A DNA stretch of 64,000 bases, taken from assembly GCA_963833215.1 (NCBI GenBank), contig CAWHXE010000018.1, positions 170,970-234,969 on the forward strand. Direction: 5' to 3'. The stretch is from an uncultured Cytophagales bacterium (GTDB lineage Bacteria; Bacteroidota; Bacteroidia; Cytophagales; Cyclobacteriaceae). The notes below the pieces were generated by a model that was not told the origin of the DNA, did not search any database, and saw only the letters and a program-made list of their open reading frames with translations. The translations under genes were made by a program, and so were the position numbers. How positions within the stretch are numbered: the first letter of the stretch is position 1; every line of letters starts with the position of its first letter. Of this stretch, positions 1-64,000 are shown one piece after another.

Positions 1-289
1 ATGATGCCTCCAGGTCGTCGGTAAGCAGCAGCTCGGCTTCCACCTGCTTGTTCTCCACCAGGGCGTGGTCAAACACAATACTTACGCGATAGGCAGCTTC
101 CAGATCGATCAGCACGGACTCTAGCGAGCGAAGCGTTTGTTTGGCCGAAGCGGTTGACACCACCGGTGCTTCGCCACTGGCGAGCAGCTGCGGCAACGAG
201 GGAGGTCCCGATAGCATCAGTCCGCCGATTAGCCAACCGGACTTCCACCAGTGCCGTTGGCGAAGAAAATAGGAAAAGTTTTGCATCAT
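1..289 (-). CDS. TonB-dependent receptor (SusC-like), N-terminal part with signal/TM segment and STN (secretin/TonB N-terminal) domain; runs off the left edge of the window
   Basis: Minus-strand frame starting at the ATG at 289 translates to MMQNFSYFLRQRHWWKSGWLIGGLMLSG...LIDLEAAYRVSIVFDHALVENKQVEAELLL, an STN-like signature. This frame is not in the supplied ORF track (which lists a different frame, 69..311). The position downstream of FecR/ECF sigma fits trans-envelope signalling receptors. Confidence 0.55.
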   Translation of the reverse strand, partial: MMQNFSYFLRQRHWWKSGWLIGGLMLSGPPSLPQLLASGEAPVVSTASAKQTLRSLESVLIDLEAAYRVSIVFDHALVENKQVEAELLLTDDLEAS

Positions 290-380
290 GGTTACATTTA
301 AGGTTTAACAATTCATTACTATTCAGATTCGGTCGGCCTGTGTCCCGCTAAGAATGCAGACGACCGAGTTTGTTTTTTTC

Positions 381-1373
381 TTACTCTCGCGGGGGGGGAT
401 CGTTTCCTTTTCGCAAAGTCACCCGGTTTCCCTCGCGGATGGCCTGCCCTCCCATCGACTCGGTTAATACTTCCAGAAAGATTTCTTCGTCGTATGTAGG
501 AATGGAACCGGTAATCCGCTGGTCGGCCCAGTCGTCGTCGGATAAGATTACCTCCCAACCGTAGTAATCTTCCATCATGGTGGCCACTTCGGTGATCGGC
601 GTTCGCTTGAACACCAGCTTCTTTTCTTGCCAGACCGTATAATCTTTCGGATCCACCACCTGCGTGGTTAGCGCCGCCGAAGGAGATGCCAACGCAACCA
701 GGTCGCCCGGCTGCATCACAATTTGCTCGTTGTGCTTGGTGGCCAGGCGCACTTTTCCGTGCTCCAGCACCACCTGGGTGGCTCCTCGTCGCTCGTTCAC
801 GTTAAAAGCCGTTCCGAGCACTTCTACGTCCAGATTGTCGGTGTGCACCACAAACTTGACCGGTTGCGCGGCGTTGCGGGAGTGACTTAACTTTTTTATC
901 TCAAAGAAGGCTTCTCCATCCAGCCAGGCTTCCCGGGTCTGCTGCTCGTCGGTGCTAAACGTAAGCGTAGAATTGGCGTTCAGAATCACCTTGGAGCTGT
1001 CGGGCAACCAGATGGTTTTGGTCTCACCGTAGTCGGTGGTGTAAGATAAGGTGGCCCGCTCGTTGCCGGTGGTTATCAAGTAGAAGAGACTCGCCAGCAC
1101 CATCAGGCCACCCAGCACCGCGGCCACGCGGTACCAGTAGGGGGCAACCCGTTGTTTTTTGGACGAGCGAAAGACGCGTTGTAGCAGTTCAGCCGCTTTT
1201 GCGTCGGACAAGGTTTTCTCTTCAACCTGTTCGGCCCACAACTGATCCATCACATCGCGGTACGTGTCTTCATCGCCCGACGCGCGCAGATGCTCGAGCA
1301 ACTTCGCCCGCTCTTCCGAACTGGCGGTTCCCTGGAGGTATTTTTTAAGTAGATGTTGCGCGTGCTCTTTCAA
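381..1373 (-). CDS. FecR-family anti-sigma factor (transmembrane sensor)
   Basis: 330 aa. Cytoplasmic N-terminal domain, a single TM helix (VAAVLGGLMVLASLFYLI) and a periplasmic FecR-like domain. Immediately downstream of an ECF sigma gene. Confidence 0.85.
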   Translation of the reverse strand: MKEHAQHLLKKYLQGTASSEERAKLLEHLRASGDEDTYRDVMDQLWAEQVEEKTLSDAKAAELLQRVFRSSKKQRVAPYWYRVAAVLGGLMVLASLFYLITTGNERATLSYTTDYGETKTIWLPDSSKVILNANSTLTFSTDEQQTREAWLDGEAFFEIKKLSHSRNAAQPVKFVVHTDNLDVEVLGTAFNVNERRGATQVVLEHGKVRLATKHNEQIVMQPGDLVALASPSAALTTQVVDPKDYTVWQEKKLVFKRTPITEVATMMEDYYGWEVILSDDDWADQRITGSIPTYDEEIFLEVLTESMGGQAIREGNRVTLRKGNDPPPRE

Positions 1374-1438
1374 AGTAGTGCCTTTTATAGTACTACAACC
1401 CTGGGCGGGGGAGAGGACTACTCAGACGGCAACTTTTT

Positions 1439-2038
1439 TTAGAATAGGGCGCTCGCGATCAGATAACTCACGAAGAGGCTGATATCGGTATGCACGCGAA
1501 GGTGCGATTTGATGGTCTGAAGGGCTTTGATCACGTGGTTCTTCACCGTATTGGGTGAGATTCCCAGGCGCTGCCCGATCTCCTCGTGCGTCAGGTGCTG
1601 GTCGCGGCTCATGCGATACACCCGTTGCTGCTGCCGGGGCAACTGACAAATAGCCACTTTGGCAAGCTGCTTTAGGTTAGCGTAGTCGATGGCCGCCTCG
1701 GTATCATTGTGAAACTGCGGAGTCAGGTAGCGTACGCGCTGCTTCAGGGCCTCCTCAGCGGCTAATTTTTTGAGATAATTAAGCGATAAATTGCGGGTAA
1801 TCGTATACAGATAGCCAATCAAAGATTGGTTCGGATCGAGCCGTTGGCGATCGTCCCAGACCTTTAGTAGGGCGTCATGGATAATCTCCTCGGCCAGCTC
1901 CTCTGATTTGGTAAAGCGGTAGCAATACGAAAATAGCCGATCTTTGTAGGCGTAAAACATTTCCTGGAACGCGCGTTCGTCGCCTTGCGATATCCGCTCA
2001 ACCAGTACTGCATTGGTACGTTCTTCTTTCAACTGCAT
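1439..2038 (-). CDS. RNA polymerase ECF-type sigma-70 factor
   Basis: 199 aa with sigma-70 region 2 (ISQGDERAFQEMFYAYKDRLFSYCYRF) and a region 4 HTH (LTHEEIGQRLGISPNTVKNHVIKAL). Confidence 0.9.
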   Translation of the reverse strand: MQLKEERTNAVLVERISQGDERAFQEMFYAYKDRLFSYCYRFTKSEELAEEIIHDALLKVWDDRQRLDPNQSLIGYLYTITRNLSLNYLKKLAAEEALKQRVRYLTPQFHNDTEAAIDYANLKQLAKVAICQLPRQQQRVYRMSRDQHLTHEEIGQRLGISPNTVKNHVIKALQTIKSHLRVHTDISLFVSYLIASALF

Positions 2039-2156
2039 AGCGCTAAACCATCTTTATCCCACAATATTCTAAAAAATTCCGACACAACAAAAATATTTTA
2101 AAATAGGATCGCTTTTCTTACCCTGTAATTACAAATTACTAATAGCGTAATTTTTC

Positions 2157-2192
2157 GCAAAAAAAAGGAGTCCCTCGCAAAAGGGACTCCTT
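2157..2192 (-). terminator. Rho-independent terminator for the GH9 gene (minus strand); plausibly bidirectional
   Basis: Perfect 9-bp stem GGAGTCCCT/AGGGACTCC with a 6-nt loop. The plus-strand A8 run before it gives a T-run after the hairpin on the minus strand. Confidence 0.5.
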
Positions 2193-2260
2193 GGTTATAG
2201 CGTCAGCGTACGCTCCAGCAGGCTTCCAGTGCCTGTCCGGAAAGCTGAGAAGCACCGGAC

Positions 2261-5200
2261 CTACTTCCGCAACAGCACCCGGTGCGTAGTGCTATGGTCG
2301 TTGTCCAGCAACTGGATGGTGTACAAACCGTCGGCGAAGCGTGACAGATCGAGTTCGGTGGTTGCTGCTGCACTGGTCGGGTCGATATGCAGCACCACCC
2401 GGCCGCTGGCGTTGATCACCCGAATGGTGACCGGCCGATCCGATAACCTGGTTCCCTGTAGCGTCACGATGCCCGTTGTGGGGTTCGGGTAGGCGGTCAC
2501 CGCTTCGAGTAGTTGGTCATCGGCCAGCTTGCCGTTGGCCGAAGCGGTCCGGGCGTTTTCGTCGTCATCGCAGCGCACCACGAAGTAGTCGAACCACCTT
2601 CTTTTTGCTACCACCTTGTCGCAAGATACCTGCCCGATTACCAAGAATATGCGACCTAAACGCGAACCGGCAAGTCTAAATCGTACGTCTACCATCGTGC
2701 CAGCCTCTACCTGCCATCCCCGGGGGTGCGTGTACCCGTCGTCGTTGATGGCAACCGCATCTATGTACTTGCCATCCTCGCTAATGCCAGTAGGCTCGTA
2801 ACGCCATCCGTAGCGGCGATCCACCCCGCGCACGTCGGGCAGCAACGAAGTATTATGGCGGAAACCACTCTTGCGCAGCGGCTTGATCGAGCAGTCGTTG
2901 TGAAGCTCCCAGGCTCCCGCCTGGCCGTCGGTTCTGATTCCGGTGATCAGCCCTATCATGTAGGTTTCTCGCCGATGGAAAGTATAGTAGGGCACATCGC
3001 TCACGGCGACCACCTCGGCCATATCGGCGGGGAAATCGGCGGCGGTAAACGTGCAATCTCCTATCTGATACGTAGTAACCTGCTCGGTATTGAAGCGTAC
3101 ATTGTCCACGTAGAAGGTGCCGGTAGCGTCGTCGTTGGGGTTGGGGAAGATCAGTAGGTCTTTCACGCTGGCGGTTGTCCCTTCCGGAATCTCGATGGTC
3201 ACCTTGCTCCACGTACCACTATCGATGTCCACCGTTTGGAATCCGCCCAGCGACTGAACTCCGGCCGGGTCGTTCAGCACGACCAACAGTTCGGTCAACG
3301 CTACGCTGCCGTAAATCTGGAAGGAGAACGTCTCGTAGCGGTTGAGGCTTCGACCTACCTGTAGATTAAACCCAATCAGCTTAAACGTGCCTTTGTCCTT
3401 GTCGAAGCGCAGCACCTGGGCACTGGGGTTCGATGCATCTACCGAAGGGTTGGCCACTACGGCAATGGTGCCGCCCGCGCTGAACGCCTGGGTACGACCC
3501 GGCTCCACGATACCCACGGTCGGATTCACTCCGTCGAAGTCGGCTACGACCAGATCGCCCTGCAACACGTCGGGTACCACCACCACGGTGGCACTGTCGG
3601 AAACCGTGCCGTCGGCCGTACTAGCCACAACGGTGGCGCTTCCGGCCAACAAGGCGGTTACTTGCCCGTTGCTGTCAACACTGGCTACCAAAGTATCGAG
3701 GCTACTCCAGCGCAACAGAGAATCGGCATCAGCGGGCGTTACTTCCGCCACCAAGGTGGTGCTGGCCCCCGCTTCCAGGGTAACGGTTTCGGGGGTGAGG
3801 TTGATGGTGATGGTTGGCTCTTCCGGGGCAACACCATCCAGACGTACGTTGTCTACGTAGAAAGTGGCACTGGCCGCGTTGTTCGGATCAGGGAAGATGA
3901 GAACGGTCTTCAGGGTCGCGGCGGTTTCCTGGGGAAGATCCAACGTAATGGTACCCCAGGAATCGTTGATGTCAACTTCCTGGAAACTCTCGGCTACCCG
4001 GTTGCCGTCGGCATCGTCTAGAGCGACGTACACCTGCGACACCCCGGTTCCGTAGAGTTGAAAGCTGAACGTTTGGTAACCCGCCAGCGAAACCGCCTCG
4101 GGCAGATTGAACCCAATCAGTTGGAAGGTGCCCGCCGGTTTGTTCGAACTGCGCTACCCGCCCGCTGAGGTTGTCGGTCGTCGCGTCTGGGTTGTCTATA
4201 ATCGCCAGGGTGCCGCCCGAGCTAAACATTTGGGTGCGACCCGGTTCCACAACGCTCACCGTAGGAATCACTTCATCAAAGTCAGCCACGATCAGGCTGC
4301 GGGTGGCACCCGCTGGCGTGACGGTCACGTAGGCGCTGTCGGTAAACAATCCTTCCACGGTGGTAACGGTGACCAGCGCCACTCCTTCGCTGATGCCGCT
4401 TACCTGTCCGGAAGCGTTCACCTGGGCCACGCTTTCGTCGTTGCTCTGCCAGACGACGCTGCGCTCGGTAGCCGCCTCGGGTAGCACCGTGGCTACTAGC
4501 TGCACGGTTTCCCCTACGGCTACGTTTACGCTATCTGCCGACAAGGCAACGCCCGACACCGGAGCGGCGGGGTTGTCCCCAAGAAGTTTCACGTTATCTA
4601 CGTAAAACGTCGCGGTGGCCCCGTCGGTAGGATTAGGGAAGATTAACACGTCTTTGATGTTGCCTTCGGCCGTTTCGGGAATGGTGATCTCTACCGTCCC
4701 CCACCCGTTGTCAGCGATGGTAACCGATTGCTGGGTTTCTACCAGGTTCACGCCTTCGCCATTACTCATCACCACGAATACCTGGTTGATATTGGTACCG
4801 TACAACTGAAAGCTCAGCGTATTGAAGGGACTAACGGGCAGCGGCTCGGATAAATTAAAACCAATCAGTTTGTAAGTCCCTTCCTCCTTGTCGAAGCGAA
4901 CCACCTGCGCACTCTCGTTGTTGCTGTCCGCGTCGGGATTCTCGGCAAACGTCGTAGTGCCTCCGGCGGCGAACATCTGGGTTTTGCCCGGTTCTACCAC
5001 GCCGTTGGTGGGAATCACCTCATCGAAATCAGCCACCACGAAGGTGATGCCCGCCTGGGTAGCCGTTACCTGCACAAAAACACTGTCTGATACGTTACCG
5101 TCGGCGGTTGCCACCGATACGCTGGTCGTTCCTATTCCTACCCCGGTCACAATGCCGTTTCGATCAAGGGTAGCGACGGTCGGGTCTTGGGTGCTCCACA

Positions 5201-7708
5201 CCAGTCCGCCGCCCGCGTTGGCCGGGGTGGTGGTTAGCGTAAGTTGGACCGCTTCTTTGATTCCTAGCACCAACGAGTCGGGGCTCAAACTTACTGCCGT
5301 GGGGTTTTCTGAACCGGTGCTGAAATCGCCGAACATGCCATCGATCAGGAAGCCGTAGGTAACGGCGGCCGGGGCCGTGTTCTGATGGATAGTAAACTCG
5401 GCGGTGGTGGGGGCGGTACGTTGGTCGTACCAACGCTCGTGGCCGGGCCAGGTTTCGTAGGCCGGGAAGGTGGTTTTTCCGGCCCAGTCGTTGTCCCAGG
5501 GACCAAAGGCTTTGCCGTCGTTGATCCAGGGGCCGTAGGGAACGATTCCCGGATAAAACTCGGTCTGCACTTCATCAGCTTCGGTATCCAAGCCGTTGTA
5601 CCATGAGTCCAGGTGGAACACTTCGTTGGGATGGCGTTCGCCCAGGCCGGTGGCCCATACGGTGTTGAGCGGATTAGTACCCAAGAAGTAGTCGGAAGTG
5701 GTGTAGATGTTTGTCAGGTAGTTGTTGGCCCGGGCGGGGTTACTGTCTTTGGTGAGCATAAAACCCATCAGTCCCTCGAAGATCATGGGGGTGGTGGGCT
5801 GCCCCACCAGCATGGGGAAAAAGAAGTTGCCGCCGTAGCGCGTAGCCCGGCGTTCCACCACGTCGGTGAGCACGTTATCGGCTGAGTTCAGCGCGGCATC
5901 GCGCAAGGCCGCGTACAAACCGGGATCCACCGAACGGTTGGGACCCATGGTGAGATATGTGTACACCCCCCAGCGCTGGTCTTCGCCCAGCACGGTACCG
6001 CTGTTGATCCCTAGGGCATCGGCTTTCACCTGATCGTGGTAGGCGGCTTCACCGGTCAGTTTGTAGAGCGCGGCGGCAGCGTAAAGACGCTGGTCGCTGA
6101 GGCGCAGTCCGAATACCGGTTCCTCATCGCCGTCGCGGGTGTTGGCCTGCGCCCAGGCGTAGGCTTCGGCGGCTTCCTGCTGCCAGTTCACTCCTTCGGG
6201 GTCGGTCGCTCCGGCCTTTTGCAGGGCGATGGCCAGGTGGGCCGCAGTGGCCGCGTATTTATAGGTAGTGAAGGGGTCTTCGCCTGATACGATGTAGATG
6301 CGGTTCACGTCCTCGTACGAAGGCACCCCTTCGCCGTCGCCGCCGAACCAGTCGCCCGCCACGCGGGAACCCACTCCGCCGGTGCCGTAGCCCTTGGCGA
6401 TCAGCTCCTGCCGCGTGCGGTGAAAGAAGCGGGGCAGCCAGGCCGCTTCGTCTACCAAATCGGGCACCCCGTTGCCACTTTCGGGAATGTTAAGCTGGCT
6501 ATCCGGGATATTTAGCTGGGGCAAACTCGTACAAAAAGAGCAGCCAACTCGGGATGCGCAGGTGCGAGAAGTAGCCGTCCCAGTCGCCCGCATCCTGATA
6601 CCAACCGTAGGTATCTAAGGGACCCTGGATGCCCGCTTCGATGGCGGGTTTATCGTTATCCGAGTGGTCTTGGTTTTCCCAGTCTACGAAGCGGGAGGTG
6701 GTGTACTGCAACTTTCCTTCAAACCCGGGCGTCACGTTCGGATTGTGCGGGGCGGGGCGGACGTACTGGGTGTAGGGCTGCGTTAGCGCGATGCCACTGC
6801 GCTGGTGGTACAAGCCCCGGATGATGTTGTAGTAGGGCTCAAAGTAGGCGTTGTCATCAATCACGAAGGGAAACGAACTGCCGATGCCTTCCACGGCCAA
6901 GCGGTACTCGCCGGGAGTAGCGAAGGATCGAAAAATCGGCTTCGTAGACTTCGGCACCCAGGAAGTTGTCGTCGGGAGTATCGTCGGGCTGGCCGGTTTC
7001 TACGTTGTTGGCCGCTTTGCGAAAGGCAATGTTGCCCGAATAAGCCACGCTGTTGTCGGCGGTGTTCACCAGCCAGAAGGTGGCTCCGGCGTAGGAAGAA
7101 AGGTCTAAACCGCCCTTCTCGCCGGTCCAGTGGTACACGTAGCCGTATTTTTTGGGAGCGGCGGGCGCGTAGCCGATCATGTTCACGTGCACCGCTTCCG
7201 AGCGGGAGCTGACTAGCTTAGGATCGTACAGTAATTCGTAGCTATTGCCGTTGGCGGCCAGATCACCGGTGGTAATGGTGTAGGTGCTACCCGCCTGCAT
7301 GGGGTTGTCCAGGTACAGGTAAATCCAGTGTTCTTTGGCGTGGTCGGCATCAGAGTTGATACATCCTACTTCGTCGTTATAGTCTTGGCACAGCCAGGTG
7401 AAGTCGGTGCCCTTGCTTTTTCGCCCGATGTCGCTGGGTTGCACGCCGCCCCCGAAGTTGGAGTCGTCGGCACTGCTGATGGTGTAGGAGCCGAGTTGCG
7501 TGGCCAGCGCCACATTCAGTGGGTCTTGGATCACCCACTCGTTATTGCGGGCTTCGCCTTTTTGGTGATGACGAACGTAGCCGTCGTCGAAGTGCACCAT
7601 GATGATGCGGTCGGTGAGTGGGATCACCTCGACAATGTCGGAGGCGCGTCCGGTAAGGCTTAGCCCAAGCAGGGCAACCGCCGCGAGGAGAAGGTTGAGA
7701 TGTTTCAT
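2261..7708 (-). CDS. Secreted multidomain GH9 endoglucanase: signal peptide, CelD_N Ig-like domain, GH9 catalytic domain, 3 Big_2 domains alternating with 3 copies of a ~150-aa beta-sandwich (CBM-like) domain, and a T9SS C-terminal sorting domain; reading frame broken at 3 sites
   Basis: Three ORF fragments (6857..7708, 6499..6957, 3972..6593) plus 2261..4042 form one colinear protein. It carries the GH9 motifs GWYQDAGDWDGY and SGNGVPDLVDEAAW. The repeats have the form VADFDEVIPT...FYVDNVKLLG. The tail (AYPNPTTGIVTL...) is Por-secretion-like. Apparent 1-nt indels lie at ~6930-6934 (A5 run), ~6504-6508 (CCGGG) and ~4131-4133 (CCC). Confidence 0.7.
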
Positions 7709-7926
7709 AGAAAGTGTACGTTGGTTGTTTGTAAAAAAGAAGCTGCTCCGGGGTGGGGCAACAGCTTATTTAGACAGACATTCCTAAAGACCAAACATAC
7801 CCTTTCTACTGAGGCTAATTTTTACATTTTTTTAACTGAATTGGAATTATATTTTTGAACCGTAAAATTTTAGCACTTAGCGGAGAAGTTTCGGGGCGGG
7901 GGAACCCGTTGCTCACGATAAGTACA

Positions 7927-9027
7927 TCACTGGTTTACCATCTGGGGCTTCTTGCGGAACAACTGCACCACCACCGGAACCAGGGCCACCGCCGCAAAGA
8001 CGGCTCCGATGCCCAGCACACTGACCGGGGCCGCGAAGAAGTCGCCCGCGGTACAAATGCCGAGGATCAGCACCGTTGAAAAGGGCAGCGAGCAGGCCAG
8101 CACGTTCATCGCAAACTCAATATCAAAAGTAGACGAACTGGGTTGGGTGTTTACTTCTTCCAACGCGCTCACCACCGAAATGTGGGCGTAGGGCCAGAAA
8201 CTGCACGCACTCTGCGGGAAGATGACAATCAGCAACGCAATGCCCACGTCCTGCGTCGGCAAGAGCAGCAACAGCACGGCGCTGATCAGGAAAGCGATGC
8301 TAGAACGCACGAACAACAGCGAAAAGATCGTTTTGATCTGCTGCCAGTTGAGCTTCACCGAAATGCCAATAAAGAGCAACACCAGCGGCGTCATCATCAG
8401 GCTTAACCGGTCGGTGCTCATCTGCAAAAACTCGGGCAGCGACGCAAAGTTGAGTCCCAGGGCCAGCATACCCAGCGCAATGAGCAGCACCATGTTGATC
8501 GGCTCGCGCACCAGCGAAACCAGCAGTCCCTTCACCTTATCGGTGGTGTTCTGGTTGTCGATTTCATTGCGACTGTAGTACCAGCGCATGGCCACCAGGT
8601 ACAAAATGACCAGTACGAACACCTTGTTACCCACGTCGGCCAGGGCCGCCATCGCCAGTGGGTGTTCGCCCAGGTACTCTAGCAGAAACGGAAAGCACGA
8701 CAGGCCCGGAGCCAGCGAGGGCAGCAGCATCTTGATGGTGCGGTGCCGCGACGAACCCGCGTCTATGCCGGGCAAAATAGCGGGCATCTTGTCCACCAGC
8801 CCCAGCATAATAAAGTTGAAGGCTAACGCCAGCACCGGAACCATCGCCATTTCCCAGCTAAACTCGATCTTGAGTAGGGCAATAAAAATGGTGGCGGGCA
8901 ACGCAATGCTCAAGATTATGGTCTTGATCCCGTTCTTCTGCTCTTTGGTGTTGATCTTCGACTGGAGGGTGTAGCCTAGCACAATGAGCACCACCAGCGA
9001 TATTGTTTTTATGATTGCAGGGTTCAT
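7927..9027 (-). CDS. AEC-family (auxin efflux carrier / malate permease-like) membrane transporter
   Basis: 366 aa, about 10 TM helices, with a typical AEC/Mle N-terminus (MNPAIIKTISLVVLIVLGY...). Confidence 0.75.
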   Translation of the reverse strand: MNPAIIKTISLVVLIVLGYTLQSKINTKEQKNGIKTIILSIALPATIFIALLKIEFSWEMAMVPVLALAFNFIMLGLVDKMPAILPGIDAGSSRHRTIKMLLPSLAPGLSCFPFLLEYLGEHPLAMAALADVGNKVFVLVILYLVAMRWYYSRNEIDNQNTTDKVKGLLVSLVREPINMVLLIALGMLALGLNFASLPEFLQMSTDRLSLMMTPLVLLFIGISVKLNWQQIKTIFSLLFVRSSIAFLISAVLLLLLPTQDVGIALLIVIFPQSACSFWPYAHISVVSALEEVNTQPSSSTFDIEFAMNVLACSLPFSTVLILGICTAGDFFAAPVSVLGIGAVFAAVALVPVVVQLFRKKPQMVNQ

Positions 9028-9101
9028 AAATGGGCATAGTAAGTTTGGGTAACAACCATCAGGTTGTCAAAAAATGTCACACAAAAAGTTGTAAATTTGT
9101 A

Positions 9102-9133
9102 TTATAGCCCAGCGTCTATACGCTGGGCTATCG
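9102..9133 (-). terminator. Putative terminator hairpin after the aminotransferase gene
   Basis: Perfect 10-bp stem TAGCCCAGCG/CGCTGGGCTA with a 6-nt loop, followed on the minus strand by a U-rich tract. Confidence 0.35.
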
Positions 9134-9143
9134 GTAATTGGTA

Positions 9144-10364
9144 TTACTCGCCTCCGGCGTGCACCGAGGCTTCGTCCATCACCTCGGCCAGGCTTTTGGT
9201 GAAGCGTTTCATCTCATCCATAGTGCCCATGCTCACGCGGCAGTAAGGCTGCTCGTCCAGGTTGTAGGTTCGGATACCGATTCCTTTGTCCAGCATGGCC
9301 GTCATAAACGGATCAGTCGCCATATCGATGGGGAACAAAATAAAGCTAGTGTACGAAGGAAGCGGCTTGAAGCCCTGCTTCTTGATTTCGCCCATCGTGT
9401 ACTCCCGCGCCGCTTGATTCAGCGTTTGGGTTTTCTCCTGGAAGTCCAGATCCTTCAGGCTGGCCATCGCGCCTTCCATCGAGGTCACGCTGATGCCCAT
9501 TTCGGTGCGCACCAGGTCTTTGATCATCTTCACCCGCTCGGGTTGCGCCACCATGTAGCCGATGCGCAGTCCGGCCATACCGTGCAACTTAGAGAAGGTG
9601 CGCGCGATGATTACGTCGTGCCCTTCTTGCACCAGACCAACGGCGGTAGTCACCTTGGGATCCATCGCCAGCTCGATGTAGGCTTCGTCGATAAACACCG
9701 GAGCCTTCTTGGCCACCTTGCGGCCGAAGGCCATGATCTCGTCGGTGGGCGTGATGGTGCCGGTGGGGTTGTTGGGGTTGCAGATGTAGACCAGCTTGGT
9801 ATCGCTGTCGATGGCGTTGGCCATGGCGTCGAGGTCGTGGGCGTAGTCGGCTTTGAGCGGAATGTTCTTCCAGGTGGCCCCCACGCCGCGCGAGGTGTTC
9901 ACCAGCGACATGTAGGCCGGATCAGCCGAGATCACGTTGCCGCCGTGCATGCAGGCCACGATGGCGGTTTTTTCCAGGATGTCGGTCGAGCCGGGAGCTA
10001 ACAGAATGTGCTCGGGGGTGACGCCCTCCATTTCGGCGATCATCTCTTCCATGATTTTGGAGCTGCTGTAGACGTAACGGTTGCCCTTGCTAGCACTCTC
10101 GGCGATGGCCTTAATCGCCTTGGGCGACGGGCCGTAGGGATTCTCGTTGGCCAGCAGCCGCACCTCCACCTTCGAGAAGTCGGGCGGAGCGATGTGATAA
10201 TTTTCGGTCAGGTGGTAACGACCCTGGTAGGGGGTCATACCGAAGGCTCCTTTGTGAGTACGGGCCGAGGCGCGCGCCCACAGGGCGGGGGCGCTCATGA
10301 GTCCTCCGGTTAGTAAAGCACCTTGCTTTAGCCAATTTCTGCGATTTGTAGTGACGTTTGTCAT
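9144..10364 (-). CDS. PLP-dependent class I/II aminotransferase with an N-terminal twin-arginine (Tat) signal
   Basis: 406 aa. Tat motif TTNRRNWLKQGALLTGGLMSAPALWARA precedes an aminotransferase fold (histidinol-phosphate/aromatic aminotransferase-like; ...LLANENPYGPSP..., lysine-containing FSKLHGMAGLRIGY). Confidence 0.8.
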   Translation of the reverse strand: MTNVTTNRRNWLKQGALLTGGLMSAPALWARASARTHKGAFGMTPYQGRYHLTENYHIAPPDFSKVEVRLLANENPYGPSPKAIKAIAESASKGNRYVYSSSKIMEEMIAEMEGVTPEHILLAPGSTDILEKTAIVACMHGGNVISADPAYMSLVNTSRGVGATWKNIPLKADYAHDLDAMANAIDSDTKLVYICNPNNPTGTITPTDEIMAFGRKVAKKAPVFIDEAYIELAMDPKVTTAVGLVQEGHDVIIARTFSKLHGMAGLRIGYMVAQPERVKMIKDLVRTEMGISVTSMEGAMASLKDLDFQEKTQTLNQAAREYTMGEIKKQGFKPLPSYTSFILFPIDMATDPFMTAMLDKGIGIRTYNLDEQPYCRVSMGTMDEMKRFTKSLAEVMDEASVHAGGE

Positions 10365-10473
10365 GTTATTTTTTAGTAAAATGATGTACTCGCTAAAATT
10401 ACGTTTTTAACTGGGTTATAAAAATATTGTTCCTGTAAATGCCGTTCAAATGTACATTTTATTTCGTTATTCT

Positions 10474-11208
10474 TTATTCTACAGTGAACGTAAACAACTC
10501 ACTGGAGGTGAGTTCACCTTTGGTTCCGGTGATTCGTATGGTTATCACATCACCTAGCGTATAATCACTGACCGGGAAGGATATTTCGCCAGAAGCACCT
10601 TCACCAGGTGAAAGTATAGTAGAAAATTCGCCGTCGTTCACCTGTCGTTCTACTACGGTGTTCACTCCGGTTTTGTCTACAGTGATGAGATCGTAGGAAA
10701 ACGTAATTGCGCTACTATCTGCTACAATCTCAGCGTCAAAAGCGGTAGGTGAATAATCCAGCTTGTAGCTTACCCGAAACGGAATATTTTCGTATGTCTC
10801 AAAATACTCAAACTCAATGGGTAGTCCGTCTTCAGGCTTCGCATCAGCGGGCAATATATCAGCCCAATCGGCAACAACAGTAGCTGCTCCCTGGGTCAGG
10901 GAAAGCGGAGAGAAAAAGGTTTCTTCACTACCGTTCACATCCTTGAGCACCTGGATAGAAGCCAAAGCAGCAGGGACGGTATCTATGCCAATCGTGTTGT
11001 CCATAATCCCGGACTTATCCAGATCAGAGATTTTGGTGAACAGGGTCACTTGGTCCAGCGGAGTATATTTACCCAGCGTTTCCACTTCTACCAACACCGG
11101 CGAGGCGATGTGCGGAATGGCGTTGTCGGCCACGTCTTCACAGGCGGAAAGCGTGAAGGCAAACAGAGCAATGGCGAAAGTATGTTTCAAGTATTTTTTC
11201 ATGTTCAT
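10474..11208 (-). CDS. Outer-membrane lipoprotein in the SusE/SusF-like position of a PUL (function unknown)
   Basis: 244 aa with signal peptide and lipobox (FTLSAC). Directly downstream of SusD on the same strand. Confidence 0.5.
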   Translation of the reverse strand: MNMKKYLKHTFAIALFAFTLSACEDVADNAIPHIASPVLVEVETLGKYTPLDQVTLFTKISDLDKSGIMDNTIGIDTVPAALASIQVLKDVNGSEETFFSPLSLTQGAATVVADWADILPADAKPEDGLPIEFEYFETYENIPFRVSYKLDYSPTAFDAEIVADSSAITFSYDLITVDKTGVNTVVERQVNDGEFSTILSPGEGASGEISFPVSDYTLGDVITIRITGTKGELTSSELFTFTVE

Positions 11209-11279
11209 AGTTTTTTTAGTGAAGAAAGCGGCCAGTAGTAAGCGCTTGACCTACCACCGGCTCGCTCAGTACAGTTGGT

Positions 11280-12737
11280 TTATTGGGCCCACCACAGTTT
11301 GGTGCGCATGTTATCGTCTCCGCCCAGCAAGGTCAGGCTTTCCTGAATTTTTTCGCGGTTCAGCGAGTACTCGGTTTGCGGATAGGTCAAGCGCGTGGGC
11401 AAAACGCCTTCGTTAAGCAGCGCCGCGTTGGGGTCGGTGCGCATGATGTCGGGCAAACCGGTGCGGCGGTACTCCGTCCAAGCCTCAATGCCCTGTCCAT
11501 ACAACGCGATCCACTTCTGAAACATGATGTTCTCCAGCGTCGCGGCTTGCCCGGCCAGGTAACCGTCGGGAGTGTCCAGTCCGAACTGCCCGAAGGAAGC
11601 GTCGATGGCTGCGTCGAGGAAGGCTTTCGGGTCGCCCGCAATGTCGCCGCGCAGGGCCGCTTCGGCCAGCACAAACTGCAACTCCGCGTACGACATGATC
11701 ACCGAAGGAGTGGTGGGTTCCCACATCTGGTTACCAATGAACGAGGCCTGGGCCGTGTACTCCAGCGCCAGCGCATCGGGCAAACCGTTGGGCATACCGG
11801 CGTACTCACCGGCTGATGTCGGGTTAAAGAACACTTCTACCCGCGGGTCGCTAAGCGCGTTGAGGGCATCCACCAGCGTGGCACTGGCCCGCCAGTCGTC
11901 ACGGCCGCCGTTCACGATCACCTCGTTCCATTCGTTGTTACTGGGCCGCGTGGCCGAGTGCGCTAAAAAAGCGAAATCCTCATTACTAGTGAAGATCGGC
12001 CGCCCGGCCACTTCGGTCATCTTGGCGGCAATGTCGATGGAAAAGCTCGGTGCCGACGAAGCGCGGTTCAACAACTTTAGTTGCAGCGAATTGGCAAACT
12101 TGATCCAGCGGCTGATGTCACCGTCAAACATGATGTCGCCTCCAATTGGCTTGGCATCTTGTGCCAGCAGGGCCACCGCCTGGTCCAAATCGTTGATGAT
12201 TCCCTCGTATACCACGGGCATGGCATCGTAAGCGGGCTTCAAAATTTCTTCTTCGCCCTTGGTTTGCAACGCCTGCGAGTAGGGCACGGGTCCGAAAATA
12301 TCAGTTAGCAGCGAAAACACCCACGAGCGCATCACCAGCGCCACTCCTTCGTAGTGCGCGTTCTTCTGCTCTTCCGAAGTGGCCAGCAGACGAATCCGCT
12401 CCGCATTCAGCAGGGCTTCGGTATACAACTTTTCCCAGGTATTCTGGGCCAGGTCGCCCGAAGGACTGTAGGTGTCGCCTTCGTAGGTGTATACCCGCCG
12501 GGCGAAGTGCTGAATCCACAGCATACCGCCGTCCAGGTTCAGGCGCTCGTTACGGACGTTGGAGCCGCGCGTCAGATCAATGGGCTTTTCAATAACGTAG
12601 GGCAGCAACAGATCGGGCGTCACCGACACTTCGGTGGCCTGGTTGGGGCTGGTGTTCATCTCCTCAAAGTCTCCGGTGCAGGAGGCCACGAACAGCAGGG
12701 TAAGCATCAAGCTAGTGTATGATGTTAATTTTTTCAT
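11280..12737 (-). CDS. SusD/RagB-family nutrient-binding outer-membrane lipoprotein
   Basis: 485 aa. Lipoprotein signal (LLFVASCTG), TPR-like SusD architecture, immediately downstream of SusC. Confidence 0.85.
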   Translation of the reverse strand: MKKLTSYTSLMLTLLFVASCTGDFEEMNTSPNQATEVSVTPDLLLPYVIEKPIDLTRGSNVRNERLNLDGGMLWIQHFARRVYTYEGDTYSPSGDLAQNTWEKLYTEALLNAERIRLLATSEEQKNAHYEGVALVMRSWVFSLLTDIFGPVPYSQALQTKGEEEILKPAYDAMPVVYEGIINDLDQAVALLAQDAKPIGGDIMFDGDISRWIKFANSLQLKLLNRASSAPSFSIDIAAKMTEVAGRPIFTSNEDFAFLAHSATRPSNNEWNEVIVNGGRDDWRASATLVDALNALSDPRVEVFFNPTSAGEYAGMPNGLPDALALEYTAQASFIGNQMWEPTTPSVIMSYAELQFVLAEAALRGDIAGDPKAFLDAAIDASFGQFGLDTPDGYLAGQAATLENIMFQKWIALYGQGIEAWTEYRRTGLPDIMRTDPNAALLNEGVLPTRLTYPQTEYSLNREKIQESLTLLGGDDNMRTKLWWAQ

Positions 12738-12773
12738 TCTTATCAGGATTAGAGAAGAGATTATTGTTAAATG

Positions 12774-12836
12774 GTTCGATTGTTCAATTGCTGGGGTGGC
12801 AGCAACAGCAGCCTCTTAACAATTGAGCAATCGAAC
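12774..12836. promoter_or_regulatory. Long susC-susD intergenic stem-loop
   Basis: 17-nt arms GTTCGATTGTTCAATTG / CAATTGAGCAATCGAAC (16/17 complementary) around a ~29-nt loop, between the SusC stop and the SusD start. Confidence 0.4.
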
Positions 12837-12850
12837 AATCAAGCATTCGG

Positions 12851-15800
12851 TTAAAAGGTAATGTTCAGGTTGAAGCCAACGCTACGCGTTAGGGGCAGCT
12901 GTCCGTACACAAAGCCCTGCAGGTTGCCACCGTAGCGGTCGCCTTCCGGATCGATGTGCGGGGTGTTTCGGTGCAGAATGGCCAGGTTGCGGCCTACCAC
13001 CGATATTTTCACCGACTCGATAAAGTTGGTGCGCTCCAGCAGTCCGCTCGGCAGGGTGTAGCCCAAGGTCACTTCGCGTAGCTTCACGAAGCTGGCGTCG
13101 AAGATGGCCACCTCGTTGATGTTACGCGGGTGGTGGTTGCCCATGAACGACTGCGCATCCACCACCACGTCGTTGGTGACGTACTGCGGGGCTTCAGCGG
13201 TGCCGACGTTCTTCACGCCCACGCCAATCACTCCTTCTTCGCGTCCGATGGAGGTCTCGGCCAACTGCCCGGTGCGGCGGGCCACCGAGCTACCCCGGTC
13301 GAAGATATCGCCCCCGTGCCGGATGTCAATCAGTGCACTCAGTGAGATGCCCTTGTAGCGGAAGGTATTCGAGATACCGGCCGTCCAGTCGGCCTGGATG
13401 TTGCCCAGCGTCTTCACGGTGCTGCCGTCTTCGTTAGCTCCAGCCACCGGCTGTCCGTTGCGGTAGATCACGTTGCCGTTGGGGTCGCGGGCGAAGAAGG
13501 TGCCGCGCAGTTCGCCGAAGGGTCGGCCGACGCGCGCTTCGGAAGTAACGTGGTAGGTGTTGAGCACGTAGGTGTCCAGGCCATCGGCCAGTTCGATCAC
13601 CTGGCTGCGGTTGCGGGCCCAGTTGGCCATCACGTCCCAGGTGAAACCGCTAGGCAGTTGCAACGGAGTGGCGGTCAGCATGAGTTCTACACCGCGGTTC
13701 TTCACCTCACCCGCGTTCAGCAGCTTGTAGATGTAACCCGTCGCCCGTGATATTTCTACCGCCAGAATCTGGTCGGTGGTGGTCTGGTCGTAGTAGGTGA
13801 AGTCCAGTCCCACGCGGTTGTTGAACAGGCGAATGTCAGTGCCCAGCTCAATACCAGTGGTGGTTTCGGGCCGCAGTTCGGAGTTGGCAATCTCGGTGTC
13901 TTCCGACACTACGGGGGTGCTACCGGCCCACAGGCCGCGGCTGTTGAACAACTGCTGCAAGCGGTAGGGATCGGTGTCGTTGCCCACCTGCGCCCAACTG
14001 CCGCGCAGTTTCATGAAGGAAAGCACGCCGCTCTGGATGTCAAACATATCGGTCAGCACCGCGCTAAGCGAGGCTGAGGGATAGAAGAACGAGTTGTTCT
14101 CGGCAGGCAGGGTAGATGACCAGTCGTTGCGCCCGGTTACGTCTAAGAACAGGTAGTTCTTGAAACCAAACTGCGCCGAGCCGAACAAGCTGTTTACCTG
14201 ATACTCTTCGATGCGGCTTTCGGTGACCGGCGGTGAGGCGTAGTTGCTCAGGTTATACACCTTGTTGATGGCCAAATCCTGAATGCGGGTGAAGTTGCGC
14301 TTGAAGTTGTTTATCCGACTGTTACCGCCCGCGTTCACGGTGAGCGAGAAATCGGTGGTTAACTGCTTGTCATAGGTCAGCAAGAAGTCGGAGTTGGTTT
14401 CCTGGCGGCTTAAGATTTCTTCCTCGTACTGCCCGTTGGGATAATAGCGCGCGTTCTTCTCGGCCACGATGTTCTCGCGGCTGTCCATCCAGAAGTCAGT
14501 GCCCGAACGCACCATCAAATTCAGGTGATCAGTGAGCTGGTAGTTGAGCGCGATGTTCCCCAGCAGGCGGTTCTTATCGTTCGAGAACGTCCAGTTTTCC
14601 TGGGTGTAGTAGTGGTTCCAGAAGTACTCATACTGCCAGTTGGCGTAGGGGTAGCTTTGCCCGATAGGCTGAATCACCGTTTCGGGATTGTAGCGCTCAA
14701 AGTCACGAATCTGGTCCCAGTTGGTGTTGCGGTGCGTCCAGATAAACTCCGACCCGCTCTGGTAACGGCGGTTGTTGGAGTACGACTTGATGTACTCGCT
14801 GGAGACGTTAATTTTAAATTTATCAGTGAAATTATACCCCGCGTTCAGGCGGAAGTTGTTGCGGTGAAAATCGTTGTTGGTGATAATGCCGTTCTGGTCC
14901 ATCCGTCCGATAGACAGGCGAAAATTACCCTTGTCGTTCGATCCGGCCAGCGCGATGTTGTTGGTCATCATGGTACCGGTTTCGAAGAACTGCTGGAAGT
15001 TGTCGGGCTGGGGAAGCAGAGGCGCCGTATTGTTGAAAATCTGACCGTCGATGATCTCGCCGCCGGTCCACCACTGCGGGCGCAAGCGGCCGTCCATGGG
15101 CTCGCCCCAGCTTTCGTCCACTCCGTAGGTGCCACCGTTGCCGTTGCCGTCCACCCCGTTGCGGCCGTCCACGTAGAAGGTGCGGTAGCCGGTGCCGCCG
15201 CCGTAGGTGTTCTGAAGATTGGGCTCCACCAACGGTCGCTCGAACATGGCCGTGGCGTTATAAGTTACTCCGATGCCCTTTGAGCCGGAGCCGTCTTTGG
15301 TGGTGATCAGGATCACCCCGTTGGCCGCGCGGGCTCCGTAGAGGGCCGCCGCGTTGGGTCCCTTCAGCACGCTGATCTCCTTAATGTTGTCAGGGCTGAT
15401 TTCCGAGGGGCCGCCGCCGTACACGTTTTCGGTGTTGGAATCCGTGTTAATAGGCTGCTGGTAGTTTTCCATGGGCACCCCGTCGATGATGTATAAGCGG
15501 CTGGTTATTACCGGAAATGGACGACTGCCCCCGGATCACCACGTTGGAGCCGCTGCCCGGTCCGCCGTTGCTGGTTACCTGCACGCCCGCGATGCGGCCC
15601 GACAGGTTGTTGACCACGTTGGCCTGCTTGGCTTCGGCGAGCTTTTCGCCGCCTACTTCCTGCACGGTGTAGCCCAGCGCCTTTTTCTCGCGCTCCAGGC
15701 CGAAGGCGGTTACCACCACTTCGGAGAGTTCGGCCACGTCGTCGCTCATCTTCAGGTTGATGGTAGAGCGGTTGTTGATGGCCACTTCCTCGGTTTTGAG

Positions 15801-16067
15801 TCCGATAAAGGAGAACACCAGGGTTTCGGCTGTTTCACCGGCTGATAGTTGATAGTTGCCTTCAATGTCGGTGATGGTACCAATGGTGGTACCTTTCACC
15901 ACCACGTTGACCCCCGGCAGGGCACCACCGTCCTCAACTGAAGTGACTTGCCCACTAATGGACTGAGCCAAGAGGGGAGCACTGAGGCAGGAGAACAGAA
16001 AGAGAAGGAGAGGTACGCGGCAACGGTGCCCCGTAGGAACTTTGTTGCGGGTAAAGGTCATGCTCAT
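12851..16067 (-). CDS. SusC/RagA-family TonB-dependent receptor (CarboxypepD_reg N-terminal domain + plug + barrel); one frameshift near 15492-15496
   Basis: Fragments 15447..16067 (signal peptide, CarbopepD_reg, ...IRGQSSISGNNQPL) and 12851..15478 (...VPMENYQQP..., ending in the C-terminal F of the barrel). Shifting one base restores NQPLYIIDGVPMENYQ. Confidence 0.85.
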
Positions 16068-16484
16068 AGGTTCAGCAATTTTGTAAGTAAATATTAAGTA
16101 TACCTACAAACCTAACTGATTATGGATGAAATATCAAAACTATATTTTGCTTACACGGGTTATGAAAAAATTAAATTTTACCTAGGATTATAAATCAGTG
16201 AATACCAATTCTTCAAACGACTCGTCTTTACAAAATTGGCAAAGCAAAACGCTTATCGTTAAGAATATTTTAATTAAATTCAATAAAAAAATTTATTCAT
16301 TCGTCTAAACATTCTTTTAACTTATTTTATATGGCTTTATAATATCATGACAATTTATTATTTGGACCAGTTTCGAGATGGTCTTCTGCCAACATGAGCG
16401 TCTAAGGAGCTCGCCGGTTGGTCGATCCTCAATCAACTATTCGTAGGCGACTCACTTGGCTGAACCAAGGTGCGTGACTGTCTT

Positions 16485-17181
16485 TCAGAGTTGCCAATAG
16501 CGCATCAACCAGTACGTGAGCACCACCGCAATAAGCAGGGCGGGCAGCAGGTTGGTGATGCGCAGCGTTTTTATCTCCAGCAAGTTGAACCCCAATCCGA
16601 TAATGATCACCCCGCCGGTAGCCGATAGCTGCCGAACCACCGTTTCGGATAGGTACGGCTCCAGCAGTCCGGCCGATAGGGTGATCAACGACTGAAACAG
16701 CAGCAGCGGCACCGCCGAAAAGAGCACTCCCCACCCGTAGGTCGCGGCCAGCACCACCGAGGCAAACCCATCGAGCACCGATTTGGTGTAGATCAGCGAG
16801 GGGTCGTTGTTTAATCCTTCCTCTAAAGCTCCCACCAGGGTGAGCGATCCCACGCAAAACAGCAGGAAAGCGGTGACCAGCCCCTCGGTGAAGCGCTCGC
16901 TGCCGATGCGCACCTTTCGCTGCACCCAATCTCCCAGGCGCATCAACCGATCGTGCAAACGCAGGCTTTCGCCGACGATGCCACCAATCAGGATGCTGAA
17001 TATCAGGATTAGAGATATTTTCTACTTGCAAGGCCATCTGCATGCCGATCAGCAAAGTGCACAGGCCCAACCCCTGAAAGCAGATGGTGCGGATGTTATC
17101 CGGAAATTTGCGCTGCAACAACAACCCCAGTAGGCTGCCCACGACAACGGCTAGGGTATTTACCAGGGTTCCAAAGGGCAT
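16485..17181 (-). CDS. DUF554-family inner-membrane protein; frameshift near 17015-17020
   Basis: Fragments 16429..17181 (MPFGTLVNTLAVVVGSLLG...LLIGMQMAL) and 16485..16958 are colinear with DUF554 (YdfK-like) proteins. Confidence 0.65.
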
Positions 17182-17192
17182 AATCTAAATTT

Positions 17193-17243
17193 TGCTTTCT
17201 CTATAAAGCAATATTATGCTATTTTTGCTTTATAGAGAAAGCA
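17193..17243. repeat. Perfect 19-bp inverted repeat (TGCTTTCTCTATAAAGCAA ... TTGCTTTATAGAGAAAGCA) with a 13-nt spacer
   Basis: Read directly in the 65-bp divergent region between the DUF554 start (17181) and the ATPase start (17246). No T-run on either side. Confidence 0.6.
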
Positions 17244-17245
17244 TT

Positions 17246-18439
17246 ATGGAAGAACTTACTAAGAAATTCCTCAGAAAGATTGCTACTGTCCCAGCTAGCC
17301 CCGTTCGCAACTTTGTAGGACAAGTGGATTGGCGAGATCGGATGATTGGTATTAAAGGAGCGCGGGGCGTGGGTAAGACCACTTTGTTGCTACAGTATCT
17401 TCGTCAACAGTTGCCGCTCAACCAGCAAACGCTTTACGTTAGCCTAGACGACATCTATTTTGCTGATAACACCTTGGTAGCATTAGCCGATCAGTTCACC
17501 AAGAATGGGGGCACACTGTTGGTTTTGGACGAAGTCCACCGCTACCCCCGCTGGTCGTTGGAGTTGAAAAACATATACGATGACTACTCCAATCTCAAGG
17601 TGATTTTTACCGGTTCGTCAGCGCTGCATCTTCATCGCTCCAAAGCAGATCTAAGCCGCCGGGCGGTGATGTATCACATGCCGGGCTTATCGTTTCGAGA
17701 GTTTCTCCGGTTCGCTTACCAGCTCGATTTGCCTTTGTTCTCATTATCCGAGTTGATCGACGACCATATCGAGATCAGTATGGAGTTGGTTCGCCAATTT
17801 AAGCCGCTTCCGGCGTTTAACGAATATCTGACGCTGGGGTATTATCCTTACTTTTTAGAAAACAAAGATACCTATCATCTAAAGCTCTCCGAAATCATCA
17901 ATCTAATTCTGGAAATTGATCTACCCTACGTAGTTGACATCAACCTGAACAGCATTGAAAAGATCAGAAGGCTGTTATACGTTCTGGCCGAATCCTCTCC
18001 CTTTAAACCCAATATCCAGAAGCTAAGCGAGAAGGTGGGCGTCGCCCGAAATACCATCATTGCGTACTTGGAATACCTCCAAGAAACCGAATTGCTTTAT
18101 CTCTTGCGCAGTGCCACCAAGGGCATCAGCGCAATGCAAAAACCCGAAAAAGTATTTCTACAAAACCCTAACCTCTTCTACGCAATCGCACCGGGTAACG
18201 TTAACGTGGGTAGTTTACGAGAAACTTTCTTTTACAATCAGCTTCAGGCGAAACACACTGTGCAGTATCCCAAACGGGGCGATTTTTTGATCGATCATCG
18301 GTGGACGGCGGAAATTGGCGGAAAAAACAAGGGAAAGCAGCAGTTAGCCGATGTAAAAGACGGGTTTGTGGCGGCGGCCGACCTTGAAATTGGCTACCAA
18401 CGCAAGATTCCCTTATGGTTGTTTGGATTTTTATATTAG
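17246..18439 (+). CDS. AAA+ superfamily ATPase of the COG1373 type (AAA_14 + DUF4143)
   Basis: Walker A GARGVGKTT, Walker B LLVLDEVH, DUF4143-like C-terminus. Probable start MEELTKKF at 17246. Local GC looks lower than the flanks. Confidence 0.8.
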   Translation: MEELTKKFLRKIATVPASPVRNFVGQVDWRDRMIGIKGARGVGKTTLLLQYLRQQLPLNQQTLYVSLDDIYFADNTLVALADQFTKNGGTLLVLDEVHRYPRWSLELKNIYDDYSNLKVIFTGSSALHLHRSKADLSRRAVMYHMPGLSFREFLRFAYQLDLPLFSLSELIDDHIEISMELVRQFKPLPAFNEYLTLGYYPYFLENKDTYHLKLSEIINLILEIDLPYVVDINLNSIEKIRRLLYVLAESSPFKPNIQKLSEKVGVARNTIIAYLEYLQETELLYLLRSATKGISAMQKPEKVFLQNPNLFYAIAPGNVNVGSLRETFFYNQLQAKHTVQYPKRGDFLIDHRWTAEIGGKNKGKQQLADVKDGFVAAADLEIGYQRKIPLWLFGFLY

Positions 18440-18468
18440 TCAGAAGGTAGGGTAATTCCGGCACAAAC

Positions 18469-18792
18469 GTGAGCGGCTCCGGCAACATAAGCAGCGACGG
18501 TGACCTGGATCTGGGCCTACTCAGCATCGCGGTATCGGGTTCGGGCAACGTGAGTCTGGCCGGTAGCGTAGACGAGCAAACCGCTGTTGTCTCCGGATCA
18601 GGCGATGTGAGCAATTACAGCCTGACTAGTCGGCAGACCACGGCGACCGTGAGTGGGTCGGGGGCGGGGCGGATCACGGCCACGGAGGTGCTCAACGCCA
18701 CGGTGAGTGGCAGTGGCGACATCAAGTACCGCGGCAATCCCGCCACGGTGAACCAGAGCGTAAGCGGTTCGGGACGGGTGTCGGCGGGGTAG
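18469..18792 (+). pseudogene. C-terminal remnant of a head GIN-domain (DUF2807, putative auto-transporter adhesin) gene
   Basis: 107 aa made only of vSGSGdv repeats. GTG start with an in-frame TAG 21 nt upstream. No signal peptide or N-terminal half. Confidence 0.5.
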
Positions 18793-18805
18793 TGCCACCA
18801 AACTG

Positions 18806-20773
18806 TCAAATAGCTTTTTCTAGGTCAAACAGAAAGCGAACCTTGGTGCCCCCCTGCACGAGAGTCTCCATTTGCCCATTGAGTTGCCGGGTAAGCAGTT
18901 CTATTAATTGCTGTCCGAAGCCGGTACCCACCGCCGGGCCATCGGATTTTCCCACGCCGTTGTCACTCACCTCGAGCCGCAGATTAGTGGGCGACAGTTG
19001 CTCTAGACAGATGTTGATTGACCCCGGGCGGTTTTCGGGGAAGGCGTACTTGAGGGCATTGGTCATCAGTTCGTTCACGATCAACCCAATTGGCACCGCT
19101 TCGTCTACATCGATTTCCAGTGCTTCCATACTTACCTCAATGGTTACGCGGTCTTCGGCTCCGAAGCTATCTAAAATGCTCTCGCTGAGGTTTAGGAAGT
19201 AGTCCTTCATCTCGATAGCGGCCAGTTCACCCCCCTGGTAAAGTTTACGGTGGACAATGCCCATGCTCTGCACTCGGTTCTGGCTTTCTTTCATGGCAGC
19301 CAACACCTCGGGCGAATCCACCTGGGCGGCCTGCAAACTCAGCAGGCTAGCGACAATTTCCAGGTTGTTCTTCACGCGGTGGTGAATCTCCTTGAGTAGC
19401 AGTTCGTTCTGCGCGTTGCGCTCGCCAAGTAGGCTGTGTTTCACCGTTAGGTCTTGGTTTAACTGTTCAAGAAGCTGGTTCTTCCGGCGGTTTTTTCGTA
19501 CCCCCAGGAGCAGCCCGGCTACCACCAGCGCCAGCAAGGCTCCAATTATCCAGAATAGCTGCTGCACCCGGGCTTGTTGAGAAAGTTGTGACTGCTGTTG
19601 CACAATTTGGACTTCTTTCTGCTCGGTTTCGAACTCTGTCTTAAGGCGGTTCATAGACTGGGCAGCCTCTGCCGCTTTTACGCTATCTACGCGGGTTTGG
19701 TAAGCACGCTGGTAGGTGTAGGCTTGGTCGTAGCGTCCCGTTCCCGCGTAACAAGTGGCCAGTTTATCGTAGTGATCTTGTAACATGGCTTCGTTGACTT
19801 GGGTGTAGGTAGCCAGTGCCTCTGGGTAACTCTCCAGTTTTGTGTACAAATCACCCATGGGTAACAGCACCTGTTCGCGGGTGCCGGGCACGTAGCGGTC
19901 AACCAGTCGGAGGGCCTCGCCATACTCCGACAGTGAACGGGAATAGTCGCCAAAGTGAGCGTAGCCATTCGCGATGAGTAGAAGGTTCTCGATGTAACTT
20001 GGCCACCGGCTGTTGCTACCCATCACGTTAATGGCCTGCAGCGCCCCATCCAACGCCCGAAACATCCGCGCCGAATCGCCCATCACCTTGTAACAATCGG
20101 CCATCTTCTGGCGCGTAGCGCTTAGCTCAAAGTAGCCCGTTTGGCTCGAGTCAGCCTTAAGAAGTGTCTCTGCCCGTAGGGCGTAGTTTAATGCTTCTTC
20201 GTAGTCTTCGGAGGCTAACAATACCCCCGCTATGTCGTTGTAGGTAGCTCCAATGCCGAACGAATCGCGCCGCGCCCGGTAGTAGGTTAGGGCATCTAAA
20301 CAGTGGCGCAGGGCCAGATCATACTTTTGTAGTTCGGTGCTGGTGTAGCGCAAGTATCCGTGCATGAAGGCGGCCATCTCATCGTCACCTACCTGCTCAA
20401 AGTAGTCCAGGGCTACCCGCCAATGCCAATCCGCCGAGTCGATGACGTAGTCGTGCTTGTTGTTTAGGATAAGTCCGATGCGGGAATGAAACCAACCCGC
20501 TTGCCGGGGAGCTCCTGCCGCCCGGGCCAGGGCTACCCCCCGCTGGTGCAGTTGCAGGGGGAGCGGGGACACGTAAAAGTCGAGCACGTTGGCTATTGCA
20601 AAAAGTGAGTTGAGTTTAACCGTATCGGGCAATTCGGTGGCCAGTAGCCGATCCACCTGCTGTAGTATGCGGCGCTCACCGGGAGTTGTCGCTTGTCCGT
20701 AGCTGTTGCTACTGCTCACTGCGAACCACAGAAAGCAAGTAAGGCAAGCACGATAGCGAAATTTGGGGGGCAT
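18806..20773 (-). CDS. TPR-repeat sensor histidine kinase
   Basis: 655 aa. Signal peptide, TPR region, one TM helix, coiled coil, HisKA_2-type H-box (HHRVKNNLEIVASLLSLQ) and HATPase_c. Confidence 0.8.
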   Translation of the reverse strand: MPPKFRYRACLTCFLWFAVSSSNSYGQATTPGERRILQQVDRLLATELPDTVKLNSLFAIANVLDFYVSPLPLQLHQRGVALARAAGAPRQAGWFHSRIGLILNNKHDYVIDSADWHWRVALDYFEQVGDDEMAAFMHGYLRYTSTELQKYDLALRHCLDALTYYRARRDSFGIGATYNDIAGVLLASEDYEEALNYALRAETLLKADSSQTGYFELSATRQKMADCYKVMGDSARMFRALDGALQAINVMGSNSRWPSYIENLLLIANGYAHFGDYSRSLSEYGEALRLVDRYVPGTREQVLLPMGDLYTKLESYPEALATYTQVNEAMLQDHYDKLATCYAGTGRYDQAYTYQRAYQTRVDSVKAAEAAQSMNRLKTEFETEQKEVQIVQQQSQLSQQARVQQLFWIIGALLALVVAGLLLGVRKNRRKNQLLEQLNQDLTVKHSLLGERNAQNELLLKEIHHRVKNNLEIVASLLSLQAAQVDSPEVLAAMKESQNRVQSMGIVHRKLYQGGELAAIEMKDYFLNLSESILDSFGAEDRVTIEVSMEALEIDVDEAVPIGLIVNELMTNALKYAFPENRPGSINICLEQLSPTNLRLEVSDNGVGKSDGPAVGTGFGQQLIELLTRQLNGQMETLVQGGTKVRFLFDLEKAI

Positions 20774-20907
20774 TAGGTTGGTGACAGCCGAGCGAACCAG
20801 CGCCTATTTAGTAATATTTTAGCTAGTTACTAAAAATTGAATAATAATACTAAGATAATTAATATTACCCACAACCGTTTCCTTTCGGGCTGCGGTGAAT
20901 CGCGGGG

Positions 20908-23379
20908 CTACTCGCGGTAATATACTCGTTTCACACGTTCGCCGACTTTAGTCAGCAGTTCGTAGGGGATGCTCTCCAGCGGTTTGGCCAACTGCCACAG
21001 CGTTTCCTGATCCTCAAAAATGATTACCTCGTCGCCTTCTTCCACGCCCAGGCCGGTCACGTCTACCATGATCATGTCCATGCACACCCGCCCCACGGTG
21101 GGCACCCAGTGTCCGCGGATTTTCACGCGGGCCCGCCCGTTGCCGAAGCGGCGGTCGAAGCCATCGGCGTAGCCAATGGCGATGGTGGCCGTCTGCGTGG
21201 GCCGATCAATTACTCCCTGCCGACTGTAGCCCACCGTGTCGCCCGCCCGCAACTGCTTCACCTGCGACACTACCGTTCGGAGCCGCGCCACCGGCCGCAG
21301 GGCGTGCGGATCTTCGCCCCAGGTATCCACGCCGTACAGTCCGCCGCCCAGGCGCACCATGTCGTACTGGTAGTCCGGAAACCGCAGCATGCCCACCGTG
21401 TTGGCCACGTGCCGAATGGGCGTATAACCCAGCACCTCGATCAACCGTCGGCAACCCCGATCAAACAAGGCCACCTGTTGGTGGGTGAAGTCGTCGTGCT
21501 CGGTATGGTCGGAGGCCACCATGTGGCTAAAGATGCTGGCGACGTGCAGCGTAGGATGTTGCTGTAAAACCGTTACCAGTTGATTCCACTCACCCTCGAC
21601 GAAGCCCAGGCGGTGCATGCCGGTGTCGAGCTTCAGGTGTACGGGCGGCACGTGGGGCAGGTAGGGCATTTCGTCGATAAAGCTCTGCAGCAGGCGGAAG
21701 CTATACAGTTCGGGCTCCAGCCGGTAGTCGGCCATCTTACCGAAGCTGTCGGGCGAGGGGTTGAGCACGATGATCGGCAAACGAATGCCCCGCTCGCGCA
21801 GCGTAATGCCCTCGTCAACGTAGGCTACCATCAGGTAATCAATCTGGTGGTACTGCAGCAGGTTGGCCACCTCAAAGGCTGATCCGCCGTACGAAAAGGC
21901 TTTCACCACGCCCAGCACCCGCACGCCGGGTTGCAAGTGGCTGCGGTAGTAGTTCAGGTTGTCCATCACCGCGTCCAGGTTGATCTCCAGCACCGTGCCG
22001 TGAATCTTTTGCTGCAAACGCTGCACAATCTTTTCAAAGGCAAAGGCCCGCGCACCCTTCACCAGAATGCTCTCGTGACTGAACGAAGCCAGGTCCACCT
22101 CCCGAAGAAACTGCTCGGTGGCGGGGTAGGCTTCGTAGGTGAAAGCAGCGTCCGCAAAAATAGTAGTTGCCTCACGCATGCGAGGGCCAATGCCAATTAG
22201 TCGGTTAACGTGATGATTTTCTAGTAGCTCCCGCACCTCATGGTAGAGTTCGTTTTCCGGCTGACCGGTTTGCAGCATGTCCGATACGATCACGGTCTTC
22301 CGGTCGTGCTGCAACTGCTGGTTTAGAAAGTCTAAGGCCATCCCGAAGCTGGCCATGTCGTGGCTGTAACTGTCGTCGACCAGGTGGCAATAGTTGATGC
22401 CCTGCTTCAGCTCCAGCCGCATGGCCACGCGTTGCAGGTGCCGCAGCCCGTCTTGGATGGTGGCGGCCTCATAACCCGCGTCCAGCATAAACACCATACC
22501 GTGTAAGGCATTTTCCAGGGAAGCTTCATCCTGAAAAGGCAAGACAAACAAATAGTTGAGGTCCGCGCTTGCTACGTGCACCGTTAGTTGCGTGTTCTTT
22601 CCCTGCGGTTCTGCCCGTACGCGGTACGCGGCCGCCGGGGCATCGTTGAGCGACCACGTGAGGTGCTGCCGGTCGGGGTACATTTCCTGCAATATTGTTT
22701 GTATCGGTTCTGCTTCGTAGCGGTAGATGATTTTCTCCGCTTCCGCAAAGAGTAGTGCCTTTTCCTGAATTTTTTGGGTGCGACTAGCAAAACCCTCGTC
22801 GTGGGCGGGGCCAATGTTGGTGAAGATGCCTACCGTAGGGCGAATTACCCGGGCCACCCGCGCCATTTCGCCGGGTCGGGAAATGCCGGCTTCAAAGATG
22901 CCCAATTGGTGCCGCTCGTTGAGGCCCCACACCGACAGGGGCACACCGATCTGCGAGTTGTAGCTCTTCGGACTTATCGCCACCGCCTGGTGCGGGCTAA
23001 GCAATTGGTAGAGCCATTCTTTTACGATCGTTTTCCCGTTGCTACCGGTGAGCCCGATCACCGGTATGATGAACTGCTGCCGGTGCGCGGCTACCAGCTC
23101 CTGAAGTGCCGTGATGCCGTGGTCCACTTGCAGGACGTTCGCTTCGGGTAAGGGGTGAGCTACTGGTTTCTCTACCACAAACTGCCGCACCCCGCGGGCG
23201 TAAAGTTCGGGGATGAACCGGTGCCCATCGTGGTGCAGGCCGTCTATGGCAAAAAACAGGGTTTCCGCACCCCCGTCGCCCCGCCGACTGTCGGTGAGCA
23301 AATAGCGCACGGGGCGCTTGAGATCATGCATGCCCAGCAGCGTACCCCCGAGAATGTCCGGCAAGTCAGAAAAGCGCAT
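20908..23379 (-). CDS. murF: Bifunctional UDP-N-acetylmuramoyl-tripeptide--D-alanyl-D-alanine ligase (MurF) / alanine racemase
   Basis: 823 aa. N-terminal Mur ligase domains (GLTGSNGKT...) and a C-terminal alanine racemase fold (AVVKAFSYGGSAFEVAN...). Confidence 0.85.
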   Translation of the reverse strand: MRFSDLPDILGGTLLGMHDLKRPVRYLLTDSRRGDGGAETLFFAIDGLHHDGHRFIPELYARGVRQFVVEKPVAHPLPEANVLQVDHGITALQELVAAHRQQFIIPVIGLTGSNGKTIVKEWLYQLLSPHQAVAISPKSYNSQIGVPLSVWGLNERHQLGIFEAGISRPGEMARVARVIRPTVGIFTNIGPAHDEGFASRTQKIQEKALLFAEAEKIIYRYEAEPIQTILQEMYPDRQHLTWSLNDAPAAAYRVRAEPQGKNTQLTVHVASADLNYLFVLPFQDEASLENALHGMVFMLDAGYEAATIQDGLRHLQRVAMRLELKQGINYCHLVDDSYSHDMASFGMALDFLNQQLQHDRKTVIVSDMLQTGQPENELYHEVRELLENHHVNRLIGIGPRMREATTIFADAAFTYEAYPATEQFLREVDLASFSHESILVKGARAFAFEKIVQRLQQKIHGTVLEINLDAVMDNLNYYRSHLQPGVRVLGVVKAFSYGGSAFEVANLLQYHQIDYLMVAYVDEGITLRERGIRLPIIVLNPSPDSFGKMADYRLEPELYSFRLLQSFIDEMPYLPHVPPVHLKLDTGMHRLGFVEGEWNQLVTVLQQHPTLHVASIFSHMVASDHTEHDDFTHQQVALFDRGCRRLIEVLGYTPIRHVANTVGMLRFPDYQYDMVRLGGGLYGVDTWGEDPHALRPVARLRTVVSQVKQLRAGDTVGYSRQGVIDRPTQTATIAIGYADGFDRRFGNGRARVKIRGHWVPTVGRVCMDMIMVDVTGLGVEEGDEVIIFEDQETLWQLAKPLESIPYELLTKVGERVKRVYYRE

Positions 23380-23421
23380 GAGATCTAGTGATAAGTCAAA
23401 CGGGAGGGCAAGGTACTAAAA

Positions 23422-25397
23422 TCAGGATATCTCCTCCAATTCCACTTCCAGATAGTAGGACAGCAGTTGAATAAGTTTCTCAAACTCGATGGGCTTGGTG
23501 GTGTAGTCGTTCATGCCGGCGGCCCGGGCTTCGGCCTGTTGCTCCTCGAAGGCGTCGGCCGACATGGCGATGATGGGCAGGTCGCGGTGAGCGGGGTTCT
23601 GCCGCAGCAGGCGGGTAGCTTCCAGTCCGTCCATCACGGGCATATGAATGTCCATGAGCACCAGGTTGGGTTTCAACTCCGCTACGCGCTCGATGCCTTC
23701 CTTACCGTTATTGGCCAGGTGCAGCGTGATGCCCAGGCGCTTGAACAGGGCCACCACGACCAACTGATTCACTTTATTGTCTTCTACCAGCAGCACGCTG
23801 TTTTCGGAGGTGAAGTGATACTTGCCCGGCGTCAGGGTGCGAACTTCCGGCTCGGCCTCGGAGCAGGCGGCTTCCACGTAAGGAAGGGTGAGCGTGAAGG
23901 TGCTGCCCTGGCCCACCGCGCTCTCCAGCGAAAGCGTTCCGCCAAGGATGGCAACCAGCTTCTGGGTGATGGATAGCCCCAGTCCGGTGCCGCCGTACTT
24001 TCGGGTGATGGTATTATCGGCCTGCTCGAAGGGCTCAAAGATGCTTGCTTGCCGCTCGGGTGGGATGCCGATGCCCTGGTCGGTCACGCTAAACTGAAGT
24101 ACTTTGGCCGTGGGGTTGGCGGCCAGTGCCAGTACCACACTTTTTCCCTCGTCCGTGAACTTGATGGCGTTCGACACCAGGTTCATCAGAATTTGGTTGA
24201 GCATGGTGCGGTCGGTCTCAATGCACCCGGGAACGCCTTCTCCGGCTTCGTAAGTGAATTTCACTCCCTTTTCCATCGCTTTGATGCGGTTGATCTGGTA
24301 GGTCCCTTTGCAGACCGCTTCCACCGCAACGGCACCCTTGGAAAGGTTGAACTTACCCGCCTCAATCTTTGATAGGTCCAGGATGTTGTTGATCAGCTCG
24401 GCCAGGTTTTTCCCGCTCATCCGCACATTTTCCAGGTACTGCAAGAAACGAGGGGGCACATTGGCCACCTCAATCTCGTTAATCATAATCTCGCTGAAGC
24501 CCACAATGGCGTTCAGGGGAGTACGTATCTCGTGGCTCATGTTGGCCAGAAAGTTCGACTTGGCCTGGTTGGCGGCTTCAGCCTGGGTGCGGGCGGCTTC
24601 CACGTCGGACAACGATTTTTTCAGACGATTTCGGCTGTCACGCAGATCCTGCGTTTGGGTATTCACCTCTTTTTCCAGATTGAGGCGGTGCTGTTCCAAT
24701 TGCTCGTTGAGCACGATGAGTTCTTCCTGGTGCTGTAGCAATTGTTCTTTGTTGACCGACAGTTCGTAGTACTGTTCAAACATTTCCGAAAAAGGAATTT
24801 CTCTTGTTGCTTGGTGAACACCCAGAACACAATACCATTGAATACGATGCCCACCAGAAAGATGCTCCATCGAATATACTGGCTTAGGATGCTGCCTTCT
24901 TCATGCACTCGCGGAAAGAGCTGATAGTCTGACCAGATTATTAAAATAAAGGCCAAAAAAGGCAATGCCACCCCAATACGCACCAGGGCTTTTTCCTTCT
25001 TATCAGCAATGATAAAGGGGTATCCTACTAGGGTTACCACCAAAACTTCCACCAATCCGTTTTTCCCCAGCGCTGAGGCGTAGACCAAAGCTAGAAAACT
25101 GAATACAATCAAGAAGACGTACTTAGCAGCGATGTGGTAGCGCAAGCGGTTTAGGAGAGGGGGAATTAGCAATGTCACTCCGCAACCAGCCGACACCCAA
25201 ATCATGATACGGTCGGCCTCCAAGAGCAGATACGTTATTGCGTAGAAAGTGGCAATAGAAGACCCAAGAATGCTGAATATCGAAACAAGCTGAATCCGAC
25301 TTTTTGCCTCATTCTGAAAGAGAAACTCGTTCAGTGACGTGCGTGCGTTTGCGTATCCGCTCGCCAACTTTGATAAACATGACAATACCAATTGCAT
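23422..25397 (-). CDS. Hybrid sensor histidine kinase/response regulator (N-terminal multi-TM sensor, HisKA, HATPase_c, REC); frameshift near 24795-24805
   Basis: 24663..25397 encodes ~6 TM helices, then leaves frame. 23422..24870 continues with the H-box (SHEIRTPLNAI), HATPase and a REC domain (LLVEDNKVNQ...D...). Confidence 0.75.
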
Positions 25398-25657
25398 ACT
25401 TCAGTAGGAAAGTAATTGGCCCAAGATGGTGGTTTGACCATTAATGAGGAAGTCGCTTGTGCCCTGAATACTACTAGTGACAGTTTTTGCTCTTTATTAC
25501 TTATTTCGCTGGTGTACGAAACCGAACAGTAGTGTGCGAATACGAACAGTAATCATTTCTCTGGTTTTTCACAACAATCTGATTATCAGACTTATGCGCA
25601 ATTGGCACTGTGCTTGAATTACCTCAGGTGTTTATTGAAAACCTAAACCCAACCGTC

Positions 25658-26581
25658 ATGAAAATTGCTTATTACTTTCTGTCCGCGCTCTTGGTTCCGA
25701 TGATGGTCCAGGCCAGCGACGATCCTTATCTCACCAAAACCTTCACGCTGAGCAGTCCGGGCAACCTGGAAGTGAATACTTCCGGCGGAAGTATCGACGT
25801 GGTCGGCACCTCGGGCAACCAGGTCACCGTAGAAATGTACGTGAAGCCCAACGGTGGGTGGAGCCTGTTCGGCAGCGACGATGATGAAATAGAAGAGGCG
25901 CTAGAAGATTACTCCATCGACATTCGCCAGGAAGGTTCTACCGTGATTGCCACCGCCGAACGCCAGGGGAGCAACTGGGGCAACAGCAAGGTGAGCATCT
26001 CCTTCAAGGTGATGGTGCCCACCAGCATCTCGTGCGACCTGTCTACCAGCGGCGGCTCCATCAGTGTCGCCGACGTTGAGGGTGAGCACGATATCCGTAC
26101 CAGCGGCGGCAGCCTCAACTTCGACCGCCTCAGTGGCACCACCAAAGCGCATACCTCGGGCGGCAGCATCAACGTGAACGACTACCAGGGCAAACTCGAT
26201 GCCAACACCAGCGGCGGATCCATTCGGGTGGACGGCTCCGAAGGCGAAGCGATGCTGAAAACCTCAGGCGGCAGCATTAACCTAGAAAACATTCGCGGTA
26301 GCCTGGAAGCGCGCACCAGTGGGGGCAGCATCCGCGCCGACGTGGAAGAGCTAGGCAAATTTCTGACCCTACGAACCAGCGGCGGCGGCATCACGGCCAC
26401 CATTCCCGGCGGACAAGGACTCGATCTGGATTTATCGGGCAACCGGGTGAACACCAAGTTGGTGAACTTTACCGGCGAGTCGGACAAAAACAGCATCAAC
26501 GGCAGCGTGAACGGCGGGGGCGTGCCGGTGAACCTGCACACCTCGGGCGGCTCGGTAACACTGGATTATCAGGGGATGTAA
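25658..26581 (+). CDS. DUF4097-family beta-strand repeat protein (putative adhesin-like, YvlB-type)
   Basis: Signal peptide MKIAYYFLSALLVPMMVQA followed by many TSGGSI(x) repeats. Confidence 0.75.
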   Translation: MKIAYYFLSALLVPMMVQASDDPYLTKTFTLSSPGNLEVNTSGGSIDVVGTSGNQVTVEMYVKPNGGWSLFGSDDDEIEEALEDYSIDIRQEGSTVIATAERQGSNWGNSKVSISFKVMVPTSISCDLSTSGGSISVADVEGEHDIRTSGGSLNFDRLSGTTKAHTSGGSINVNDYQGKLDANTSGGSIRVDGSEGEAMLKTSGGSINLENIRGSLEARTSGGSIRADVEELGKFLTLRTSGGGITATIPGGQGLDLDLSGNRVNTKLVNFTGESDKNSINGSVNGGGVPVNLHTSGGSVTLDYQGM

Positions 26582-26731
26582 GCGGCCAGCGTCGTTATTC
26601 TTTTGGGCAGTCGCTATGTCCGGCTGAAAAGCCGGATGTCTAGCTTACCAAATGGCAAAGTTGGCAACAACATCCCCGCGCTGGGCACCCAGCGTGGGGC
26701 GTCCTACGATACGCTCTGAACAGTTAACTCC

Positions 26732-26968
26732 TTACGCCGCTCTGCGCAGGTGCAGTCGGGTGGCAACCCAGCCCCAGGCTCGGCCTGTTGGTTGAAGGCG
26801 GGGTACAGTGGTCTTTTTGATGATAACTTCGCGGCTTGACTGCGGCATACCTTTGGGCCAGGGCTTGTCAAAATTGAAGTCCATTTGTGAAGTTTCGTAG
26901 GCAATCAGTCCGACCTTTCCTAGAAAGAACAAAGCGCCAATGCTTGATAAAACGAGAATGGTTTCCAT
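26732..26968 (-). CDS. Small hypothetical membrane protein
   Basis: 78 aa with one N-terminal TM helix (ILVLSSIGALFFLGKVGLIAY). No family recognised. Confidence 0.2.
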   Translation of the reverse strand: METILVLSSIGALFFLGKVGLIAYETSQMDFNFDKPWPKGMPQSSREVIIKKTTVPRLQPTGRAWGWVATRLHLRRAA

Positions 26969-27275
26969 ACGAGTAAAAGATTAAAGTTGGTTTGTAATAG
27001 GGTAGTAAGCGTCCGTCCTTGGAATGTAACCTAGGTAGCGCAAAAATTTACCAGCACCACGCTAGGGCGTGTTGACGTATAGGTTGACGAGGGCTTTCGG
27101 TTCGTCGTCCGTGAAGGCGAATTCCTGGTAGATCACAGCCGAGCGGTTACATGAACTAGGAGCCAATGGCAATCCATTCGCTATTTACATGACGATACGC
27201 GTTGCTTTATGAGACAGCGTTGCTCGTCGAGAGATAACTGCTGAGAGCGAGCTTTTTATCAGTTATCCCTATTTT

Positions 27276-28406
27276 TTATTCATCTTCGTCCTGCTCCTTT
27301 TCGCGGTGAATCTCCGGCAGGCGATCGGGCGAAAGCAGACGGAGGCCAATGGCGTGGCGGGCGGCATCTTCGGTATGTTCACAGTAGACCAGATCGACCT
27401 GATGCTCCCGCAGTGCGTCGCCAATGCCTACGATCTCTACGTCGCGGTGGTCGGGCGTCACGTCGCGAATGTAAATTGCCAGGATGCGGCCCGGAAACTC
27501 TTCCACCACCTGCCGGTAGATTTCGGGGTCGTGCTGGCTGCTGTCGCCCACCAGCACGAAGCTGAGCGAGGGGTAGGTTTCCAGAATTCGCCGGATATTG
27601 CCCAATTTGTGGGTGTTGTGCGACGGCTGAATAAACATCGTCTCGTCCAGGCCCAGGTCGCGCAGCAGCACTGGCGCCCGCGGAATGTCCTGCATCTCGA
27701 AGAAGTCGATCAGCAGATCGTAGAAGTTCCAGGGACTGCTGGAGACAAAGAAGAACGGGTTGTGCGATTTTTCCAGACCGCCCACCTGCAGGGCCCGGTA
27801 GAAGGCCGCCACCCCCGGAAAGGGCAGCCGGGCCGTAGCATTTTCCATGAAGGCACGCCGAAACATCTGCAGCAACCGACCCACGTCCGACACCAGCACC
27901 GTGTCGTCGATGTCGGAAATAATCCCAAAGTCAGACTGCATATCCGGAATCAGCACTTCTCCGGTGGCGATCACCTCGCCCTGCTCTTCCACCACGGTAT
28001 CTAGCAACCGCAGTTGCACCGGATACCAGGCGGTCGTATCTTCCAGTTGCGTTTCGTCCACCGCGAAGGTCAGGCTAAAGTAGCCTTCTTCGTCGGTTTT
28101 CGCCACGCTGGTCTGCCCCTGAAACACGCCCTGAACCCGCACAAACGGAATCTCACGGCTACCAATGCGCTTGGCCGAGGCCACCAAATTCTGCCATACC
28201 ATATCGTCGGGCATGGGCTTCACCATCCCCGTGTCTTCCAGCACCCGCCCGGTGAGGGTCACCGCCTGCTCGTTGCCGTAGCCGCGGTAGGGCACAATCA
28301 TCACCGGTTTAATTAAGTCCAACCGCTTTCGAATGGCAAATTTGGTGCGATCAAAGGAATCTTCGATACGATCGAGCAGCGTGAGCAAAGAGTTGGGCGG
28401 TGGCAT
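27276..28406 (-). CDS. App1-family (DUF2183) phosphatase-like protein
   Basis: ~376 aa from MPPPNSLLTLL, with a DUF2183-like C-terminal region (...FFFVSSSPWNFYDLL...VLVGDSSQHDPEIY...). The track's upstream start at 28466 is also possible. Confidence 0.65.
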   Translation of the reverse strand: MPPPNSLLTLLDRIEDSFDRTKFAIRKRLDLIKPVMIVPYRGYGNEQAVTLTGRVLEDTGMVKPMPDDMVWQNLVASAKRIGSREIPFVRVQGVFQGQTSVAKTDEEGYFSLTFAVDETQLEDTTAWYPVQLRLLDTVVEEQGEVIATGEVLIPDMQSDFGIISDIDDTVLVSDVGRLLQMFRRAFMENATARLPFPGVAAFYRALQVGGLEKSHNPFFFVSSSPWNFYDLLIDFFEMQDIPRAPVLLRDLGLDETMFIQPSHNTHKLGNIRRILETYPSLSFVLVGDSSQHDPEIYRQVVEEFPGRILAIYIRDVTPDHRDVEIVGIGDALREHQVDLVYCEHTEDAARHAIGLRLLSPDRLPEIHREKEQDEDE

Positions 28407-28472
28407 AGCAGAATGACTAACTGAATATTTGGGGGGGAAGGTACGAAAAGCCCTCGGGCAGCGCAACCGTTT

Positions 28473-29249
28473 CTAGTGCTGTCGCATCCAGTGTTCCAGT
28501 TCGCCCACCTTCTTCTCCAGCAAGGCGATGCGCTCTTCCTGCATCGAGGGCGGATCAAGAATAGTGCTGTAGAAACCGTCCACTTTCCAGAGTTCTTGCC
28601 AGTTGTGTTTCGACCAGTCCAGGCGAATGAAGTTCGGATTGTCGGGGCGGAATTCCAGCGTTGGGGTGGTGCTGACCAGCCGACGAACGTAAATATTCTG
28701 GTCGGTCACCAGCACGTAGACTTCGTTTTTGCGCAGGTCTTTTTTCTCCACCGGCGAACACGACAGAATGTCGCCGTGCAGCAGGCCGTGGCCGTTAAAT
28801 TCCATCGCGTTATCCTGCACCTCAAAAGCGCGGGTCTTTTCGTACTGCGTGTTCGGTAGCCGGACAAACGGCAGGTTGTTGATGTAGTCCTTGTGGTCGT
28901 AGTTGACGATGTATTCCAGGTAGTTTTCTTTGACAACCAGTGGGGTGTCTTCCTTCCGGTGGTCTTTGTCCATCAACGCCAGCCGCTCGGCATCCTCAGC
29001 AGAAGTATCGTGCTCAATGATGTTGAGTTGATACAGTTCGTCAAAGGTCAGCTCTTTGGTGAGCAGCGTGTCAATAGAAAGACTAAAATGGTTGGCAATG
29101 CTAATGACTGTGTCTATTCGAGGTTCGGCCCGTCCCTCCTCATAAGAACCAACGCTGGCTCTAGATACACTAAATAGGTCTGAAAACTCATTCTGACTTA
29201 TTTTCTGAGCACTTCTAATCTTCTTTATGTTCTTTCCAATCACTGACAT
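28473..29249 (-). CDS. XRE-family HTH + S24 (LexA/CI-like) peptidase-domain transcriptional repressor
   Basis: N-terminal HTH (IKKIRSAQKISQNEFSDLFSVSRASVGSYEEG) and a C-terminal S24 fold. Start taken at the internal MSVIGK by track arithmetic. Confidence 0.7.
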   Translation of the reverse strand: MSVIGKNIKKIRSAQKISQNEFSDLFSVSRASVGSYEEGRAEPRIDTVISIANHFSLSIDTLLTKELTFDELYQLNIIEHDTSAEDAERLALMDKDHRKEDTPLVVKENYLEYIVNYDHKDYINNLPFVRLPNTQYEKTRAFEVQDNAMEFNGHGLLHGDILSCSPVEKKDLRKNEVYVLVTDQNIYVRRLVSTTPTLEFRPDNPNFIRLDWSKHNWQELWKVDGFYSTILDPPSMQEERIALLEKKVGELEHWMRQH

Positions 29250-29439
29250 ACAATATATTTTAGCCAACTTTATTAGTAATGATAACTTTATTAGCAAATC
29301 TACGTATTAATTATTATACTGCAAGAGCAATCCAAAACTATTCAGCAGTTATTTGCCAAACCTGACCCACCATCACCATGAAATCTTTTAAACAATTAAC
29401 GTATCTTATTTCCTCCCTAACCCTTTCGTGAAAGATGAT

Positions 29440-29556
29440 GAAGTTAGCCCGTGGCAACCAGCAGTAAGCCACCAATCACTATCCATCAATACCAATAACC
29501 CAAAACCTAATCCCTAATCCCCAAAACCTAATATCCACCCAAAAACCCCATAACCC
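29440..29556. repeat. Strand-skewed AC-rich tract with degenerate CCTAATCC repeats (GGGATTAGGGATTAGG on the opposite strand)
   Basis: The plus strand is almost free of G and T. The minus strand has six or more GGG/GGGG runs, including telomere-like TTAGGG units. Confidence 0.5.
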
Positions 29557-30279
29557 ATGAGCATTTTCAATCGACTATTTAAAGTAGGACAAGCCGAAGC
29601 GCACAATGCGATCAATAAGTTGGAAGATCCGATTAAACTCACCCAGCAGGGCATTCGCGATATGCGGACCGAACTAGACAAAGCCCTACAGGCAATGGCC
29701 GAAGTGAAGGCCATGAAAATCCGGGCGCAACGTGAGGTAAGAAACGCCGAACAACAGTCGCAAGACTATGAGCAAAAGGCCGTTCTGTTGCTTAAGAAAG
29801 CCGAAACCGGCGATATAGCACCGAGCGAAGCGGACCGACTAGCCACCGAAGCCCTGAATAGAAAAGAACGGGCCGACCAGGAAGCGAACCGCCTAAACGG
29901 AGAGCAACAGCAGTACGAGGCGTCCGTGAAAAAGCTGGAAGGCAACGTTGACGTGCTCAAGTCCAACATCAATACCTGGGAAAATGAGCTAAAGAACCTA
30001 GAAGCCCGCCTGAAAGTGAGCACGGCCACCAAATCGATCAACAAGCAAATGACCAGCATCGACACGTTGAGCACAACGGCGATGTTAGAGCGCATGAAAT
30101 CTAAGGTGGAAGCCGAAGAAGCGCTGGCCGAATCGTACGGCGAACTGGCGAACGAACTCGCAAAACGTCTGGACGCGGAAATCGAGGAAGCCCTGGGCGG
30201 CGGCGACAATCCGGCCGCTTCGGAAAAACTGCTGGAACTGAAAAAACGATTACAAGAAAACAACAACAACGATGCTTGA
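29557..30279 (+). CDS. pspA: PspA/IM30 (phage-shock protein A / Vipp1, ESCRT-III-like) family protein
   Basis: 240 aa, all coiled coil, typical PspA N-terminus (MSIFNRLFKVGQAEAHNAINKLEDPIKLTQQGIRDM...). Confidence 0.85.
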   Translation: MSIFNRLFKVGQAEAHNAINKLEDPIKLTQQGIRDMRTELDKALQAMAEVKAMKIRAQREVRNAEQQSQDYEQKAVLLLKKAETGDIAPSEADRLATEALNRKERADQEANRLNGEQQQYEASVKKLEGNVDVLKSNINTWENELKNLEARLKVSTATKSINKQMTSIDTLSTTAMLERMKSKVEAEEALAESYGELANELAKRLDAEIEEALGGGDNPAASEKLLELKKRLQENNNNDA

Positions 30280-30895
30280 GCTACTCGACGCTGCCGTTTC
30301 GGCCCCGAATATTATCCCCACCGCCGGGCTGGTGTTCGTACTGATCTACTGGCTGGTGGTCATCCTGGGAGCCATCGACCTGGACTTCTTCGATGTGGAC
30401 GTAGACTTGGAGGCCGAGGCCGACGTTGACGGAGAGTTGTCGGTGTCCTGGCTCAACCACGTGCTGGTTTTCTTCAACCTGGGCCAGGTGCCGTTCATGC
30501 TGTTTCTCACCTTCCTGGTGGTGCCCTGGTGGGCCATCACGGTGCTGGGCAACCACTACTCGGGCAACGAATCATTCGTGCTGTCGCTGCTGGTGCTGGT
30601 TCCCGCCCTGCTGGCTAGTTTGTTCATCGCCAAATTTCTGACCACGCCCTTCGTGCGGGTGTATCAGGCGCTGGACCAGGAAGACAATACGACACCGGTG
30701 GGAAAAATCTGTCAGATAACTTCCTCAGCCAGTCCCACAAAGGTGGGGCAAGCGCAGGTATCCACCAATGGCGCGCCCATTGTGCTCAACGTACGGGCCT
30801 ACGAGGGCAGTTCGCTGCTGGCGGGCGACTCAGCAATGGTCATTGAGTACGACGCCGGGCGCAACGTCTACTTGGTGGAACCCTACATCAGCTAA
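30272..30895 (+). CDS. YqiJ-like (DUF1449) membrane protein with a C-terminal NfeD-like OB-fold
   Basis: 207 aa with 3-4 TM helices and a C-terminal beta-rich domain (GKICQITSSASPTKVGQAQV...). It overlaps pspA by 8 nt. Confidence 0.7.
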   Translation: MLELLDAAVSAPNIIPTAGLVFVLIYWLVVILGAIDLDFFDVDVDLEAEADVDGELSVSWLNHVLVFFNLGQVPFMLFLTFLVVPWWAITVLGNHYSGNESFVLSLLVLVPALLASLFIAKFLTTPFVRVYQALDQEDNTTPVGKICQITSSASPTKVGQAQVSTNGAPIVLNVRAYEGSSLLAGDSAMVIEYDAGRNVYLVEPYIS

Positions 30896-30952
30896 CGACA
30901 TTCCGTCACTCTTTCATTCAATCATTTTATTTGCCACCTAAATAACCAAATC

Positions 30953-33049
30953 ATGGGAACATCAATAACACTGTTTTTACTAATTCTAGCAGTTGTCGTC
31001 GTGCTAGGCATGCTGGTTTTCTTCATCAAAATGTACCAAAAAGCGGTGCAGGGAGAAGCGCTGGTTCGTACGGGTTCGGGCGACGTGAAAGTCTCCTTTT
31101 CCGGCATCATGGTCGTGCCCGTCCTCCACAAGCTGGAGGTAATGGACATCACCCTAAAGGCGATGGAAATCTCACGGGTCGGCAAAGACGGCCTCGTGTG
31201 CCGGGACAACCTGCGGGCTGATATCAAGGTATCGTTCTTTATTCGGGTCAACAAAACCCGCGAAGACGTGGTGCACGTGGCCCAGTCGATTGGGTGCAAC
31301 CGGGCGTCTGACCCACAAGAACTACAGATGCTCTTCGATGCCAAGTTTTCGGAAGCCCTGAAGACGGTCGGTAAACACTTCGAGTTTGTGGAGTTGTATA
31401 ACTCACGCGCCCAGTTTAAAGAAAAAATCCTGGAAGAAATTGGTACGGACCTCAACGGTTACATCCTCAACGATTGCGCCATCGACTATCTCGAGCAAAC
31501 ACCGCTGGAAAGTCTGAACGAGAACAACATCCTGGACGCTGAAGGCATCAAGAAGATCATCGACCTGACCGCCCAGCAGAAGGTGCAGGCCAACCTGATC
31601 GAGAACGAGAAGCGCAAGATGCTCAAGAAGCAGGACGTGGAAGCCGAAGAAACCATCCTCGAGCTCGACAAGCAACTCACCGAGCAGCAGGAAAAGCAGG
31701 CCCGCGAGGTATCCAACATCCGGGCGCGGGAATCGGCCGAGCGCGAAAAAGTGAAGCAGGAAGAACACAAGCGCGCCGAGCAGGCCCGCATCGCCACCGA
31801 AGAAGAGATCGGCACACTGGAACAAAACAAGGAGCGGCAAATCCTGGTCGCCCAGCGCAACAAAGAACGCACCGACGCCGTTGAGCAGGAACGCGTGGAC
31901 CAGGCCCGCTTGCTGGAATCTACCGATAAGGAACGCGTGGTTGAGTTGGCCCGTATTGAGAAAGAGAAAGCCCTGGAAGAAGAGCGCCGGAATATTCAGG
32001 AAGTGATCCGCGAACGGGTAATCGTGGAGAAAGCCACGGTGATCGAGGAGGAAAAAATCAAGGACACCCGGGCAATGGCCGAGGCCGACCGAAGCAAGCA
32101 GGTGGCCATCGTGAACGCCGAGCGCGACGCGCAGGAATCTTTGGTGAAAGAAATCAAAGCCGCCGAAGCAGCCCAGCAGGCCGCCGAGCACCGCGCCAAG
32201 CAGGTGATGATCGACGCCCAGGCTGAGGAGGATTCGGCCGCGCACCGGGCCGTGGCCATGAAGACGATGGCCGACGCGGAAGCGGCCCAGAAAGCCGCCA
32301 TCGGCCTGTCCGAAGCCCAGGTGATGGAAGCCAAGGCGGCGGCCCGCGAGAAAGAGGGCGAAGCCGAAGCCGGAGTGATCGAGGCGCAGGCCGAAGCCGA
32401 CGCCAAGGGGATCAGCCTGCGCGCCGCGGCCCAGTCGGAAGCCGATCAGAAGCTGGGCATGGTGGCCGCGCAGATCAGCCTCGAGCAGGGAAAATCCGAC
32501 GCCCAGGTAGTCGAGATCAAGGCCGCGGCCGACGAAAAGCAGGGACTGGCCGAAGCCCGCGTGATGCAGCAGAAGTACAAGGCCGAAGCCGAGGGCATTC
32601 GCGAAAAAGCCAATGCCATGCAGGTGCTGGACGGTCCGGGCAAAGAGCACGAAGAATTTAAGCTGCGCCTGGAAACCGAACGCACTCTGGAACTGGCTCG
32701 CATCGACATCCAGCGCGAAATCGCCGAGTCACAAGCGAAGGTCATCAGCGAAGCCCTGAAGGCCGCCCACATCGAGATCATCGGCGGCGAAACCATGCTC
32801 TTTGACCAAATTATGGGCTCCATCGCCAAGGGCAAAGCCATCGACGGCATGATCAGCAAGAACGGGTCGTTGCAAGAGGTGAAGACCGCCCTGCTGCACT
32901 CCAACGGCGGCGGCGGACTCAAGGAAAACCTGCGCAAGCTGGTGGACCAGTTCGGCGTTTCTTCCGATGACCTAAAGAACCTGACGGTATCGGCTTTGCT
33001 GCTGAAGATGATGAACCAGACCGACGGGAAGAGGAAAAAGACGGATTAA
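30953..33049 (+). CDS. Flotillin-like SPFH/Band-7 protein (YqiK/FloT family)
   Basis: 698 aa. N-terminal TM helix, SPFH domain, then a long EA-rich coiled-coil flotillin domain. Confidence 0.8.
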   Translation: MGTSITLFLLILAVVVVLGMLVFFIKMYQKAVQGEALVRTGSGDVKVSFSGIMVVPVLHKLEVMDITLKAMEISRVGKDGLVCRDNLRADIKVSFFIRVNKTREDVVHVAQSIGCNRASDPQELQMLFDAKFSEALKTVGKHFEFVELYNSRAQFKEKILEEIGTDLNGYILNDCAIDYLEQTPLESLNENNILDAEGIKKIIDLTAQQKVQANLIENEKRKMLKKQDVEAEETILELDKQLTEQQEKQAREVSNIRARESAEREKVKQEEHKRAEQARIATEEEIGTLEQNKERQILVAQRNKERTDAVEQERVDQARLLESTDKERVVELARIEKEKALEEERRNIQEVIRERVIVEKATVIEEEKIKDTRAMAEADRSKQVAIVNAERDAQESLVKEIKAAEAAQQAAEHRAKQVMIDAQAEEDSAAHRAVAMKTMADAEAAQKAAIGLSEAQVMEAKAAAREKEGEAEAGVIEAQAEADAKGISLRAAAQSEADQKLGMVAAQISLEQGKSDAQVVEIKAAADEKQGLAEARVMQQKYKAEAEGIREKANAMQVLDGPGKEHEEFKLRLETERTLELARIDIQREIAESQAKVISEALKAAHIEIIGGETMLFDQIMGSIAKGKAIDGMISKNGSLQEVKTALLHSNGGGGLKENLRKLVDQFGVSSDDLKNLTVSALLLKMMNQTDGKRKKTD

Positions 33050-33210
33050 ATAAGTTGCTCGACCTGGCCCGCACCGCCGGATTAGCGGACGAGCCGATGC
33101 GGAATATTCAGTTGTAGAAGTGAGGCAGTCAGGTGGCTTCAAGTCGTTCGGCCGTTGCTAACTACTTACCGAAAAAATCGTAAATTGTAACTGATAAAAC
33201 TGCAAAAGCA

Positions 33211-33795
33211 ATGGACGAAGAAGTCAAAGAACGAGTCAGCACCTTGGAAGTTATTTTAGGAGAGTTCGTAGTACGTACCGAAAAGATGTTGCGGCGTATG
33301 GAACAGGACACAAAGACCTTCAAAGAAGAAGTGCGCCAGGACCGAAAAGAAATGAACAAGAGGTGGGGTGACCTAGCTAACCGCCTTGGTACCCTTGCTG
33401 AAGATATTGCTGCTCCCAACGTGCGCACAATGGCGACTACACGATTTGGATGCACAGATATTGATAGCTATTCAGTACGCGTGATGCGGCGAAGTCGGCA
33501 AGACCGAAAGAGACTAACCGAGTTTGATGTCGTTATTACCTGCGGCGACTACTTGTTTATCAACGAAACCAAATCAACTCCACGGGAAGAATACGTCCTT
33601 GATTTTGCCGAAAAGTTAGAAGACATTTTTGACTTTCTTCCGGAATACGAAGGCAAAACGGTGGTCCCTATATTTTCTAGCCTGCACCTGCCCGAACCGA
33701 TTGTTCAACTGCTTACCAAGCACAAAATCTACGCGATGGCTTTGGGTGGGGAGACGATGGAGTTACTGAATTACGAAGCGGTGCGGCATCAGTAG
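33211..33795 (+). CDS. Hypothetical protein with an N-terminal coiled coil and a putative PD-(D/E)xK nuclease-fold core
   Basis: 194 aa. The candidate motif EFDVVITCGDYLFINETKS matches D-x(n)-E-x-K geometry. No family name assigned. Confidence 0.4.
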   Translation: MDEEVKERVSTLEVILGEFVVRTEKMLRRMEQDTKTFKEEVRQDRKEMNKRWGDLANRLGTLAEDIAAPNVRTMATTRFGCTDIDSYSVRVMRRSRQDRKRLTEFDVVITCGDYLFINETKSTPREEYVLDFAEKLEDIFDFLPEYEGKTVVPIFSSLHLPEPIVQLLTKHKIYAMALGGETMELLNYEAVRHQ

Positions 33796-33864
33796 TGGGT
33801 CCTTACGTAGTTGTGGAGCTTTTGATGCCGAGACCTTACTATTTACTAAAAAGTTTCCTACTGA

Positions 33865-36800
33865 ATGACAGCAGCGACCACTACCGAACTGGGCAGCAGC
33901 ACCTACGAAATCCTGCAAAACCGACTCCAGCAGCAAACCCAGCAGTTGCGCGAACGTTTGCAGCAACTCAACCAGGCCCGCCAGGAGGTATTCGGAGCCA
34001 TCGAGACCAAGTTGATCGCCACCGAGCGCATTCATACCGAGCACAACTGCGTGCCCTACGATATGGTGCCGCTGGACACTAAGTTTCTGTTCGGCTACAA
34101 CGTGCATCTGGGCCTCAAGACTGCCGTGGAGCTGTCCGATGTCTTTAGTGTTTACGACTATCAGGAGCACAGCTTCCGCTCGTTGGGCTACGAACTGCTC
34201 GATGATGCCACCTTCGCGGCTGACTTTCAGAAACTGTATAAGTACTACAAAGACACCAAATTTATTCGCTTCGTGCGTCGCGGGACCGTACCTGTATATG
34301 GTCTTCCGAATCAGCAAAAGTGCCAGCGACCTCAAGGCCTTCAAGTGGGAACTAGACGGCGAAGCCTTGGTCTACCGCGACAACCGCAGCGAGCACGAAA
34401 TTGAACTGCCCGAGCAGCACGACTTCGTCTGGCAACGCACCACCCGCGACGATCAGCGCGAGGGGAAGTATCCGCACATCTCGGTGGCCGACCGGGTGTT
34501 CGTCGAAACCATCGGCGGCGACCTGACCATCAAGGTAGAAGACAATACCGAACAGGGGCAGGGCATCTACCGCGAGGAAGTTGAGAACCCCGACCAGACG
34601 CTCGACGATGCCGAAGTACACTACGCACTGCTGGGCAACATCGTGCTGCTCAAAATCCGTCCGTACCAGGAAAAGCATTACCGATACATTGCCTACAACG
34701 CCAAGTTGCAAGAAGCCCGCCGCATCGACGCGGTGGCGCAGGCCGGTATTCTGCTACCTGATGATCAGGGTATTCTATTTCCGAACGGCTACTACCTACA
34801 AACCGGTGACTTCAAACAGTTTGATAGCGAACTAAACGACTTGCGCTTCGAGCAAAAGCTGATGTCGCCCAACGGCGAAGACTATCTGTACGTTTTCTAT
34901 CACGCTGAGCGGGGCGTGTACCAACTGCTGCCCTACAACATCATTGAGCAGACGGTGCGGACGCCCATCATCGGCCACGGCTACGCCATTTTCGAGAACG
35001 GTGAACTGTGCTACTTCAACGCCGACGCCGAACCCAAGAAGCACCACGCCATCCGCATCTGGCAAACCCCCTACGTGGGTCCCAACTTTCCGCTCACCGA
35101 GCAAAGCGATTCGTACCTGTTCAAGATTGGCAACCAGGACATTGTGCGGGCGATGGCCGAGTGCCAGGCCCTAATCAGCCTAGTGGAGAAGGGCGAAAGC
35201 TACCAGGATTTGTACGTCGACCTGCAAAAGCAAGCCACCACCGTGCTGGACGCCTACTACTGGCTGGACAGTCCCGAAGCGGCCACCATCAGCGAACCAT
35301 TGCGGGCCATCCGCGAAACCGCCGTTGCCGCCACCGACGAGTTCGAGAAGGTGCGCAACCTCCGCCAGAATACCCAGCATCGCACCGATGAAGTGCTGCA
35401 ATCGGCCGATCACCTGCAGCGCGACCTGACCAAGAAGTCGTACGAGCACATCAATGATTTTGTGGCGGCACTGTCGCAACTGCGGGAGCGGCGCGGCGAA
35501 GTGATCTCGCTCAAAGAACTGCGTTTTGTTGACGAGGCGCGCGTGGCGGAGTACGAAACCCAACTGGCCGAATCGGCCGAGCGAACGGCCCAGCGGTGCG
35601 TGCGCTTTCTGCTGCGCGACGATGCGCTGCAACCCTACCACCAGCGCGTTCAATCGCTGGAAACCGACATCGCGGGTGTAAAGAAGGTGGTAGAAGCCCA
35701 GGAGCTAACCGAGCAAATCAAGCAATTGTCGGGCGAACTGGAGATGCTCATCGAGATCGTAAGCAACCTGACGATTAAGGATGCGACCCAAACTACCCAA
35801 ATTGTCGACAACATCTCGGCCATCTTCTCCGAACTCAACAAAGCCAAAGCGCAACTACAGCGCCGCCGCAAAGAGCTGATGAGCGCCGAAGGCAAAGCCG
35901 AATTTTTTGCGCAGACCAAGCTCATCAATCAGGCGATGGTGAACTACCTCGACGTGTCGGACACACCCGAAAAGTGCGACGAGTACGCCAACAAGCTGAT
36001 GGTGCAACTCGAAGAACTGGAGGGTAAGTTTGCCGAGTTCGACGAGTTCATTGAGCAGATCGCCCAGCTGCGCGAGGAGGTTTACAACGCCTTCGAGTCG
36101 CGCAAGGTGCAGTTGGTAGAGGCCCGCAACAAGCGCGCTACCAACCTGGTGCAGTCGGCCGACCGCATCCTGAAGGCGGTGCAAAACCGGGTGAGTAGCA
36201 TCAAATCGGTGACCGAACTGAACGGCTACTTTGCCGCTGACCTGATGATCGAGAAAACGCGCCGCATCATCGAGGAACTGCAACAACTCGGCGACAGCGT
36301 TCGGGCCGACGAAGTGCAGAGTCGCCTGAAGTCGGCGCAGGAAGACGCGGTGCGTCAACTGAAAGATCGTACCGAGTTGTTCGTCGACGGGCAGGACGTG
36401 ATTCGCTTCGGGGAGCACGCCTTTTCGGTGAACACCGCCGACCTGGCCCTGACCACGGTGGCTAAAGACGATCAGTTGTTTTATCACCTCACCGGCACCA
36501 ACTTTTATGAGCCAATGGCTCCCGAGCAAGTGGAGCCCTACCGGCCGTACTGGAACCAGTCGCTGGTATCGGAAACCGCGGAGGTGTACCGCGCCGAGTT
36601 CCTGGCCTACCAGCTCTACCGGGAAACCGAAGCTAGCCCTTCGTTTGAAGAACTAGCGGAGAAAGATTCGGATGCGCTGACCGCCTACGTGCAGCAGCGG
36701 ATGGCCCCGCGCTACGACGAAGGCTACGTGAAGGGCGTGCACGACCACGACGCGGCACGCATCCTGGGAGCGTTGGTGACGATGCGGCGCTCGGCCGGAC

Positions 36801-38735
36801 TGCTGCGCTACCCGGCCGAAGCGCGGACCTGCGCCGCCTTGTGCTGGCTGCACTTTCTGGAAGCTCCCGGTGCGCCAGCAGCTCAACCACCAGCTCAAGG
36901 GAGCCGGAGCCATCCTGCACGTCTTTCCCCACAGCCACGAGTTTGACCAGGTGCAGCAGGCCATCACCGCGGTGGTGGACGAGTTTGTGCGGGAAACCCA
37001 GCTTTTCGGCGGCAAAACCGTGGCCCCGGCGGCTGAGTATCTCTTCTACGAACTGATCAGCGACGACGATTTTGCCATCGATCAGGCGTCGGTGACGCTG
37101 CGCGACCAGTTTAGGAAGTACCTCGAAAAAAGCCAGGCCACTGAGGCCTACCGGCAGTCAGTAGACAATTTGCAGGATGATCGGTGGCTTCAGTACGGCC
37201 TCATCCGCCGGTGGGTGCGTTCGTTTGCCGAGCAGACCGAGCAGGACGTTCGCTTTGCCGATGAGGCCGCCCTGCTGCTGTTCTCCGACCAACTGGATAC
37301 CGACCAGGTGGCTGAAGCCACCCTGCACCAAACCCTCACCGGTTTGCAGGGTAACCATCCGCTGCTCCCGGAAGGAAACTACGCGCTGGACTACAATCAG
37401 TTCATGGATCGGCTGTCGGTTTTCGCCGAAGAAACGGTGCCTACGTTCCGAGCGTTTCAGGCGCTCAAGCGGCAGCTAACGGCAGACTTCACGAATGAGC
37501 TGCGGCTGGAGGAATTTAAACCGCGGGTGATGTCGTCCTTCGTGCGCAATCAACTGATTGACCAGGTCTACCTGCCGTTGATCGGAGCTAATTTGGCCAA
37601 GCAAATCGGCACCGCCGGAGCCAACAAGCGCACCGATCTGATGGGCATGCTGCTGCTCATCTCGCCGCCCGGCTACGGCAAAACCACCCTGATGGAGTAT
37701 CTGGCGAACCGCCTGGGCATTATTTTTATGAAAATCAACGGCCCGGCCATTGGGCACGCGGTGACGGCCGTAGACCCGGCGCAGGCTCCCAACGCCGGGG
37801 CGCGCGAGGAGCTGGAAAAGCTCAACCTGGCCTTCGAGATGGGCGACAACGTGATGATCTACCTGGACGACATCCAGCACTGCCACCCCGAGTTTTTGCA
37901 GAAGTTTATCTCCCTCTGCGACGCCCAGCGCAAGATCGAGGGCGTGTACAAGGGACGCAGCAAAACCTACGACTTTCGGGGTAAGAAGGTGTGCGTGGTG
38001 ATGGCGGGCAACCCCTACACCGAAAGCGGCGACAAGTTTCAGATTCCCGATATGCTGACCAACCGCGCCGACATCTACAACCTGGGCGACATCATCGGCG
38101 ACTCGGCCGACGCCTTCAAGCTGAGCTACATCGAGAACTGCCTGACCTCCAATCCCGTGCTCAACCAACTGGCCAGCAAAAGTCAGCGCGACGTGCAAAC
38201 GCTGGTGCGGATGGCCGAAACCGGCGAGCGGGCCGGGGCCGAGTTTGAGACCAACCATACGGCCGAAGAAGTGCGGGAGTACGTGACCGTGCTGGAAAAA
38301 CTACTGACTGTGCGCGACGTGGTGCTGCGGGTGAACACCGAGTACATTCACTCGGCGGGACAGGCGGACGCGTACCGCACCGAGCCATCCTTTAAGTTGC
38401 AGGGATCGTACCGCGACATGAACAAGCTGGCCGAGCGGGTGGTGCCGGTGATGAACGAGGCCGAACTGCAAACCCTAATCCGCGCGCACTACGAAAACGA
38501 AGCCCAGACCCTCACCACCGGGGCCGAGGCCAATCTGCTAAAGCTCAACGAAATGCGCAGCTTGCTTACCGACGAAGAGCAGCAGCGCTGGGAAGACATC
38601 AAAGCAATTTTTGTGAAGCAGCAACGCGCCAAAGGATACGGTCAGAACGGAATGGCGCAGGCGGTGGAGACGATGGAAGACATTTCGGGCAGCCTGCGCG
38701 GAATTGCGGAGGCGCTGCGGGGGAAAGAGGATTAG
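33865..38735 (+). CDS. Giant (~1,620 aa) protein: unassigned N-terminal ~450 aa, long coiled-coil middle, C-terminal AAA+ ATPase (MoxR/AAA_5-like) domain; two frameshifts
   Basis: Three colinear ORFs (33865..34404, 34139..36946, 36870..38735). Walker A LLISPPGYGKTT, Walker B VMIYLDDIQ, sensor-1-like VCVVMAGNPYT. Frame breaks at GGG(G) 34281-34284 and CC(C) 36866-36868. Confidence 0.7.
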
Positions 38736-38965
38736 CATTGAAAGTGTAGAATGGTCGGTGAGTCGATGAATAGTTGCGCAAGAAGCTGCGTGTTGCTATG
38801 AACAATTCGTTAAAAGTTCTGTTTTAGAGAACTTTTCATATATTTGTATCATAGCTGGGCTGATGAAAAGAATCATTGCGAAAAGCAGTGGGCATTTATT
38901 CGGTTCATTGGCACCCACGTTGAGTACGATAAAGTGGACGCAAATACGATTTAGATTAAAATACT

Positions 38966-39346
38966 ATGAAAGTAAAACCCATCAAAACCGAAGAGGACTA
39001 CCGAAGGGCACTCGGGCGGCTTGAGTTAATTTTTGACGCTTCAACCGACACTGATGAAGGTGACGAAGCAGAAATTTTATCTCTACTTATAGAAAATTAC
39101 GAAAACGAGTATTATCCCATTGAGGCACCCGACCCGATTGAGGCTATCAAAATTCGAATGGAAGAGCTCAACATGCGCCAGAAGGACTTGGTGGGGATCA
39201 TCGGGGGCAAAAGCCGCGTATCGGAAATCTTGAACCGAAAGAAAAAGCTGACCGTAGAAATGATCAGAGAATTAGAGCAATTGCTTCATATCTCCGCATC
39301 GGTTTTAGTGCATGATTATCAGCTTACCAGCCAGCAAGAAAAGTAA
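38966..39346 (+). CDS. HigA-like XRE-family HTH protein (antitoxin-type regulator)
   Basis: 126 aa with a C-terminal HTH (LNMRQKDLVGIIGGKSRVSEILNRKKKLTVEMIRELEQ). AT-rich local composition. Confidence 0.6.
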   Translation: MKVKPIKTEEDYRRALGRLELIFDASTDTDEGDEAEILSLLIENYENEYYPIEAPDPIEAIKIRMEELNMRQKDLVGIIGGKSRVSEILNRKKKLTVEMIRELEQLLHISASVLVHDYQLTSQQEK

Positions 39347-39433
39347 CAGCGTTTGTAGCGGAGAAAAACGGTTCTATTCCCATTAAATATGCGGAGATTA
39401 GTCCGTATATTTACCGCAAAACGACGATAGTTC

Positions 39434-40501
39434 ATGCCGAGATACATATACGAATACGAGCGTTGGCCTGAATTTGCCTGGGATAATAAACAAATCAGTT
39501 TGATTTTAGGCAAGGTTCAACATCTACAAGGAAAAGTTTTCGGGCAAATGGGAGCGCTTGGTTTTGCAGTAAAGGAAGAAACAATGTTGTCAACCTTAAC
39601 TTTGGATGTTCTAAAATCGTCTGAGATTGAAGGAGAAATGCTTAATTATGAACAGGTTCGTTCCTCGATAGCGAGAAGATTAGGATTGGAATATGCAGGT
39701 ATCGTTCACGTTGATAGAAATGTGGAAGGTGTTGTAGAAATGATGCTTGATGCAACGCAAAGGTTTGATAAACCCCTTGATCATGAACGGATTTTTGGAT
39801 GGCATGCCGCACTATTTCCAACCGGCTGGAGCGGAATACATAGAATAGATACGGGGTGTTATCGTGATGGCGAAATGCTGGTAGTTTCAGGTCCAATGGG
39901 AAGAGAGAAAATACACTTTCAAGCACCATCACCCAATGTTGTAAAAAAAGAAATGGATGAGTTTCTAGATTGGTTTAATCAAGAAACTGAACTTGACGAG
40001 GTGCTAAAAGCCGCAATTGCCCATTTTTGGTTCATCATAATTCATCCCTTTGATGATGGGAACGGGCGAATTGCCAGGGCATTATCAGACATGCTACTTG
40101 CTCGTTCCGAAGAAAGTTCTCAAAGATTTTATAGTTTGTCAAACCAGATTCTTTCTGAGAAAAAAAAGTATTATGCGGTCTTGCAGGAAGTACAATATAG
40201 TTCTGGCGATATAACGGATTGGCTAAATTGGTTTCTAAATTGTCTGTATAAAGCATTAGAGAATACGGAAGAAACGTTAAAGCGGGTTCTCAAAAAAGCA
40301 GATTTCTGGGATAAGCACAAAGAAACCTTGTTGAATAGTCGTCAAAGATTAATGTTGAACAAACTATTTGATGGATTTGATGGCAAGTTAAAATCATCTA
40401 AATGGGCTAAGATTGCTAAGTGTTCGGCTGATACTGCATTAAGAGACATAAAAGATTTGATTGAAAAAGGAATTTTACAGCAAGAAGAATCAGGAGGTTG
40501 A
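39434..40501 (+). CDS. Fic/DOC-family protein (probable AMPylator), with an N-terminal DUF4172-like region and a C-terminal wHTH
   Basis: 355 aa with the canonical Fic motif HPFDDGNGRIARAL. AT-rich. Confidence 0.85.
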   Translation: MPRYIYEYERWPEFAWDNKQISLILGKVQHLQGKVFGQMGALGFAVKEETMLSTLTLDVLKSSEIEGEMLNYEQVRSSIARRLGLEYAGIVHVDRNVEGVVEMMLDATQRFDKPLDHERIFGWHAALFPTGWSGIHRIDTGCYRDGEMLVVSGPMGREKIHFQAPSPNVVKKEMDEFLDWFNQETELDEVLKAAIAHFWFIIIHPFDDGNGRIARALSDMLLARSEESSQRFYSLSNQILSEKKKYYAVLQEVQYSSGDITDWLNWFLNCLYKALENTEETLKRVLKKADFWDKHKETLLNSRQRLMLNKLFDGFDGKLKSSKWAKIAKCSADTALRDIKDLIEKGILQQEESGG

Positions 40502-40745
40502 AGTACAAACTACGAATTTACGGAAGAATGGAGAATGCACTAGCTACAACAATGCCCATAAAAGACGAAATAGCCACTCTTAAAATTGCGATACCACTGT
40601 TGCCCTCACCGGTCAGCGAACCAGTGAAAGCCAAGAATAATCGTAAAGCTAACCAGTAGCGTCAATTACTATAATATTTCGTGATTGCGTTCAATGAATA
40701 TCATAATGATTTGTGAATGCGGCAGCAAGTGAGTAGCTTTGAAGG

Positions 40746-41864
40746 ATGATACCAAGAACGCTTGCGACACAGATACTATCAAAAATCGGTCGTGGTAAAG
40801 CCATCATGGTAATCGGGCCACGTCAAGTAGGCAAGACTACCCTGATTTTGAAATATCTGGAAGGACTCGACTACAAGTTCTTCGATGGCGACGATCCGGT
40901 AACCCGGACTTCCCTGGATACCCCTAACACCGAGCAGATCCGGGTGCTGCTTGAGAACAAAAAAGTGGTGTTTATTGATGAGGCCCAGCGAATTAATAGT
41001 ATAGGGCTAACCATGAAGATCATCGTTGATCAGTTTAAGGATGTGCAACTATGGATTAGCGGCTCTTCTTCTTTCTCGCTATTTAATGAGTTGAACGAAC
41101 CGCTAACGGGGAGGAAATGGGAATACGAGATGTTTCCAATCAGCTGGGAAGAACTGGAGCAGCACACCGGGCACTTAACGGCGGAAAGACAGTTAGAAGA
41201 CCGATTGCGATTCGGCATGTATCCCGATGTGCTCAACAATCCAGGCGAAGAGATTGAAATATTACAGAACTTAGTGAATAGCTATCTGTATAAAGATATT
41301 TTGTCTTACGCTGGTCTAAAAAAACCGGACGTTTTGGATAAACTCGTCAGAGCCCTAGCCCTGCAGGTGGGCAGTGAGGTAAACTACCAAGAACTCAGCC
41401 AGTTGGTTGGGGTGGATCGCAACACGGTTGAAAAATACATATCGGTTCTGGAAAAGGGTTACGTGGTGTTTCGCCTACCCAGTTACAACAGAAACGTGAG
41501 GAATGAGATCAAGAAGGGTAGAAAGATTTACTTCTACGACAATGGAATCAGGAACATGATTATCGGTTCTATGAATGAGATCACCTTGCGTCCGGATTTG
41601 GGGGCGCTGTGGGAGAACTTTCTTATTTCGGAACGTATCAAACAAAACAGGTATAAGTTGACCTTAGCAAAATCGTATTTCTGGAGAACCACCCAGCAAC
41701 AGGAAATAGACTACGTAGAGGAGAAAGGAACGGGGCTAAAGGCTTATGAATTTAAGTGGAGTCCCAGGAAAAAAGTGAGATTATCCAAGACTTTCACCGA
41801 CGCTTATCAAGTGGAAGGCGAGGTGATCACGAGGGAAAACTTTCGGGATTTTGTAGTGATATAG
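40746..41864 (+). CDS. AAA+ ATPase of the COG1373 type (AAA_14 + DUF4143); paralog of 17246..18439
   Basis: Walker A GPRQVGKTT, Walker B VVFIDEAQ, DUF4143-like C-terminus. Confidence 0.8.
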   Translation: MIPRTLATQILSKIGRGKAIMVIGPRQVGKTTLILKYLEGLDYKFFDGDDPVTRTSLDTPNTEQIRVLLENKKVVFIDEAQRINSIGLTMKIIVDQFKDVQLWISGSSSFSLFNELNEPLTGRKWEYEMFPISWEELEQHTGHLTAERQLEDRLRFGMYPDVLNNPGEEIEILQNLVNSYLYKDILSYAGLKKPDVLDKLVRALALQVGSEVNYQELSQLVGVDRNTVEKYISVLEKGYVVFRLPSYNRNVRNEIKKGRKIYFYDNGIRNMIIGSMNEITLRPDLGALWENFLISERIKQNRYKLTLAKSYFWRTTQQQEIDYVEEKGTGLKAYEFKWSPRKKVRLSKTFTDAYQVEGEVITRENFRDFVVI

Positions 41865-41881
41865 GTATGGGTCTAGCAACG

Positions 41882-43851
41882 CTACGACACCACAATGCCC
41901 AACTGCTCGGCGATCTCCATCTGGGTTTTCTTGAGCAACTGGTGGTTCTGCAAGATTTTTAGCTGGGCGGCTTCGTCCGGTTCGTTGAGCAGCCCCTGCC
42001 GGGTTTCTTGCAGCAACTGGTTCAGGTACACGTACTTCAGCTCCAGAATGCCCCGCTCGATCACCTCGTGGAGCACGTCTTTCTCCTGGGGCACATGGAT
42101 TTTGTAGCGCAGCTCCCAGTTTTCGCTCAGCACGTAGTGGTCCACCACCATATCAATCACTTCCTTGGCGATCACTTCATCGCCTTCGCCAATGAGCCGT
42201 TCTTCGGTCACCGCCACCCCCTGCGCGGTGAGGGCTTGGTAGCGGTCAAAAATCTGCGCATATACCTCGGTTTGCAGGGTGATGTCTTCCAGTTCCGAGA
42301 AAATGTAGTGACAAACCTTCGTTTCTTCGTCCACCGAATAATCGCCGTAGAGCACCAGCAGGCGAGTCACGCCCTTCTCCTTGTAGTAAACCGGCGGACG
42401 GCCCACCTCGGCGGCGGGTTCGGGTAGGGTTGGCGGGGCACCGTCGTTGACTGGTTCGGCGGAGCTTATTCCGGGAAACACTTCGGATTGCGAATTTTGG
42501 GAGGCCCGTCGCGCTTCGCTGCGTTGCTGCTGGATGTGAATTTTGTTAAGCTCAGCAAACAGCACGGCCTCGTCCATATCCAGGCGCTGTCCGGTGGTTT
42601 TCACGTACACCTGCCGCTGGATGGGGTCGGGCACCTTGGCGATGCTGCCCACCACCTCGCGGATCAGTTCGGCCTGCCGGATGGGGTCCGACTGCGCCTC
42701 GCGCTCGAAAATGGTCGTTTTGAAGGCAATAAAATCCTCCTGATGCTCGGTGAGGTAGTCACGCAGTTCGCTGGTGCGCAGTTGGCGGGCCAGGGTGTCG
42801 GGGTCTTCGCCCTCGGGCAGCACCACCGCCCGCACGTTGAGCCCGCCCTCCAGCAGCATATCGATGCCCCGAAACGAGGCTTTGAGTCCGGCCGCGTCGC
42901 CGTCGAAGAGCACCGTCACGTTTTTGGTGTAGCGCGCAATGAGGCGAATCTGCTCGTGGGTGAGCGAGGTGCCCGACGAGGCCACCACGTTCTTGATGCC
43001 CGCCTGGTGGAGCGAGATCACGTCGGTGTAGCCTTCTACCAGGTAACACATATCCTCCTGTCGGATAAACTGCTTGGCCTGGTAGAGTCCGTAGAGCACG
43101 TCGCTCTTGTGGTAGATTGGCGTCTCGGGCGAGTTGATGTACTTCGCAACTTTCTCCGTTTTATTACCCAAAATCCGTGCGCCAAAGGCCAGCACCCGGC
43201 CCGAGATATTGTGCACCGGAAACATTACCCGCCCGCGGAAGCGGTCGTAGCTTCGCTCCGGTTTTCCACTCCTCCGCTTCTTTTTTCACCACCAAACCCG
43301 CTTTTTCCAGCAGCGTCGGGTTGTGCCCCTTCGCGGTGGCTTCCTTGAGCAGCCCGTCCCACTGGTCGAGGCTATAGCCCAGCCCAAACTCCCGGATGGT
43401 TTCTTCACTAAAGCCGCGTTCCTTAAAATAAGAAAGTCCGATGGACTGTCCTTCTTCGTTTTCCCACAGCATCTGCTGAAAGTAGGCGTTGGCAAATTTC
43501 ATGACGATAAACAGGCTCTCGCGCTCGTTCTGCGCCAGCAGCTGCTCATCGGTGGGGGCTTCTTCGGCAATCTCGATGCCGTACTTCTTGGCCAGGTGCT
43601 TGATGGCTTCCAGGTAGTTCATCCCCTCCACCTCCATCAGGAAGGTAATCGCATCGCCCGCCTTGCCCGAGCTAAAGTCTTTGAAGAACCCCTTGGAGGG
43701 CACCACGTAGAACGAGGGCGTGCGCTCCTGGTTAAAGGGACTGAGTCCGCGGTAGTTGCTGCCCGATTTTTTCAGGTTCACGTAGTCGCCCACCACCTCC
43801 AGCAGGTCGGCCCGGGCCTTGATTTCGTTCGATGGTTTCGCGGGGGATCAT
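41882..43851 (-). CDS. dnaG: DNA primase DnaG; two frameshifts
   Basis: Zinc-binding N-terminus (LKKSGSNYRGLSPFNQERTPSF), TOPRIM core (MFPVHNISGRV...EGYTDVISLHQAG). The true N-terminus MIPRETIER starts at 43851. Indels in the T6 run at 43281-43286 and the TTT run at 43824-43826. Confidence 0.85.
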
Positions 43852-44145
43852 GGTGAGATCGGTTGAATTTCCTGAATGTGCTAAAGATAATAGAGGTTTC
43901 TGATAGATTCTCAAGGGTCATGCGGGGCGTCCCACGTACGACCCTTCGGATAAAAATTATCAGAATAAAGTTTGATGTACATATAGTATTTGTTTTCTAA
44001 TTGATGATAACGGTTAGTATATGAAAAGTAGGCGGGTTCGAAGCACGAAACTTTCAGTTAAGCATCCAGTTTGATACGAGCCAAAAGCCCCGAATTTATT
44101 ACTCTTTCGTCTATTTTTTTATATACGTTGTTACCACCTGCTTTT

Positions 44146-44838
44146 TTATTTCTCTTCTTCTGTTTTAGGGAAATCATAATTAATCTCTCCTTTTATTCCG
44201 TAGAAAAATAGATATTGTCCGTGAGCAGTTATTTGTAAATGAGTTCCCCATTGTTGTGCGATACCTGCTGAAATAAGAAACGCAACATTATCATCAAATT
44301 GCGAAAACCCACGATAAAATGGCTTTTCTTCTTTTGATATTTCTTCAAGGAAAGAGATGGCAGTTAAGTTTAATCTTTCAACACAATGACATAGGCTTAA
44401 AAAATTATTCCATCCAAATTTCCCGTTTAAATGTGATGCAAAAAGAGTAGCCAAAATTTTAGATTTCTCAATTTCCAAAACCCGTTCATTAAGAATCATT
44501 ATTTGCTCTACAACAGAGTCTCTGTATTTTTTATCGGTGTTAAATTTTTCCTGAAATTTTTTAACTGTTGAATCATCAAGTTTTGAAGAATGGAATTCTT
44601 TTAAGAAAGTTAGGAGCTTCTTTGCAAAATAAATTTCCCTAATTTTCATTCCGCCCTTCACGATTCCAACTATTGATTTGACAACAGGTATTTCCTTAAT
44701 AGCATCATTGTCTAGAAAAGAATCTAACGCTAGTTCAGCATAGTCAACCGATAAGTCCATTGCGGGTGAAGTCAAGCCGTCTTGAACGACTTTTTCAATT
44801 GCCTTTTCGTTTTTGTTGTCGGATTCCGATTTTATCAT
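44146..44838 (-). CDS. Hypothetical protein (~230 aa) in an AT-rich island
   Basis: ORF from MIKSESDNKNEK. No motif recognised. Strongly AT-rich codon usage unlike the neighbouring genes. Confidence 0.45.
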   Translation of the reverse strand: MIKSESDNKNEKAIEKVVQDGLTSPAMDLSVDYAELALDSFLDNDAIKEIPVVKSIVGIVKGGMKIREIYFAKKLLTFLKEFHSSKLDDSTVKKFQEKFNTDKKYRDSVVEQIMILNERVLEIEKSKILATLFASHLNGKFGWNNFLSLCHCVERLNLTAISFLEEISKEEKPFYRGFSQFDDNVAFLISAGIAQQWGTHLQITAHGQYLFFYGIKGEINYDFPKTEEEK

Positions 44839-45104
44839 TTTAATAGGTGGTAACAACCGTATAAATACACCAGGTGCGTTTATTTGCAATATAGCGACAA
44901 GGTGGCTATTTGGCCAAGTTTGCCAGGAAGAAGCCCGTTTTTGGGTAGAATATCTATCATTAGCATGTTTTTCTATTAAATGCGTGGGCAAACGCTTACA
45001 AACGTTTATTTGGAGACAAGCATCCCTACCGCCCCCCGACAAATTACGAACCTCCCTGAGCAACCTACGGAAGAATTACCACTCTTTTCAACCCTGCCAC
45101 ATCA

Positions 45105-45320
45105 TCACCGAACCTCAGTGCTTCAACGCTCCACCTTCGAGGTTCACGCGCGAACCTAATAGCTTGATCGTTGAACCAAAAAGGTTCAGCGGCGAACCTT
45201 TTAGCTTCCTCATTGAACCTCCGAGTTACAAAAGCGAACCTCCGAGGTTCAAAATTCAACCTCGAAGGTTCAAAAACGGACCTCGGAGGTTCAAACGTTA
45301 ACCTCGAAGGTTCAAACGCA
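45105..45320. repeat. Array of about ten ~22-bp-periodic repeats, each a small palindrome GAACC-N5-GGTTC followed by AAA
   Basis: The four best copies lie at 45236-45320 (GAACCTCCGAGGTTCAAA, CAACCTCGAAGGTTCAAA, GGACCTCGGAGGTTCAAA, TAACCTCGAAGGTTCAAA); copies decay toward the 5' side. The tract is intergenic between divergent genes. Confidence 0.7.
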
Positions 45321-45490
45321 ATATTTTTAGGTTAAAATAGGGGTTTCCAGCCGAATATTATTTGCTAAAATAACCATTCACTACCTTCTTACTACAACGT
45401 AATGAAAATAAGCATCTGTTAAGATTTCCTTCCTCATTCATTATTCCTTGCTCGATATTCGATATTTTTGCGCTTCACGCTCATCAAAGT

Positions 45491-46714
45491 ATGGAAAACA
45501 CGTCCGGTTCTGCCACCCTGGTCACTGAGAAAAAAGCTGTTAACAAAACCGTGCTACCCATCCTGTTCGCCATCAGCGCGGCGCACCTGCTCAACGACAC
45601 CATGCAGTCGGTAATTCCGGCCATCTATCCGCTTCTTAAGGAGAACTACACGCTCTCTTTCACCCAGATCGGCCTGATCACGCTGGCCTTTCAGCTCACC
45701 GCTTCGCTGCTGCAACCGGTGGTGGGCTACCTCACCGACAAAACGCCCCGTCCCTACTCGCTGGTGGTGGGCATGGTGTTTTCGCTGGCGGGGCTGCTGC
45801 TGCTCGCGCAGGCGGCGCACTACGCCTTCATCCTACTGGCGGTGGGCTTGGTGGGCATGGGCTCGGCGGTGTTTCATCCCGAGTCGTCGCGGGTGGCCTA
45901 CCTGGCCTCGGGCGGCAAGCGGGGCCTGGCCCAGTCCATCTTTCAGATCGGTGGCAACGCGGGCAGCGCCATTGGTCCGCTGCTGGCGGCGATTATTATT
46001 ATTCCTTTCGGACAGGGCCACGTGGCTTGGTTCGGACTGGCGGCGGTGTTGGCCATGATCGTGCTCACCCGGGTGGCTGGTTGGTACCAGGATAACCTAC
46101 AGCAAAAAAAAAGCCGCCCCCCGTCGGTAGAAGAAACTCCTTCGCGGCTGCCACGCCGCACGGTGAACGTTACTATCGGGTTGTTGCTGGTGCTTATCTT
46201 CTCTAAGTATTTCTATCTGGCCAGCCTCACCAGTTACTTCACCTTCTTCCTAATCGACAAGTTCGCGCTGTCGGTGCAGCAGTCGCAGGTGCACTTGTTT
46301 ATATTTTTGGCCGCGGTGGCGGTGGGCACCCTGATTGGCGGACCGCTGGGCGACCGCTTCGGCCGCAAGTACGTGATCTGGTTTTCCATCCTGGGCATCG
46401 CTCCGCTCACCTTGCTGCTGCCCTACGCCAACTTGTTCTGGACAACGACCTTGTCGGTGTTTATCGGCATGGCGCTGGCATCGGCCTTTCCGGCGATCTT
46501 GGTCTACGCCCAGGAGTTGATGCCCGGCCGGGTGGGTATGATCTCCGGCCTGTTCTTCGGTTTCGCCTTTGGCATGGGCGGGCTGGGCTCCGCACTGTTG
46601 GGCAAACTCGCCGACGTCACCAGCATTGCCTACGTGTTTCAGCTGTGCGCTTTTCTTCCGCTGTTGGGAGTAATAGCCGCCTGGTTGCCGCGCGTAGCAC
46701 CGCAGGAAGAATAA
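45491..46714 (+). CDS. MFS transporter (Fsr/fosmidomycin-resistance-like subfamily)
   Basis: 407 aa, 12 TM helices, MFS signature regions. Confidence 0.75.
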   Translation: MENTSGSATLVTEKKAVNKTVLPILFAISAAHLLNDTMQSVIPAIYPLLKENYTLSFTQIGLITLAFQLTASLLQPVVGYLTDKTPRPYSLVVGMVFSLAGLLLLAQAAHYAFILLAVGLVGMGSAVFHPESSRVAYLASGGKRGLAQSIFQIGGNAGSAIGPLLAAIIIIPFGQGHVAWFGLAAVLAMIVLTRVAGWYQDNLQQKKSRPPSVEETPSRLPRRTVNVTIGLLLVLIFSKYFYLASLTSYFTFFLIDKFALSVQQSQVHLFIFLAAVAVGTLIGGPLGDRFGRKYVIWFSILGIAPLTLLLPYANLFWTTTLSVFIGMALASAFPAILVYAQELMPGRVGMISGLFFGFAFGMGGLGSALLGKLADVTSIAYVFQLCAFLPLLGVIAAWLPRVAPQEE

Positions 46715-46820
46715 GCCAGAATTTAAGGAATTTCACGGGCAACGCGCTCCGCTTATTTATTTCTTTGCTACATTTAGGGTTCTTTAGCCTCACCAAACGT
46801 CTACCCAACACCTAACCCGT

Positions 46821-47927
46821 ATGGTTCTTACCCAAGCTTTTTACCCGGCCAAACTGGAGCCGGTATCGGTCTGGAACAAAGTCACCGGACAAAAGCACCG
46901 GCAAAACGCCCTCACTGAGATCAACAACCTGTTGGCCGAGCAGCCGCTGCTCGACATCCGGGGAGCCGACGTGCAGGCGATTCTGGACCGCTATGACCTT
47001 AATTTGTTTCGCGACTTCACCGACGGCTCGCTGCGCGATTTGTACAAAAAATACCTGCGCTACTGCTTCGATGATAACCACCTGGACGCCGAAGAGACGA
47101 AGCGTCTGCTGCATTTGAAACGCATTCTGGGACTGAGCGACAAGGCGGTTGCCCTGGCCAACCACCAGGTTTGTCAGGAAGTGTACGCCCGCAGCCTCGA
47201 TGAGGCCCGGGAAGACGAGCGTTTGCATCCCAAAGAACTGGCCTTTTTGCATCAGCTCCGGCACTGCTTGCAACTGCCGCCCACGCTGGAGAACCAGGTG
47301 CAGCAAAGCAAGGCCGCCGACCTGATCATTCGGTTTATCAAGGGAGAGGTGACCGAACAGCCGCTCAGTGCCGCCGAAGAAGAAGAATTGTCGGTGTTGA
47401 CCGAGCACCTGAACGCCGTTCCGCAGTGGGACGAGCGCAGCCGCGCCGAACTGGTGAAGTACCGGCTGCACTGGCAGATTGAGAACGAGGCGTTGCCGCA
47501 CATCTTCGTTCCTCTCACGCTACGTCCGGAAGAAACCTGCCACTTCCTGTGCGACGCTGTCCGCCAGGAAGGTACGCATCAGGGAGCAGAAAGTGCCGAA
47601 ACTAATTCTCGTCCCGCACCAGATACGTTGCGGCGCAAATTAGCCAACGGCACCTACTGGCGCAACGCGAGCGCCGGCACCATTCAGCTAGCGGATGATG
47701 CCTGGAAGAGCAGCGAACCGGGTAAACTCTACCTCACCAACCAGCGCCTGATATTTCGCACTCCCGAAGTTGAAATGGTGGTGTACCTCGATAGCATTGC
47801 CGACTTCGACCACTACCGAAACGGGATTTTTCTGCACCCCACCAAGGGAAAGCCTGTCTTCTTCGCCACTCCCACCGGCGCCGACATTGCGTCTATGATG
47901 CTGGGACGCATCCTGCGCGAACGATAG
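46821..47927 (+). CDS. Hypothetical protein; helical N-terminal half and a GRAM/PH-like C-terminal region
   Basis: 368 aa. No confident family assignment. Stands before the ABC/FtsX-like pair on the same strand, separated by a 33-bp gap. Confidence 0.4.
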   Translation: MVLTQAFYPAKLEPVSVWNKVTGQKHRQNALTEINNLLAEQPLLDIRGADVQAILDRYDLNLFRDFTDGSLRDLYKKYLRYCFDDNHLDAEETKRLLHLKRILGLSDKAVALANHQVCQEVYARSLDEAREDERLHPKELAFLHQLRHCLQLPPTLENQVQQSKAADLIIRFIKGEVTEQPLSAAEEEELSVLTEHLNAVPQWDERSRAELVKYRLHWQIENEALPHIFVPLTLRPEETCHFLCDAVRQEGTHQGAESAETNSRPAPDTLRRKLANGTYWRNASAGTIQLADDAWKSSEPGKLYLTNQRLIFRTPEVEMVVYLDSIADFDHYRNGIFLHPTKGKPVFFATPTGADIASMMLGRILRER

Positions 47928-47960
47928 CTGCCCACTGCCCTCCACCCAGTCCCGATCCCA

Positions 47961-48599
47961 ATGATTGATGTCTCCGGTGTCAACTTTCGCTACGCCGCGG
48001 CGGCCTCCCCGCTGGCGTTTCCCGATTGGCAGGTGGCCTCGGGAGCGCACTGCCTGCTGCTGGGAAATTCAGGAAGCGGCAAGACCACCCTGCTGCACCT
48101 GCTGGCCGGATTTCTGAAACCGACCACCGGACGCGTCGTGGTGGGCGGCCAGGACCTTACCACCTTGTCTGAAGCCCAGCTCGACCGCTACCGGGGCCGC
48201 TCGATCGGACTGGTGTTTCAGCGGCCGCACCTGATCGCTTCGCTGTCGGTGACGCAGAATCTACGACTGGCGCAGTATCTGGCCGGGCTACCGGCCCAGC
48301 CTGACCTGATCGCCGAAACACTGGCCACGCTGCAACTCACGCATCGGAACCACGCCCGGCCCGCCACCCTTAGCCAAGGAGAAGCCCAGCGCGTCGCCCT
48401 GGCCCGCGCGCTGCTCAACCGCCCCCGCGTCATCCTGGCCGACGAACCCACCTCTAGTCTCGACGATGACAACTGCACCCGGGTGCTCAACTTGCTCCGG
48501 CAACAGGCCGAACGCTACGCGGCCACGCTCATCATCGCCACCCACGACCAGCGCCTGAAGCAACTGATGCCCCACCAACAAACCCTGCTTACGCCATGA
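47961..48599 (+). CDS. ABC transporter ATP-binding protein (LolD/FtsE/MacB-type)
   Basis: Walker A GNSGSGKTT, ABC signature LSQGEAQRV, Walker B ILADEPTSSLD. Confidence 0.85.
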   Translation: MIDVSGVNFRYAAAASPLAFPDWQVASGAHCLLLGNSGSGKTTLLHLLAGFLKPTTGRVVVGGQDLTTLSEAQLDRYRGRSIGLVFQRPHLIASLSVTQNLRLAQYLAGLPAQPDLIAETLATLQLTHRNHARPATLSQGEAQRVALARALLNRPRVILADEPTSSLDDDNCTRVLNLLRQQAERYAATLIIATHDQRLKQLMPHQQTLLTP

Positions 48600-49834
48600 A
48601 TCTATGGACTCTCAGCAGCAGCTACGCCCGACACCGGCCGCTCAACACTGCGCTCAACGTGCTGCTGCTGGCCCTGGGTATCGCCACCATCACCGTGCTG
48701 CTGCTGCTGAGCCGACAGGTAGAAGATACGCTCACCCGCAACAGCCGCGGCGTTGACTTAGTAGTTGGGGCAAAGGGCAGTCCGCTGCAGATCATTTTGT
48801 CCAGCGTGTTTCACGCCGATTTCCCGACGGGCAACATTTCGCTGGCCGACGTGCGGCCGCTGCAGCGCAACCGCTTGATCAAGAACATGATTCCGCTGGC
48901 GCTGGGTGACAGCTACCGGGGCTTCCGCATTGTGGGCACCAACTACGACTACCCTGAGTTGTACGAGGCTGAGTTACAAATCGGTAACTGGTGGGAGAAA
49001 CCGCTGGAGGTGACCCTGGGTGCCAATGTGGCGCAGCAACTGCAACTAGTCCCGGGCGATCAGTTCAACAGCAGTCACGGCCTGGCCGACGACCGCATCA
49101 ACGTCCACGACGAACAGGCATTTCGGGTGAGCGGGGTGCTCAAACCCACCGGCAGCGTGCTGGATAACCTGATTCTGACGGCGGTGGAGAGCGTCTGGGC
49201 GGTGCACGACACCCACGCCGACTCGGTAGCGCACGAGGGCCATATTGCGCAAGACAGTATCACCCGACGGGGATTGCCGACGGGGGTTGCCGGACAGGAC
49301 ATCACCGCACTGCTGCTGCAGTATCGCTCGCCGATGGCCGCGGTGCAGTTGCCGCGCTTCATCAACCAGCGCACCAATTTGCAGGCTGCCTCTCCGCCCT
49401 TCGAGGTGGCCCGCCTGTTTTCGTTGGTGGGCGTGGGCGTGGATGGGCTACGCGCTTTCGCCTACGTGATTATTTTGATTGCGGCGCTGAGCACCTTCAT
49501 TGCGCTGTACAATGCCCTGCGGGAGCGGCAGTACGACCTGGCGGTGATGCGCTCGCTGGGGGCTTCTCGCCGAATGCTGTTTCTGCTTATGGTACTGGAG
49601 GGCGTAATCATCTCATTACTGGGTGGATTACTGGGACTATTGCTGGGCCACGGGTTTATTGGATTGCTGACGCAGTGGGTGCCACAGTCTGGGCTGGGCC
49701 TCACGGCGCTTCGCTTCATCCCGGAAGAGGGTTGGCTGCTGCTGGGTAGCGTGCTGGTAGGAGTCGGGGCCGCGCTGCTTCCTGCCTGGGCTGCTTACCG
49801 CACCAACGTTGCCCAGGTGTTAGCCCAGAAATAA
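48596..49834 (+). CDS. FtsX-like ABC transporter permease (MacB/DUF214 type)
   Basis: 412 aa. N-terminal TM helix, large periplasmic domain, three C-terminal TM helices. Overlaps the ATPase gene by 4 nt. Confidence 0.8.
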   Translation: MNLWTLSSSYARHRPLNTALNVLLLALGIATITVLLLLSRQVEDTLTRNSRGVDLVVGAKGSPLQIILSSVFHADFPTGNISLADVRPLQRNRLIKNMIPLALGDSYRGFRIVGTNYDYPELYEAELQIGNWWEKPLEVTLGANVAQQLQLVPGDQFNSSHGLADDRINVHDEQAFRVSGVLKPTGSVLDNLILTAVESVWAVHDTHADSVAHEGHIAQDSITRRGLPTGVAGQDITALLLQYRSPMAAVQLPRFINQRTNLQAASPPFEVARLFSLVGVGVDGLRAFAYVIILIAALSTFIALYNALRERQYDLAVMRSLGASRRMLFLLMVLEGVIISLLGGLLGLLLGHGFIGLLTQWVPQSGLGLTALRFIPEEGWLLLGSVLVGVGAALLPAWAAYRTNVAQVLAQK

Positions 49835-50028
49835 TAAGTATCAATTTCCTCAGAACTAGCCGTGTTTATGGCGTTTGTGCTAATGCGATTTGTTTAATGC
49901 AAGTCCGTATTCTTTTAAAATATTGCGACACGACAGCCTTTTGGTTATGCCGAGAGAGGTTAAAATCGATATTTTTTCAAAACTCTTTGGTACAGATGTA
50001 TTTTTTACCTTAATTGGATGTTTATATT

Positions 50029-50036
50029 TGTTTTCG
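50029..50036 (+). promoter_or_regulatory. Candidate Bacteroidota sigma-A -7 element (TATATTTG, consensus TAnnTTTG) upstream of the P-II/amt operon
   Basis: Motif match ~85 bp upstream of the 50120 start codon. By sequence only. Confidence 0.25.
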
Positions 50037-50119
50037 GTGGGGAATCACCAAATTAAGTTAGGCTGATTTCTACGTTCGTCTAGTGATTTTATCTTCAAGC
50101 TAACCAAACCCCATACACT

Positions 50120-50458
50120 ATGAAAAAAGTAGAAGCCATCATTCGCACCTCCAAGTTCGAGCAGGTAATGGAAGCCCTCACGGACGCCGGAGTCATCTTT
50201 TTGTCGTTTTACGACGTGAAGGGACACGGCCTGGAAAAGGAGTACCAGACCTACCGCGGCACCACCTACGACACGGGCTACATTCCCCGCACCAAGCTAG
50301 AGATCGTAATTTCCGACGATTTTCTGCAAAAAACGATCGACGCGATCCTTCAAACCGGTAAAACCGGCAAGGTGGGCGATGGCAAAATTTTCGTCTCCAC
50401 CCTGGATGAGGTGTTCCGCATTCGGAACGGCGAACAGGGCACCGGCGCAATTAATTAA
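50120..50458 (+). CDS. P-II nitrogen regulatory protein (GlnB/GlnK family)
   Basis: 112 aa P-II fold; gene directly precedes amt. Confidence 0.85.
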   Translation: MKKVEAIIRTSKFEQVMEALTDAGVIFLSFYDVKGHGLEKEYQTYRGTTYDTGYIPRTKLEIVISDDFLQKTIDAILQTGKTGKVGDGKIFVSTLDEVFRIRNGEQGTGAIN

Positions 50459-50524
50459 AAGAGGCCAACCACCCTCGCCCTTCTCATCTTACTAATTTAA
50501 CCGTAACCATTAAACATCTGATTC

Positions 50525-51796
50525 ATGGAACAACTATTTACTACCAACAACTTGTGGATGATGATTGCCACCATTCTGGTATTCATCATGCACCTGGGTT
50601 TTGCCACCCTGGAAACCGGCCTCACCCAGTCTAAGAACACCGTTAACATCCTCTTTAAAAATGCGACCATCCTGCCTATTGGGCTGCTCACCTACTGCTT
50701 GTGGGGGTTCAACCTGATGTATCCGGGCGAGGATTTTGCCGGGGGATTGTTCGGGTTCGCAGGCTTCGGCATTGCTTCTCCTGAGGGCGCAAACACCGGT
50801 GCCTACAACGAAGGCTACACCTACTGGACCGACTTCATCTTCCAGGCCATGTTTGCCGCCACCGCCGCCACCATCGTTTCCGGTGCGGTAGCCGAGCGCG
50901 TTAAACTAAACGCCTTTTTGGTTTTCACCGTCCTGTACGTCGGCATTGTCTACCCCATCACCGGTATGTGGGACTGGGGCGGAGGCTTCCTGGAAGCGGG
51001 CTTCATTGAGGGCGCTGACGGGGCCAAGGTTGCTTTCTACGACTTCGCCGGTTCCACGCTGGTGCACTCGGTCGGTGGCTGGGCTGCCCTGTCGGGTATC
51101 ATCCTGCTGGGCGCACGTCACGGCAAGTACGTAGACGGAAAAATTCGTCCGATTCCGGGTCACAATATGCCCCTGGCCACCATCGGAGTGTTTTTACTGT
51201 GGTTTGGCTGGTACGGCTTCAACGGCGGTTCGGTGCTGAGCGCTGATCCGGGACTGGTATCCCTGGTGTTTGTTACCACCTCGATGGCCGCGGCGGCCGG
51301 AGCCATCGGGGCGCTGATCACCGCGCTCATTGTGGTGCGCTCTAATGACCTAACGATGGTGCTCAACGGTATTCTCGGCGGACTCGTGGGCATCACCGCC
51401 GGGGCCGACGTGATGGGCGTCACCGATGCCATTATTATTGGCCTGGTTGCCGGAGCCTTGGTCGTGTTAGCCGTAGTAGGCTTCGACCGAGCTAAGCTAG
51501 ACGACCCGGTGGGGGCCACTTCCGTGCACCTGGTGTGCGGCATCTGGGGAACCCTGGCCGTGGGTATCTTCGGAGCCAACGCCGGTATGTCGCAGTTTTT
51601 AACCCAGTTGATTGGCGTGATCGCCGTCGGCATTTTCTGCTTCGCCGCCTCGCTGCTGATTTTCTACGTACTGAAGGCAACCATCGGCCTCCGGGTGTCT
51701 GAGGAAGAAGAAATTGAAGGACTCGACCTCGGCGAGCACAAGATGCGCGCTTACCCCGAAACGGCACAAAAGGCTCGGGACGAAGTATTCCACTAG
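50525..51796 (+). CDS. amt: Ammonium transporter (Amt family)
   Basis: 423 aa, 11 TM helices, conserved Amt motifs. Confidence 0.85.
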   Translation: MEQLFTTNNLWMMIATILVFIMHLGFATLETGLTQSKNTVNILFKNATILPIGLLTYCLWGFNLMYPGEDFAGGLFGFAGFGIASPEGANTGAYNEGYTYWTDFIFQAMFAATAATIVSGAVAERVKLNAFLVFTVLYVGIVYPITGMWDWGGGFLEAGFIEGADGAKVAFYDFAGSTLVHSVGGWAALSGIILLGARHGKYVDGKIRPIPGHNMPLATIGVFLLWFGWYGFNGGSVLSADPGLVSLVFVTTSMAAAAGAIGALITALIVVRSNDLTMVLNGILGGLVGITAGADVMGVTDAIIIGLVAGALVVLAVVGFDRAKLDDPVGATSVHLVCGIWGTLAVGIFGANAGMSQFLTQLIGVIAVGIFCFAASLLIFYVLKATIGLRVSEEEEIEGLDLGEHKMRAYPETAQKARDEVFH

Positions 51797-51820
51797 AGCG
51801 AACGTTTCATTCTATTAACA

Positions 51821-51862
51821 AAAAGACCGTCTCGGCTATAGCTGAGACGGTCTTTTTTTATA
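51821..51862. terminator. Bidirectional rho-independent terminator
   Basis: AAAAAGACCGTCTCGGCTATAGCTGAGACGGTCTTTTTTT: perfect 12-bp stem flanked by A5 and T7. Confidence 0.8.
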
Positions 51863-51917
51863 AAGTAATGCCTAGTAGAGTTAGTCTATCAGAACGCTAC
51901 AAAACGCGGTTTGGCAA

Positions 51918-52130
51918 CTACGCCAGCACCGGCTCGTCTTTCTTTGAAGTCGGGCCGTCGATGGGCAGCGTTACGCCGGGCGGCAAATCCAGATCGGGCA
52001 GTTCTAATTCGAAGGGCAATCCTCCGTCGTTGTTCGAGTTGCTGGATCGTTCGTCTTTAATGATTTTTAATAGTACCAGCGTGAGCGCCAGTAGAAAGAG
52101 GAAGAACAAAATGATGTAGTCGATAGTCAT
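51918..52130 (-). CDS. Small hypothetical single-TM protein
   Basis: ~70 aa from MTIDYIILFFLFLLALTLVLLKII. Ends just right of the bidirectional terminator. Confidence 0.3.
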   Translation of the reverse strand: MTIDYIILFFLFLLALTLVLLKIIKDERSSNSNNDGGLPFELELPDLDLPPGVTLPIDGPTSKKDEPVLA

Positions 52131-52463
52131 AACCCAATTGCTTAGTCGTAGAAAAAACCGCCCCGCGGCACCCAAGAATGCGGTCCGCATTCTTATCTAG
52201 GCTTAAATCAAAAACTGAACCTAACTCCTTTAGCCGCCCGTTCTTGTCGGGTGCCAAAAAAATTATAAAGCGGACTGCTTTCTACTAAACGTGCCCTTTT
52301 TGGGTTTTATGTTGACAATCCACCTAAAACTTACCCCCCTCCCCGGCTTTTTTTTCTTCAGCCACGCACTGCCGCCCCCAGGAAATCCTAACGGGATACT
52401 TGGTTTAATTAAAAGGAAAGGGCATTTTTGTAACTACTTAATTCCAACCTATAAATCATCGTC

Positions 52464-52886
52464 ATGGACATTCAAGGAAAACTGCTGGAAATATCCGATA
52501 CCGTTCAAATAAAAGAAACCTTTAGAAAAAGAGATTTCGTCGTGGAGTACTCCGACAATCCTCAGTACCCCGAATACGTGAAGTTCGAGTGCATCCAGGA
52601 TAAGTGCGATATGCTGGACAACTACTCCGTCGGGCAAGACGTGACGGTGAGCTTCAACCTGAAGGGCCGCAAGTGGGTGGATCCCCAGGGCGAAACCAAG
52701 TACTTCAACTCTCTGCAAGCCTGGCGCATGCAGCCCGCGAGTGGTGCCTCATCCGCTCCCAGCGACGGCGCTTCCGCTGGTTCCGGTGCCCCTTCCGCTC
52801 CGGCATCGCCTCCCGCTGCTGCTTCGGGTGGTTCTAACCCCGTTATCTCGGCCGGTGAGGGCGAGGAAGATGATCTTCCTTTTTAG
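52464..52886 (+). CDS. DUF3127-domain protein
   Basis: DUF3127-like N-terminus (MDIQGKLLEISDTVQI...FRKRDFVVEY) with a low-complexity Ala/Ser/Pro tail. Confidence 0.6.
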   Translation: MDIQGKLLEISDTVQIKETFRKRDFVVEYSDNPQYPEYVKFECIQDKCDMLDNYSVGQDVTVSFNLKGRKWVDPQGETKYFNSLQAWRMQPASGASSAPSDGASAGSGAPSAPASPPAAASGGSNPVISAGEGEEDDLPF

Positions 52887-52927
52887 CCAACTGCCGCTAA
52901 GGCACCCGCTTCACGACGGACAACCTT

Positions 52928-53849
52928 ATGGAACTTCTAAAACAACTGTGCGAAGTACCGGCTCCGGCGGGCAATGAGGTAGCGCTCAAGGACTTCATCG
53001 TGGCCTACGTGCGGGAGCACCGGGCGCAGTGGCGTTCTACGCCTACCCTGATTGATAACGAAGATCTGCGTGATTCGCTCATTCTATCGTTTGGCACTCC
53101 GCGCACCGCCGTGCTGGCGCACATGGATACGGTCGGCTTCACGGTGCGTTACCACGACCAGTTAATACCCATCGGTAGCCCCAAAACCGAAGACGGTTAT
53201 CGTTTGGTAGGAGCCGACCATCTGGGACCGGTCGAGTGCGAACTGGCCGTCTATGAATCGAAGAAGGTGCAGCAACTGCGCTACCAGTTTGGTCGCGCCC
53301 TGGCCCGCGGCACCGAACTCACTTTTGCCTGTGACTTTCGCGAAACTCCGGACTTTGTGCAGACCTGCTACCTGGACAACCGCCTGGGAGTGTACAACGC
53401 GCTGCGGTTGGCCGAGACCCTGGAAGACGGCTTGCTGGTGTTCACCTGCGGCGAAGAGCAGGGCGGCGGCTCGGTGCCCTACTTAGCCCGCTTCATTTAT
53501 GAAGAGTTTAAAGTGAAGCAGTACCTGATCTCCGATGTGACCTGGACCACCGACGGAGTGGTGGCCGGACAAGGAGCGGTGGTATTCGATGCGCGACCGC
53601 ATCATTCCGCGCCGTTCTTTCCTTAACAAAGTCATCGGCTTGGCCGAAGCCTCGGAGGTGCCCTTTCAGCTAGAAGTAGAAGCCACGGGGGCGAGCGACG
53701 CGCGCGAACTGCTCCAGGCGCCCTATCCCATCGACTGGTGCTTCGTGGGCACCCCGGTGGCCTACGCGCACTCACCCAACGAAAAGGTGCATCGCGCCGA
53801 TATAGACAGCATGCTGGCTCTGTACCGACACCTTCTCCAACAGCTATAG
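52928..53849 (+). CDS. M42-family (glutamyl aminopeptidase / FrvX-like) peptidase; frameshift near 53585-53589
   Basis: Fragments 52928..53626 and 53589..53849 (...RDRIIPR..., ...VPFQLEV...GASDA...) are colinear with M42 peptidases. Confidence 0.65.
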
Positions 53850-53850
53850 G

Positions 53851-54384
53851 ATGCGCATCAGGGACTTCTATTTTGACGAATTCATTTCGGAAGCAGCCAT
53901 TGTCGAGCGCGTGCAAGCCCTGGCGCAGCAGATTGATCGCGACCATGCCGACGAACCGCCGGTGCTGGTGGCGGTGCTCAATGGGGCTTTTGTATTCACA
54001 GCCGACTTGGTTCGAAGCCTCAGCATCCCGGCGGAGGTCACTTTTATTAAGGTAAAGTCGTATCAGGAAATGCAGTCTACCGGGCAGCACAAAGAGTTTA
54101 TCGGACTGGAAGTGCCCATCCACGGCCGGAACGTGATTATCGTGGAAGACATTGTGGATTCCGGCAACACCATCCGGTACTTGACGCAGCAGTTTAGCGA
54201 ACAAGCACCGAGTAGCATCGCGGTGGCCACGCTGCTATTTAAACCCCAGGCCCTGGTGCACAACGTCAAACTTGATTACGTAGGTTTTGAAATCCCCAAC
54301 GATTTTGTCGTGGGCTACGGACTCGACTACGATGGGCTGGGCCGAAACCTGCGGTCTGTCTATAAAGTAGTGCCTAATCCTTAA
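53851..54384 (+). CDS. hpt: Hypoxanthine phosphoribosyltransferase
   Basis: PRTase motif VIIVEDIVDSGNT with the HPRT N-terminal region. Confidence 0.85.
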   Translation: MRIRDFYFDEFISEAAIVERVQALAQQIDRDHADEPPVLVAVLNGAFVFTADLVRSLSIPAEVTFIKVKSYQEMQSTGQHKEFIGLEVPIHGRNVIIVEDIVDSGNTIRYLTQQFSEQAPSSIAVATLLFKPQALVHNVKLDYVGFEIPNDFVVGYGLDYDGLGRNLRSVYKVVPNP

Positions 54385-54393
54385 CGGTTTCCT

Positions 54394-55242
54394 TTACCCC
54401 ATCCGCTTGATAATCGTCAGAAACAGTTTATCCATCCAGCGATCGGGCAGCACCTTTTGCAGAAACAGGATAATTTTGGCCCCTTTGCCGGTGGCGTAGC
54501 GGGTTTTAGGCTTACGCGCGTTCACCGCCCGGCGGATCGTTTTGGCCACCACCGTTGGGTCAGACGCTTGCTCATCGCCTTTCTCCAAAAAATTGGCGTG
54601 TTTGCGCACTAAATCTTTATAGGCAGTGTCGCCCGATACGTCGCGCAGATTCTGGCGGGCAATGGTGTTCCACTCGGTTTTGATCGCGCCCGGCTCAATC
54701 ACCACCACATCGATTCCAAACTGGTATAACTCCAAACGCAGGCAGTCGCTCAAGCCTTCCACGGCAAACTTGGTGGCGTGGTACCAGCTTCCGTGCGGCT
54801 CGGCGATCTTTCCTCCGATAGACGAAATGTTGATGATCGTTCCCGACCGCTGGGTGCGCATCGTCGGCAGCACCAGTTGGCAAAGCCGCGCCAGCCCGAA
54901 AACATTGACTTCAAACTGGTATTTGGCTTCGTCCATCGGGGTATCTTCCAGCGCGCCGTAGGAGCCGTAGCCCGCGTTGTTAATCAGCACATCGATGCGT
55001 CCCTCCGCGTCCATAATTTGGGCAACCCCCGCTTGCATAGAATCTTCCTCTGAAACATCCATCGCCATCGTCCTGACGCCCAATTGTTGGATGTCATTCA
55101 TTTTTTCGGTGTTCCGGGAAACTCCGTAGACGATATGGCCGTCCTGCAACAGCAGACGGGCGGTGGCTTTTCCGATGCCGGAAGAGGCACCGGTGATCAA
55201 GATTACTTTCTTCATAATTTCACGCAACTGCTCTACTTCCAT
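54394..55242 (-). CDS. SDR-family oxidoreductase
   Basis: TGASSGIG Rossmann motif; YxxxK active site. Confidence 0.8.
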   Translation of the reverse strand: MEVEQLREIMKKVILITGASSGIGKATARLLLQDGHIVYGVSRNTEKMNDIQQLGVRTMAMDVSEEDSMQAGVAQIMDAEGRIDVLINNAGYGSYGALEDTPMDEAKYQFEVNVFGLARLCQLVLPTMRTQRSGTIINISSIGGKIAEPHGSWYHATKFAVEGLSDCLRLELYQFGIDVVVIEPGAIKTEWNTIARQNLRDVSGDTAYKDLVRKHANFLEKGDEQASDPTVVAKTIRRAVNARKPKTRYATGKGAKIILFLQKVLPDRWMDKLFLTIIKRMG

Positions 55243-55360
55243 GACGATTGGTGCGGCTCGATATTTTGGTGTGATACGAATTGTAAGTAAAATTTGCTCG
55301 TTAAATTTCCTAATCCGTGCGAAGCGACGTAAACTTGTAGTCTGTCAAAATTAATTTGCT

Positions 55361-55939
55361 ATGCTTAACCTTGTCTTGTTCGGCCCTCCGGGAGCCGGAA
55401 AGGGTACTCAGAGTCAAAAACTCATTGACCATTATAACCTGACGCACATTTCAACCGGTGATTTGTTCCGCAAGCACCTGGGGGAAGGCACACCGCTAGG
55501 CATCCGCGCCCGCACCTTTATGGACATTGGGAAATTGGTGCCCGATGATCTGGTAATTGATATGGTGGATGACAAGCTCGGCGAACAAAACGATACGCAG
55601 GGCATTATCTTCGACGGTTTCCCCCGCACCATCCCGCAGGCAGAGGCCCTGGACAAGTTCTTGAGCACCTACGACAGCCACATCGCCGGTATGATCGCGC
55701 TGTCGGTGCCCACCGAAGAACTCGTCAGCCGATTGTTGCACCGGGGAAAAACCTCGGGACGGGCCGACGACCAGAACGAGCAGAAGATCGCCACCCGCCT
55801 GGAAGTGTATCAGAGAGAAACCCTGCCCGTGGCCCGTTACTACGAAGACCAAAACAAGTACGTTGAAATTGATGGCGTGGGCGAGATCGATGATATCTTC
55901 CGGAATATTGTGGCCGCTATTGACGGCTGGCGCACCTAA
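55361..55939 (+). CDS. adk: Adenylate kinase
   Basis: P-loop GPPGAGKGTQ; short-lid type. Confidence 0.9.
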   Translation: MLNLVLFGPPGAGKGTQSQKLIDHYNLTHISTGDLFRKHLGEGTPLGIRARTFMDIGKLVPDDLVIDMVDDKLGEQNDTQGIIFDGFPRTIPQAEALDKFLSTYDSHIAGMIALSVPTEELVSRLLHRGKTSGRADDQNEQKIATRLEVYQRETLPVARYYEDQNKYVEIDGVGEIDDIFRNIVAAIDGWRT

Positions 55940-55980
55940 ATAGGCATTCTCTCACCCCCTGAATCTGAACCCGCATCCGT

Positions 55981-56970
55981 ATGGCCGTCAACTTTATTGA
56001 TTACGTGAAATTTGAGGCCCGTTCGGGGCGGGGCGGAGCGGGTTCAGCGCACCTGCGGCGGGAGAAATTTGTGCCCAAGGGCGGACCCGACGGCGGCGAT
56101 GGCGGGCGGGGCGGACACATCATCCTGCGGGGCAACGCCCAGCTCTGGACGCTGCTGCACCTCAAGTACCAGAAGCACGTCATCGCCGAACGCGGTGAAA
56201 ACGGCGCCAAGCAGCGCAAAAGCGGGTCGCAGGGCAGCGACGTGACGCTCGAAGTACCGCTGGGCACCCTGGTCAAAAACGCCGACACCGGAGAGGTGGT
56301 CGCCGAAATCACCGAAGATGAACAAGAGGCGATCATCTTAGAGGGAGGGCGCGGCGGATTGGGCAACGATCACTTCAAAACTCCAACGTTGCAAACGCCC
56401 CGCTTCGCGCAGCCCGGTGAAGATGGTAAAGAGCAGTGGTTCATCCTGGAGCTCAAGGTGCTCGCCGACGTGGGGCTAATCGGCTTCCCCAATGCGGGCA
56501 AGTCCACCCTGCTGTCGGTGCTGTCGGCCGCGCGTCCTGAAATTGCTGATTATCCTTTCACTACCCTTACGCCGAACTTAGGCGTGGTAGACTACCGCAA
56601 TTACCAGTCGTTTGTGGTAGCTGACATTCCGGGCATCATCGAGGGAGCCGCCGAGGGTAAGGGCTTGGGCACCCGCTTTCTGCGCCACGCCGAACGAAAC
56701 GCCATCTTGCTGTTTGTCATCGCTGCCGACACCCCCAACATCAACGACACCTTCAACACCCTGCTGGGCGAACTGGAAGCCTACAATCCCGAAATGCTGG
56801 ATAAAGAACGCTTGCTGGCCATCTCTAAAGCTGACTTGCTGGACGAAGAACTAATGGAAGCGCTCGAGCAGGAAATCACCATCGACATTCCCCACTTATT
56901 TTTCTCGTCGGTGACGCAGTACCATATTTCGGAGCTCAAGGATCTGCTGTGGCAAACCCTGCACCGCTAA
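55981..56970 (+). CDS. obg: GTPase Obg/CgtA
   Basis: Gly-rich Obg fold (GGDGGRGG) followed by a G-domain ([13 protein letters not shown]). Confidence 0.9.
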
Positions 56971-56989
56971 ACTGTCATAATGTCACGTA

Positions 56990-57667
56990 TTGTCGCTTGG
57001 CAAAGTAGTTGCGCCCTGCGAAAGTGATTTGTTTAAGAACCAACGTCGAACAACCGTGAATAAAGAACAAGAAAATTATACCGATTCGTCGGCCGAAGCC
57101 CACGAAGAAGAGCCAAAGCTGGCCGAGCAACAAGCATCAGAAGAAACTTTCGAAACTGAGTTCGCCGAAGATGAAGAAGAATTAGATCAAGCTCCGGTTG
57201 ATGAAGAAGAAGTGGACGAGGTCACGCAGCTCAAAAACGAAGTGGGAGCCGCCAAAGACAAGTACCTCCGTTTGTTTGCTGAGTTTGAAAACTTCCGACG
57301 GCGCACCGCTAAGGAACGCCTTGACCTGATCAAAACCGCCGGAGAGGGCGTGATCGGCGAACTGATTCCGGTGGTAGATGACTTTGAGCGTTCGCTACAG
57401 ATTTTCAAAGACAACGAAGCGGTGGCTCCGATGTACGAGGGCATTCAGCTCGTCCACGGCAAGCTCACCAAAGCTTTGGCCCAAAAGGGATTGAAGGCGA
57501 TGGAGGTAGAAGTAGGCAGTGATTTCGACCCTGAGTACCATGAGGCGGTGGTGCAAACTCCCGCTCCGAGTGAAGAGTTGAAGGGGAAGGTAGTAGATGT
57601 AATCGACAAGGGATATTTTTTGGGCGATAAGGTGTTACGGTACGCAAAAGTGGTTATTGGATCATAG
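56990..57667 (+). CDS. grpE: Nucleotide exchange factor GrpE
   Basis: GrpE core ([18 protein letters not shown]...VVDDFERS). The true start may be the GTG at ~57056. Confidence 0.85.
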
Positions 57668-57671
57668 GAGC

Positions 57672-58814
57672 ATGGCAAAGAGAGACTATTACGAAATTTT
57701 AGGACTATCGCGCAACGCGACCCCCGAGGAACTCAAAAAGGCGTACCGGAAAACGGCCATCAAGTACCATCCGGACAAAAATCCGGACAATCCGGAAGCG
57801 GAAGATTTGTTCAAGGAAGCCGCGGAGGCCTACGAGGTGCTTAGCAACCCGCAGAAGCGCGAGCGCTACGACCGATTCGGTCACCAGGGTGTGGGCGGTT
57901 CCGGTGGTTTCGGCGGCGGCAACATGAACATGGACGATATCTTCTCGCAGTTCGGAGATATCTTCGGCGGCGGCAGTGCCTTCGAGAGCTTCTTCGGCGG
58001 CGGGGGCGGCCGAGGCACCCGACAGCGGCGGGGTTCTAACCTGCGTATCAAGCTCAAGCTGACCCTGGACGAGGTGAGCCACGGAGTGGAGAAGAAAATT
58101 AAGGTAAAACGGTACATTTCGTGCGACGTGTGCGGTGGCAACGGCGCCAAGAACGGCACCTCCCTGCAAACCTGCTCCACCTGCAACGGCTCAGGACAAA
58201 CCCGCAAGGTGGTGAACACCATGCTCGGACAGATGGTATCGACTAACACCTGCACCACCTGCAGCGGCGAGGGCAAGATTGTGAGTCAGCGCTGCGACAA
58301 CTGCCATGGCGAAGGTCGCCTGATGGAAGAAGAGGTGATTCCGGTGCAGATTCCCGAAGGAGTGGGCGAAGGCATTCAGCTATCGATGTCGGGCAAGGGC
58401 AACGTGCCCAAGCGGGGCGGCGTGCCGGGCGATCTGCTCATCGTGATCGAAGAAGCCGAAGATGAAGATCTGAAGCGCGACGGCAGCAACATCGTTTACG
58501 ACCTGCACCTCAGCTTTGTGGATGCCGTGCTTGGCACTGATGTGGAAGTGCCTACCGTAGACGGTAAGGTAAAGATCAAGATCGAGCCCGGTACGCAGAG
58601 CGGCAAGATTCTGCGGCTACGCGGCAAAGGGATCAAAGATATCAACGGCTACGGCAAGGGTGACCAGCTCATCCACGTGAACGTGTGGACCCCTCAGAAG
58701 GTCAGCAACGACGAAAAGCAGATGTTGGAAGAACTGCGGCAGTCGCCCAACTTCAAGCCGCAGCCGGGCAAGGGCGACAAAGGCTTCTTTGAGCGCATGA
58801 AAGAGTACTTCTAG
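57672..58814 (+). CDS. dnaJ: Molecular chaperone DnaJ
   Basis: J-domain (HPD), G/F region, four CxxCxGxG zinc-finger repeats. Confidence 0.9.
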
Positions 58815-58819
58815 AAAAT

Positions 58820-59638
58820 ATGATAAATACCCTTTTTTCTTTAAAAGGCAAGACGGCGGTGGTTACCGGCGGCACCGGAGTGCTGGGCACCGAGATGGTT
58901 CTTGCGCTGACTACCGCCGGAGCCCGGGTCGGAGTGCTCGGTCGGCGGCACGAACAAGCCGAGGTAGTGGTGCAGCAGGTGCTAGACCAGGGCGGACAAG
59001 CCGTAGCGCTGCCCGCCGACGTGCTTCAGATTGAGTCGTTGGAACGAGCCAAGGAAACAATTTTGGAAGCCTTTGGCACCATCGACATTCTGGTGAACGC
59101 CGCCGGGGGTAACCAACCCGGAGCCACCATCGGACCGGAGCAAACCATCTTTGATCTGCAAATTCCTGATTTACAAAAGGTGGTTGATCTTAACCTCATG
59201 GGTACCATTTATCCGACACAAGTCTTCGGCCGGGTGATGGCCGACCAGCAACGGGGCGTAGTGGTCAACATATCATCAATGGCGGCCTATCAGGCAATTA
59301 CCCGGGTGATGGGTTACTCGGTGGCCAAGACCGCCATTGAAGGTTACACCCGCTGGCTGGCCGTAGAGATGGCGCAAAAGTTCGGCGAAGGCATTCGCGT
59401 GAACGCTATTGCGCCCGGCTTCTTTCTGGCCGACCAAAACCGCCGCTTGCTCACCAATGAAGACGGCAGCCTGACCGAGCGCGGACAGCAAATTATCAGC
59501 AATACTCCCTTTGGGCGGTTTGGCGAGCCCGACGAACTAGCGGGCACGCTGATTTGGCTGTGCTCCGATGCTTCGCGCTTTGTTACGGGCATCTCGGTGC
59601 CGGTAGACGGCGGATTTAATTGTTACAGCGGGGTTTAA
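58820..59638 (+). CDS. SDR-family oxidoreductase
   Basis: VTGGTGVLG Rossmann motif and SDR fold. Confidence 0.8.
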   Translation: MINTLFSLKGKTAVVTGGTGVLGTEMVLALTTAGARVGVLGRRHEQAEVVVQQVLDQGGQAVALPADVLQIESLERAKETILEAFGTIDILVNAAGGNQPGATIGPEQTIFDLQIPDLQKVVDLNLMGTIYPTQVFGRVMADQQRGVVVNISSMAAYQAITRVMGYSVAKTAIEGYTRWLAVEMAQKFGEGIRVNAIAPGFFLADQNRRLLTNEDGSLTERGQQIISNTPFGRFGEPDELAGTLIWLCSDASRFVTGISVPVDGGFNCYSGV

Positions 59639-59781
59639 GTAATTAACCATTGTGGCTATGCATTCCGAAGCTCACTTAGTTGTGTTTATCGTAGAACGAC
59701 AACCGGGCCGCTAAGAAGCTACTCGACTTTTTATGAGGTCTATTTATTCCGGGTGCGAGAAAAGTACCTGCCCATCATATT

Positions 59782-60375
59782 CTACAGACTCCATCGGTTG
59801 CCTACCTCCGAGACGGGCAGGCAGCCCTCGTAGCCACCAGGAATGGGGTCGTAGCTGAGCACATCTTTACCAATCTTTTCGGAAGAGGTGTAGGCCCATA
59901 AGGCCATGGCCTTGATACTACGATAGAAACCAACGGGCTTCTGTTCGCTAACCGCAGTTCCCCAGACCGCTCCGCTGAAGGTACCCGACTCAGCCTCGGC
60001 AGTTTGCAAAACACTGGCTCGCTCTTTCTCACTGGCATCAGCGAAAGCAACTCCCACCAGCTGCTTACACTTTTCGTTGAACTGGGCAATTTCTGAGCGA
60101 ATATATTGCTGCGCTTCCGAACCGTAGGTCTGGGCGATAACCTGATCGATGAAGCGATCAACCTGCACATCCAGCGCTCCGGGGGTGTCGGTACGGGGCA
60201 GAATCGTATCAATAAGACTCGTTATACACCGGGCCTCCTCTTCGCTAAAGAACTGGGGTTGCCAGTCTAAGTGAGCTTCGCTCTGGCAGGCGTTAAGTAG
60301 CGCCAACAGAGAGGGGGCAAAGGCGGTGGCTCCGGCCATCAATCCGGTATGCCGAAGGGCGGTTCTTCTGTTCAT
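59782..60375 (-). CDS. Gluconate 2-dehydrogenase subunit 3-family small subunit with Tat signal (partner of the GMC oxidoreductase)
   Basis: Tat motif MNRRTALRHTGLMAGATAFA. Gene directly downstream of the GMC oxidoreductase. Confidence 0.7.
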   Translation of the reverse strand: MNRRTALRHTGLMAGATAFAPSLLALLNACQSEAHLDWQPQFFSEEEARCITSLIDTILPRTDTPGALDVQVDRFIDQVIAQTYGSEAQQYIRSEIAQFNEKCKQLVGVAFADASEKERASVLQTAEAESGTFSGAVWGTAVSEQKPVGFYRSIKAMALWAYTSSEKIGKDVLSYDPIPGGYEGCLPVSEVGNRWSL

Positions 60376-60379
60376 AGTA

Positions 60380-62086
60380 TCAGATATTTCGTTTTTTTAA
60401 TTCTTCTACCGCGTGGTTGGCCGCCCTGGCCGAGAGTGCCATGTAGGTGAGCGATGGGTTCACACATGAAGAGGACGTCATGCAGGCTCCGTCGGTGACA
60501 AACACATTGTTGGCCGCGTGAACTTGATTAAAGGCATTTAGCACCGATGTTTTAGGATCGCGTCCCATCCGGGCCGTTCCCATTTCGTGGATGCCGTAGC
60601 CTGGACTGTGCTCCTTGTCAAAGCCAACGACACCCTTCAGTCCGGACCGCTCGAGCATCTCTACGGCATCTTCCTGAATTTGCCGGTTAAGGGCTTTCTC
60701 GTTTTCTTTAAACTCACAGTCGATCGCCAGCGTTGGTTGCCCCCACTTGTCCAGCGTATCGGTATCGAGGGTTACCTGGTTCTCGTGATACGGCAGGCAT
60801 TCGGCAAATCCGGTGATAAAAAACTCCCAGGGGCCGGGTTTAAGGATACTGTCTTTGTAGTCAGCACCAAACTCAGGTCGATTGGCGGCCACCTGCATTC
60901 CAGCGCGTTCTCCCCCTCCCTGGTAGCCAAAGCCCCGAAGGAATTTATCCGACTGAGTTTGCTCATCGATATTAACGTAGCGAGGAATGTAGATGCCGTT
61001 GGGGCGTCTGCCCTTGTAGTATTTATCATCAAAACCCTCAACCTGTCCCATCGCGCCTACCCGGTAGGTATGATCCATCAGATTGTGCCCCAGTTCGCCG
61101 CTATCGTTGCCCAGTCCGTTTTCAAACCGACCTGAGACCGAGTTAAGAAGAATCTGAGTGGTGCTCAGGGTTGAGGCATTGCAGAAGATGATCTTTGACT
61201 TATACTCAATGGCCTCATTGGTTTCAGCATCAATGATGCGCACCCCGGTGGCTTTCCCCTTTTCGTCGTCATAAATGACAGATTGCACAATAGAATAGGG
61301 GCGAATGGTAAGGTTGCCCGTGGCATGAGCGGCCGGTAGGGTGACGGCGTTGCTGCTAAAATAAGCCCCGTACGGACAACCCCGGCTACAGCGGTTTCGA
61401 TACTGACACTTTCCCCGGCCATTGAGCGGTTCGGTAAGGTGCGCCGCCCGGCCGATGATCATATGCCGCCCCGGAAATTCGTTCTCGATGCGTTGTTTTA
61501 CGTGCTTCTCTACGCAGTTGAGCTCCATGGGGGGCAGAAAGTGGCTATCGGGCAGCTGCGGCAGCCCGAGGGCTTCGCCGCTGATACCCGCAAACTTCTC
61601 CACGTAGGTATACCAGGGAGCAATGTCTTGGTAGCGAATGGGCCAGTCTACACCGTGGCCGTCTTGGGCGTTGGCCGCAAAGTCAAGATCACTCCAGCGG
61701 TAGGTCTGCTTCCCCCAGAGCAAAGAGCGACCACCCATTTGATGGGCCCGCATCCACAGGAAGGGCTTAACTTCGGTGTAAGGATTTTCCAGGTCGTTCG
61801 CCCAGAAGTGCTCGGTATCCTGTCCGATAAATCCTGATCTGACGGCTTTATAGTGTTTCTCCTTTTCTTCGGGAGTCAGTCCGCCCCGGAGCTCCATGTC
61901 CCAAGGGTCATCATGCATCGTGGGGTAATCCTTGACGTGTTCTACGATTCTTCCGCGCTCGAGCACCAGGGTTTTCAGTCCCTTCTCACAAAGCTCCTTC
62001 GCGGCCCATCCGCCACTTATCCCTGACCCGATGACAATGGCGTCATAAGTGACCTGTTTATCAGCATCAATGTTATAATTGGCCAT
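60380..62086 (-). CDS. GMC-family FAD-dependent oxidoreductase (sugar dehydrogenase-like)
   Basis: FAD motif DAIVIGSGISGGWAA; start at MANYNID (62086). Confidence 0.8.
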   Translation of the reverse strand: MANYNIDADKQVTYDAIVIGSGISGGWAAKELCEKGLKTLVLERGRIVEHVKDYPTMHDDPWDMELRGGLTPEEKEKHYKAVRSGFIGQDTEHFWANDLENPYTEVKPFLWMRAHQMGGRSLLWGKQTYRWSDLDFAANAQDGHGVDWPIRYQDIAPWYTYVEKFAGISGEALGLPQLPDSHFLPPMELNCVEKHVKQRIENEFPGRHMIIGRAAHLTEPLNGRGKCQYRNRCSRGCPYGAYFSSNAVTLPAAHATGNLTIRPYSIVQSVIYDDEKGKATGVRIIDAETNEAIEYKSKIIFCNASTLSTTQILLNSVSGRFENGLGNDSGELGHNLMDHTYRVGAMGQVEGFDDKYYKGRRPNGIYIPRYVNIDEQTQSDKFLRGFGYQGGGERAGMQVAANRPEFGADYKDSILKPGPWEFFITGFAECLPYHENQVTLDTDTLDKWGQPTLAIDCEFKENEKALNRQIQEDAVEMLERSGLKGVVGFDKEHSPGYGIHEMGTARMGRDPKTSVLNAFNQVHAANNVFVTDGACMTSSSCVNPSLTYMALSARAANHAVEELKKRNI

Positions 62087-62337
62087 GCTAGATTTCTTTG
62101 ATATATGAACAAATATAGTGATTTGAGGCTGATCTATGAGACTCAAACGTCAATCAGGGCCGTTAAGTGCATTACGCCGTAAACGGTACGCCCCCCCGTA
62201 AATTTGGCTGTTGATCGCATTGAGCTGATTAGTAGAAAAGAAGGCAGTTGACTATCTACTGTAGACACGTAGTAGGTTTTTATTGCAACAAAATCCACCG
62301 CCCGTTTGTACTATAGCTACAACCCTACCCCACTCGT

Positions 62338-62997
62338 ATGAACATTCACAAAGAAGGCCGTATCCTACTACTCGTGCTTTTGCTGGTGCTGGCCGCCACC
62401 TACCTCGCAATCGTGTATTTCTTCCCGGAGAATAATGCGCTTCAGAACGGGGTACTGATCGGAAGCATTATTTTGTACTTTATTATTCTGCAATTCTTCC
62501 GCAACCCCAAAGTTGTCATCGACCACAATGAACAGCAGGTGCTGGCTCCGGCCGACGGCAAGGTGGTGGTGATCGAAGAAACCGAGGAGAAAGAGTACTT
62601 TCACGAGCGACGTTTACAGATTTCTATTTTCATGTCGCCCATCAACGTGCACGTGAACCGCAGTCCGGTGGCCGGGGTGGTAAAGTATTTCAAGTACCAC
62701 GCCGGTAAATACCTGGTGGCCTGGCATCCCAAATCAAGCTCCGACAACGAGCGCACCACGGTGGTGGTGGAAATACCCAACGGACCCGAAGTGCTGTTTC
62801 GGCAGATTGCCGGGGCGATGGCCCGCCGCATTAAGTGGTACATCAACGAGGGCGACCGGGTGCAGCAGGGCGCGGAGTTTGGATTCATCAAGTTTGGCTC
62901 CCGCGTCGATGTTTACCTTCCGCTCAATGCTGAGGTGAAGGTGGCCGTGGGCGACAAAACCAAGGGTGGTCGCACGGTGCTGGCGGAGTTGGGGTAG
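62338..62997 (+). CDS. psd: Phosphatidylserine decarboxylase-family proenzyme
   Basis: N-terminal TM helix and a PSD C-terminal region (...GFIKFGSRVDVYLP...). Confidence 0.75.
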   Translation: MNIHKEGRILLLVLLLVLAATYLAIVYFFPENNALQNGVLIGSIILYFIILQFFRNPKVVIDHNEQQVLAPADGKVVVIEETEEKEYFHERRLQISIFMSPINVHVNRSPVAGVVKYFKYHAGKYLVAWHPKSSSDNERTTVVVEIPNGPEVLFRQIAGAMARRIKWYINEGDRVQQGAEFGFIKFGSRVDVYLPLNAEVKVAVGDKTKGGRTVLAELG

Positions 62998-63041
62998 TAT
63001 CCACGGTATGCTATCGAGAACTGCGCTAAACTTTTGTTAAG

Positions 63042-64000
63042 CTACTTCCCCCTACTTTCCACCACCTCCAGATACGCTTCCAGAAACCGCTCATCATTCT
63101 CATCACTGTCGCCGTACTCCGACCGTAGCTCGGTGAGGCGCTGGTGCATTTGCTCCTGTACGTCGGCGTAGGTCGGATCATCGTACACGCTGTTCATCTC
63201 GTTAGGATCTTTCTCCAGGTCGTAGAGCTCCCACTCATCGATGTCGTAGTAGAAGTGGATGAGCTTGTAGCGGTCGGTGGCCACGCCGTAGTGTCGCTTC
63301 ACCATGTGCACCGAAGGGTACTCGTAGTAGGTGTAGTACACCGCGTCGCGCCACTGCTCGGTTTCGCCGCTCACCAACTGACGGAACGACTTACCCTGCA
63401 TCTCCGGGGGAACGGCCACGCCCGCGTAGTCCAGCAGGGTGGGCGCTAAGTCCAGGTTTTGAACCAGCTTACCAATTTCTGTACCCGCCGCCACTTCCTT
63501 TGGGTAGCGCACCAGCAGCGGAGTGCGGAACGACTGCTCGTACATAAAACGCTTGTCGAACCAGCCGTGCTCACCCAGATAGAAGCCCTGGTCGGAAGTA
63601 TACACCACAATGGTATTGTCGGCCAACCCGTTCTCCTCCAGGTAATCCAGCACCTCTCCTACCCCATCGTCTACCGACTTAATGGTGCGCAAATAGTCCT
63701 TAATGTAGCGGTTGTACTTCCACAACGCCACTTCCTTGGCATTGTCTCCGGCAAAATCCAGTTCACCGTTCTGAGCGTACGCTTTTTTGAAGGCTTCGTT
63801 TTTCGGGTCGTAGGCGGCCTTCCACTGTGCCAGTTGCTCCGGGGTGAAACGGGCCAACTCTTTATCGAAGCCGGTACTGTCGCCGTTGGGGTCCACCACC
63901 ATCTTGAAGTCGTGACCCCAGCGGGCGTGTCCGTCGATTTCCATCTCCTGCTCCTTGGCCGCGGTGCCCCGACCGGCATAGTTGGTGGCATCATCGAAAT
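63042..64000 (-). CDS. Sulfatase (arylsulfatase / N-acetylgalactosamine-6-sulfatase-like), C-terminal part; the gene continues beyond the right edge
   Basis: Sulfatase C-terminal motifs (VVYTSDQGFYLGEHGWFDKRFMYE...). The reading frame stays open upstream of the listed ATG to position 64000. Confidence 0.75.
   Translation of the reverse strand, partial: FDDATNYAGRGTAAKEQEMEIDGHARWGHDFKMVVDPNGDSTGFDKELARFTPEQLAQWKAAYDPKNEAFKKAYAQNGELDFAGDNAKEVALWKYNRYIKDYLRTIKSVDDGVGEVLDYLEENGLADNTIVVYTSDQGFYLGEHGWFDKRFMYEQSFRTPLLVRYPKEVAAGTEIGKLVQNLDLAPTLLDYAGVAVPPEMQGKSFRQLVSGETEQWRDAVYYTYYEYPSVHMVKRHYGVATDRYKLIHFYYDIDEWELYDLEKDPNEMNSVYDDPTYADVQEQMHQRLTELRSEYGDSDENDERFLEAYLEVVESRGK

Follow-up and report, generated by a model that had tools for sequence, protein, structure and literature searches.

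The window, the 64,000-nt stretch of Cytophagales DNA analysed here, contains five co-directional open reading frames on the plus strand (29557-30279, 30272-30895, 30953-33049, 33211-33795 and 33865-38735), which, as annotated, are joined by an 8-nt overlap followed by gaps of 57, 161 and 69 nt. These coordinates agree with an earlier, sequence-only reading of the same DNA, and all five gene identities proposed there (PspA/IM30, YqiJ, flotillin, PD-(D/E)xK protein and AAA+ ATPase) stand; its description of the block as an operon-like unit holds for four of the five genes, whereas the adjacency of the nuclease-like gene appears to be incidental.

The first gene (29557-30279, plus strand) encodes a 240-aa PspA/IM30 protein of the ESCRT-III superfamily, lacking a transmembrane (TM) segment and matching PspA_IM30 (PF04012) at E 6.9e-45 (153.8 bits, cut-off 33.9). 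The second (30272-30895, plus strand) encodes a 207-aa multi-pass inner-membrane protein of the YqiJ/YuaF type (DUF1449, NfeD-like) with three hydrophobic segments. Full-length Pfam and NCBIfam scans of this protein gave no match, a sequence search of the PDB with its family returned nothing useful, and the YqiJ_N score of the window protein alone (14.5 bits) was under the cut-off of 23. Comparison of the family profile with E. coli YqiJ, on the other hand, gave an hhalign match of 95.5% (E 1.4e-8, 173 columns), and YqiJ_N was present in 7 of 12 orthologues and an NfeD domain in 2 of the 12 (E 0.005). Homology to YqiJ is supported by these profile-level comparisons, and the NfeD barrel is putative.

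The third gene (30953-33117, plus strand) encodes a YqiK-type flotillin composed of an N-terminal TM segment (residues 1-32), an SPFH/Band-7 domain, a long coiled coil and a C-terminal domain. Here too, the full-length Pfam and NCBIfam scans found no match and the PDB sequence search nothing useful; the protein was identified by a sub-domain scan, in which the N-terminal 230 aa alone matched Band_7 (E 1.6e-12, 48.3 bits; cut-off 23.6), and by profile comparison with E. coli YqiK (hhalign 99.95%, E 5.5e-38), while the Pfam 'Flot' domain was not significant in the C-terminal part (E 0.72). Relative to one of the sequences compared (L002), the gene has a 1-nt deletion near 33035; the mechanical reading frame ends at 33049, and with the true end at about 33117 the gap to the next gene is about 93 nt, not 161 nt. 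The YqiJ-like and flotillin genes are homologous to, and stand in the same order as, the E. coli yqiJ-yqiK and B. subtilis yuaF-floT pairs, each of which likewise joins an NfeD-like membrane partner to an SPFH scaffold. The E. coli locus, however, has no ATPase, PspA or regulator gene, and sib/ibs toxin-antitoxin loci follow yqiK.

The last gene (33865-38735, plus strand) encodes a cytoplasmic ATPase of about 1,622 aa, in which an N-terminal helix is followed by a beta-propeller (DUF3686, E 7e-144), a long helical/coiled-coil region (DUF7902) and a C-terminal AAA+ module, probably of the classical type (Pfam AAA, E 7e-7). The sequence-only reading was right about the AAA+ module but had taken it for the only recognisable part of the protein, which the DUF3686 and DUF7902 matches contradict; the propeller is additionally backed by a structure model and fold matches. 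Sequence similarity to p97, Cdc48, Rpt and RuvB is weak and centred on the P-loop. Across 18 orthologues, the Walker A motif (PPGYGKT), the sensor-1 Asn (MAGNPYTE) and an Arg (NRADIYN) are invariant, as is the Walker B motif LDD, where Asp replaces the catalytic Glu (DD vs DE). Since, in addition to this substitution, no aromatic pore loop is obvious in the sequence, the protein is not assured to be a classical threading unfoldase.

In the window, the ATPase gene is split over three frames by single-base insertions near 34281 and 36863, and removing one base at each of these sites restores a single 1,622-aa reading frame; intact orthologues measure 1,617-1,637 aa and show 86-91% identity. It had been pointed out that the ATPase would be a pseudogene if the breaks were real, and one could picture a decaying module, in which the ATPase and flotillin breaks are genuine and this copy is a non-functional pseudogene cluster: the breaks stand in the deposited assembly, for which an 859-aa fragment (P0001) that matches the window exactly is recorded, and none of the breaks lies in a long homopolymer. 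Each break, however, is a single-base indel relative to two intact relatives, situated inside otherwise conserved coding sequence; the three indels aside, the frames are fully open, and nucleotide identity to an intact relative is 88%. Moreover, dnaG and the genes for a TonB-dependent receptor, a GH9 enzyme and a histidine kinase are split likewise in the 64-kb window. Because the essential primase gene and at least three others are broken in the same manner, the two ATPase breaks and the flotillin break are probably sequencing or assembly errors in intact genes, and we regard decay of the module as very unlikely.

Between flotillin and ATPase, a passenger gene (33211-33795, plus strand) codes for 194 aa, comprising an N-terminal helix and a nuclease-fold domain of the PD-(D/E)xK kind that resembles DUF8196/DUF3782. 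Foldseek matches of its AF2 model (pLDDT 86) include VC1899, the nuclease domains of Card1/Can2/Cdn1, NucS and McrC, and the top PDB fold matches are all PD-(D/E)xK domains (probability 1.0). E64-D65, D106 and E119-x-K121 show little or no variation across 41 sequences, and PF26618 is recorded on many homologues. Judging from model and alignment, the small protein has a PD-(D/E)xK fold with a conserved active-site motif and is a predicted nuclease; PF26618 and the catalytic motif place it among the DUF8196/DUF3782-like standalone PD-(D/E)xK proteins, whereas its position within a PspA-YqiJ-flotillin-ATPase operon is peculiar to one small clade. The gene lies beside the ATPase only in the window and in three further sequences (L001, L002 and L087); it adjoins the ATPase in none of 80 GTDB loci and is also absent from the T. 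pelagia locus. The family comprises 3,070 cluster representatives, all standalone and scattered in unrelated contexts, and in other genomes the flotillin-ATPase gap is occupied by toxin-antitoxin pairs, IS200-like transposases, DUF559 or AbiEii. By the distribution in these genomes, the gene is a lineage-restricted insertion rather than part of a conserved system, and the gap is a recurrent landing site for small selfish genes. The sequence-only reading had counted the nuclease as a system component and had named synteny in other genomes as the deciding evidence; as this synteny failed, its adjacency is best taken as incidental.

To assess the conservation of the remaining genes, loci with at least 3.6 kb of DNA upstream of the ATPase were taken as informative; these number 62 and span Bacteroidota, Planctomycetota, Verrucomicrobiota, Desulfobacterota, Clostridia, Kiritimatiellota and Omnitrophota. 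Flotillin lies directly upstream of the ATPase in 59 loci, the order YqiJ-like, flotillin, ATPase is kept in 57, and only 3 have an ATPase without an adjoining flotillin. PspA joins the three genes in 22 of the 62, and the full set with both PspA and a divergent regulator occurs in 21. In the wider set of 83 sequences (the window, L001, L002 and the 80 GTDB loci), PspA was found in 26, every one of them from Bacteroidota. ATPase relatives are carried by at least 598 GTDB species, with 47-59% identity across phyla over 1,600 aa, and the SPFH-ATPase pairing is also present on the Pseudomonas plasmid pQBR103. The gene orders suggest that a membrane module of three genes, for YqiJ/NfeD-like protein, YqiK-type flotillin and beta-propeller/coiled-coil/AAA+ ATPase, makes up the conserved core and is probably obligate; to this module, among the loci compared, PspA and the regulator are an add-on restricted to Bacteroidota.

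An arrangement of this kind has been described. Ravi et al. 2024 (mSystems, PMC11237479, Table S3) list it in Dokdonia donghaensis (example ANH61663.1) in the order <-cHTH+Protease, CesT_Tir->, PspA, YqiJ-YuaF->, Band-7+coiled-coil+Flotillin->, beta-propeller+coiled-coil+AAA-ATPase->, their account being computational throughout. The window shares with that operon the gene order and orientation, the divergent cHTH+protease regulator, PspA, the YqiJ-type TM protein, the flotillin with TM, SPFH and coiled-coil parts, and the propeller/coiled-coil/AAA+ ATPase; it differs in having no PLD gene, in carrying the extra PD-(D/E)xK gene between flotillin and ATPase, and in lacking, as a lineage, the CesT_Tir_1 gene. 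CesT_Tir_1 (E 2.9e-58) accompanies 20 of the 26 PspA-bearing loci, and a profile built from these 20 neighbours matched nothing in the window, L001, L002 or L040; with an intergenic region of only 307 nt, the window has no room for such a gene. For Ravi et al. 2024 (PMC11237479), the CesT/Tir-PspA dyad is central to the operon class; with the chaperone gene absent, the window represents a reduced variant of the class. RefSeq annotates the arrangement routinely, naming the ATPase "DNA repair ATPase", as on a plasmid of Hymenobacter DG25B, where the order is LexA-family regulator, Tir chaperone, PspA, DUF1449, hypothetical protein and DNA repair ATPase. A literature search on 'DUF3686' returned no papers. 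From these gene-order comparisons, we consider it quite probable that the locus is a Cytophagales-type (Bacteroidota) copy of an operon family known from comparative genomics, and the earlier impression of novelty, namely that no characterised system has this composition, is superseded by the published arrangement, albeit one known from computation only.

Upstream of pspA, the divergent regulator gene (28473-29249, minus strand) encodes an XRE-type HTH (HTH_3, E 3e-10) followed by an S24-like C-terminal domain (Peptidase_S24, E 6e-8). The mechanical reading frame reaches back to a TTG at 29297, but translation probably begins at the ATG at 29249, which yields a protein of 258 aa, the length seen in relatives. 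The presence of an XRE/S24 gene at this position had been noted before, and synteny now ties it to the operon, as 21 of the 22 loci counted that bear PspA have it in divergent orientation to pspA; the Table S3 of Ravi et al. 2024 (PMC11237479) lists it as 'cHTH+Protease'. In a low-identity alignment of the S24 domain with E. coli LexA and UmuD, the Ser column is occupied by E, D, Q or T and the Lys column by Arg, in the window regulator and in nearly all of 24 family members. The alignment argues, with moderate confidence, for a pseudo-peptidase devoid of the Ser/Lys dyad; self-cleavage, as expected of the CI/LexA-like repressor proposed earlier, was not borne out, and RecA/LexA-style induction was rejected on account of the missing dyad.

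The shared control region (29250-29556, not assigned to a strand) contains a direct repeat and a C/A-rich leader. The repeat, two copies of AACTTTATTAG(T/C)AA at 29266-29297, forms a block that is kept in L001, L002 and the T. pelagia locus (L086), and is a putative operator. The leader (29480-29556) is C/A-rich and loosely repeated, with G-runs on the minus strand. A G4-prone tract had been mentioned earlier, but a search of 29480-29556 for the canonical G4 motif (four G3+ runs), allowing loops of 1-7 or of 1-12 nt, gave no match on the plus or the minus strand, and a match would require a 15-nt loop; G4 control of the operon was rejected on these motif grounds. A scan for sigma-70 promoters and terminators gave counts that did not exceed those in shuffled sequence; promoters of Bacteroidota deviate from the sigma-70 pattern.

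The sequence-only reading had leaned towards a five-gene membrane-acting defence or abortive-infection system; in such a system, PspA and flotillin would be sensor or scaffold, the PD-(D/E)xK protein the nuclease effector and the ATPase the motor. The fold and catalytic motif of the presumed effector are real, the module is accessory and patchily distributed, the flotillin-ATPase gap attracts toxin-antitoxin and Abi-type genes, and some loci in other genomes adjoin strong defence-model matches (SspH, Mokosh-like helicases, DpdF, BrxH and WGR/SWIM_XIII). Against this, the nuclease is missing from the 80 GTDB loci and the T. pelagia locus, its homologues being scattered elsewhere, and the five operon proteins match PADLOC-DB 2.0 models only weakly (E >= 1e-4), as coiled-coil and P-loop noise, with generic HTH matches for the regulator. 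The conservation of the ATPase across phyla over its whole length is also unusual for a defence gene, and copies were found in no phage and in few plasmids (13 records). The flanking genes, scanned with PADLOC and Pfam in 39 loci (150 proteins), are mostly metabolic and give a mixed picture in raw counts, with no family in more than 4 of the 150 proteins. A literature search combining SPFH/flotillin with anti-phage defence brought up nothing on a PspA-YqiJ-flotillin-ATPase system. What survives of the defence reading is the proximity of some loci to defence genes, set against the lack of any meaningful PADLOC match and of phage copies, and we consider the five-gene system very improbable. There is an outside chance that the conserved YqiJ-flotillin-DUF3686 core is an ATP-driven SPFH-cage machine related to conflict, which would sense or repair membrane damage caused by phages or toxins, the PD-(D/E)xK protein possibly being a co-opted effector in the clade of the window; if true, this could account for the patchy distribution, the occasional defence neighbours and the toxin-antitoxin, Abi and nuclease passengers.

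A McrBC-like pair, in which the ATPase would join the adjacent PD-(D/E)xK protein in restriction or repair aimed at nucleic acids and the membrane genes would be mere neighbours, would fit the RefSeq name "DNA repair ATPase", McrC being among the fold matches of the small protein, a weak RuvB_N similarity in the AAA module and the Pfam text for DUF3686, 'ATPase involved in DNA repair'. Yet the constant neighbour of the ATPase is flotillin/YqiJ rather than a nuclease, and the nuclease gene is found by itself in thousands of contexts. Nor was any DNA-binding domain detected, and the similarity to RuvB does not reach beyond the P-loop. The pairing was rejected on synteny, and we hold it to be extremely improbable.

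As the best explanation of function, we infer that the core remodels a membrane scaffold of SPFH and NfeD type at the expense of ATP, with PspA as a supplement. The flotillin/YqiJ pair would form an SPFH membrane microdomain or cage at the cytoplasmic face, onto which the ATPase may dock by its propeller and coiled coil; by analogy with SPFH-AAA+ pairs such as HflK/C-FtsH, it could then use ATP for scaffold assembly, disassembly or protein extraction. PspA, under the same regulator, would contribute ESCRT-III-like membrane sealing, and the regulator may sense some envelope signal without LexA-type self-cleavage.

SPFH cages house an AAA+ machine in HflK/C-FtsH and in prohibitin-m-AAA. HflK/C-FtsH offers the closest mechanistic analogy, an SPFH scaffold coupled genetically and functionally to a classical-clade AAA+ protein at the membrane; for the pair in the window, physical association is a prediction. 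Homology between the two systems does not extend past the AAA+ and SPFH folds and, unlike FtsH, the window ATPase has neither a protease domain nor a TM segment, possessing instead the propeller and a very long coiled coil. In Vps4-ESCRT-III and PspF-PspA, as in the window, a protein of the PspA/ESCRT-III superfamily is encoded with an AAA+ ATPase; in the window, however, there is neither a MIT domain nor a sigma-54 activator domain. Moreover, since the ATPase co-occurs with flotillin far more commonly than with PspA (57 vs 22 of the 62 loci), its main partner is unlikely to be PspA.

The discovery value of the locus is small: the operon type is in the literature, annotation of its genes is routine, and what gave it an exotic look, namely the nuclease and the hint of defence, falls outside the conserved system. 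The core itself, YqiJ-like protein, flotillin and propeller/coiled-coil AAA+ ATPase, is clearly defined and very highly conserved across phyla. This makes it well suited to finding out what role flotillin scaffolds play in bacteria, and whether they have a dedicated ATPase.

The reading frames of the operon (29557-38735, + strand) agree largely with the sequence-only reading, with the 8-nt overlap and the gaps of 57, 161 and 69 nt all recovered; only the giant ATPase runs through three frames (33865-34404, 34139-36946 and 36870-38735). Comparison with an unbroken orthologue (P0002; 1,623 aa, 91% identity) placed the breaks at ~34283 and 36855-36862, while DNA alignment with two intact relatives revealed single-base insertions at ~34281 and ~36863, and deleting one base near each of them gives a single 1,622-aa ORF. 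A third indel, a 1-nt deletion at ~33035, lies in the flotillin gene, whose conserved C-terminal 25 residues run on in another frame up to 33117. Four genes on the - strand are likewise divided between overlapping ORFs of different frames: a TonB-dependent receptor (12851-16067; broken within its Plug domain), a GH9/Big_2/T9SS-tail protein (2261-7708), a hybrid histidine kinase (23422-25397) and dnaG (41882-43796; Zn-ribbon/DNAG_N versus DNAG_N/Toprim). The window's assembly appears rich in single-base indels and, because the essential primase gene dnaG is also frameshift-split, the assembly is probably indel-prone and the broken genes are probably not pseudogenes. On the same strand, an 823-aa single ORF (20908-23379) appears to be a murF-alr fusion, with domains of both Mur ligase and alanine racemase.

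The first protein of the operon is unambiguously PspA/IM30. The second (207 aa) has three hydrophobic segments, and E. coli YqiJ matches its family profile (95.5%, E 1.4e-8). The 698-aa flotillin gave no match in a full-length Pfam scan; residues 1-230 match Band_7 (E 1.6e-12), E. coli YqiK matches the family profile (99.95%, E 5.5e-38), and the single TM segment is N-terminal. In E. coli K-12, yqiJ-yqiK (L090, 3192208-3195240) has no ATPase; next to it come type I toxin-antitoxin loci, sibD/ibsD and sibE/ibsE, reminiscent of the toxin-antitoxin insertions beside flotillin genes elsewhere.

Relatives of the ATPase turned up in at least 598 GTDB species genomes; the best 80 loci were analysed, and synteny was counted in the 62 with at least 3.6 kb of DNA upstream. 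Flotillin lies immediately upstream of the ATPase in 59 of these, together with the YqiJ-like gene in 57, with PspA as well in 22, and with the divergent HTH-S24-like gene in addition in 21. Gene order suggests that the ATPase has flotillin and YqiJ, rather than PspA, as its constant partners. Among the loci analysed, those bearing PspA belong to Bacteroidota without exception; in 20 of 26 of them a CesT_Tir_1 gene (E 2.9e-58) separates the regulator from pspA, and this gene is absent from the window and from three compared loci (L001, L002 and L040). The supposed novelty of the operon could not be upheld, as the arrangement had already been described in a comparative genomics study, in which the Dokdonia donghaensis entry of Table S3 includes a divergent "cHTH+Protease", and which notes a wider distribution for the shortened operons of flotillin/YqiJ(/ATPase) type (Ravi et al., 2024; PMC11237479). 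The same gene order also stands in the RefSeq annotation of a Hymenobacter plasmid. On pQBR103 of P. fluorescens SBW25 (L088, 86.5-97.6 kb), yjfK-yjfL-yjfM-yjfC-like genes, a hypothetical protein, an SPFH protein and the DUF3686 ATPase are consecutive; these yjf-like genes are polyamine/PspA-associated, and a PLD-family gene is close by. Our literature search found no experimental study of this operon type. The window operon is an ordinary member of a known family, in a reduced form with a passenger gene.

This passenger is the 194-aa gene. Its model (pLDDT 86) comprises a long helix and an alpha/beta domain, for which the top PDB fold matches are PD-(D/E)xK nuclease domains (VC1899, Card1/Can2/Cdn1, NucS, R.BspD6I and McrC), and E64-D65, D106 and E119-x-K121 are kept across 41 homologues; therefore, the nuclease-type motif was called rightly. 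The family counts 3,070 cluster representatives, every one a small standalone protein. Its members range from 160 to ~350 aa, growing through expansion of FKEEM(R/S)-like heptad-type repeats of variable copy number in the N-terminal helix (alignment with window 33211-33795). The gene had been proposed as a component of the system, but among the loci compared just four were found to have it at this position: the window, L001, L002 and L087, a relative with a 71%-identical ATPase in which the gene adjoins a PIN toxin-antitoxin pair. The Tunicatimonas pelagia operon lacks it, and a 60%-identical homologue lies ~600 kb off beside SusC/D genes; others follow ccmF or lie amid PDDEXK_2 genes. Elsewhere, long flotillin-ATPase gaps hold unrelated genes, among them an esterase, DUF559 endonucleases, IS200-like Y1 transposases, AbiEii and a DMP19-like protein. 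Given its rare occurrence, its scattered homologues and the mixed gap contents, we infer that the 194-aa gene is a passenger at a variable insertion spot. Small selfish or accessory genes repeatedly land in this gap; besides a PIN_3 toxin-antitoxin pair they comprise the genes just named other than the esterase, with inserts at ~9.3-9.9 kb (L011/L012), 5659-6183 (L026), 6718-7248 (L062), 8664-9380 (L042), 7279-7921 (L087) and 8609-9235 (L004).

The HTH-S24-like gene (28473-29249, -) is linked to pspA by synteny. It had been read as a CI/LexA-like repressor, but alignment with LexA/UmuD revealed that in almost all 24 members the Ser nucleophile column holds E, D, Q or T and the Lys column Arg; since this dyad is replaced, LexA-type autocleavage is unlikely, and the family is probably a non-cleaving pseudo-peptidase. 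Two direct copies of AACTTTATTAG(T/C)AA (29266-29297) stand where the regulator gene begins; L001, L002 and T. pelagia share this repeat, a plausible candidate operator. The leader (29480-29556), where a G4-prone tract had been proposed, is C/A-rich and falls below G4 criteria.

Regarding a role in defence, PADLOC gave no meaningful match for any operon protein, phage matches were not found, and plasmid records number only 13, mainly megaplasmids/chromids. The 150 flanking proteins (39 loci) belong mostly to metabolic Pfam families, each in at most four proteins; several of them nevertheless match PADLOC models strongly (SspH, Mokosh-like helicases, DpdF, BrxH and WGR/SWIM_XIII), so that the picture from the flanks is mixed. 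Two low-GC patches (0.43-0.48) look like accessory or mobile cargo: 38800-41900, right after the ATPase, with a small HTH protein, a DUF4172-Fic protein and an AAA_14/DUF4143 ATPase, and 16000-18500, with a second AAA_14/DUF4143 gene. The genes downstream of the ATPase are accessory and form no recognised defence system.

The ATPase carries DUF3686 (E 7e-144), DUF7902 and AAA domains, has no TM segment and is probably soluble. A model of residues 1-560 of the 91%-identical orthologue (pLDDT 79) has a helix, an all-beta domain (52-403) whose fold matches are beta-propellers, and then long helices. The AAA module weakly resembles p97/Cdc48/Rpt/RuvB, with similarity centred on the P-loop; all orthologues compared keep Walker A, the sensor-1 Asn and an Arg, but Walker B reads DD throughout. 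SPFH scaffolds pair with AAA+ machines elsewhere, as in HflK/C-FtsH and prohibitin-m-AAA. Given these precedents, the constant flotillin/YqiJ partners, and a soluble propeller and coiled coil that seem suited to docking, the ATPase would most likely use ATP to remodel an SPFH/NfeD membrane assembly or to extract proteins from it. Composition and conserved gene order are what we observe; we consider the identity and modular reading of the operon quite probable, and this specific mechanism distinctly less so. In Bacteroidota, PspA-mediated membrane maintenance would be co-regulated with an SPFH/NfeD-ATPase module.

Follow-up and report, generated by a model that had tools for sequence, protein, structure and literature searches.

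Bacterial flotillins build large assemblies on membranes, as do PspA/ESCRT-III proteins, and canonical MoxR ATPases act together with a VWA/MIDAS partner. As for the ATPases that might act on such assemblies, bacteria seem, according to a 2025 review (PMC7619361), to possess no Vps4-like ATPase for PspA. Ravi et al. 2024 (PMC11237479) described, by comparative genomics, the architecture of a giant ATPase and the type of operon that encodes it, and a chaperone or remodelling role was proposed for this operon type. Here, we analyzed a locus of the same kind in a 64,000-nucleotide stretch of DNA from an uncultured Cytophagales bacterium (hereafter, the window). Its giant ATPase gene (33865–38735, + strand; three ORFs joined after two 1-nt deletions, corrected product of 1,622 aa) encodes a protein that matches the published exemplar family in its length and in the identity and order of its Pfam domains, and that aligns with it collinearly from end to end. 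A known family hence gains a member, whose architecture and operon had already been described in that study. The lineage examined here differs from the exemplar by an extra 194-aa gene in front of the ATPase gene and by an assembly with frame breaks; moreover, the CesT/Tir (YjfI-like) gene found in front of pspA in the exemplar, Hymenobacter DG25B, and pQBR103 is missing from this lineage.

Integrity of the giant ATPase gene

As assembled, the gene falls into three + strand ORFs (33865–34404 in frame 1, 34139–36946 in frame 2, and 36870–38735 in frame 0), with a +1 shift at each junction. Removal of one base from a GGG run (34282–34284) and of another from a CCC run (36866–36868) yields a single ORF of 1,622 codons with no internal stop. 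At the first break, an extra G within codons R138-G139-P140, the homologous locus L002 is one base shorter and the DUF3686 domain continues across the junction; the second break, an extra C around aa 1000–1001, was placed by alignments of the joined protein and of the L002 DNA. A sequence-only reading of the window had proposed one gene of ~1,620 aa cut by two 1-nt indels and had named the intervals 34275–34300 and 36855–36880 for resequencing. Each interval indeed contains one of the two break sites, and the single gene is borne out by the joined ORF as well as by the alignments: the joined protein aligns without gaps over both junctions to intact homologues of 1,617–1,660 aa (coverage 99–100%), with FVRRGPYLYM identical in homologue P0001 and HFLEAPVRQQLNHQLKG of the joined protein matching HFLEPSVRNKLNHQLKG, and DNA alignment to L002 (86% identical) revealed exactly one surplus base in the window per break site.

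With two frame-disrupting 1-nt insertions here and a further indel in the nearby flotillin gene, the locus could also be a pseudogene with genuine frame breaks. We consider such decay very improbable: all three pieces (179, 935, and 621 codons) are fully open, each shows a dN/dS of 0.05–0.10 and thus purifying selection, and identical-looking breaks occur in the essential primase gene dnaG and in at least four other genes within 64 kb, which indicates an assembly-wide indel error. The genes with similar 1-nt breaks are dnaG (junction at ~43164–43225) and those for a TonB-dependent receptor, a GH9 cellulase, a sensor kinase, and the flotillin, the last ending at 33049 as assembled, with a 1-nt deletion near 33032 and the true stop at 33115–33117. 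Because several other genes of the window, including dnaG, are broken in the same way, the giant gene is most likely one functional gene, its breaks being errors of assembly and not signs of decay. Since this assembly carries frequent 1-nt indels, apparent pseudogenes in the window are untrustworthy.

Family, domains, and AAA+ lineage of the giant protein

The giant protein has more than 5,242 database matches at E ≤ 1e-10—an observation therefore far beyond chance—the best with 91% identity over 99% of the length; among the best 120 matches, query coverage is 99–100% and identity 56–91%. While the N-terminal and middle parts had seemed to belong to no nameable family, both carry Pfam domains. 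DUF3686 (PF12458; cutoff 25) scores above its gathering threshold with 129.6 bits in ORF 1 and 480 bits in ORF 2, the respective model positions (2–120 and 109–448) being contiguous across the first break, and the helical middle contains a full-model match (1–85) to DUF7902 (PF25472; 105.1 bits, cutoff 26). Profile scores for the ATPase were 30.1 bits for AAA, 28.5 bits for AAA_5 (cutoff 22), and 25.9 bits for RuvB_N. Among 1.84 billion library proteins, grouped into clusters at 50% identity, DUF3686 matches 494 representatives (E ≤ 0.001) and, where the match is full length, occupies ~aa 140–520 of proteins of 1,600–1,900 aa. The motifs SPPGYGKTT, DDIQH, AGNPYTE, and QGSYR are conserved among 64 diverse family representatives. 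Judged by these sequence matches, the giant protein is a member of the large family with Pfam architecture DUF3686 + DUF7902 + AAA, named "DNA repair ATPase" by NCBI. The sequence-only reading had expected a label of this kind without experimental backing, and this held: the label is found on the homologues, and our literature searches retrieved no experimental work on the DUF3686/PF12458 family or on its ties to flotillin or MoxR, and neither DUF3686 nor PF12458 is cited by any paper of the library searched. A PDB search with the giant protein and a 50-sequence family profile returned only P-loop-level matches (RuvB, NVL, p97, Rix7) and no solved relative.

The structure prediction called for by the sequence-only reading was run for the N-terminal and C-terminal parts, yielding a propeller in the former and one AAA+ fold in the latter. 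For the N-terminal part, the AF2 model is that of residues 1–530 of P0001 (91% identical; pLDDT 86.9, pTM 0.83). A long N-terminal helix (aa ~13–46; 33901–34002, + strand) packs against helices 420–526 in this model, and the core of DUF3686 (aa ~50–405; 34012–35080, + strand) is predicted to form ~6–7 blades. Generic helical bundles aside, structure comparison of the model matched propellers only; the predicted N-terminal fold is a divergent β-propeller. It is followed by a helical, heptad-periodic region (aa ~410–840; 35093–36385, + strand; G+P content 3%), of which aa 420–526 are covered by the model and which encloses DUF7902 (PF25472; aa ~632–716; 35759–36013, + strand). The helical, heptad-like character that had been claimed for the middle was thereby confirmed, and for aa 527–835 heptad periodicity and composition point to an extended coiled coil. 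A small β domain and an α-helical array, together the least conserved part (aa ~845–1235; 36398–37571, + strand), precede the ATPase. Since hhalign gave probabilities below 1% when the N-terminal part, the middle, and the region before the ATPase were compared with PspA, flotillin, and YqiJ alignments, these non-ATPase regions are not homologous to those partners, and we rejected them as partner homologues.

The three ATPase motifs quoted in the sequence-only reading were all located in the corrected protein: Walker A GYGKTT at aa 1269–1274 (nt 37671–37688), Walker B IYLDDIQ at aa 1331–1337 (nt 37857–37877), and sensor-1 VMAGNPY at aa 1378–1384 (nt 37998–38018). They belong to an AAA+ α/β core (aa ~1240–1450; 37584–38216, + strand) with K1272 in Walker A, D1334-D1335 in Walker B, N1382 in sensor-1, and R1400 as candidate Arg finger. 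The helical lid and C-terminal region (aa ~1451–1622; 38217–38732, + strand) harbors a near-invariant RTEPxFKLQGSYRxM motif with R1516 as candidate sensor-2. A 788-residue C-terminal model has one AAA+ fold, and Walker A and B occur in it once; a β-hairpin (strands 524–529 and 532–537; ~aa 1359–1372) lies between helix α3 and the sensor-1 strand, and no hairpin is predicted in the 18-residue β2-α2 segment. In terms of AAA+ classification, the former may occupy the pre-sensor-1 position, and the latter was inspected for the helix-2 insert, the other feature of the clade. Structurally, the ATPase core is closest to MoxR members, its nearest relatives being CbbQ and NorQ, and the best explanation is that this single C-terminal AAA+ module belongs to the MoxR/dynein/midasin lineage.

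Within this lineage, the protein stands apart from the described members. MoxR ATPases (CbbQ, NorQ, RavA) are compact, single-module proteins of ~300–500 aa with an Asp-Glu Walker B, whereas the giant protein, with its 1,622 aa ~5 times larger, adds a propeller and a long helical arm, has an Asp-Asp pair (D1334-D1335) that is invariant across the family, and shares only 15–16% identity with them. Dynein and midasin (Rea1), in turn, contain six concatenated AAA+ modules instead of one per chain and lack homology to the giant protein outside the ATPase core. That the protein is a genuine DNA-repair ATPase, as its database name has it, is exceedingly unlikely. The Pfam and NCBI names, a weak RuvB_N P-loop similarity, a LexA-family regulator next to the operon and, indirectly, the increased spontaneous mutation in a Shewanella flotillin knock-out (PMC1468410) would fit such a function; in the protein itself we found no match to an equivalog model of bona fide DNA-repair ATPases (RuvB, SMC/Rad50-type) and no DNA-binding or nuclease domain. 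The name "DNA repair ATPase" is misleading and is corrected here, and the ATPase is placed in the MoxR/dynein lineage.

The operon and its conservation

In the window, the operon starts next to a divergently transcribed regulator of the LexA/CI type (28473–29297, − strand), assigned by its HTH_3 and Peptidase_S24 domain matches. On the + strand follow genes for PspA/IM30, a bacterial ESCRT-III protein (29557–30279; PF04012, E 6.9e-45), a YqiJ/DUF1449-like 3-TM protein of the NfeD-type flotillin partners (30272–30895; weak YqiJ_N match, orthologue annotated as DUF1449), and a flotillin-like SPFH protein (30953–33117; Band_7, E 1.6e-12) with one N-terminal TM segment and a long E/A/K-rich coiled coil. 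The 194-aa lineage-specific gene (33211–33795, + strand) lies between the flotillin and giant genes. With homologues only in the two closest relatives, it was rejected as a core component or CesT/Tir equivalent; elsewhere, its position is taken by unrelated genes—for example, apparent DUF559-like and RAYT-like ORFs or lipoproteins, to go by visual inspection of their N-terminal sequences. Scanning for promoter and terminator consensus sequences, and looking for repeats between the regulator gene and pspA, produced counts near the means of shuffled sequence and revealed no clear operator. Two 407-aa ORFs (17216–18439 and 45491–46714) are of equal length and unrelated in sequence, and were discarded as repeats.

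Gene linkage was assessed in loci from Bacteroidota, Planctomycetota, Verrucomicrobiota, Desulfobacterota, Clostridia, and Fibrobacterota. In 60 of the 62 testable loci, the ATPase gene has a same-strand flotillin gene directly upstream, and in 59 a YqiJ-like gene is present. PspA occurs in 22 of the 62, mainly in Bacteroidota, and the HTH_3 + Peptidase_S24 regulator likewise in 22, nearly all of which have PspA too. The constant partner is flotillin plus the YqiJ-like membrane protein, and PspA is an add-on. The tie to flotillin and PspA suspected in the sequence-only reading consequently stands for flotillin, with the YqiJ-like protein to be included, but not for PspA as a constant companion. 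The order YqiJ-like → flotillin → ATPase was seen in the window, in 59–60 of the 62 loci, and in five further loci; Pseudomonas pQBR103, Proteus, Streptomyces, and Deinococcus have the same gene order. In 29 of 56 loci, no more than 150 nt separate the flotillin stop from the point where the open frame of the giant gene begins. The lengths of flotillin and ATPase correlate weakly (rho 0.40) with phylogeny as a confounder, and for these reasons the correlation was not used as evidence.

The surroundings of the operon also bear on whether it could be a membrane-associated conflict or defence module that senses envelope damage (e.g., phage attack), with the ATPase as effector or switch. In the window, it has defence-type neighbours (a fragment resembling PD-Lambda-2_B, SoFic, and PDC-S01), operon copies exist on megaplasmids, the HTH-S24 repressor is of the phage CI/LexA type, and the C-terminal end of the flotillin shows a weak similarity, falling just short of the cutoff (E 1e-4), to the "FtsH ternary system" domain fvmX5. 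However, the downstream defence-like genes are missing in the close relatives L001 and L002, no phage copy was found, and conservation of the family extends broadly over the phyla sampled, with lengths kept within narrow bounds. Moreover, PADLOC 2.0 on the four core proteins produced only coiled-coil and P-loop noise (E 1e-4 to 4e-3), and neither PADLOC nor PDB profiles gave a specific match for the operon proteins. We therefore regard a defence function as clearly unlikely.

Possible roles at the flotillin platform

Given the near-constant adjacency to flotillin, the role of the giant ATPase is probably in membrane-scaffold remodelling and not in DNA repair. More specifically, we see an about even chance that it uses ATP to remodel the flotillin (and PspA) platform, or to chaperone it, in envelope stress, a role inferred from sequence and gene order, as is the mechanochemical or scaffold role suggested in the sequence-only reading. 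The conserved module consists of the YqiJ-like 3-TM protein, flotillin and, encoded by the last gene, the giant ATPase, joined in the Cytophagales bacterium studied here by PspA and the LexA/CI-type repressor. Transmembrane prediction assigns three segments to the YqiJ-like protein, one N-terminal segment to flotillin, and none to the giant protein, which is soluble and taken to be cytoplasmic. The AAA+ modules would oligomerise, probably into a hexamer as in other MoxR ATPases, and the propeller and helical arm may dock onto the cytoplasmic flotillin assembly as well as onto PspA polymers where present. ATP binding and hydrolysis could remodel the platform or its clients during envelope stress, whether by assembling, opening, or disassembling it or by loading clients. 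The invariant Asp-Asp Walker B, together with the lack of an aromatic pore loop, suggests a slow, switch-like remodeller and not a processive unfoldase. Against the remodelling role speak the missing VWA/MIDAS partner and the lack of homology between the non-ATPase regions and PspA, flotillin, or YqiJ.

Alternatively, the ATPase could be housed by the flotillin scaffold and act on other membrane-associated proteins gathered in the flotillin microdomain, which it would mature, extract, or stabilise, instead of on flotillin or PspA. The MoxR maturation chaperones CbbQ and NorQ are its nearest structural relatives, β-propellers are typical client- or peptide-binding modules, and an SPFH cage combined with an AAA+ machine is an established theme (HflK/C–FtsH, prohibitin–m-AAA); according to PMC11222466, unfolded proteins are stabilised by bacterial flotillin microdomains. 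Like HflK/C–FtsH and prohibitin–m-AAA, the locus would combine an SPFH-family scaffold with an AAA+ enzyme on the membrane, a pairing that gene order suggests in our case; unlike those enzymes, the giant ATPase is soluble, comes from another AAA+ clade, and carries no protease domain. Still, we rate a purely client-directed chaperone, with which our evidence is as compatible as with a remodeller, as rather unlikely: no conserved candidate client is encoded nearby, as genes outside the triad differ between lineages, and the VWA adaptor normally needed by MoxR chaperones is missing, with no VWA/MIDAS partner encoded in the operon here or in the related loci examined.

A narrower form of the remodelling role, which we put forward tentatively as possible but on balance doubtful, is that the giant ATPase opens or disassembles cytoplasmic flotillin (SPFH) cages and, in loci that encode PspA, PspA/ESCRT-III polymers, and might thereby be the missing energy source of scaffold dynamics. 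Like the ESCRT-III disassemblase Vps4, it is an AAA+ ATPase coupled genetically to an ESCRT-III superfamily protein, here PspA, and therefore a possible functional analogue; the features of Vps4 itself—an N-terminal MIT domain and a classical-clade AAA module with an aromatic pore loop—were not found in the giant protein. If true, this analogue would be a non-homologous one, with the propeller and helical arm replacing the MIT domain. Being the near-obligate genetic partner of one flotillin subtype in every sampled phylum, the family is a concrete candidate for assembling, opening, or recycling flotillin and PspA/ESCRT-III assemblies, and tractable hosts are at hand in Proteus mirabilis, P. 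fluorescens SBW25 with pQBR103, Streptomyces, and flavobacteria.

A single reading frame across two breaks

The giant ATPase gene (33865–38735, plus strand) is distributed over three overlapping ORFs—33865–34404 in frame 1, 34139–36946 in frame 2, and 36870–38735 in frame 0—which the sequence-only reading had joined into one gene by allowing two 1-nt indels. Reading the DNA at the overlaps, we located the breaks in a GGG run at 34282–34284 and a CCC run at 36866–36868, at each of which the sense frame shifts by +1. Deletion of one base at each break restored a 1,622-codon ORF with zero internal stops, whose product aligned gaplessly to intact homologs over both junctions. The peptide at the first junction, FVRRGPYLYM, is the same in the best database match (P0001, 91% identity), and the Pfam match to DUF3686 runs unbroken across it. 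In a whole-operon DNA alignment to the related locus L002 (86% nucleotide identity), the window contained exactly one extra base at each break, bearing out the one-gene interpretation. All three fragments are under strong purifying selection (dN/dS against L002 of 0.052, 0.088, and 0.097 in the corrected frame) and are fully open over 179, 935, and 621 codons.

Around nine frame breaks occur in the 64-kb window, and one essential gene is among those hit. The primase gene dnaG (41882–43796, minus strand) is divided into two ORFs in different frames, one encoding the zinc ribbon and DNAG_N positions 1–69 (43164–43796) and the other DNAG_N positions 80–128, Toprim, and DnaB_bind (41882–43225); such a split of an essential gene is strong evidence for 1-nt indel errors in the assembly. 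Also on the minus strand, a long cellulase gene (GH9/Big_2/T9SS tail; 2261–7708) is spread over four successive frames, a TonB-dependent receptor gene (12851–16067) is broken within its Plug domain, and a gene for a hybrid sensor kinase (MASE7 plus HisKA–HATPase–REC; 23422–25397) is probably split too. The adjacent flotillin gene has lost one base near 33032, close to its 3′ end. The assembled ORF therefore stops at 33049 (698 aa), while ...LNKLLDLARTAGLADEPMRNIQL*, the conserved C-terminus, is encoded in a different frame running to 33117, placing the true stop at 33115–33117 and giving a corrected length of ~720 aa versus 717–720 aa in the nearest relatives.

Purifying selection, the open fragments, and the same pathology in other genes of the window thus argue that the breaks in the giant gene are probably not real. 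Most likely, the window's breaks are the signature of an indel-prone assembly rather than of gene decay, and a true pseudogene is very unlikely. We conclude that the giant ATPase gene is intact and under selection.

Family membership and predicted fold

At E ≤ 1e-10, the giant ATPase has more than 5,242 matches among database proteins. The best 120 of these measure 1,617–1,848 aa at 99–100% query coverage and, where named, are called 'DNA repair ATPase', 'AAA family ATPase', or 'MoxR-like ATPase'. While the anatomy proposed from sequence was largely correct, the N-terminal and middle parts are not without a family as had been stated: in Pfam, aa ~28–510 correspond to DUF3686 (PF12458, 'ATPase involved in DNA repair') and aa ~632–716 to DUF7902 (PF25472), in addition to weak matches of AAA, AAA_5, and RuvB_N around aa 1247–1385. 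An exhaustive search of 1.84 billion cluster representatives (50% identity) returned only 494 for the DUF3686 part at E ≤ 0.001, and its constant place in full-length matches (about aa 140–520 of 1,600–1,900-aa proteins) indicates a fixed architecture. The sequence-only reading had anticipated the 'DNA repair' labeling; our literature search found no paper mentioning DUF3686 or PF12458, the label has no support, and a genuine DNA-repair enzyme is extremely improbable. Likewise, a sequence search of the structure database found no solved structure resembling the protein beyond the P-loop.

An AlphaFold2 model of residues 1–530 of P0001 (pLDDT 86.9, pTM 0.83) comprises a long helix (16–46), a beta-rich domain (52–403) with some six to seven blades of four strands each, and helices (420–526) bundled against the N-terminal helix. 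Since the top Foldseek matches were all propellers (FBXW8, DCAF1, Elp1, virginiamycin B lyase, paraoxonase, CyRPA, and the clathrin terminal domain; E 6e-7 to 1e-4, with low TM-scores), the N-terminal domain is predicted to be a divergent beta-propeller not tied to any particular enzyme. Further downstream, the scarcity of Gly and Pro (together only 3%) and a strong hydrophobic periodicity of 3.5–3.67 residues fit long amphipathic or coiled-coil helices over residues ~410–840, of which the model spans 420–526 only.

In the model of the C-terminal part (residues 836–1623; pLDDT 86.9), a small beta domain and a helical array precede a single AAA+ module with a helical lid. Structure comparison of this module supports the earlier 'MoxR/AAA_5-like' call, with the MoxR members CbbQ (17.3) and NorQ (16.2) above dynein (14.9), midasin (14.3), ClpA/ClpB, Cdc6, and McrB (12.4–13.1), Vps4 (11.8 and 10.9), and RuvB (10.6). 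The motifs that the sequence-only reading quoted for Walker A, Walker B, and sensor-1 all occur in the protein, and across 64 diverse family representatives we found at least 95% conservation of Walker A (SPPGYGKTT), Walker B (DDIQH, with Asp-Asp instead of Asp-Glu), sensor-1 (AGNPY; N1382), the candidate arginine finger R1400, and a QGSYR motif. The beta2-alpha2 loop lacks an aromatic pore-loop residue, and no transmembrane segment is predicted anywhere in the protein.

Operon context and its conservation

The giant ATPase gene is the last of a co-directional plus-strand cluster that begins with pspA (29557–30279), followed by genes for a YqiJ/DUF1449-like protein with three TM segments (207 aa; 30272–30895), a flotillin-like SPFH protein that combines a single N-terminal TM segment with a long coiled coil (30953–33117, corrected), and a 194-aa protein containing variable coiled-coil repeats (33211–33795). 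A potentially self-cleaving LexA/CI-type regulator (HTH_3 plus Peptidase_S24; 28473–29297, minus strand) is encoded divergently upstream of pspA. Their 260-nt intergenic region contains no clear operator palindrome; CCCAAAACCTAAT-like direct repeats lie at 29498–29555. The two closest relatives repeat this layout and are the only ones with homologs of the 194-aa protein.

The survey drew on 80 loci (one genome per species) from Bacteroidota, Planctomycetota, Verrucomicrobiota, Desulfobacterota, Fibrobacterota, and Clostridia, whose ORFs were compared with profiles of the window proteins. Upstream sequence exceeds 5 kb in 62 of them; of these, 60 have a same-strand flotillin-like gene directly before the ATPase and 59 a YqiJ-like gene upstream on that strand, compared with 22 that have pspA and two that have the 194-aa protein gene. 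The constant partner of the giant ATPase is therefore flotillin, not PspA. PspA-bearing loci are mostly from Bacteroidota, nearly all with the divergent HTH-S24 gene; in that phylum, the same regulator accompanies almost every PspA-containing operon version (loci L005–L068). In 29 of 56 loci, no more than 150 nt separate the flotillin stop from the ATPase open-frame start, frequently with overlap. The gap between both genes has repeatedly taken up unrelated small genes: in the window, the 194-aa protein gene; elsewhere (L004–L076), judging by eye, apparent DUF559-like endonucleases, REP-associated tyrosine transposase-like ORFs, and lipoproteins. The YqiJ-like–flotillin–ATPase triad also occurs in Proteus mirabilis, Streptomyces, Deinococcus, a Hymenobacter plasmid, and the Pseudomonas fluorescens plasmid pQBR103. 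The domain was found in no phage genome, and none of the PADLOC models covers the operon core proteins; a membrane-linked defense or conflict module is quite unlikely. Overall, we place high confidence in the identity and context assigned to the giant ATPase.

Exactly this operon type was described by Ravi et al. 2024 (PMC11237479): CesT/Tir-PspA plus three further genes, one encoding a YqiJ/YuaF-type 3-TM protein, with abbreviated flotillin–YqiJ(–ATPase) operons being more widespread and chaperone-like roles in membrane-complex assembly proposed. Our counts agree, sharpening the picture to flotillin as the constant partner. The CesT/Tir gene is missing in the window's lineage, unlike in Hymenobacter DG25B and pQBR103, and no ATPase gene follows the Shewanella yqiJ–flotillin dyad (SO1376/SO1377). 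Family, Pfam domains, and operon are already known from comparative genomics; the giant ATPase is a further member of a known, experimentally uncharacterized family, and the window adds nothing beyond what related genomes show. On pQBR103 of P. fluorescens SBW25 (84437–97641), the triad is joined to a YjfI–PspA–rhomboid–DUF2491–DUF350–DUF1190–glutathionylspermidine synthase cluster, uniting two PspA operon classes that Ravi et al. kept separate; this well-studied megaplasmid offers a tractable experimental system.

A possible remodeling role and flanking genes

The giant ATPase is a soluble multi-domain protein, built from a propeller, a helical arm, and a single AAA+ module of the MoxR lineage, in near-obligate operonic linkage with a membrane-anchored flotillin and its NfeD-type partner. 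MoxR ATPases are hexamers, and the protein may similarly oligomerize. Its propeller or helical arm would dock on the flotillin assembly in the cytoplasm, as well as on PspA in operons that include it, and ATP would be spent to remodel this platform or its clients under envelope stress. Given the Asp-Asp Walker B and the missing aromatic pore loop, it might act as a slow, switch-like remodeler rather than a threading unfoldase. We propose this remodeling mechanism tentatively, rating it at slightly below even; a client-directed chaperone merely using flotillin as a scaffold appears doubtful. A 2025 review considered a Vps4-like ATPase apparently absent from bacteria (PMC7619361), and this family is a plausible choice for the ATP-driven partner that bacterial flotillin/PspA scaffolds are missing.

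The C-terminal third of the flotillin (32450–33049) gave a weak, sub-threshold Pfam match to fvmX5, 'FtsH ternary system domain X5' (E 1e-4; 22.7 bits versus a cutoff of 24.2), which may reflect coiled-coil composition bias or a genuine SPFH/FtsH-type link. A lower-GC islet (0.43–0.48; 38966–41864, plus strand) separates the operon from dnaG and carries defense-type genes that the close relative L001 lacks on the 3′ side of its operon. One encodes a 126-aa HTH protein that resembles PD-Lambda-2_B over positions 1–127 of its 402 and no further (E 6e-43); a second encodes a DUF4172-Fic protein with a match to SoFic (E 1e-47), and a third an AAA_14/DUF4143 protein with a match to PDC-S01 (E 3e-160). 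On the other flank, just past the regulator, an APP1-type phosphatidate phosphatase gene (PF09949, E 2e-49; 27276–28466, minus strand), also adjacent in L002, is a possible lipid-metabolism neighbor of this membrane-stress operon.

Follow-up and report, generated by a model that had tools for sequence, protein, structure and literature searches.

A phased repeat array beside dnaG

The window, by which we mean the whole 64-kb stretch of DNA that was analysed, carries a tandem repeat array beside dnaG, in a 652-bp spacer between a minus-strand open reading frame (ORF) for a 230-aa hypothetical protein and the gene of an FSR-type MFS transporter (45491..46714). Sequence inspection and TRF (periods of 21/42) resolved the array into ten units in an exact 21-bp register, with unit starts at 45110, 45131, 45152, 45173, 45194, 45215, 45236, 45257, 45278 and 45299. 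The core of the unit is GAACC-N5-GGTTC, and the best units read GAACCTC-N-GAGGTTC followed by an A-run. The units abut, with a 6-bp A-rich linker between. A search with GAACCTCNNAGGTTC allowing up to two mismatches returned 18 strand-hits, against 1.3 expected from shuffles, and 17 of the 18 fell within the array, which is confined to this single locus in the window. These results bear out a first-pass annotation of the sequence in its account of about ten palindromic units with this core in an intergenic region of about 650 bp, and in its exclusion of a CRISPR array, for which repeats of 23–50 bp and spacers would be expected; its period of 22 bp has to be shortened to 21 bp.

The units are not uniform along the array, and further unit-length sequences extend it on both sides (Table 1). 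The three very degenerate blocks on the proximal side lie one base off the array register and are kept in all copies of the module described below. On the distal side, the degenerate eleventh unit marks the limit up to which the paralog L092 can be aligned, and an AT-rich stretch (45320–45400) adjoins the array. In an approximate wedge model, the array reached only the 9th percentile of the window for curvature, so that a strong intrinsic bend is unsupported; the same approximate model predicted strong curvature for the leader.

Table 1. Features of the islet and its right-hand border in the window
Feature	Position	Strand	Remarks
Whole inserted islet	43903..45405	.	Defined against the empty dnaG–MFS spacer of L128
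GC-rich hairpin	43913-43946		Precedes the left arm
Left arm, conserved, non-coding	43952..44145	+	Far side of the cargo, ~0.2 kb
Far-side inverted repeat TATACGTTGTTACCACC	44122..44138	.	Immediately past the stop of the cargo gene
Cargo gene, 230-aa hypothetical protein	44146..44838	-	GC 0.34
Near-side inverted repeat GGTGGTAACAACCGTATA	44846..44863	.	Pairs with 44122-44138
Terminal palindrome/hairpin, ATAAAyrc...gyrTTTAT	44861..44883	.	Module–cargo junction
Near-invariant block GCAATATAGCGACAAGGTGGCTATTTGGCCAA	44886..44917	-	Reads TTGGCC-18-TATATT; promoter-like, facing the cargo (putative function)
Leader, conserved, non-coding	44918..45047	+	Separates array and promoter-like site
Three very degenerate unit-length blocks (GAACCTCCCTGAGCAACCTAC ...)	45048..45109	+	Array-proximal; from alignment and sequence
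Array of ten 21-bp units	45110..45319	+	U1–U6 degenerate yet conserved
Array units U7–U10		+	Near-perfect GAACCTCnGAGGTTC plus A-run
Degenerate 11th unit AATATTTTTAGGTTAAAATAG	45320..45340	+	Conserved distal end of the module
Native MFS -7 box TATTTTTG	45463..45470	+	Bacteroidota type; outside the islet, also at the empty site

Anatomy of the islet

The array forms the distal half of a non-coding module of about 0.5 kb (44846–45340/45405), the right arm of a larger islet. Alignment of seven copies revealed a fixed order of parts, in which the junction palindrome is followed by a near-invariant block, a leader of about 190 bp, the array and some 20 more conserved bases. The sequence CGTTTATTTG occurs twice in the leader region, at 44877 and 45003. 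The near-invariant block resembles a promoter directed at the cargo and is probably the cargo promoter, with a transcription start predicted at about 44880 on the minus strand; the cargo start codon lies about 50 bp past it in the window and about 56–60 bp past it in L065 and L092. At the junction palindrome, L092 differs by two compensatory pair changes (ATAACCGA/TCGGTTAT vs ATAAACGC/GCGTTTAT), which argues that the palindrome is a real stem or symmetric site.

The cargo is enclosed by a pair of short inverted repeats, and analogous pairs were found in L065, L092, L130 and L122. The inner boundary, AACGAACGTAT, appears to resemble the inverted-repeat consensus of the B. fragilis Mpi system; a literature search for the repeat motif and for the Mpi-type inverted-repeat consensus yielded nothing of use. 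The left arm is common to the orthologs and the paralog L092 and contains neither a matching array nor the GAACC motif. A search for long terminal inverted repeats between the two arms found only a 13-bp inverted repeat, the one that flanks the cargo. At the other border of the islet, the -7 box of the MFS gene lies outside the inserted DNA, and the empty site retains both box and spacer intact; it follows that the MFS core promoter does not include the array, and the idea that this promoter needs it was rejected.

Conservation of the module in seven copies

The first-pass annotation had proposed a search of related genomes for the unit, and such searches located six further copies of the module, four of them orthologous and two at other loci of one other genome. 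A pattern scan of one genome per species yielded mostly unrelated hairpin pairs, plus the true homologs L065, L092 and L111. Contigs with orthologs of the MFS gene contributed three loci with the module, L130, L131 and L132, and two that lack it, L128 and L129. The window, L065 (the syntenic locus in an uncultured Cytophagales MAG), L130, L131 and L132 thus share one locus; L092 and L111 occupy two separate loci of a single MAG, CBDCHN01. The leader and an array of eight to ten units are kept in all seven copies, and HMMs of the leader and of the left arm matched only these seven loci among the sequences examined. A metagenome scan with an invariant 19-mer gave two hits, neither with a BLAST match to the module. 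The seven copies descend from one another or from a common source, being homologous, and the geometry that they share is therefore a single observation.

Comparison of the copies revealed an uneven distribution of change. Within U1–U7, the 28 columns of the AACC half-site show no variation at all, whereas 34 of the other 119 columns vary (Fisher p=3e-4); in the mirror GGTT, 7 of 28 columns vary against the 0 of 28 for AACC (p=0.01). Runs of gaps are absent from the 147 array columns and number seven in the 227 leader columns, and identity to the paralogs is 84–88% in the array against 71–82% in the leader. Judged by the fixed AACC half-sites and the lack of gap runs, sequence-specific constraint acts on the array. 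Several of the source assemblies resemble long-read MAGs with homopolymer errors, and in the window dnaG and a DUF3686 gene are frame-broken; single-base indels were therefore left out as evidence. The window and L065 share 96% identity in the module and 85–88% in the flanking genes, a difference that could reflect either selection or recent horizontal spread.

The copy number is 8, 9 or 10, and it changes only by whole 21-bp units at the distal end. Each degenerate proximal unit, on the other hand, retains its own form across the seven copies, including paralogs whose adjacent leaders are only about 71–81% identical, which places the apparent decay of the 5' units before the divergence of the paralogs and indicates that they have been frozen since. 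The earlier suggestion of an array shaped by expansion and decay therefore fits the distal units and does not fit the 5' units.

The substitutions have no codon periodicity. In the array, the three codon phases have 12/49, 10/49 and 11/49 variable columns; the corresponding leader figures are 25/72, 26/73 and 28/70. The frame that would read EPxRF across the array differs in its openness between copies and lacks a conserved start codon; in L111 it contains a TAA, and L111 also lacks the ATG with which the short leader ORF begins. The lack of codon periodicity and of conserved open frames indicates that the module is non-coding, which agrees with the first-pass reading of a phased, dyad-containing array of a type suited to multimerising DNA-binding proteins.

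The islet is an insertion with variable cargo

The window contains about 1.5 kb of extra DNA, the islet, relative to L128, a close relative whose MFS protein is 96% identical. At this empty site the start codons of dnaG and the MFS gene lie 75 bp apart, neither arm is present and 24 unrelated bases take the place of the insertion; comparison of the window islet with it revealed no clean target-site duplication. At the same site, L129 carries a different island flanked by a 60-bp direct repeat. The islets measure 1.5–4 kb, are chromosomal and occur at several loci within one genome, and the array is subterminal in them, 20–90 bp from the right boundary. No recombinase or integrase gene was found in or beside any of the seven islets, and the window holds no tRNA or tmRNA integration target.

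The cargo differs in every copy and is always low in GC (0.30–0.41 vs 0.55–0.60 for the host). It comprises between one and three genes, and short inverted repeats enclose it in the copies where this was examined: the gene for the 230-aa protein in the window, an AIPR abortive-infection protein in L065, a 271-aa unknown and a MITE-like insert in L130, a DUF433 protein, an SDR and a cNMP-binding protein in L131, 603-aa and 171-aa unknowns in L132, a DUF3267 zincin-like protein in L092 and a 183-aa unknown in L111. The earlier view that the array lies in AT-rich, foreign DNA next to dnaG is supported. In 7/7 islets the cargo points away from the module and inversion was not seen; L122–L124 likewise share a single orientation.

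The 230-aa protein is patchily distributed across Bacteroidota and is 82% identical to a protein of Mariniflexile, whose gene is flanked by the same inverted repeat as the window cargo. In two of the three contexts examined, its homologs adjoin mobile-element genes (integrase/KAP-NTPase, or relaxase/T4CP/resolvase), and no repeat array was found beside the homologs in the loci examined. The protein has no family match; its AlphaFold model (mean pLDDT 78) gave no significant structural match, only winged-helix-like hits, all with E>2. Both proteins that had been put forward as binders of the array were rejected. The 230-aa protein has homologs elsewhere without the array, and the arrays here have other neighbours; as one of seven unrelated, swappable cargo proteins it is an unlikely binder. 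The nearby HTH_3 protein fares no better, as the region in which it is encoded is absent from the array-bearing L130 and L132.

Searches for origin-like, REP-like and RNA features

The 21-bp spacing of the ten units falls within the 17–22 bp of direct units in iterons, and the first-pass annotation had offered a replication origin or partition centromere as roles. The searches argue against both. No Rep family was found among the neighbours in the window (Pfam, NCBIfam) or in the six related islets (Pfam), and no ParA, ParB, ParM or ParR-like gene in any of the seven islets or their neighbours. The region 43801–45500 has no DnaA box (TTATCCACA, up to one mismatch) and the locus no GC-skew switch, and oriC or oriV was rejected on these grounds. 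Searches with blastn against PLSDB (72,556 plasmids) and INPHARED/GenBank phages (50,697) gave no match, and pattern scans of IMG/VR contigs gave nothing relevant; with no matches in these three collections, a plasmid, phage or viral derivation was set aside.

The 64-kb window contains five AACC-N5-GGTT sites, four of which belong to the array, and the 47 kb examined of L128, L129 and L133, which are related loci, contain none. Within these 64 kb and 47 kb the unit is no REP family dispersed through the lineage; dispersal of that kind was what the first-pass annotation had said would refute its reading. No RAYT (tnpA-REP) gene was seen in the annotated part of the window (~31–50 kb). Palindromes of the AACC-N5-GGTT type are dispersed or clustered in other Bacteroidota (e.g., 27 in 5.7 kb in L110), and similar palindromes are tandemly repeated at 21 bp, in unrelated contexts, in Nostocales, a delta-proteobacterium, Flavobacterium and Aquimarina. 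The look-alike arrays in other phyla have no context in common: their neighbours are unrelated and the homology is confined to the units.

At the RNA level, Rfam gave nothing at the gathering threshold in the window and, below it, only miRNA-hairpin noise. Whole-module fold z-scores are −5 to −6, low on both strands, as is expected of any palindromic repeat. Hairpins of single units reach only 0 to −5 kcal/mol, and U1, U3, U5 and U6 do not fold, which favours recognition at the DNA level. There are no compensatory changes within the array units, where the 3' arm drifts and the 5' arm is fixed. On the minus strand the units read GAACCUCGGAGGUUC-NN-UUUUG, and in L092 the gene of a LytTR regulator runs into the array in the minus-strand sense from about 110 bp away; an insulator or terminator role is conceivable on these two grounds, with weak support. 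A terminator scan did not rise above shuffle expectation, and no promoter of the Bacteroidota type (TAnnTTTG) lies upstream of the array on either strand within the module.

A possible binding platform and its alternatives

Our preferred explanation, with a probability of roughly 40%, is that the array may be a cis-acting, phased platform for a putative DNA-binding protein, which would control or insulate the cargo promoter or organise the arm. The islet would then comprise the left arm, a variable low-GC cargo and a right arm made up of the hairpin, the outward promoter-like site, the leader and 8–10 repeats. A protein encoded in trans could bind the AACC-containing repeats on one face of the helix, the 21-bp period being two turns, and oligomerise along the array. 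The binder is probably encoded elsewhere, because the neighbouring gene is interchangeable. Such binding might regulate or silence the cargo promoter, or insulate it, at whichever site the islet occupies, and it might also mark the arm for cargo exchange. Several points count against the platform: the asymmetric conservation (AACC > GGTT) is not what a symmetric dimer site would predict, the distance of 190–430 bp between the array and the putative cargo promoter is far for simple repression, the curvature of the array in the approximate model is only at the 9th percentile, the closer identity of the module than of its flanks could stem from recent horizontal spread in place of selection, and the geometry of the seven homologous copies is a single observation.

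Possible mobility of the islet would give the same sites a different role. The repeats may be accessory sites at a recombination or transposition end, used by a trans-encoded recombinase or transposase that relocates the islet or exchanges cassettes at the junction palindrome, comparable to attI with its accessory repeats or to the multi-site ends of Tn7/Mu. This reading, which we consider unlikely, draws on the subterminal position of the array, on the insertion of the islet as judged by an empty site, on its occurrence at no fewer than three distinct loci, and on the exchange of cargo between conserved arms, with bounding inverted repeats that co-vary with the cargo where examined. The inverted-repeat-bounded gene of the 230-aa type in Mariniflexile, the compensatory changes in the junction hairpin and the different, direct-repeat-flanked island at the same site in L129 point the same way. 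It is weakened by the lack of a recombinase in or beside the seven islets, by a left arm without an array or GAACC motif and by 24 unrelated bases at the empty site in place of a clean target-site duplication; moreover, homologous recombination via the conserved arms is enough to explain how cargo is swapped, and ten tandem sites exceed the number at known transposon ends or att arms, which to our knowledge carry far fewer. Equally doubtful in our view is that the array has no function, being a minisatellite in which a palindromic unit, possibly derived from a REP, was amplified by slippage or unequal crossing-over and hitch-hikes in a mobile module. An exact period arises from any tandem duplication, the steps in copy number are whole distal units, and these units are the most alike, as fits recent expansion; REP-like palindromes in other Bacteroidota and 21-bp arrays in unrelated contexts of several phyla are also what it would predict. 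Against it stand degenerate proximal units kept one by one with zero indels beside diverged paralog leaders, invariant AACC positions and an array more conserved than its adjoining leader, and in the 64 kb and 47 kb examined of this lineage the unit is not a dispersed family. A minisatellite alone would be a useful variable-number marker of little biological weight.

The three remaining readings are less probable still. Transcription of the array, most plausibly on the minus strand in the direction of the cargo, could yield a tandem terminator or insulator that blocks read-in transcription, or an antitoxin-like or regulatory RNA of repeated hairpins; the hairpin-plus-UUUU form of the minus-strand units, the LytTR gene of L092, the low fold z-scores and the order of repeats, leader and cargo on one strand, which recalls type III toxin-antitoxin loci, speak for such an element. 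We hold it to be quite improbable in view of the weak or unformed unit hairpins, z-scores of a kind that any palindromic repeat gives, the absence of compensatory changes within units, a terminator scan at shuffle level and the lack of a TAnnTTTG promoter or an Rfam match, and a cognate RNA antitoxin is implausible because the cargo proteins are unrelated. Very little likelihood is left for an iteron origin or partition centromere of a plasmid- or phage-derived element: phasing at two helical turns, an adjoining AT-rich stretch and a setting in foreign DNA would suit it, against which stand the missing Rep, ParA, ParB and ParR-like genes, DnaA box and skew switch, the lack of plasmid, phage or viral-contig matches and an element of 1.5–4 kb that sits in the chromosome at several loci per genome. 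That the units encode a heptad repeat is hardly tenable. The period equals seven codons, the frame GAA CCT xxx AGG TTC would give EPxRFxx, several copies keep this frame free of stops over the array on one or both strands, and L065 has a 127-aa ORF with an ATG; a coding repeat was nevertheless rejected for the lack of three-base periodicity in the substitutions, the in-frame TAA of L111, the unconserved start codon and the variation of the open frame between copies.

A wider proposal, which goes beyond the binding platform and which we regard as speculative and improbable as it stands, is that the array might be the mark of an undescribed class of Cytophagales cassette platforms without a recombinase of their own, an analogue of integrons built from different parts. 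Two dedicated non-coding arms would capture and express single foreign, often defence-type genes bounded by inverted repeats. One of the arms would combine the junction hairpin, an outward promoter and an iteron array of 8–10 units of 21 bp, and at this array a recombinase or silencer encoded at another locus would dock or exert its control. If the array is indeed a protein-binding platform of a cargo-carrying islet, as in our preferred explanation, it would offer a handle on the acquisition, expression and perhaps silencing of foreign and defence genes in non-gut Bacteroidota without a linked integrase; the leader and array would provide a searchable non-coding signature of these hot-spots, and the binder could be a new regulator or recombinase.

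Comparison with known systems

Like the iterons of R6K and RK2, the parC sites of R1 and pSK41 and sopC of F, the array consists of tandem repeats some 20 bp long that follow one another at roughly two helical turns and in some cases contain a dyad. Plasmid iteron and centromere arrays serve the cooperative binding of a dedicated protein. Unlike these, the present array has no linked rep or par gene and no DnaA box, is chromosomal and present in several copies, matches no plasmid or phage sequence and lies next to an interchangeable gene. Short imperfect palindromes in tandem intergenic clusters are shared with REP/BIME elements, including the same AACC-N5-GGTT type in other Bacteroidota, whereas the array is not dispersed in its lineage, is embedded in a larger module and is conserved unit by unit in strict register.

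Type III toxin-antitoxin systems (ToxIN, AbiQ/antiQ) likewise have short tandem repeats that precede a gene with a possible toxic or defence role and share its orientation. The units there are 34–40 nt long and here 21 nt, a 230-bp leader with a promoter-like site separates the repeats from the gene, and the same repeats pair with seven unrelated proteins, none of the ToxN/AbiQ/CptN family. An intrinsic terminator array would have stable GC-rich hairpins, each followed by a U-tract; U-runs follow the units on the minus strand, and the unit hairpins reach only 0 to −5 kcal/mol. Like invertons and shufflons, the islet has a segment flanked by inverted repeats, but both orientations of it were not seen, all seven islets being alike.

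With the integron platform (attI + Pc) and CALIN-like clusters, the islet has in common a non-coding platform, an outward promoter-like site, variable acquired genes proximal to that site and a recombination-like palindrome at the junction. It differs in having neither intI nor attC with GTTRRRY cores (R''/R'), in a cargo bounded by inverted, not direct, core sites of another sequence type and in a 10-unit repeat array without counterpart in integrons. The Neisseria minimal mobile elements (MMEs) and core defence hot-spots are similar in that one chromosomal slot holds different foreign genes among related strains, including an abortive-infection gene, and has empty alleles. In contrast to those hot-spots, the flanks here are dedicated non-coding arms that are also present at other loci, which indicates that the arms are part of the element itself and do not come from the host core.

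Inverted repeats co-vary with the cargo genes

Comparison of the islets revealed that in the window, L065, L092 and L130 the variable low-GC cargo is bounded by inverted repeats of its own. In the window, the repeat TATACGGTTGTTACCACC lies at both ends of the gene for the 230-aa hypothetical protein, and it also encloses an 82%-identical homolog of this protein in Mariniflexile (Flavobacteriia). The inverted repeats differ by cargo and co-vary with it, being TTGTTATCTACA and TTGTTCTGCACC in L065 and L130, two relatives with the module at the same locus, and ATTGYTGTGTGT in L092, another locus in one MAG. Judged by sequence, the 230-aa cargo gene and its inverted repeats look like a single-gene cassette that is mobile between classes.

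Coordinates of inverted repeats, look-alike arrays and palindrome loci
Feature	Locus	Positions	Remark
Inverted repeat TATACGGTTGTTACCACC, ~18 bp	window	44122-44138 + 44846-44863	cargo-flanking, at stop and start of 230-aa cargo gene
Inverted repeat as in window cargo	L122	4968-4985 + 5687-5706	around the 82%-identical cargo homolog in Mariniflexile
Look-alike 21-bp arrays	L009; L035; L044; L074; L102	128-358; 215-592; 15-161; 5330-5490; 6217-6447	
Look-alike 21-bp arrays, further	L071; L023; L056; L083; L118	2322-2510; 7106-7245; 966-1091; 5434-5540; 379-610	
Dispersed/clustered AACC-N5-GGTT palindromes	L110, L107, L097, L091, L005, L060 and others		

Islet edge, junction and leader

A GC-rich hairpin, AAGGGTC...GACCCTT (43913-43946), is located at the islet edge nearest dnaG and is enclosed by a longer palindrome, TTCTGATA...TATCAGAA; its core is duplicated in tandem in L065 and L130. 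The junction palindrome of the L130 module is interrupted by a MITE-like element (approximately L130 6228-6404) with the terminal inverted repeats GTATGTGATTAGCGTC...GACGCTAATCACATAC. When 204-bp segments of the 64-kb window are ranked by the curvature that an approximate dinucleotide wedge model predicts, the leader, from the promoter-like site to the array (44851-45100), comes within the top three.

Neighboring genes and other occupants of the slot

The window dnaG (41882-43851) and the DUF3686 ATPase gene (34139-38735) are each split by frame changes and are intact in relatives. The former carries an extra T near 43829 compared with four relatives and also shifts frame at about 43164-43225; the latter shifts frame at about 36870-36946. 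These breaks are either long-read homopolymer errors or marks of pseudogenes. Across dnaG from the islet, a second low-GC block (38966-41864) contains the gene for an HTH_3 protein together with two PADLOC matches: SoFic (1.4e-47) for a Fic/DUF4172 protein and PDC-S01 (3e-160) for a DUF4143 AAA ATPase. This block is a defence-type island, in part common to L130 and L131, both relatives with the module.

In the relative L129, the dnaG-MFS slot is occupied by a different insertion, 4.7 kb long (2190-6915) and without the repeat module. It carries three unknown genes plus one for a Wzy_C-domain protein, and on both sides the 5' end of dnaG recurs as a direct repeat of ~60 bp, resembling att sites. 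In the more distant L133 (7442-17248; MFS 80% identical), an AsnC/Lrp-type regulator precedes the MFS gene, after which come DUF433 and an operon for a type I CRISPR-Cas system (cas6, cas3, cas4, cas1); no repeat module is present there.

Look-alike arrays and palindromes in other genomes

Distant phyla also have tandem arrays of 21-bp units built on the same core, GAACCT-N3-AGGTT(C); these lie in unrelated intergenic contexts, such as a Nostoc nirA-nrtP spacer. A common binder, a slippage-prone palindrome and search bias are candidate readings of this distribution. Many other Bacteroidota, Ignavibacteria and candidate-phyla (CPR) genomes carry AACC-N5-GGTT palindromes as dispersed or clustered hairpin pairs, which are REP/REPIN-like.
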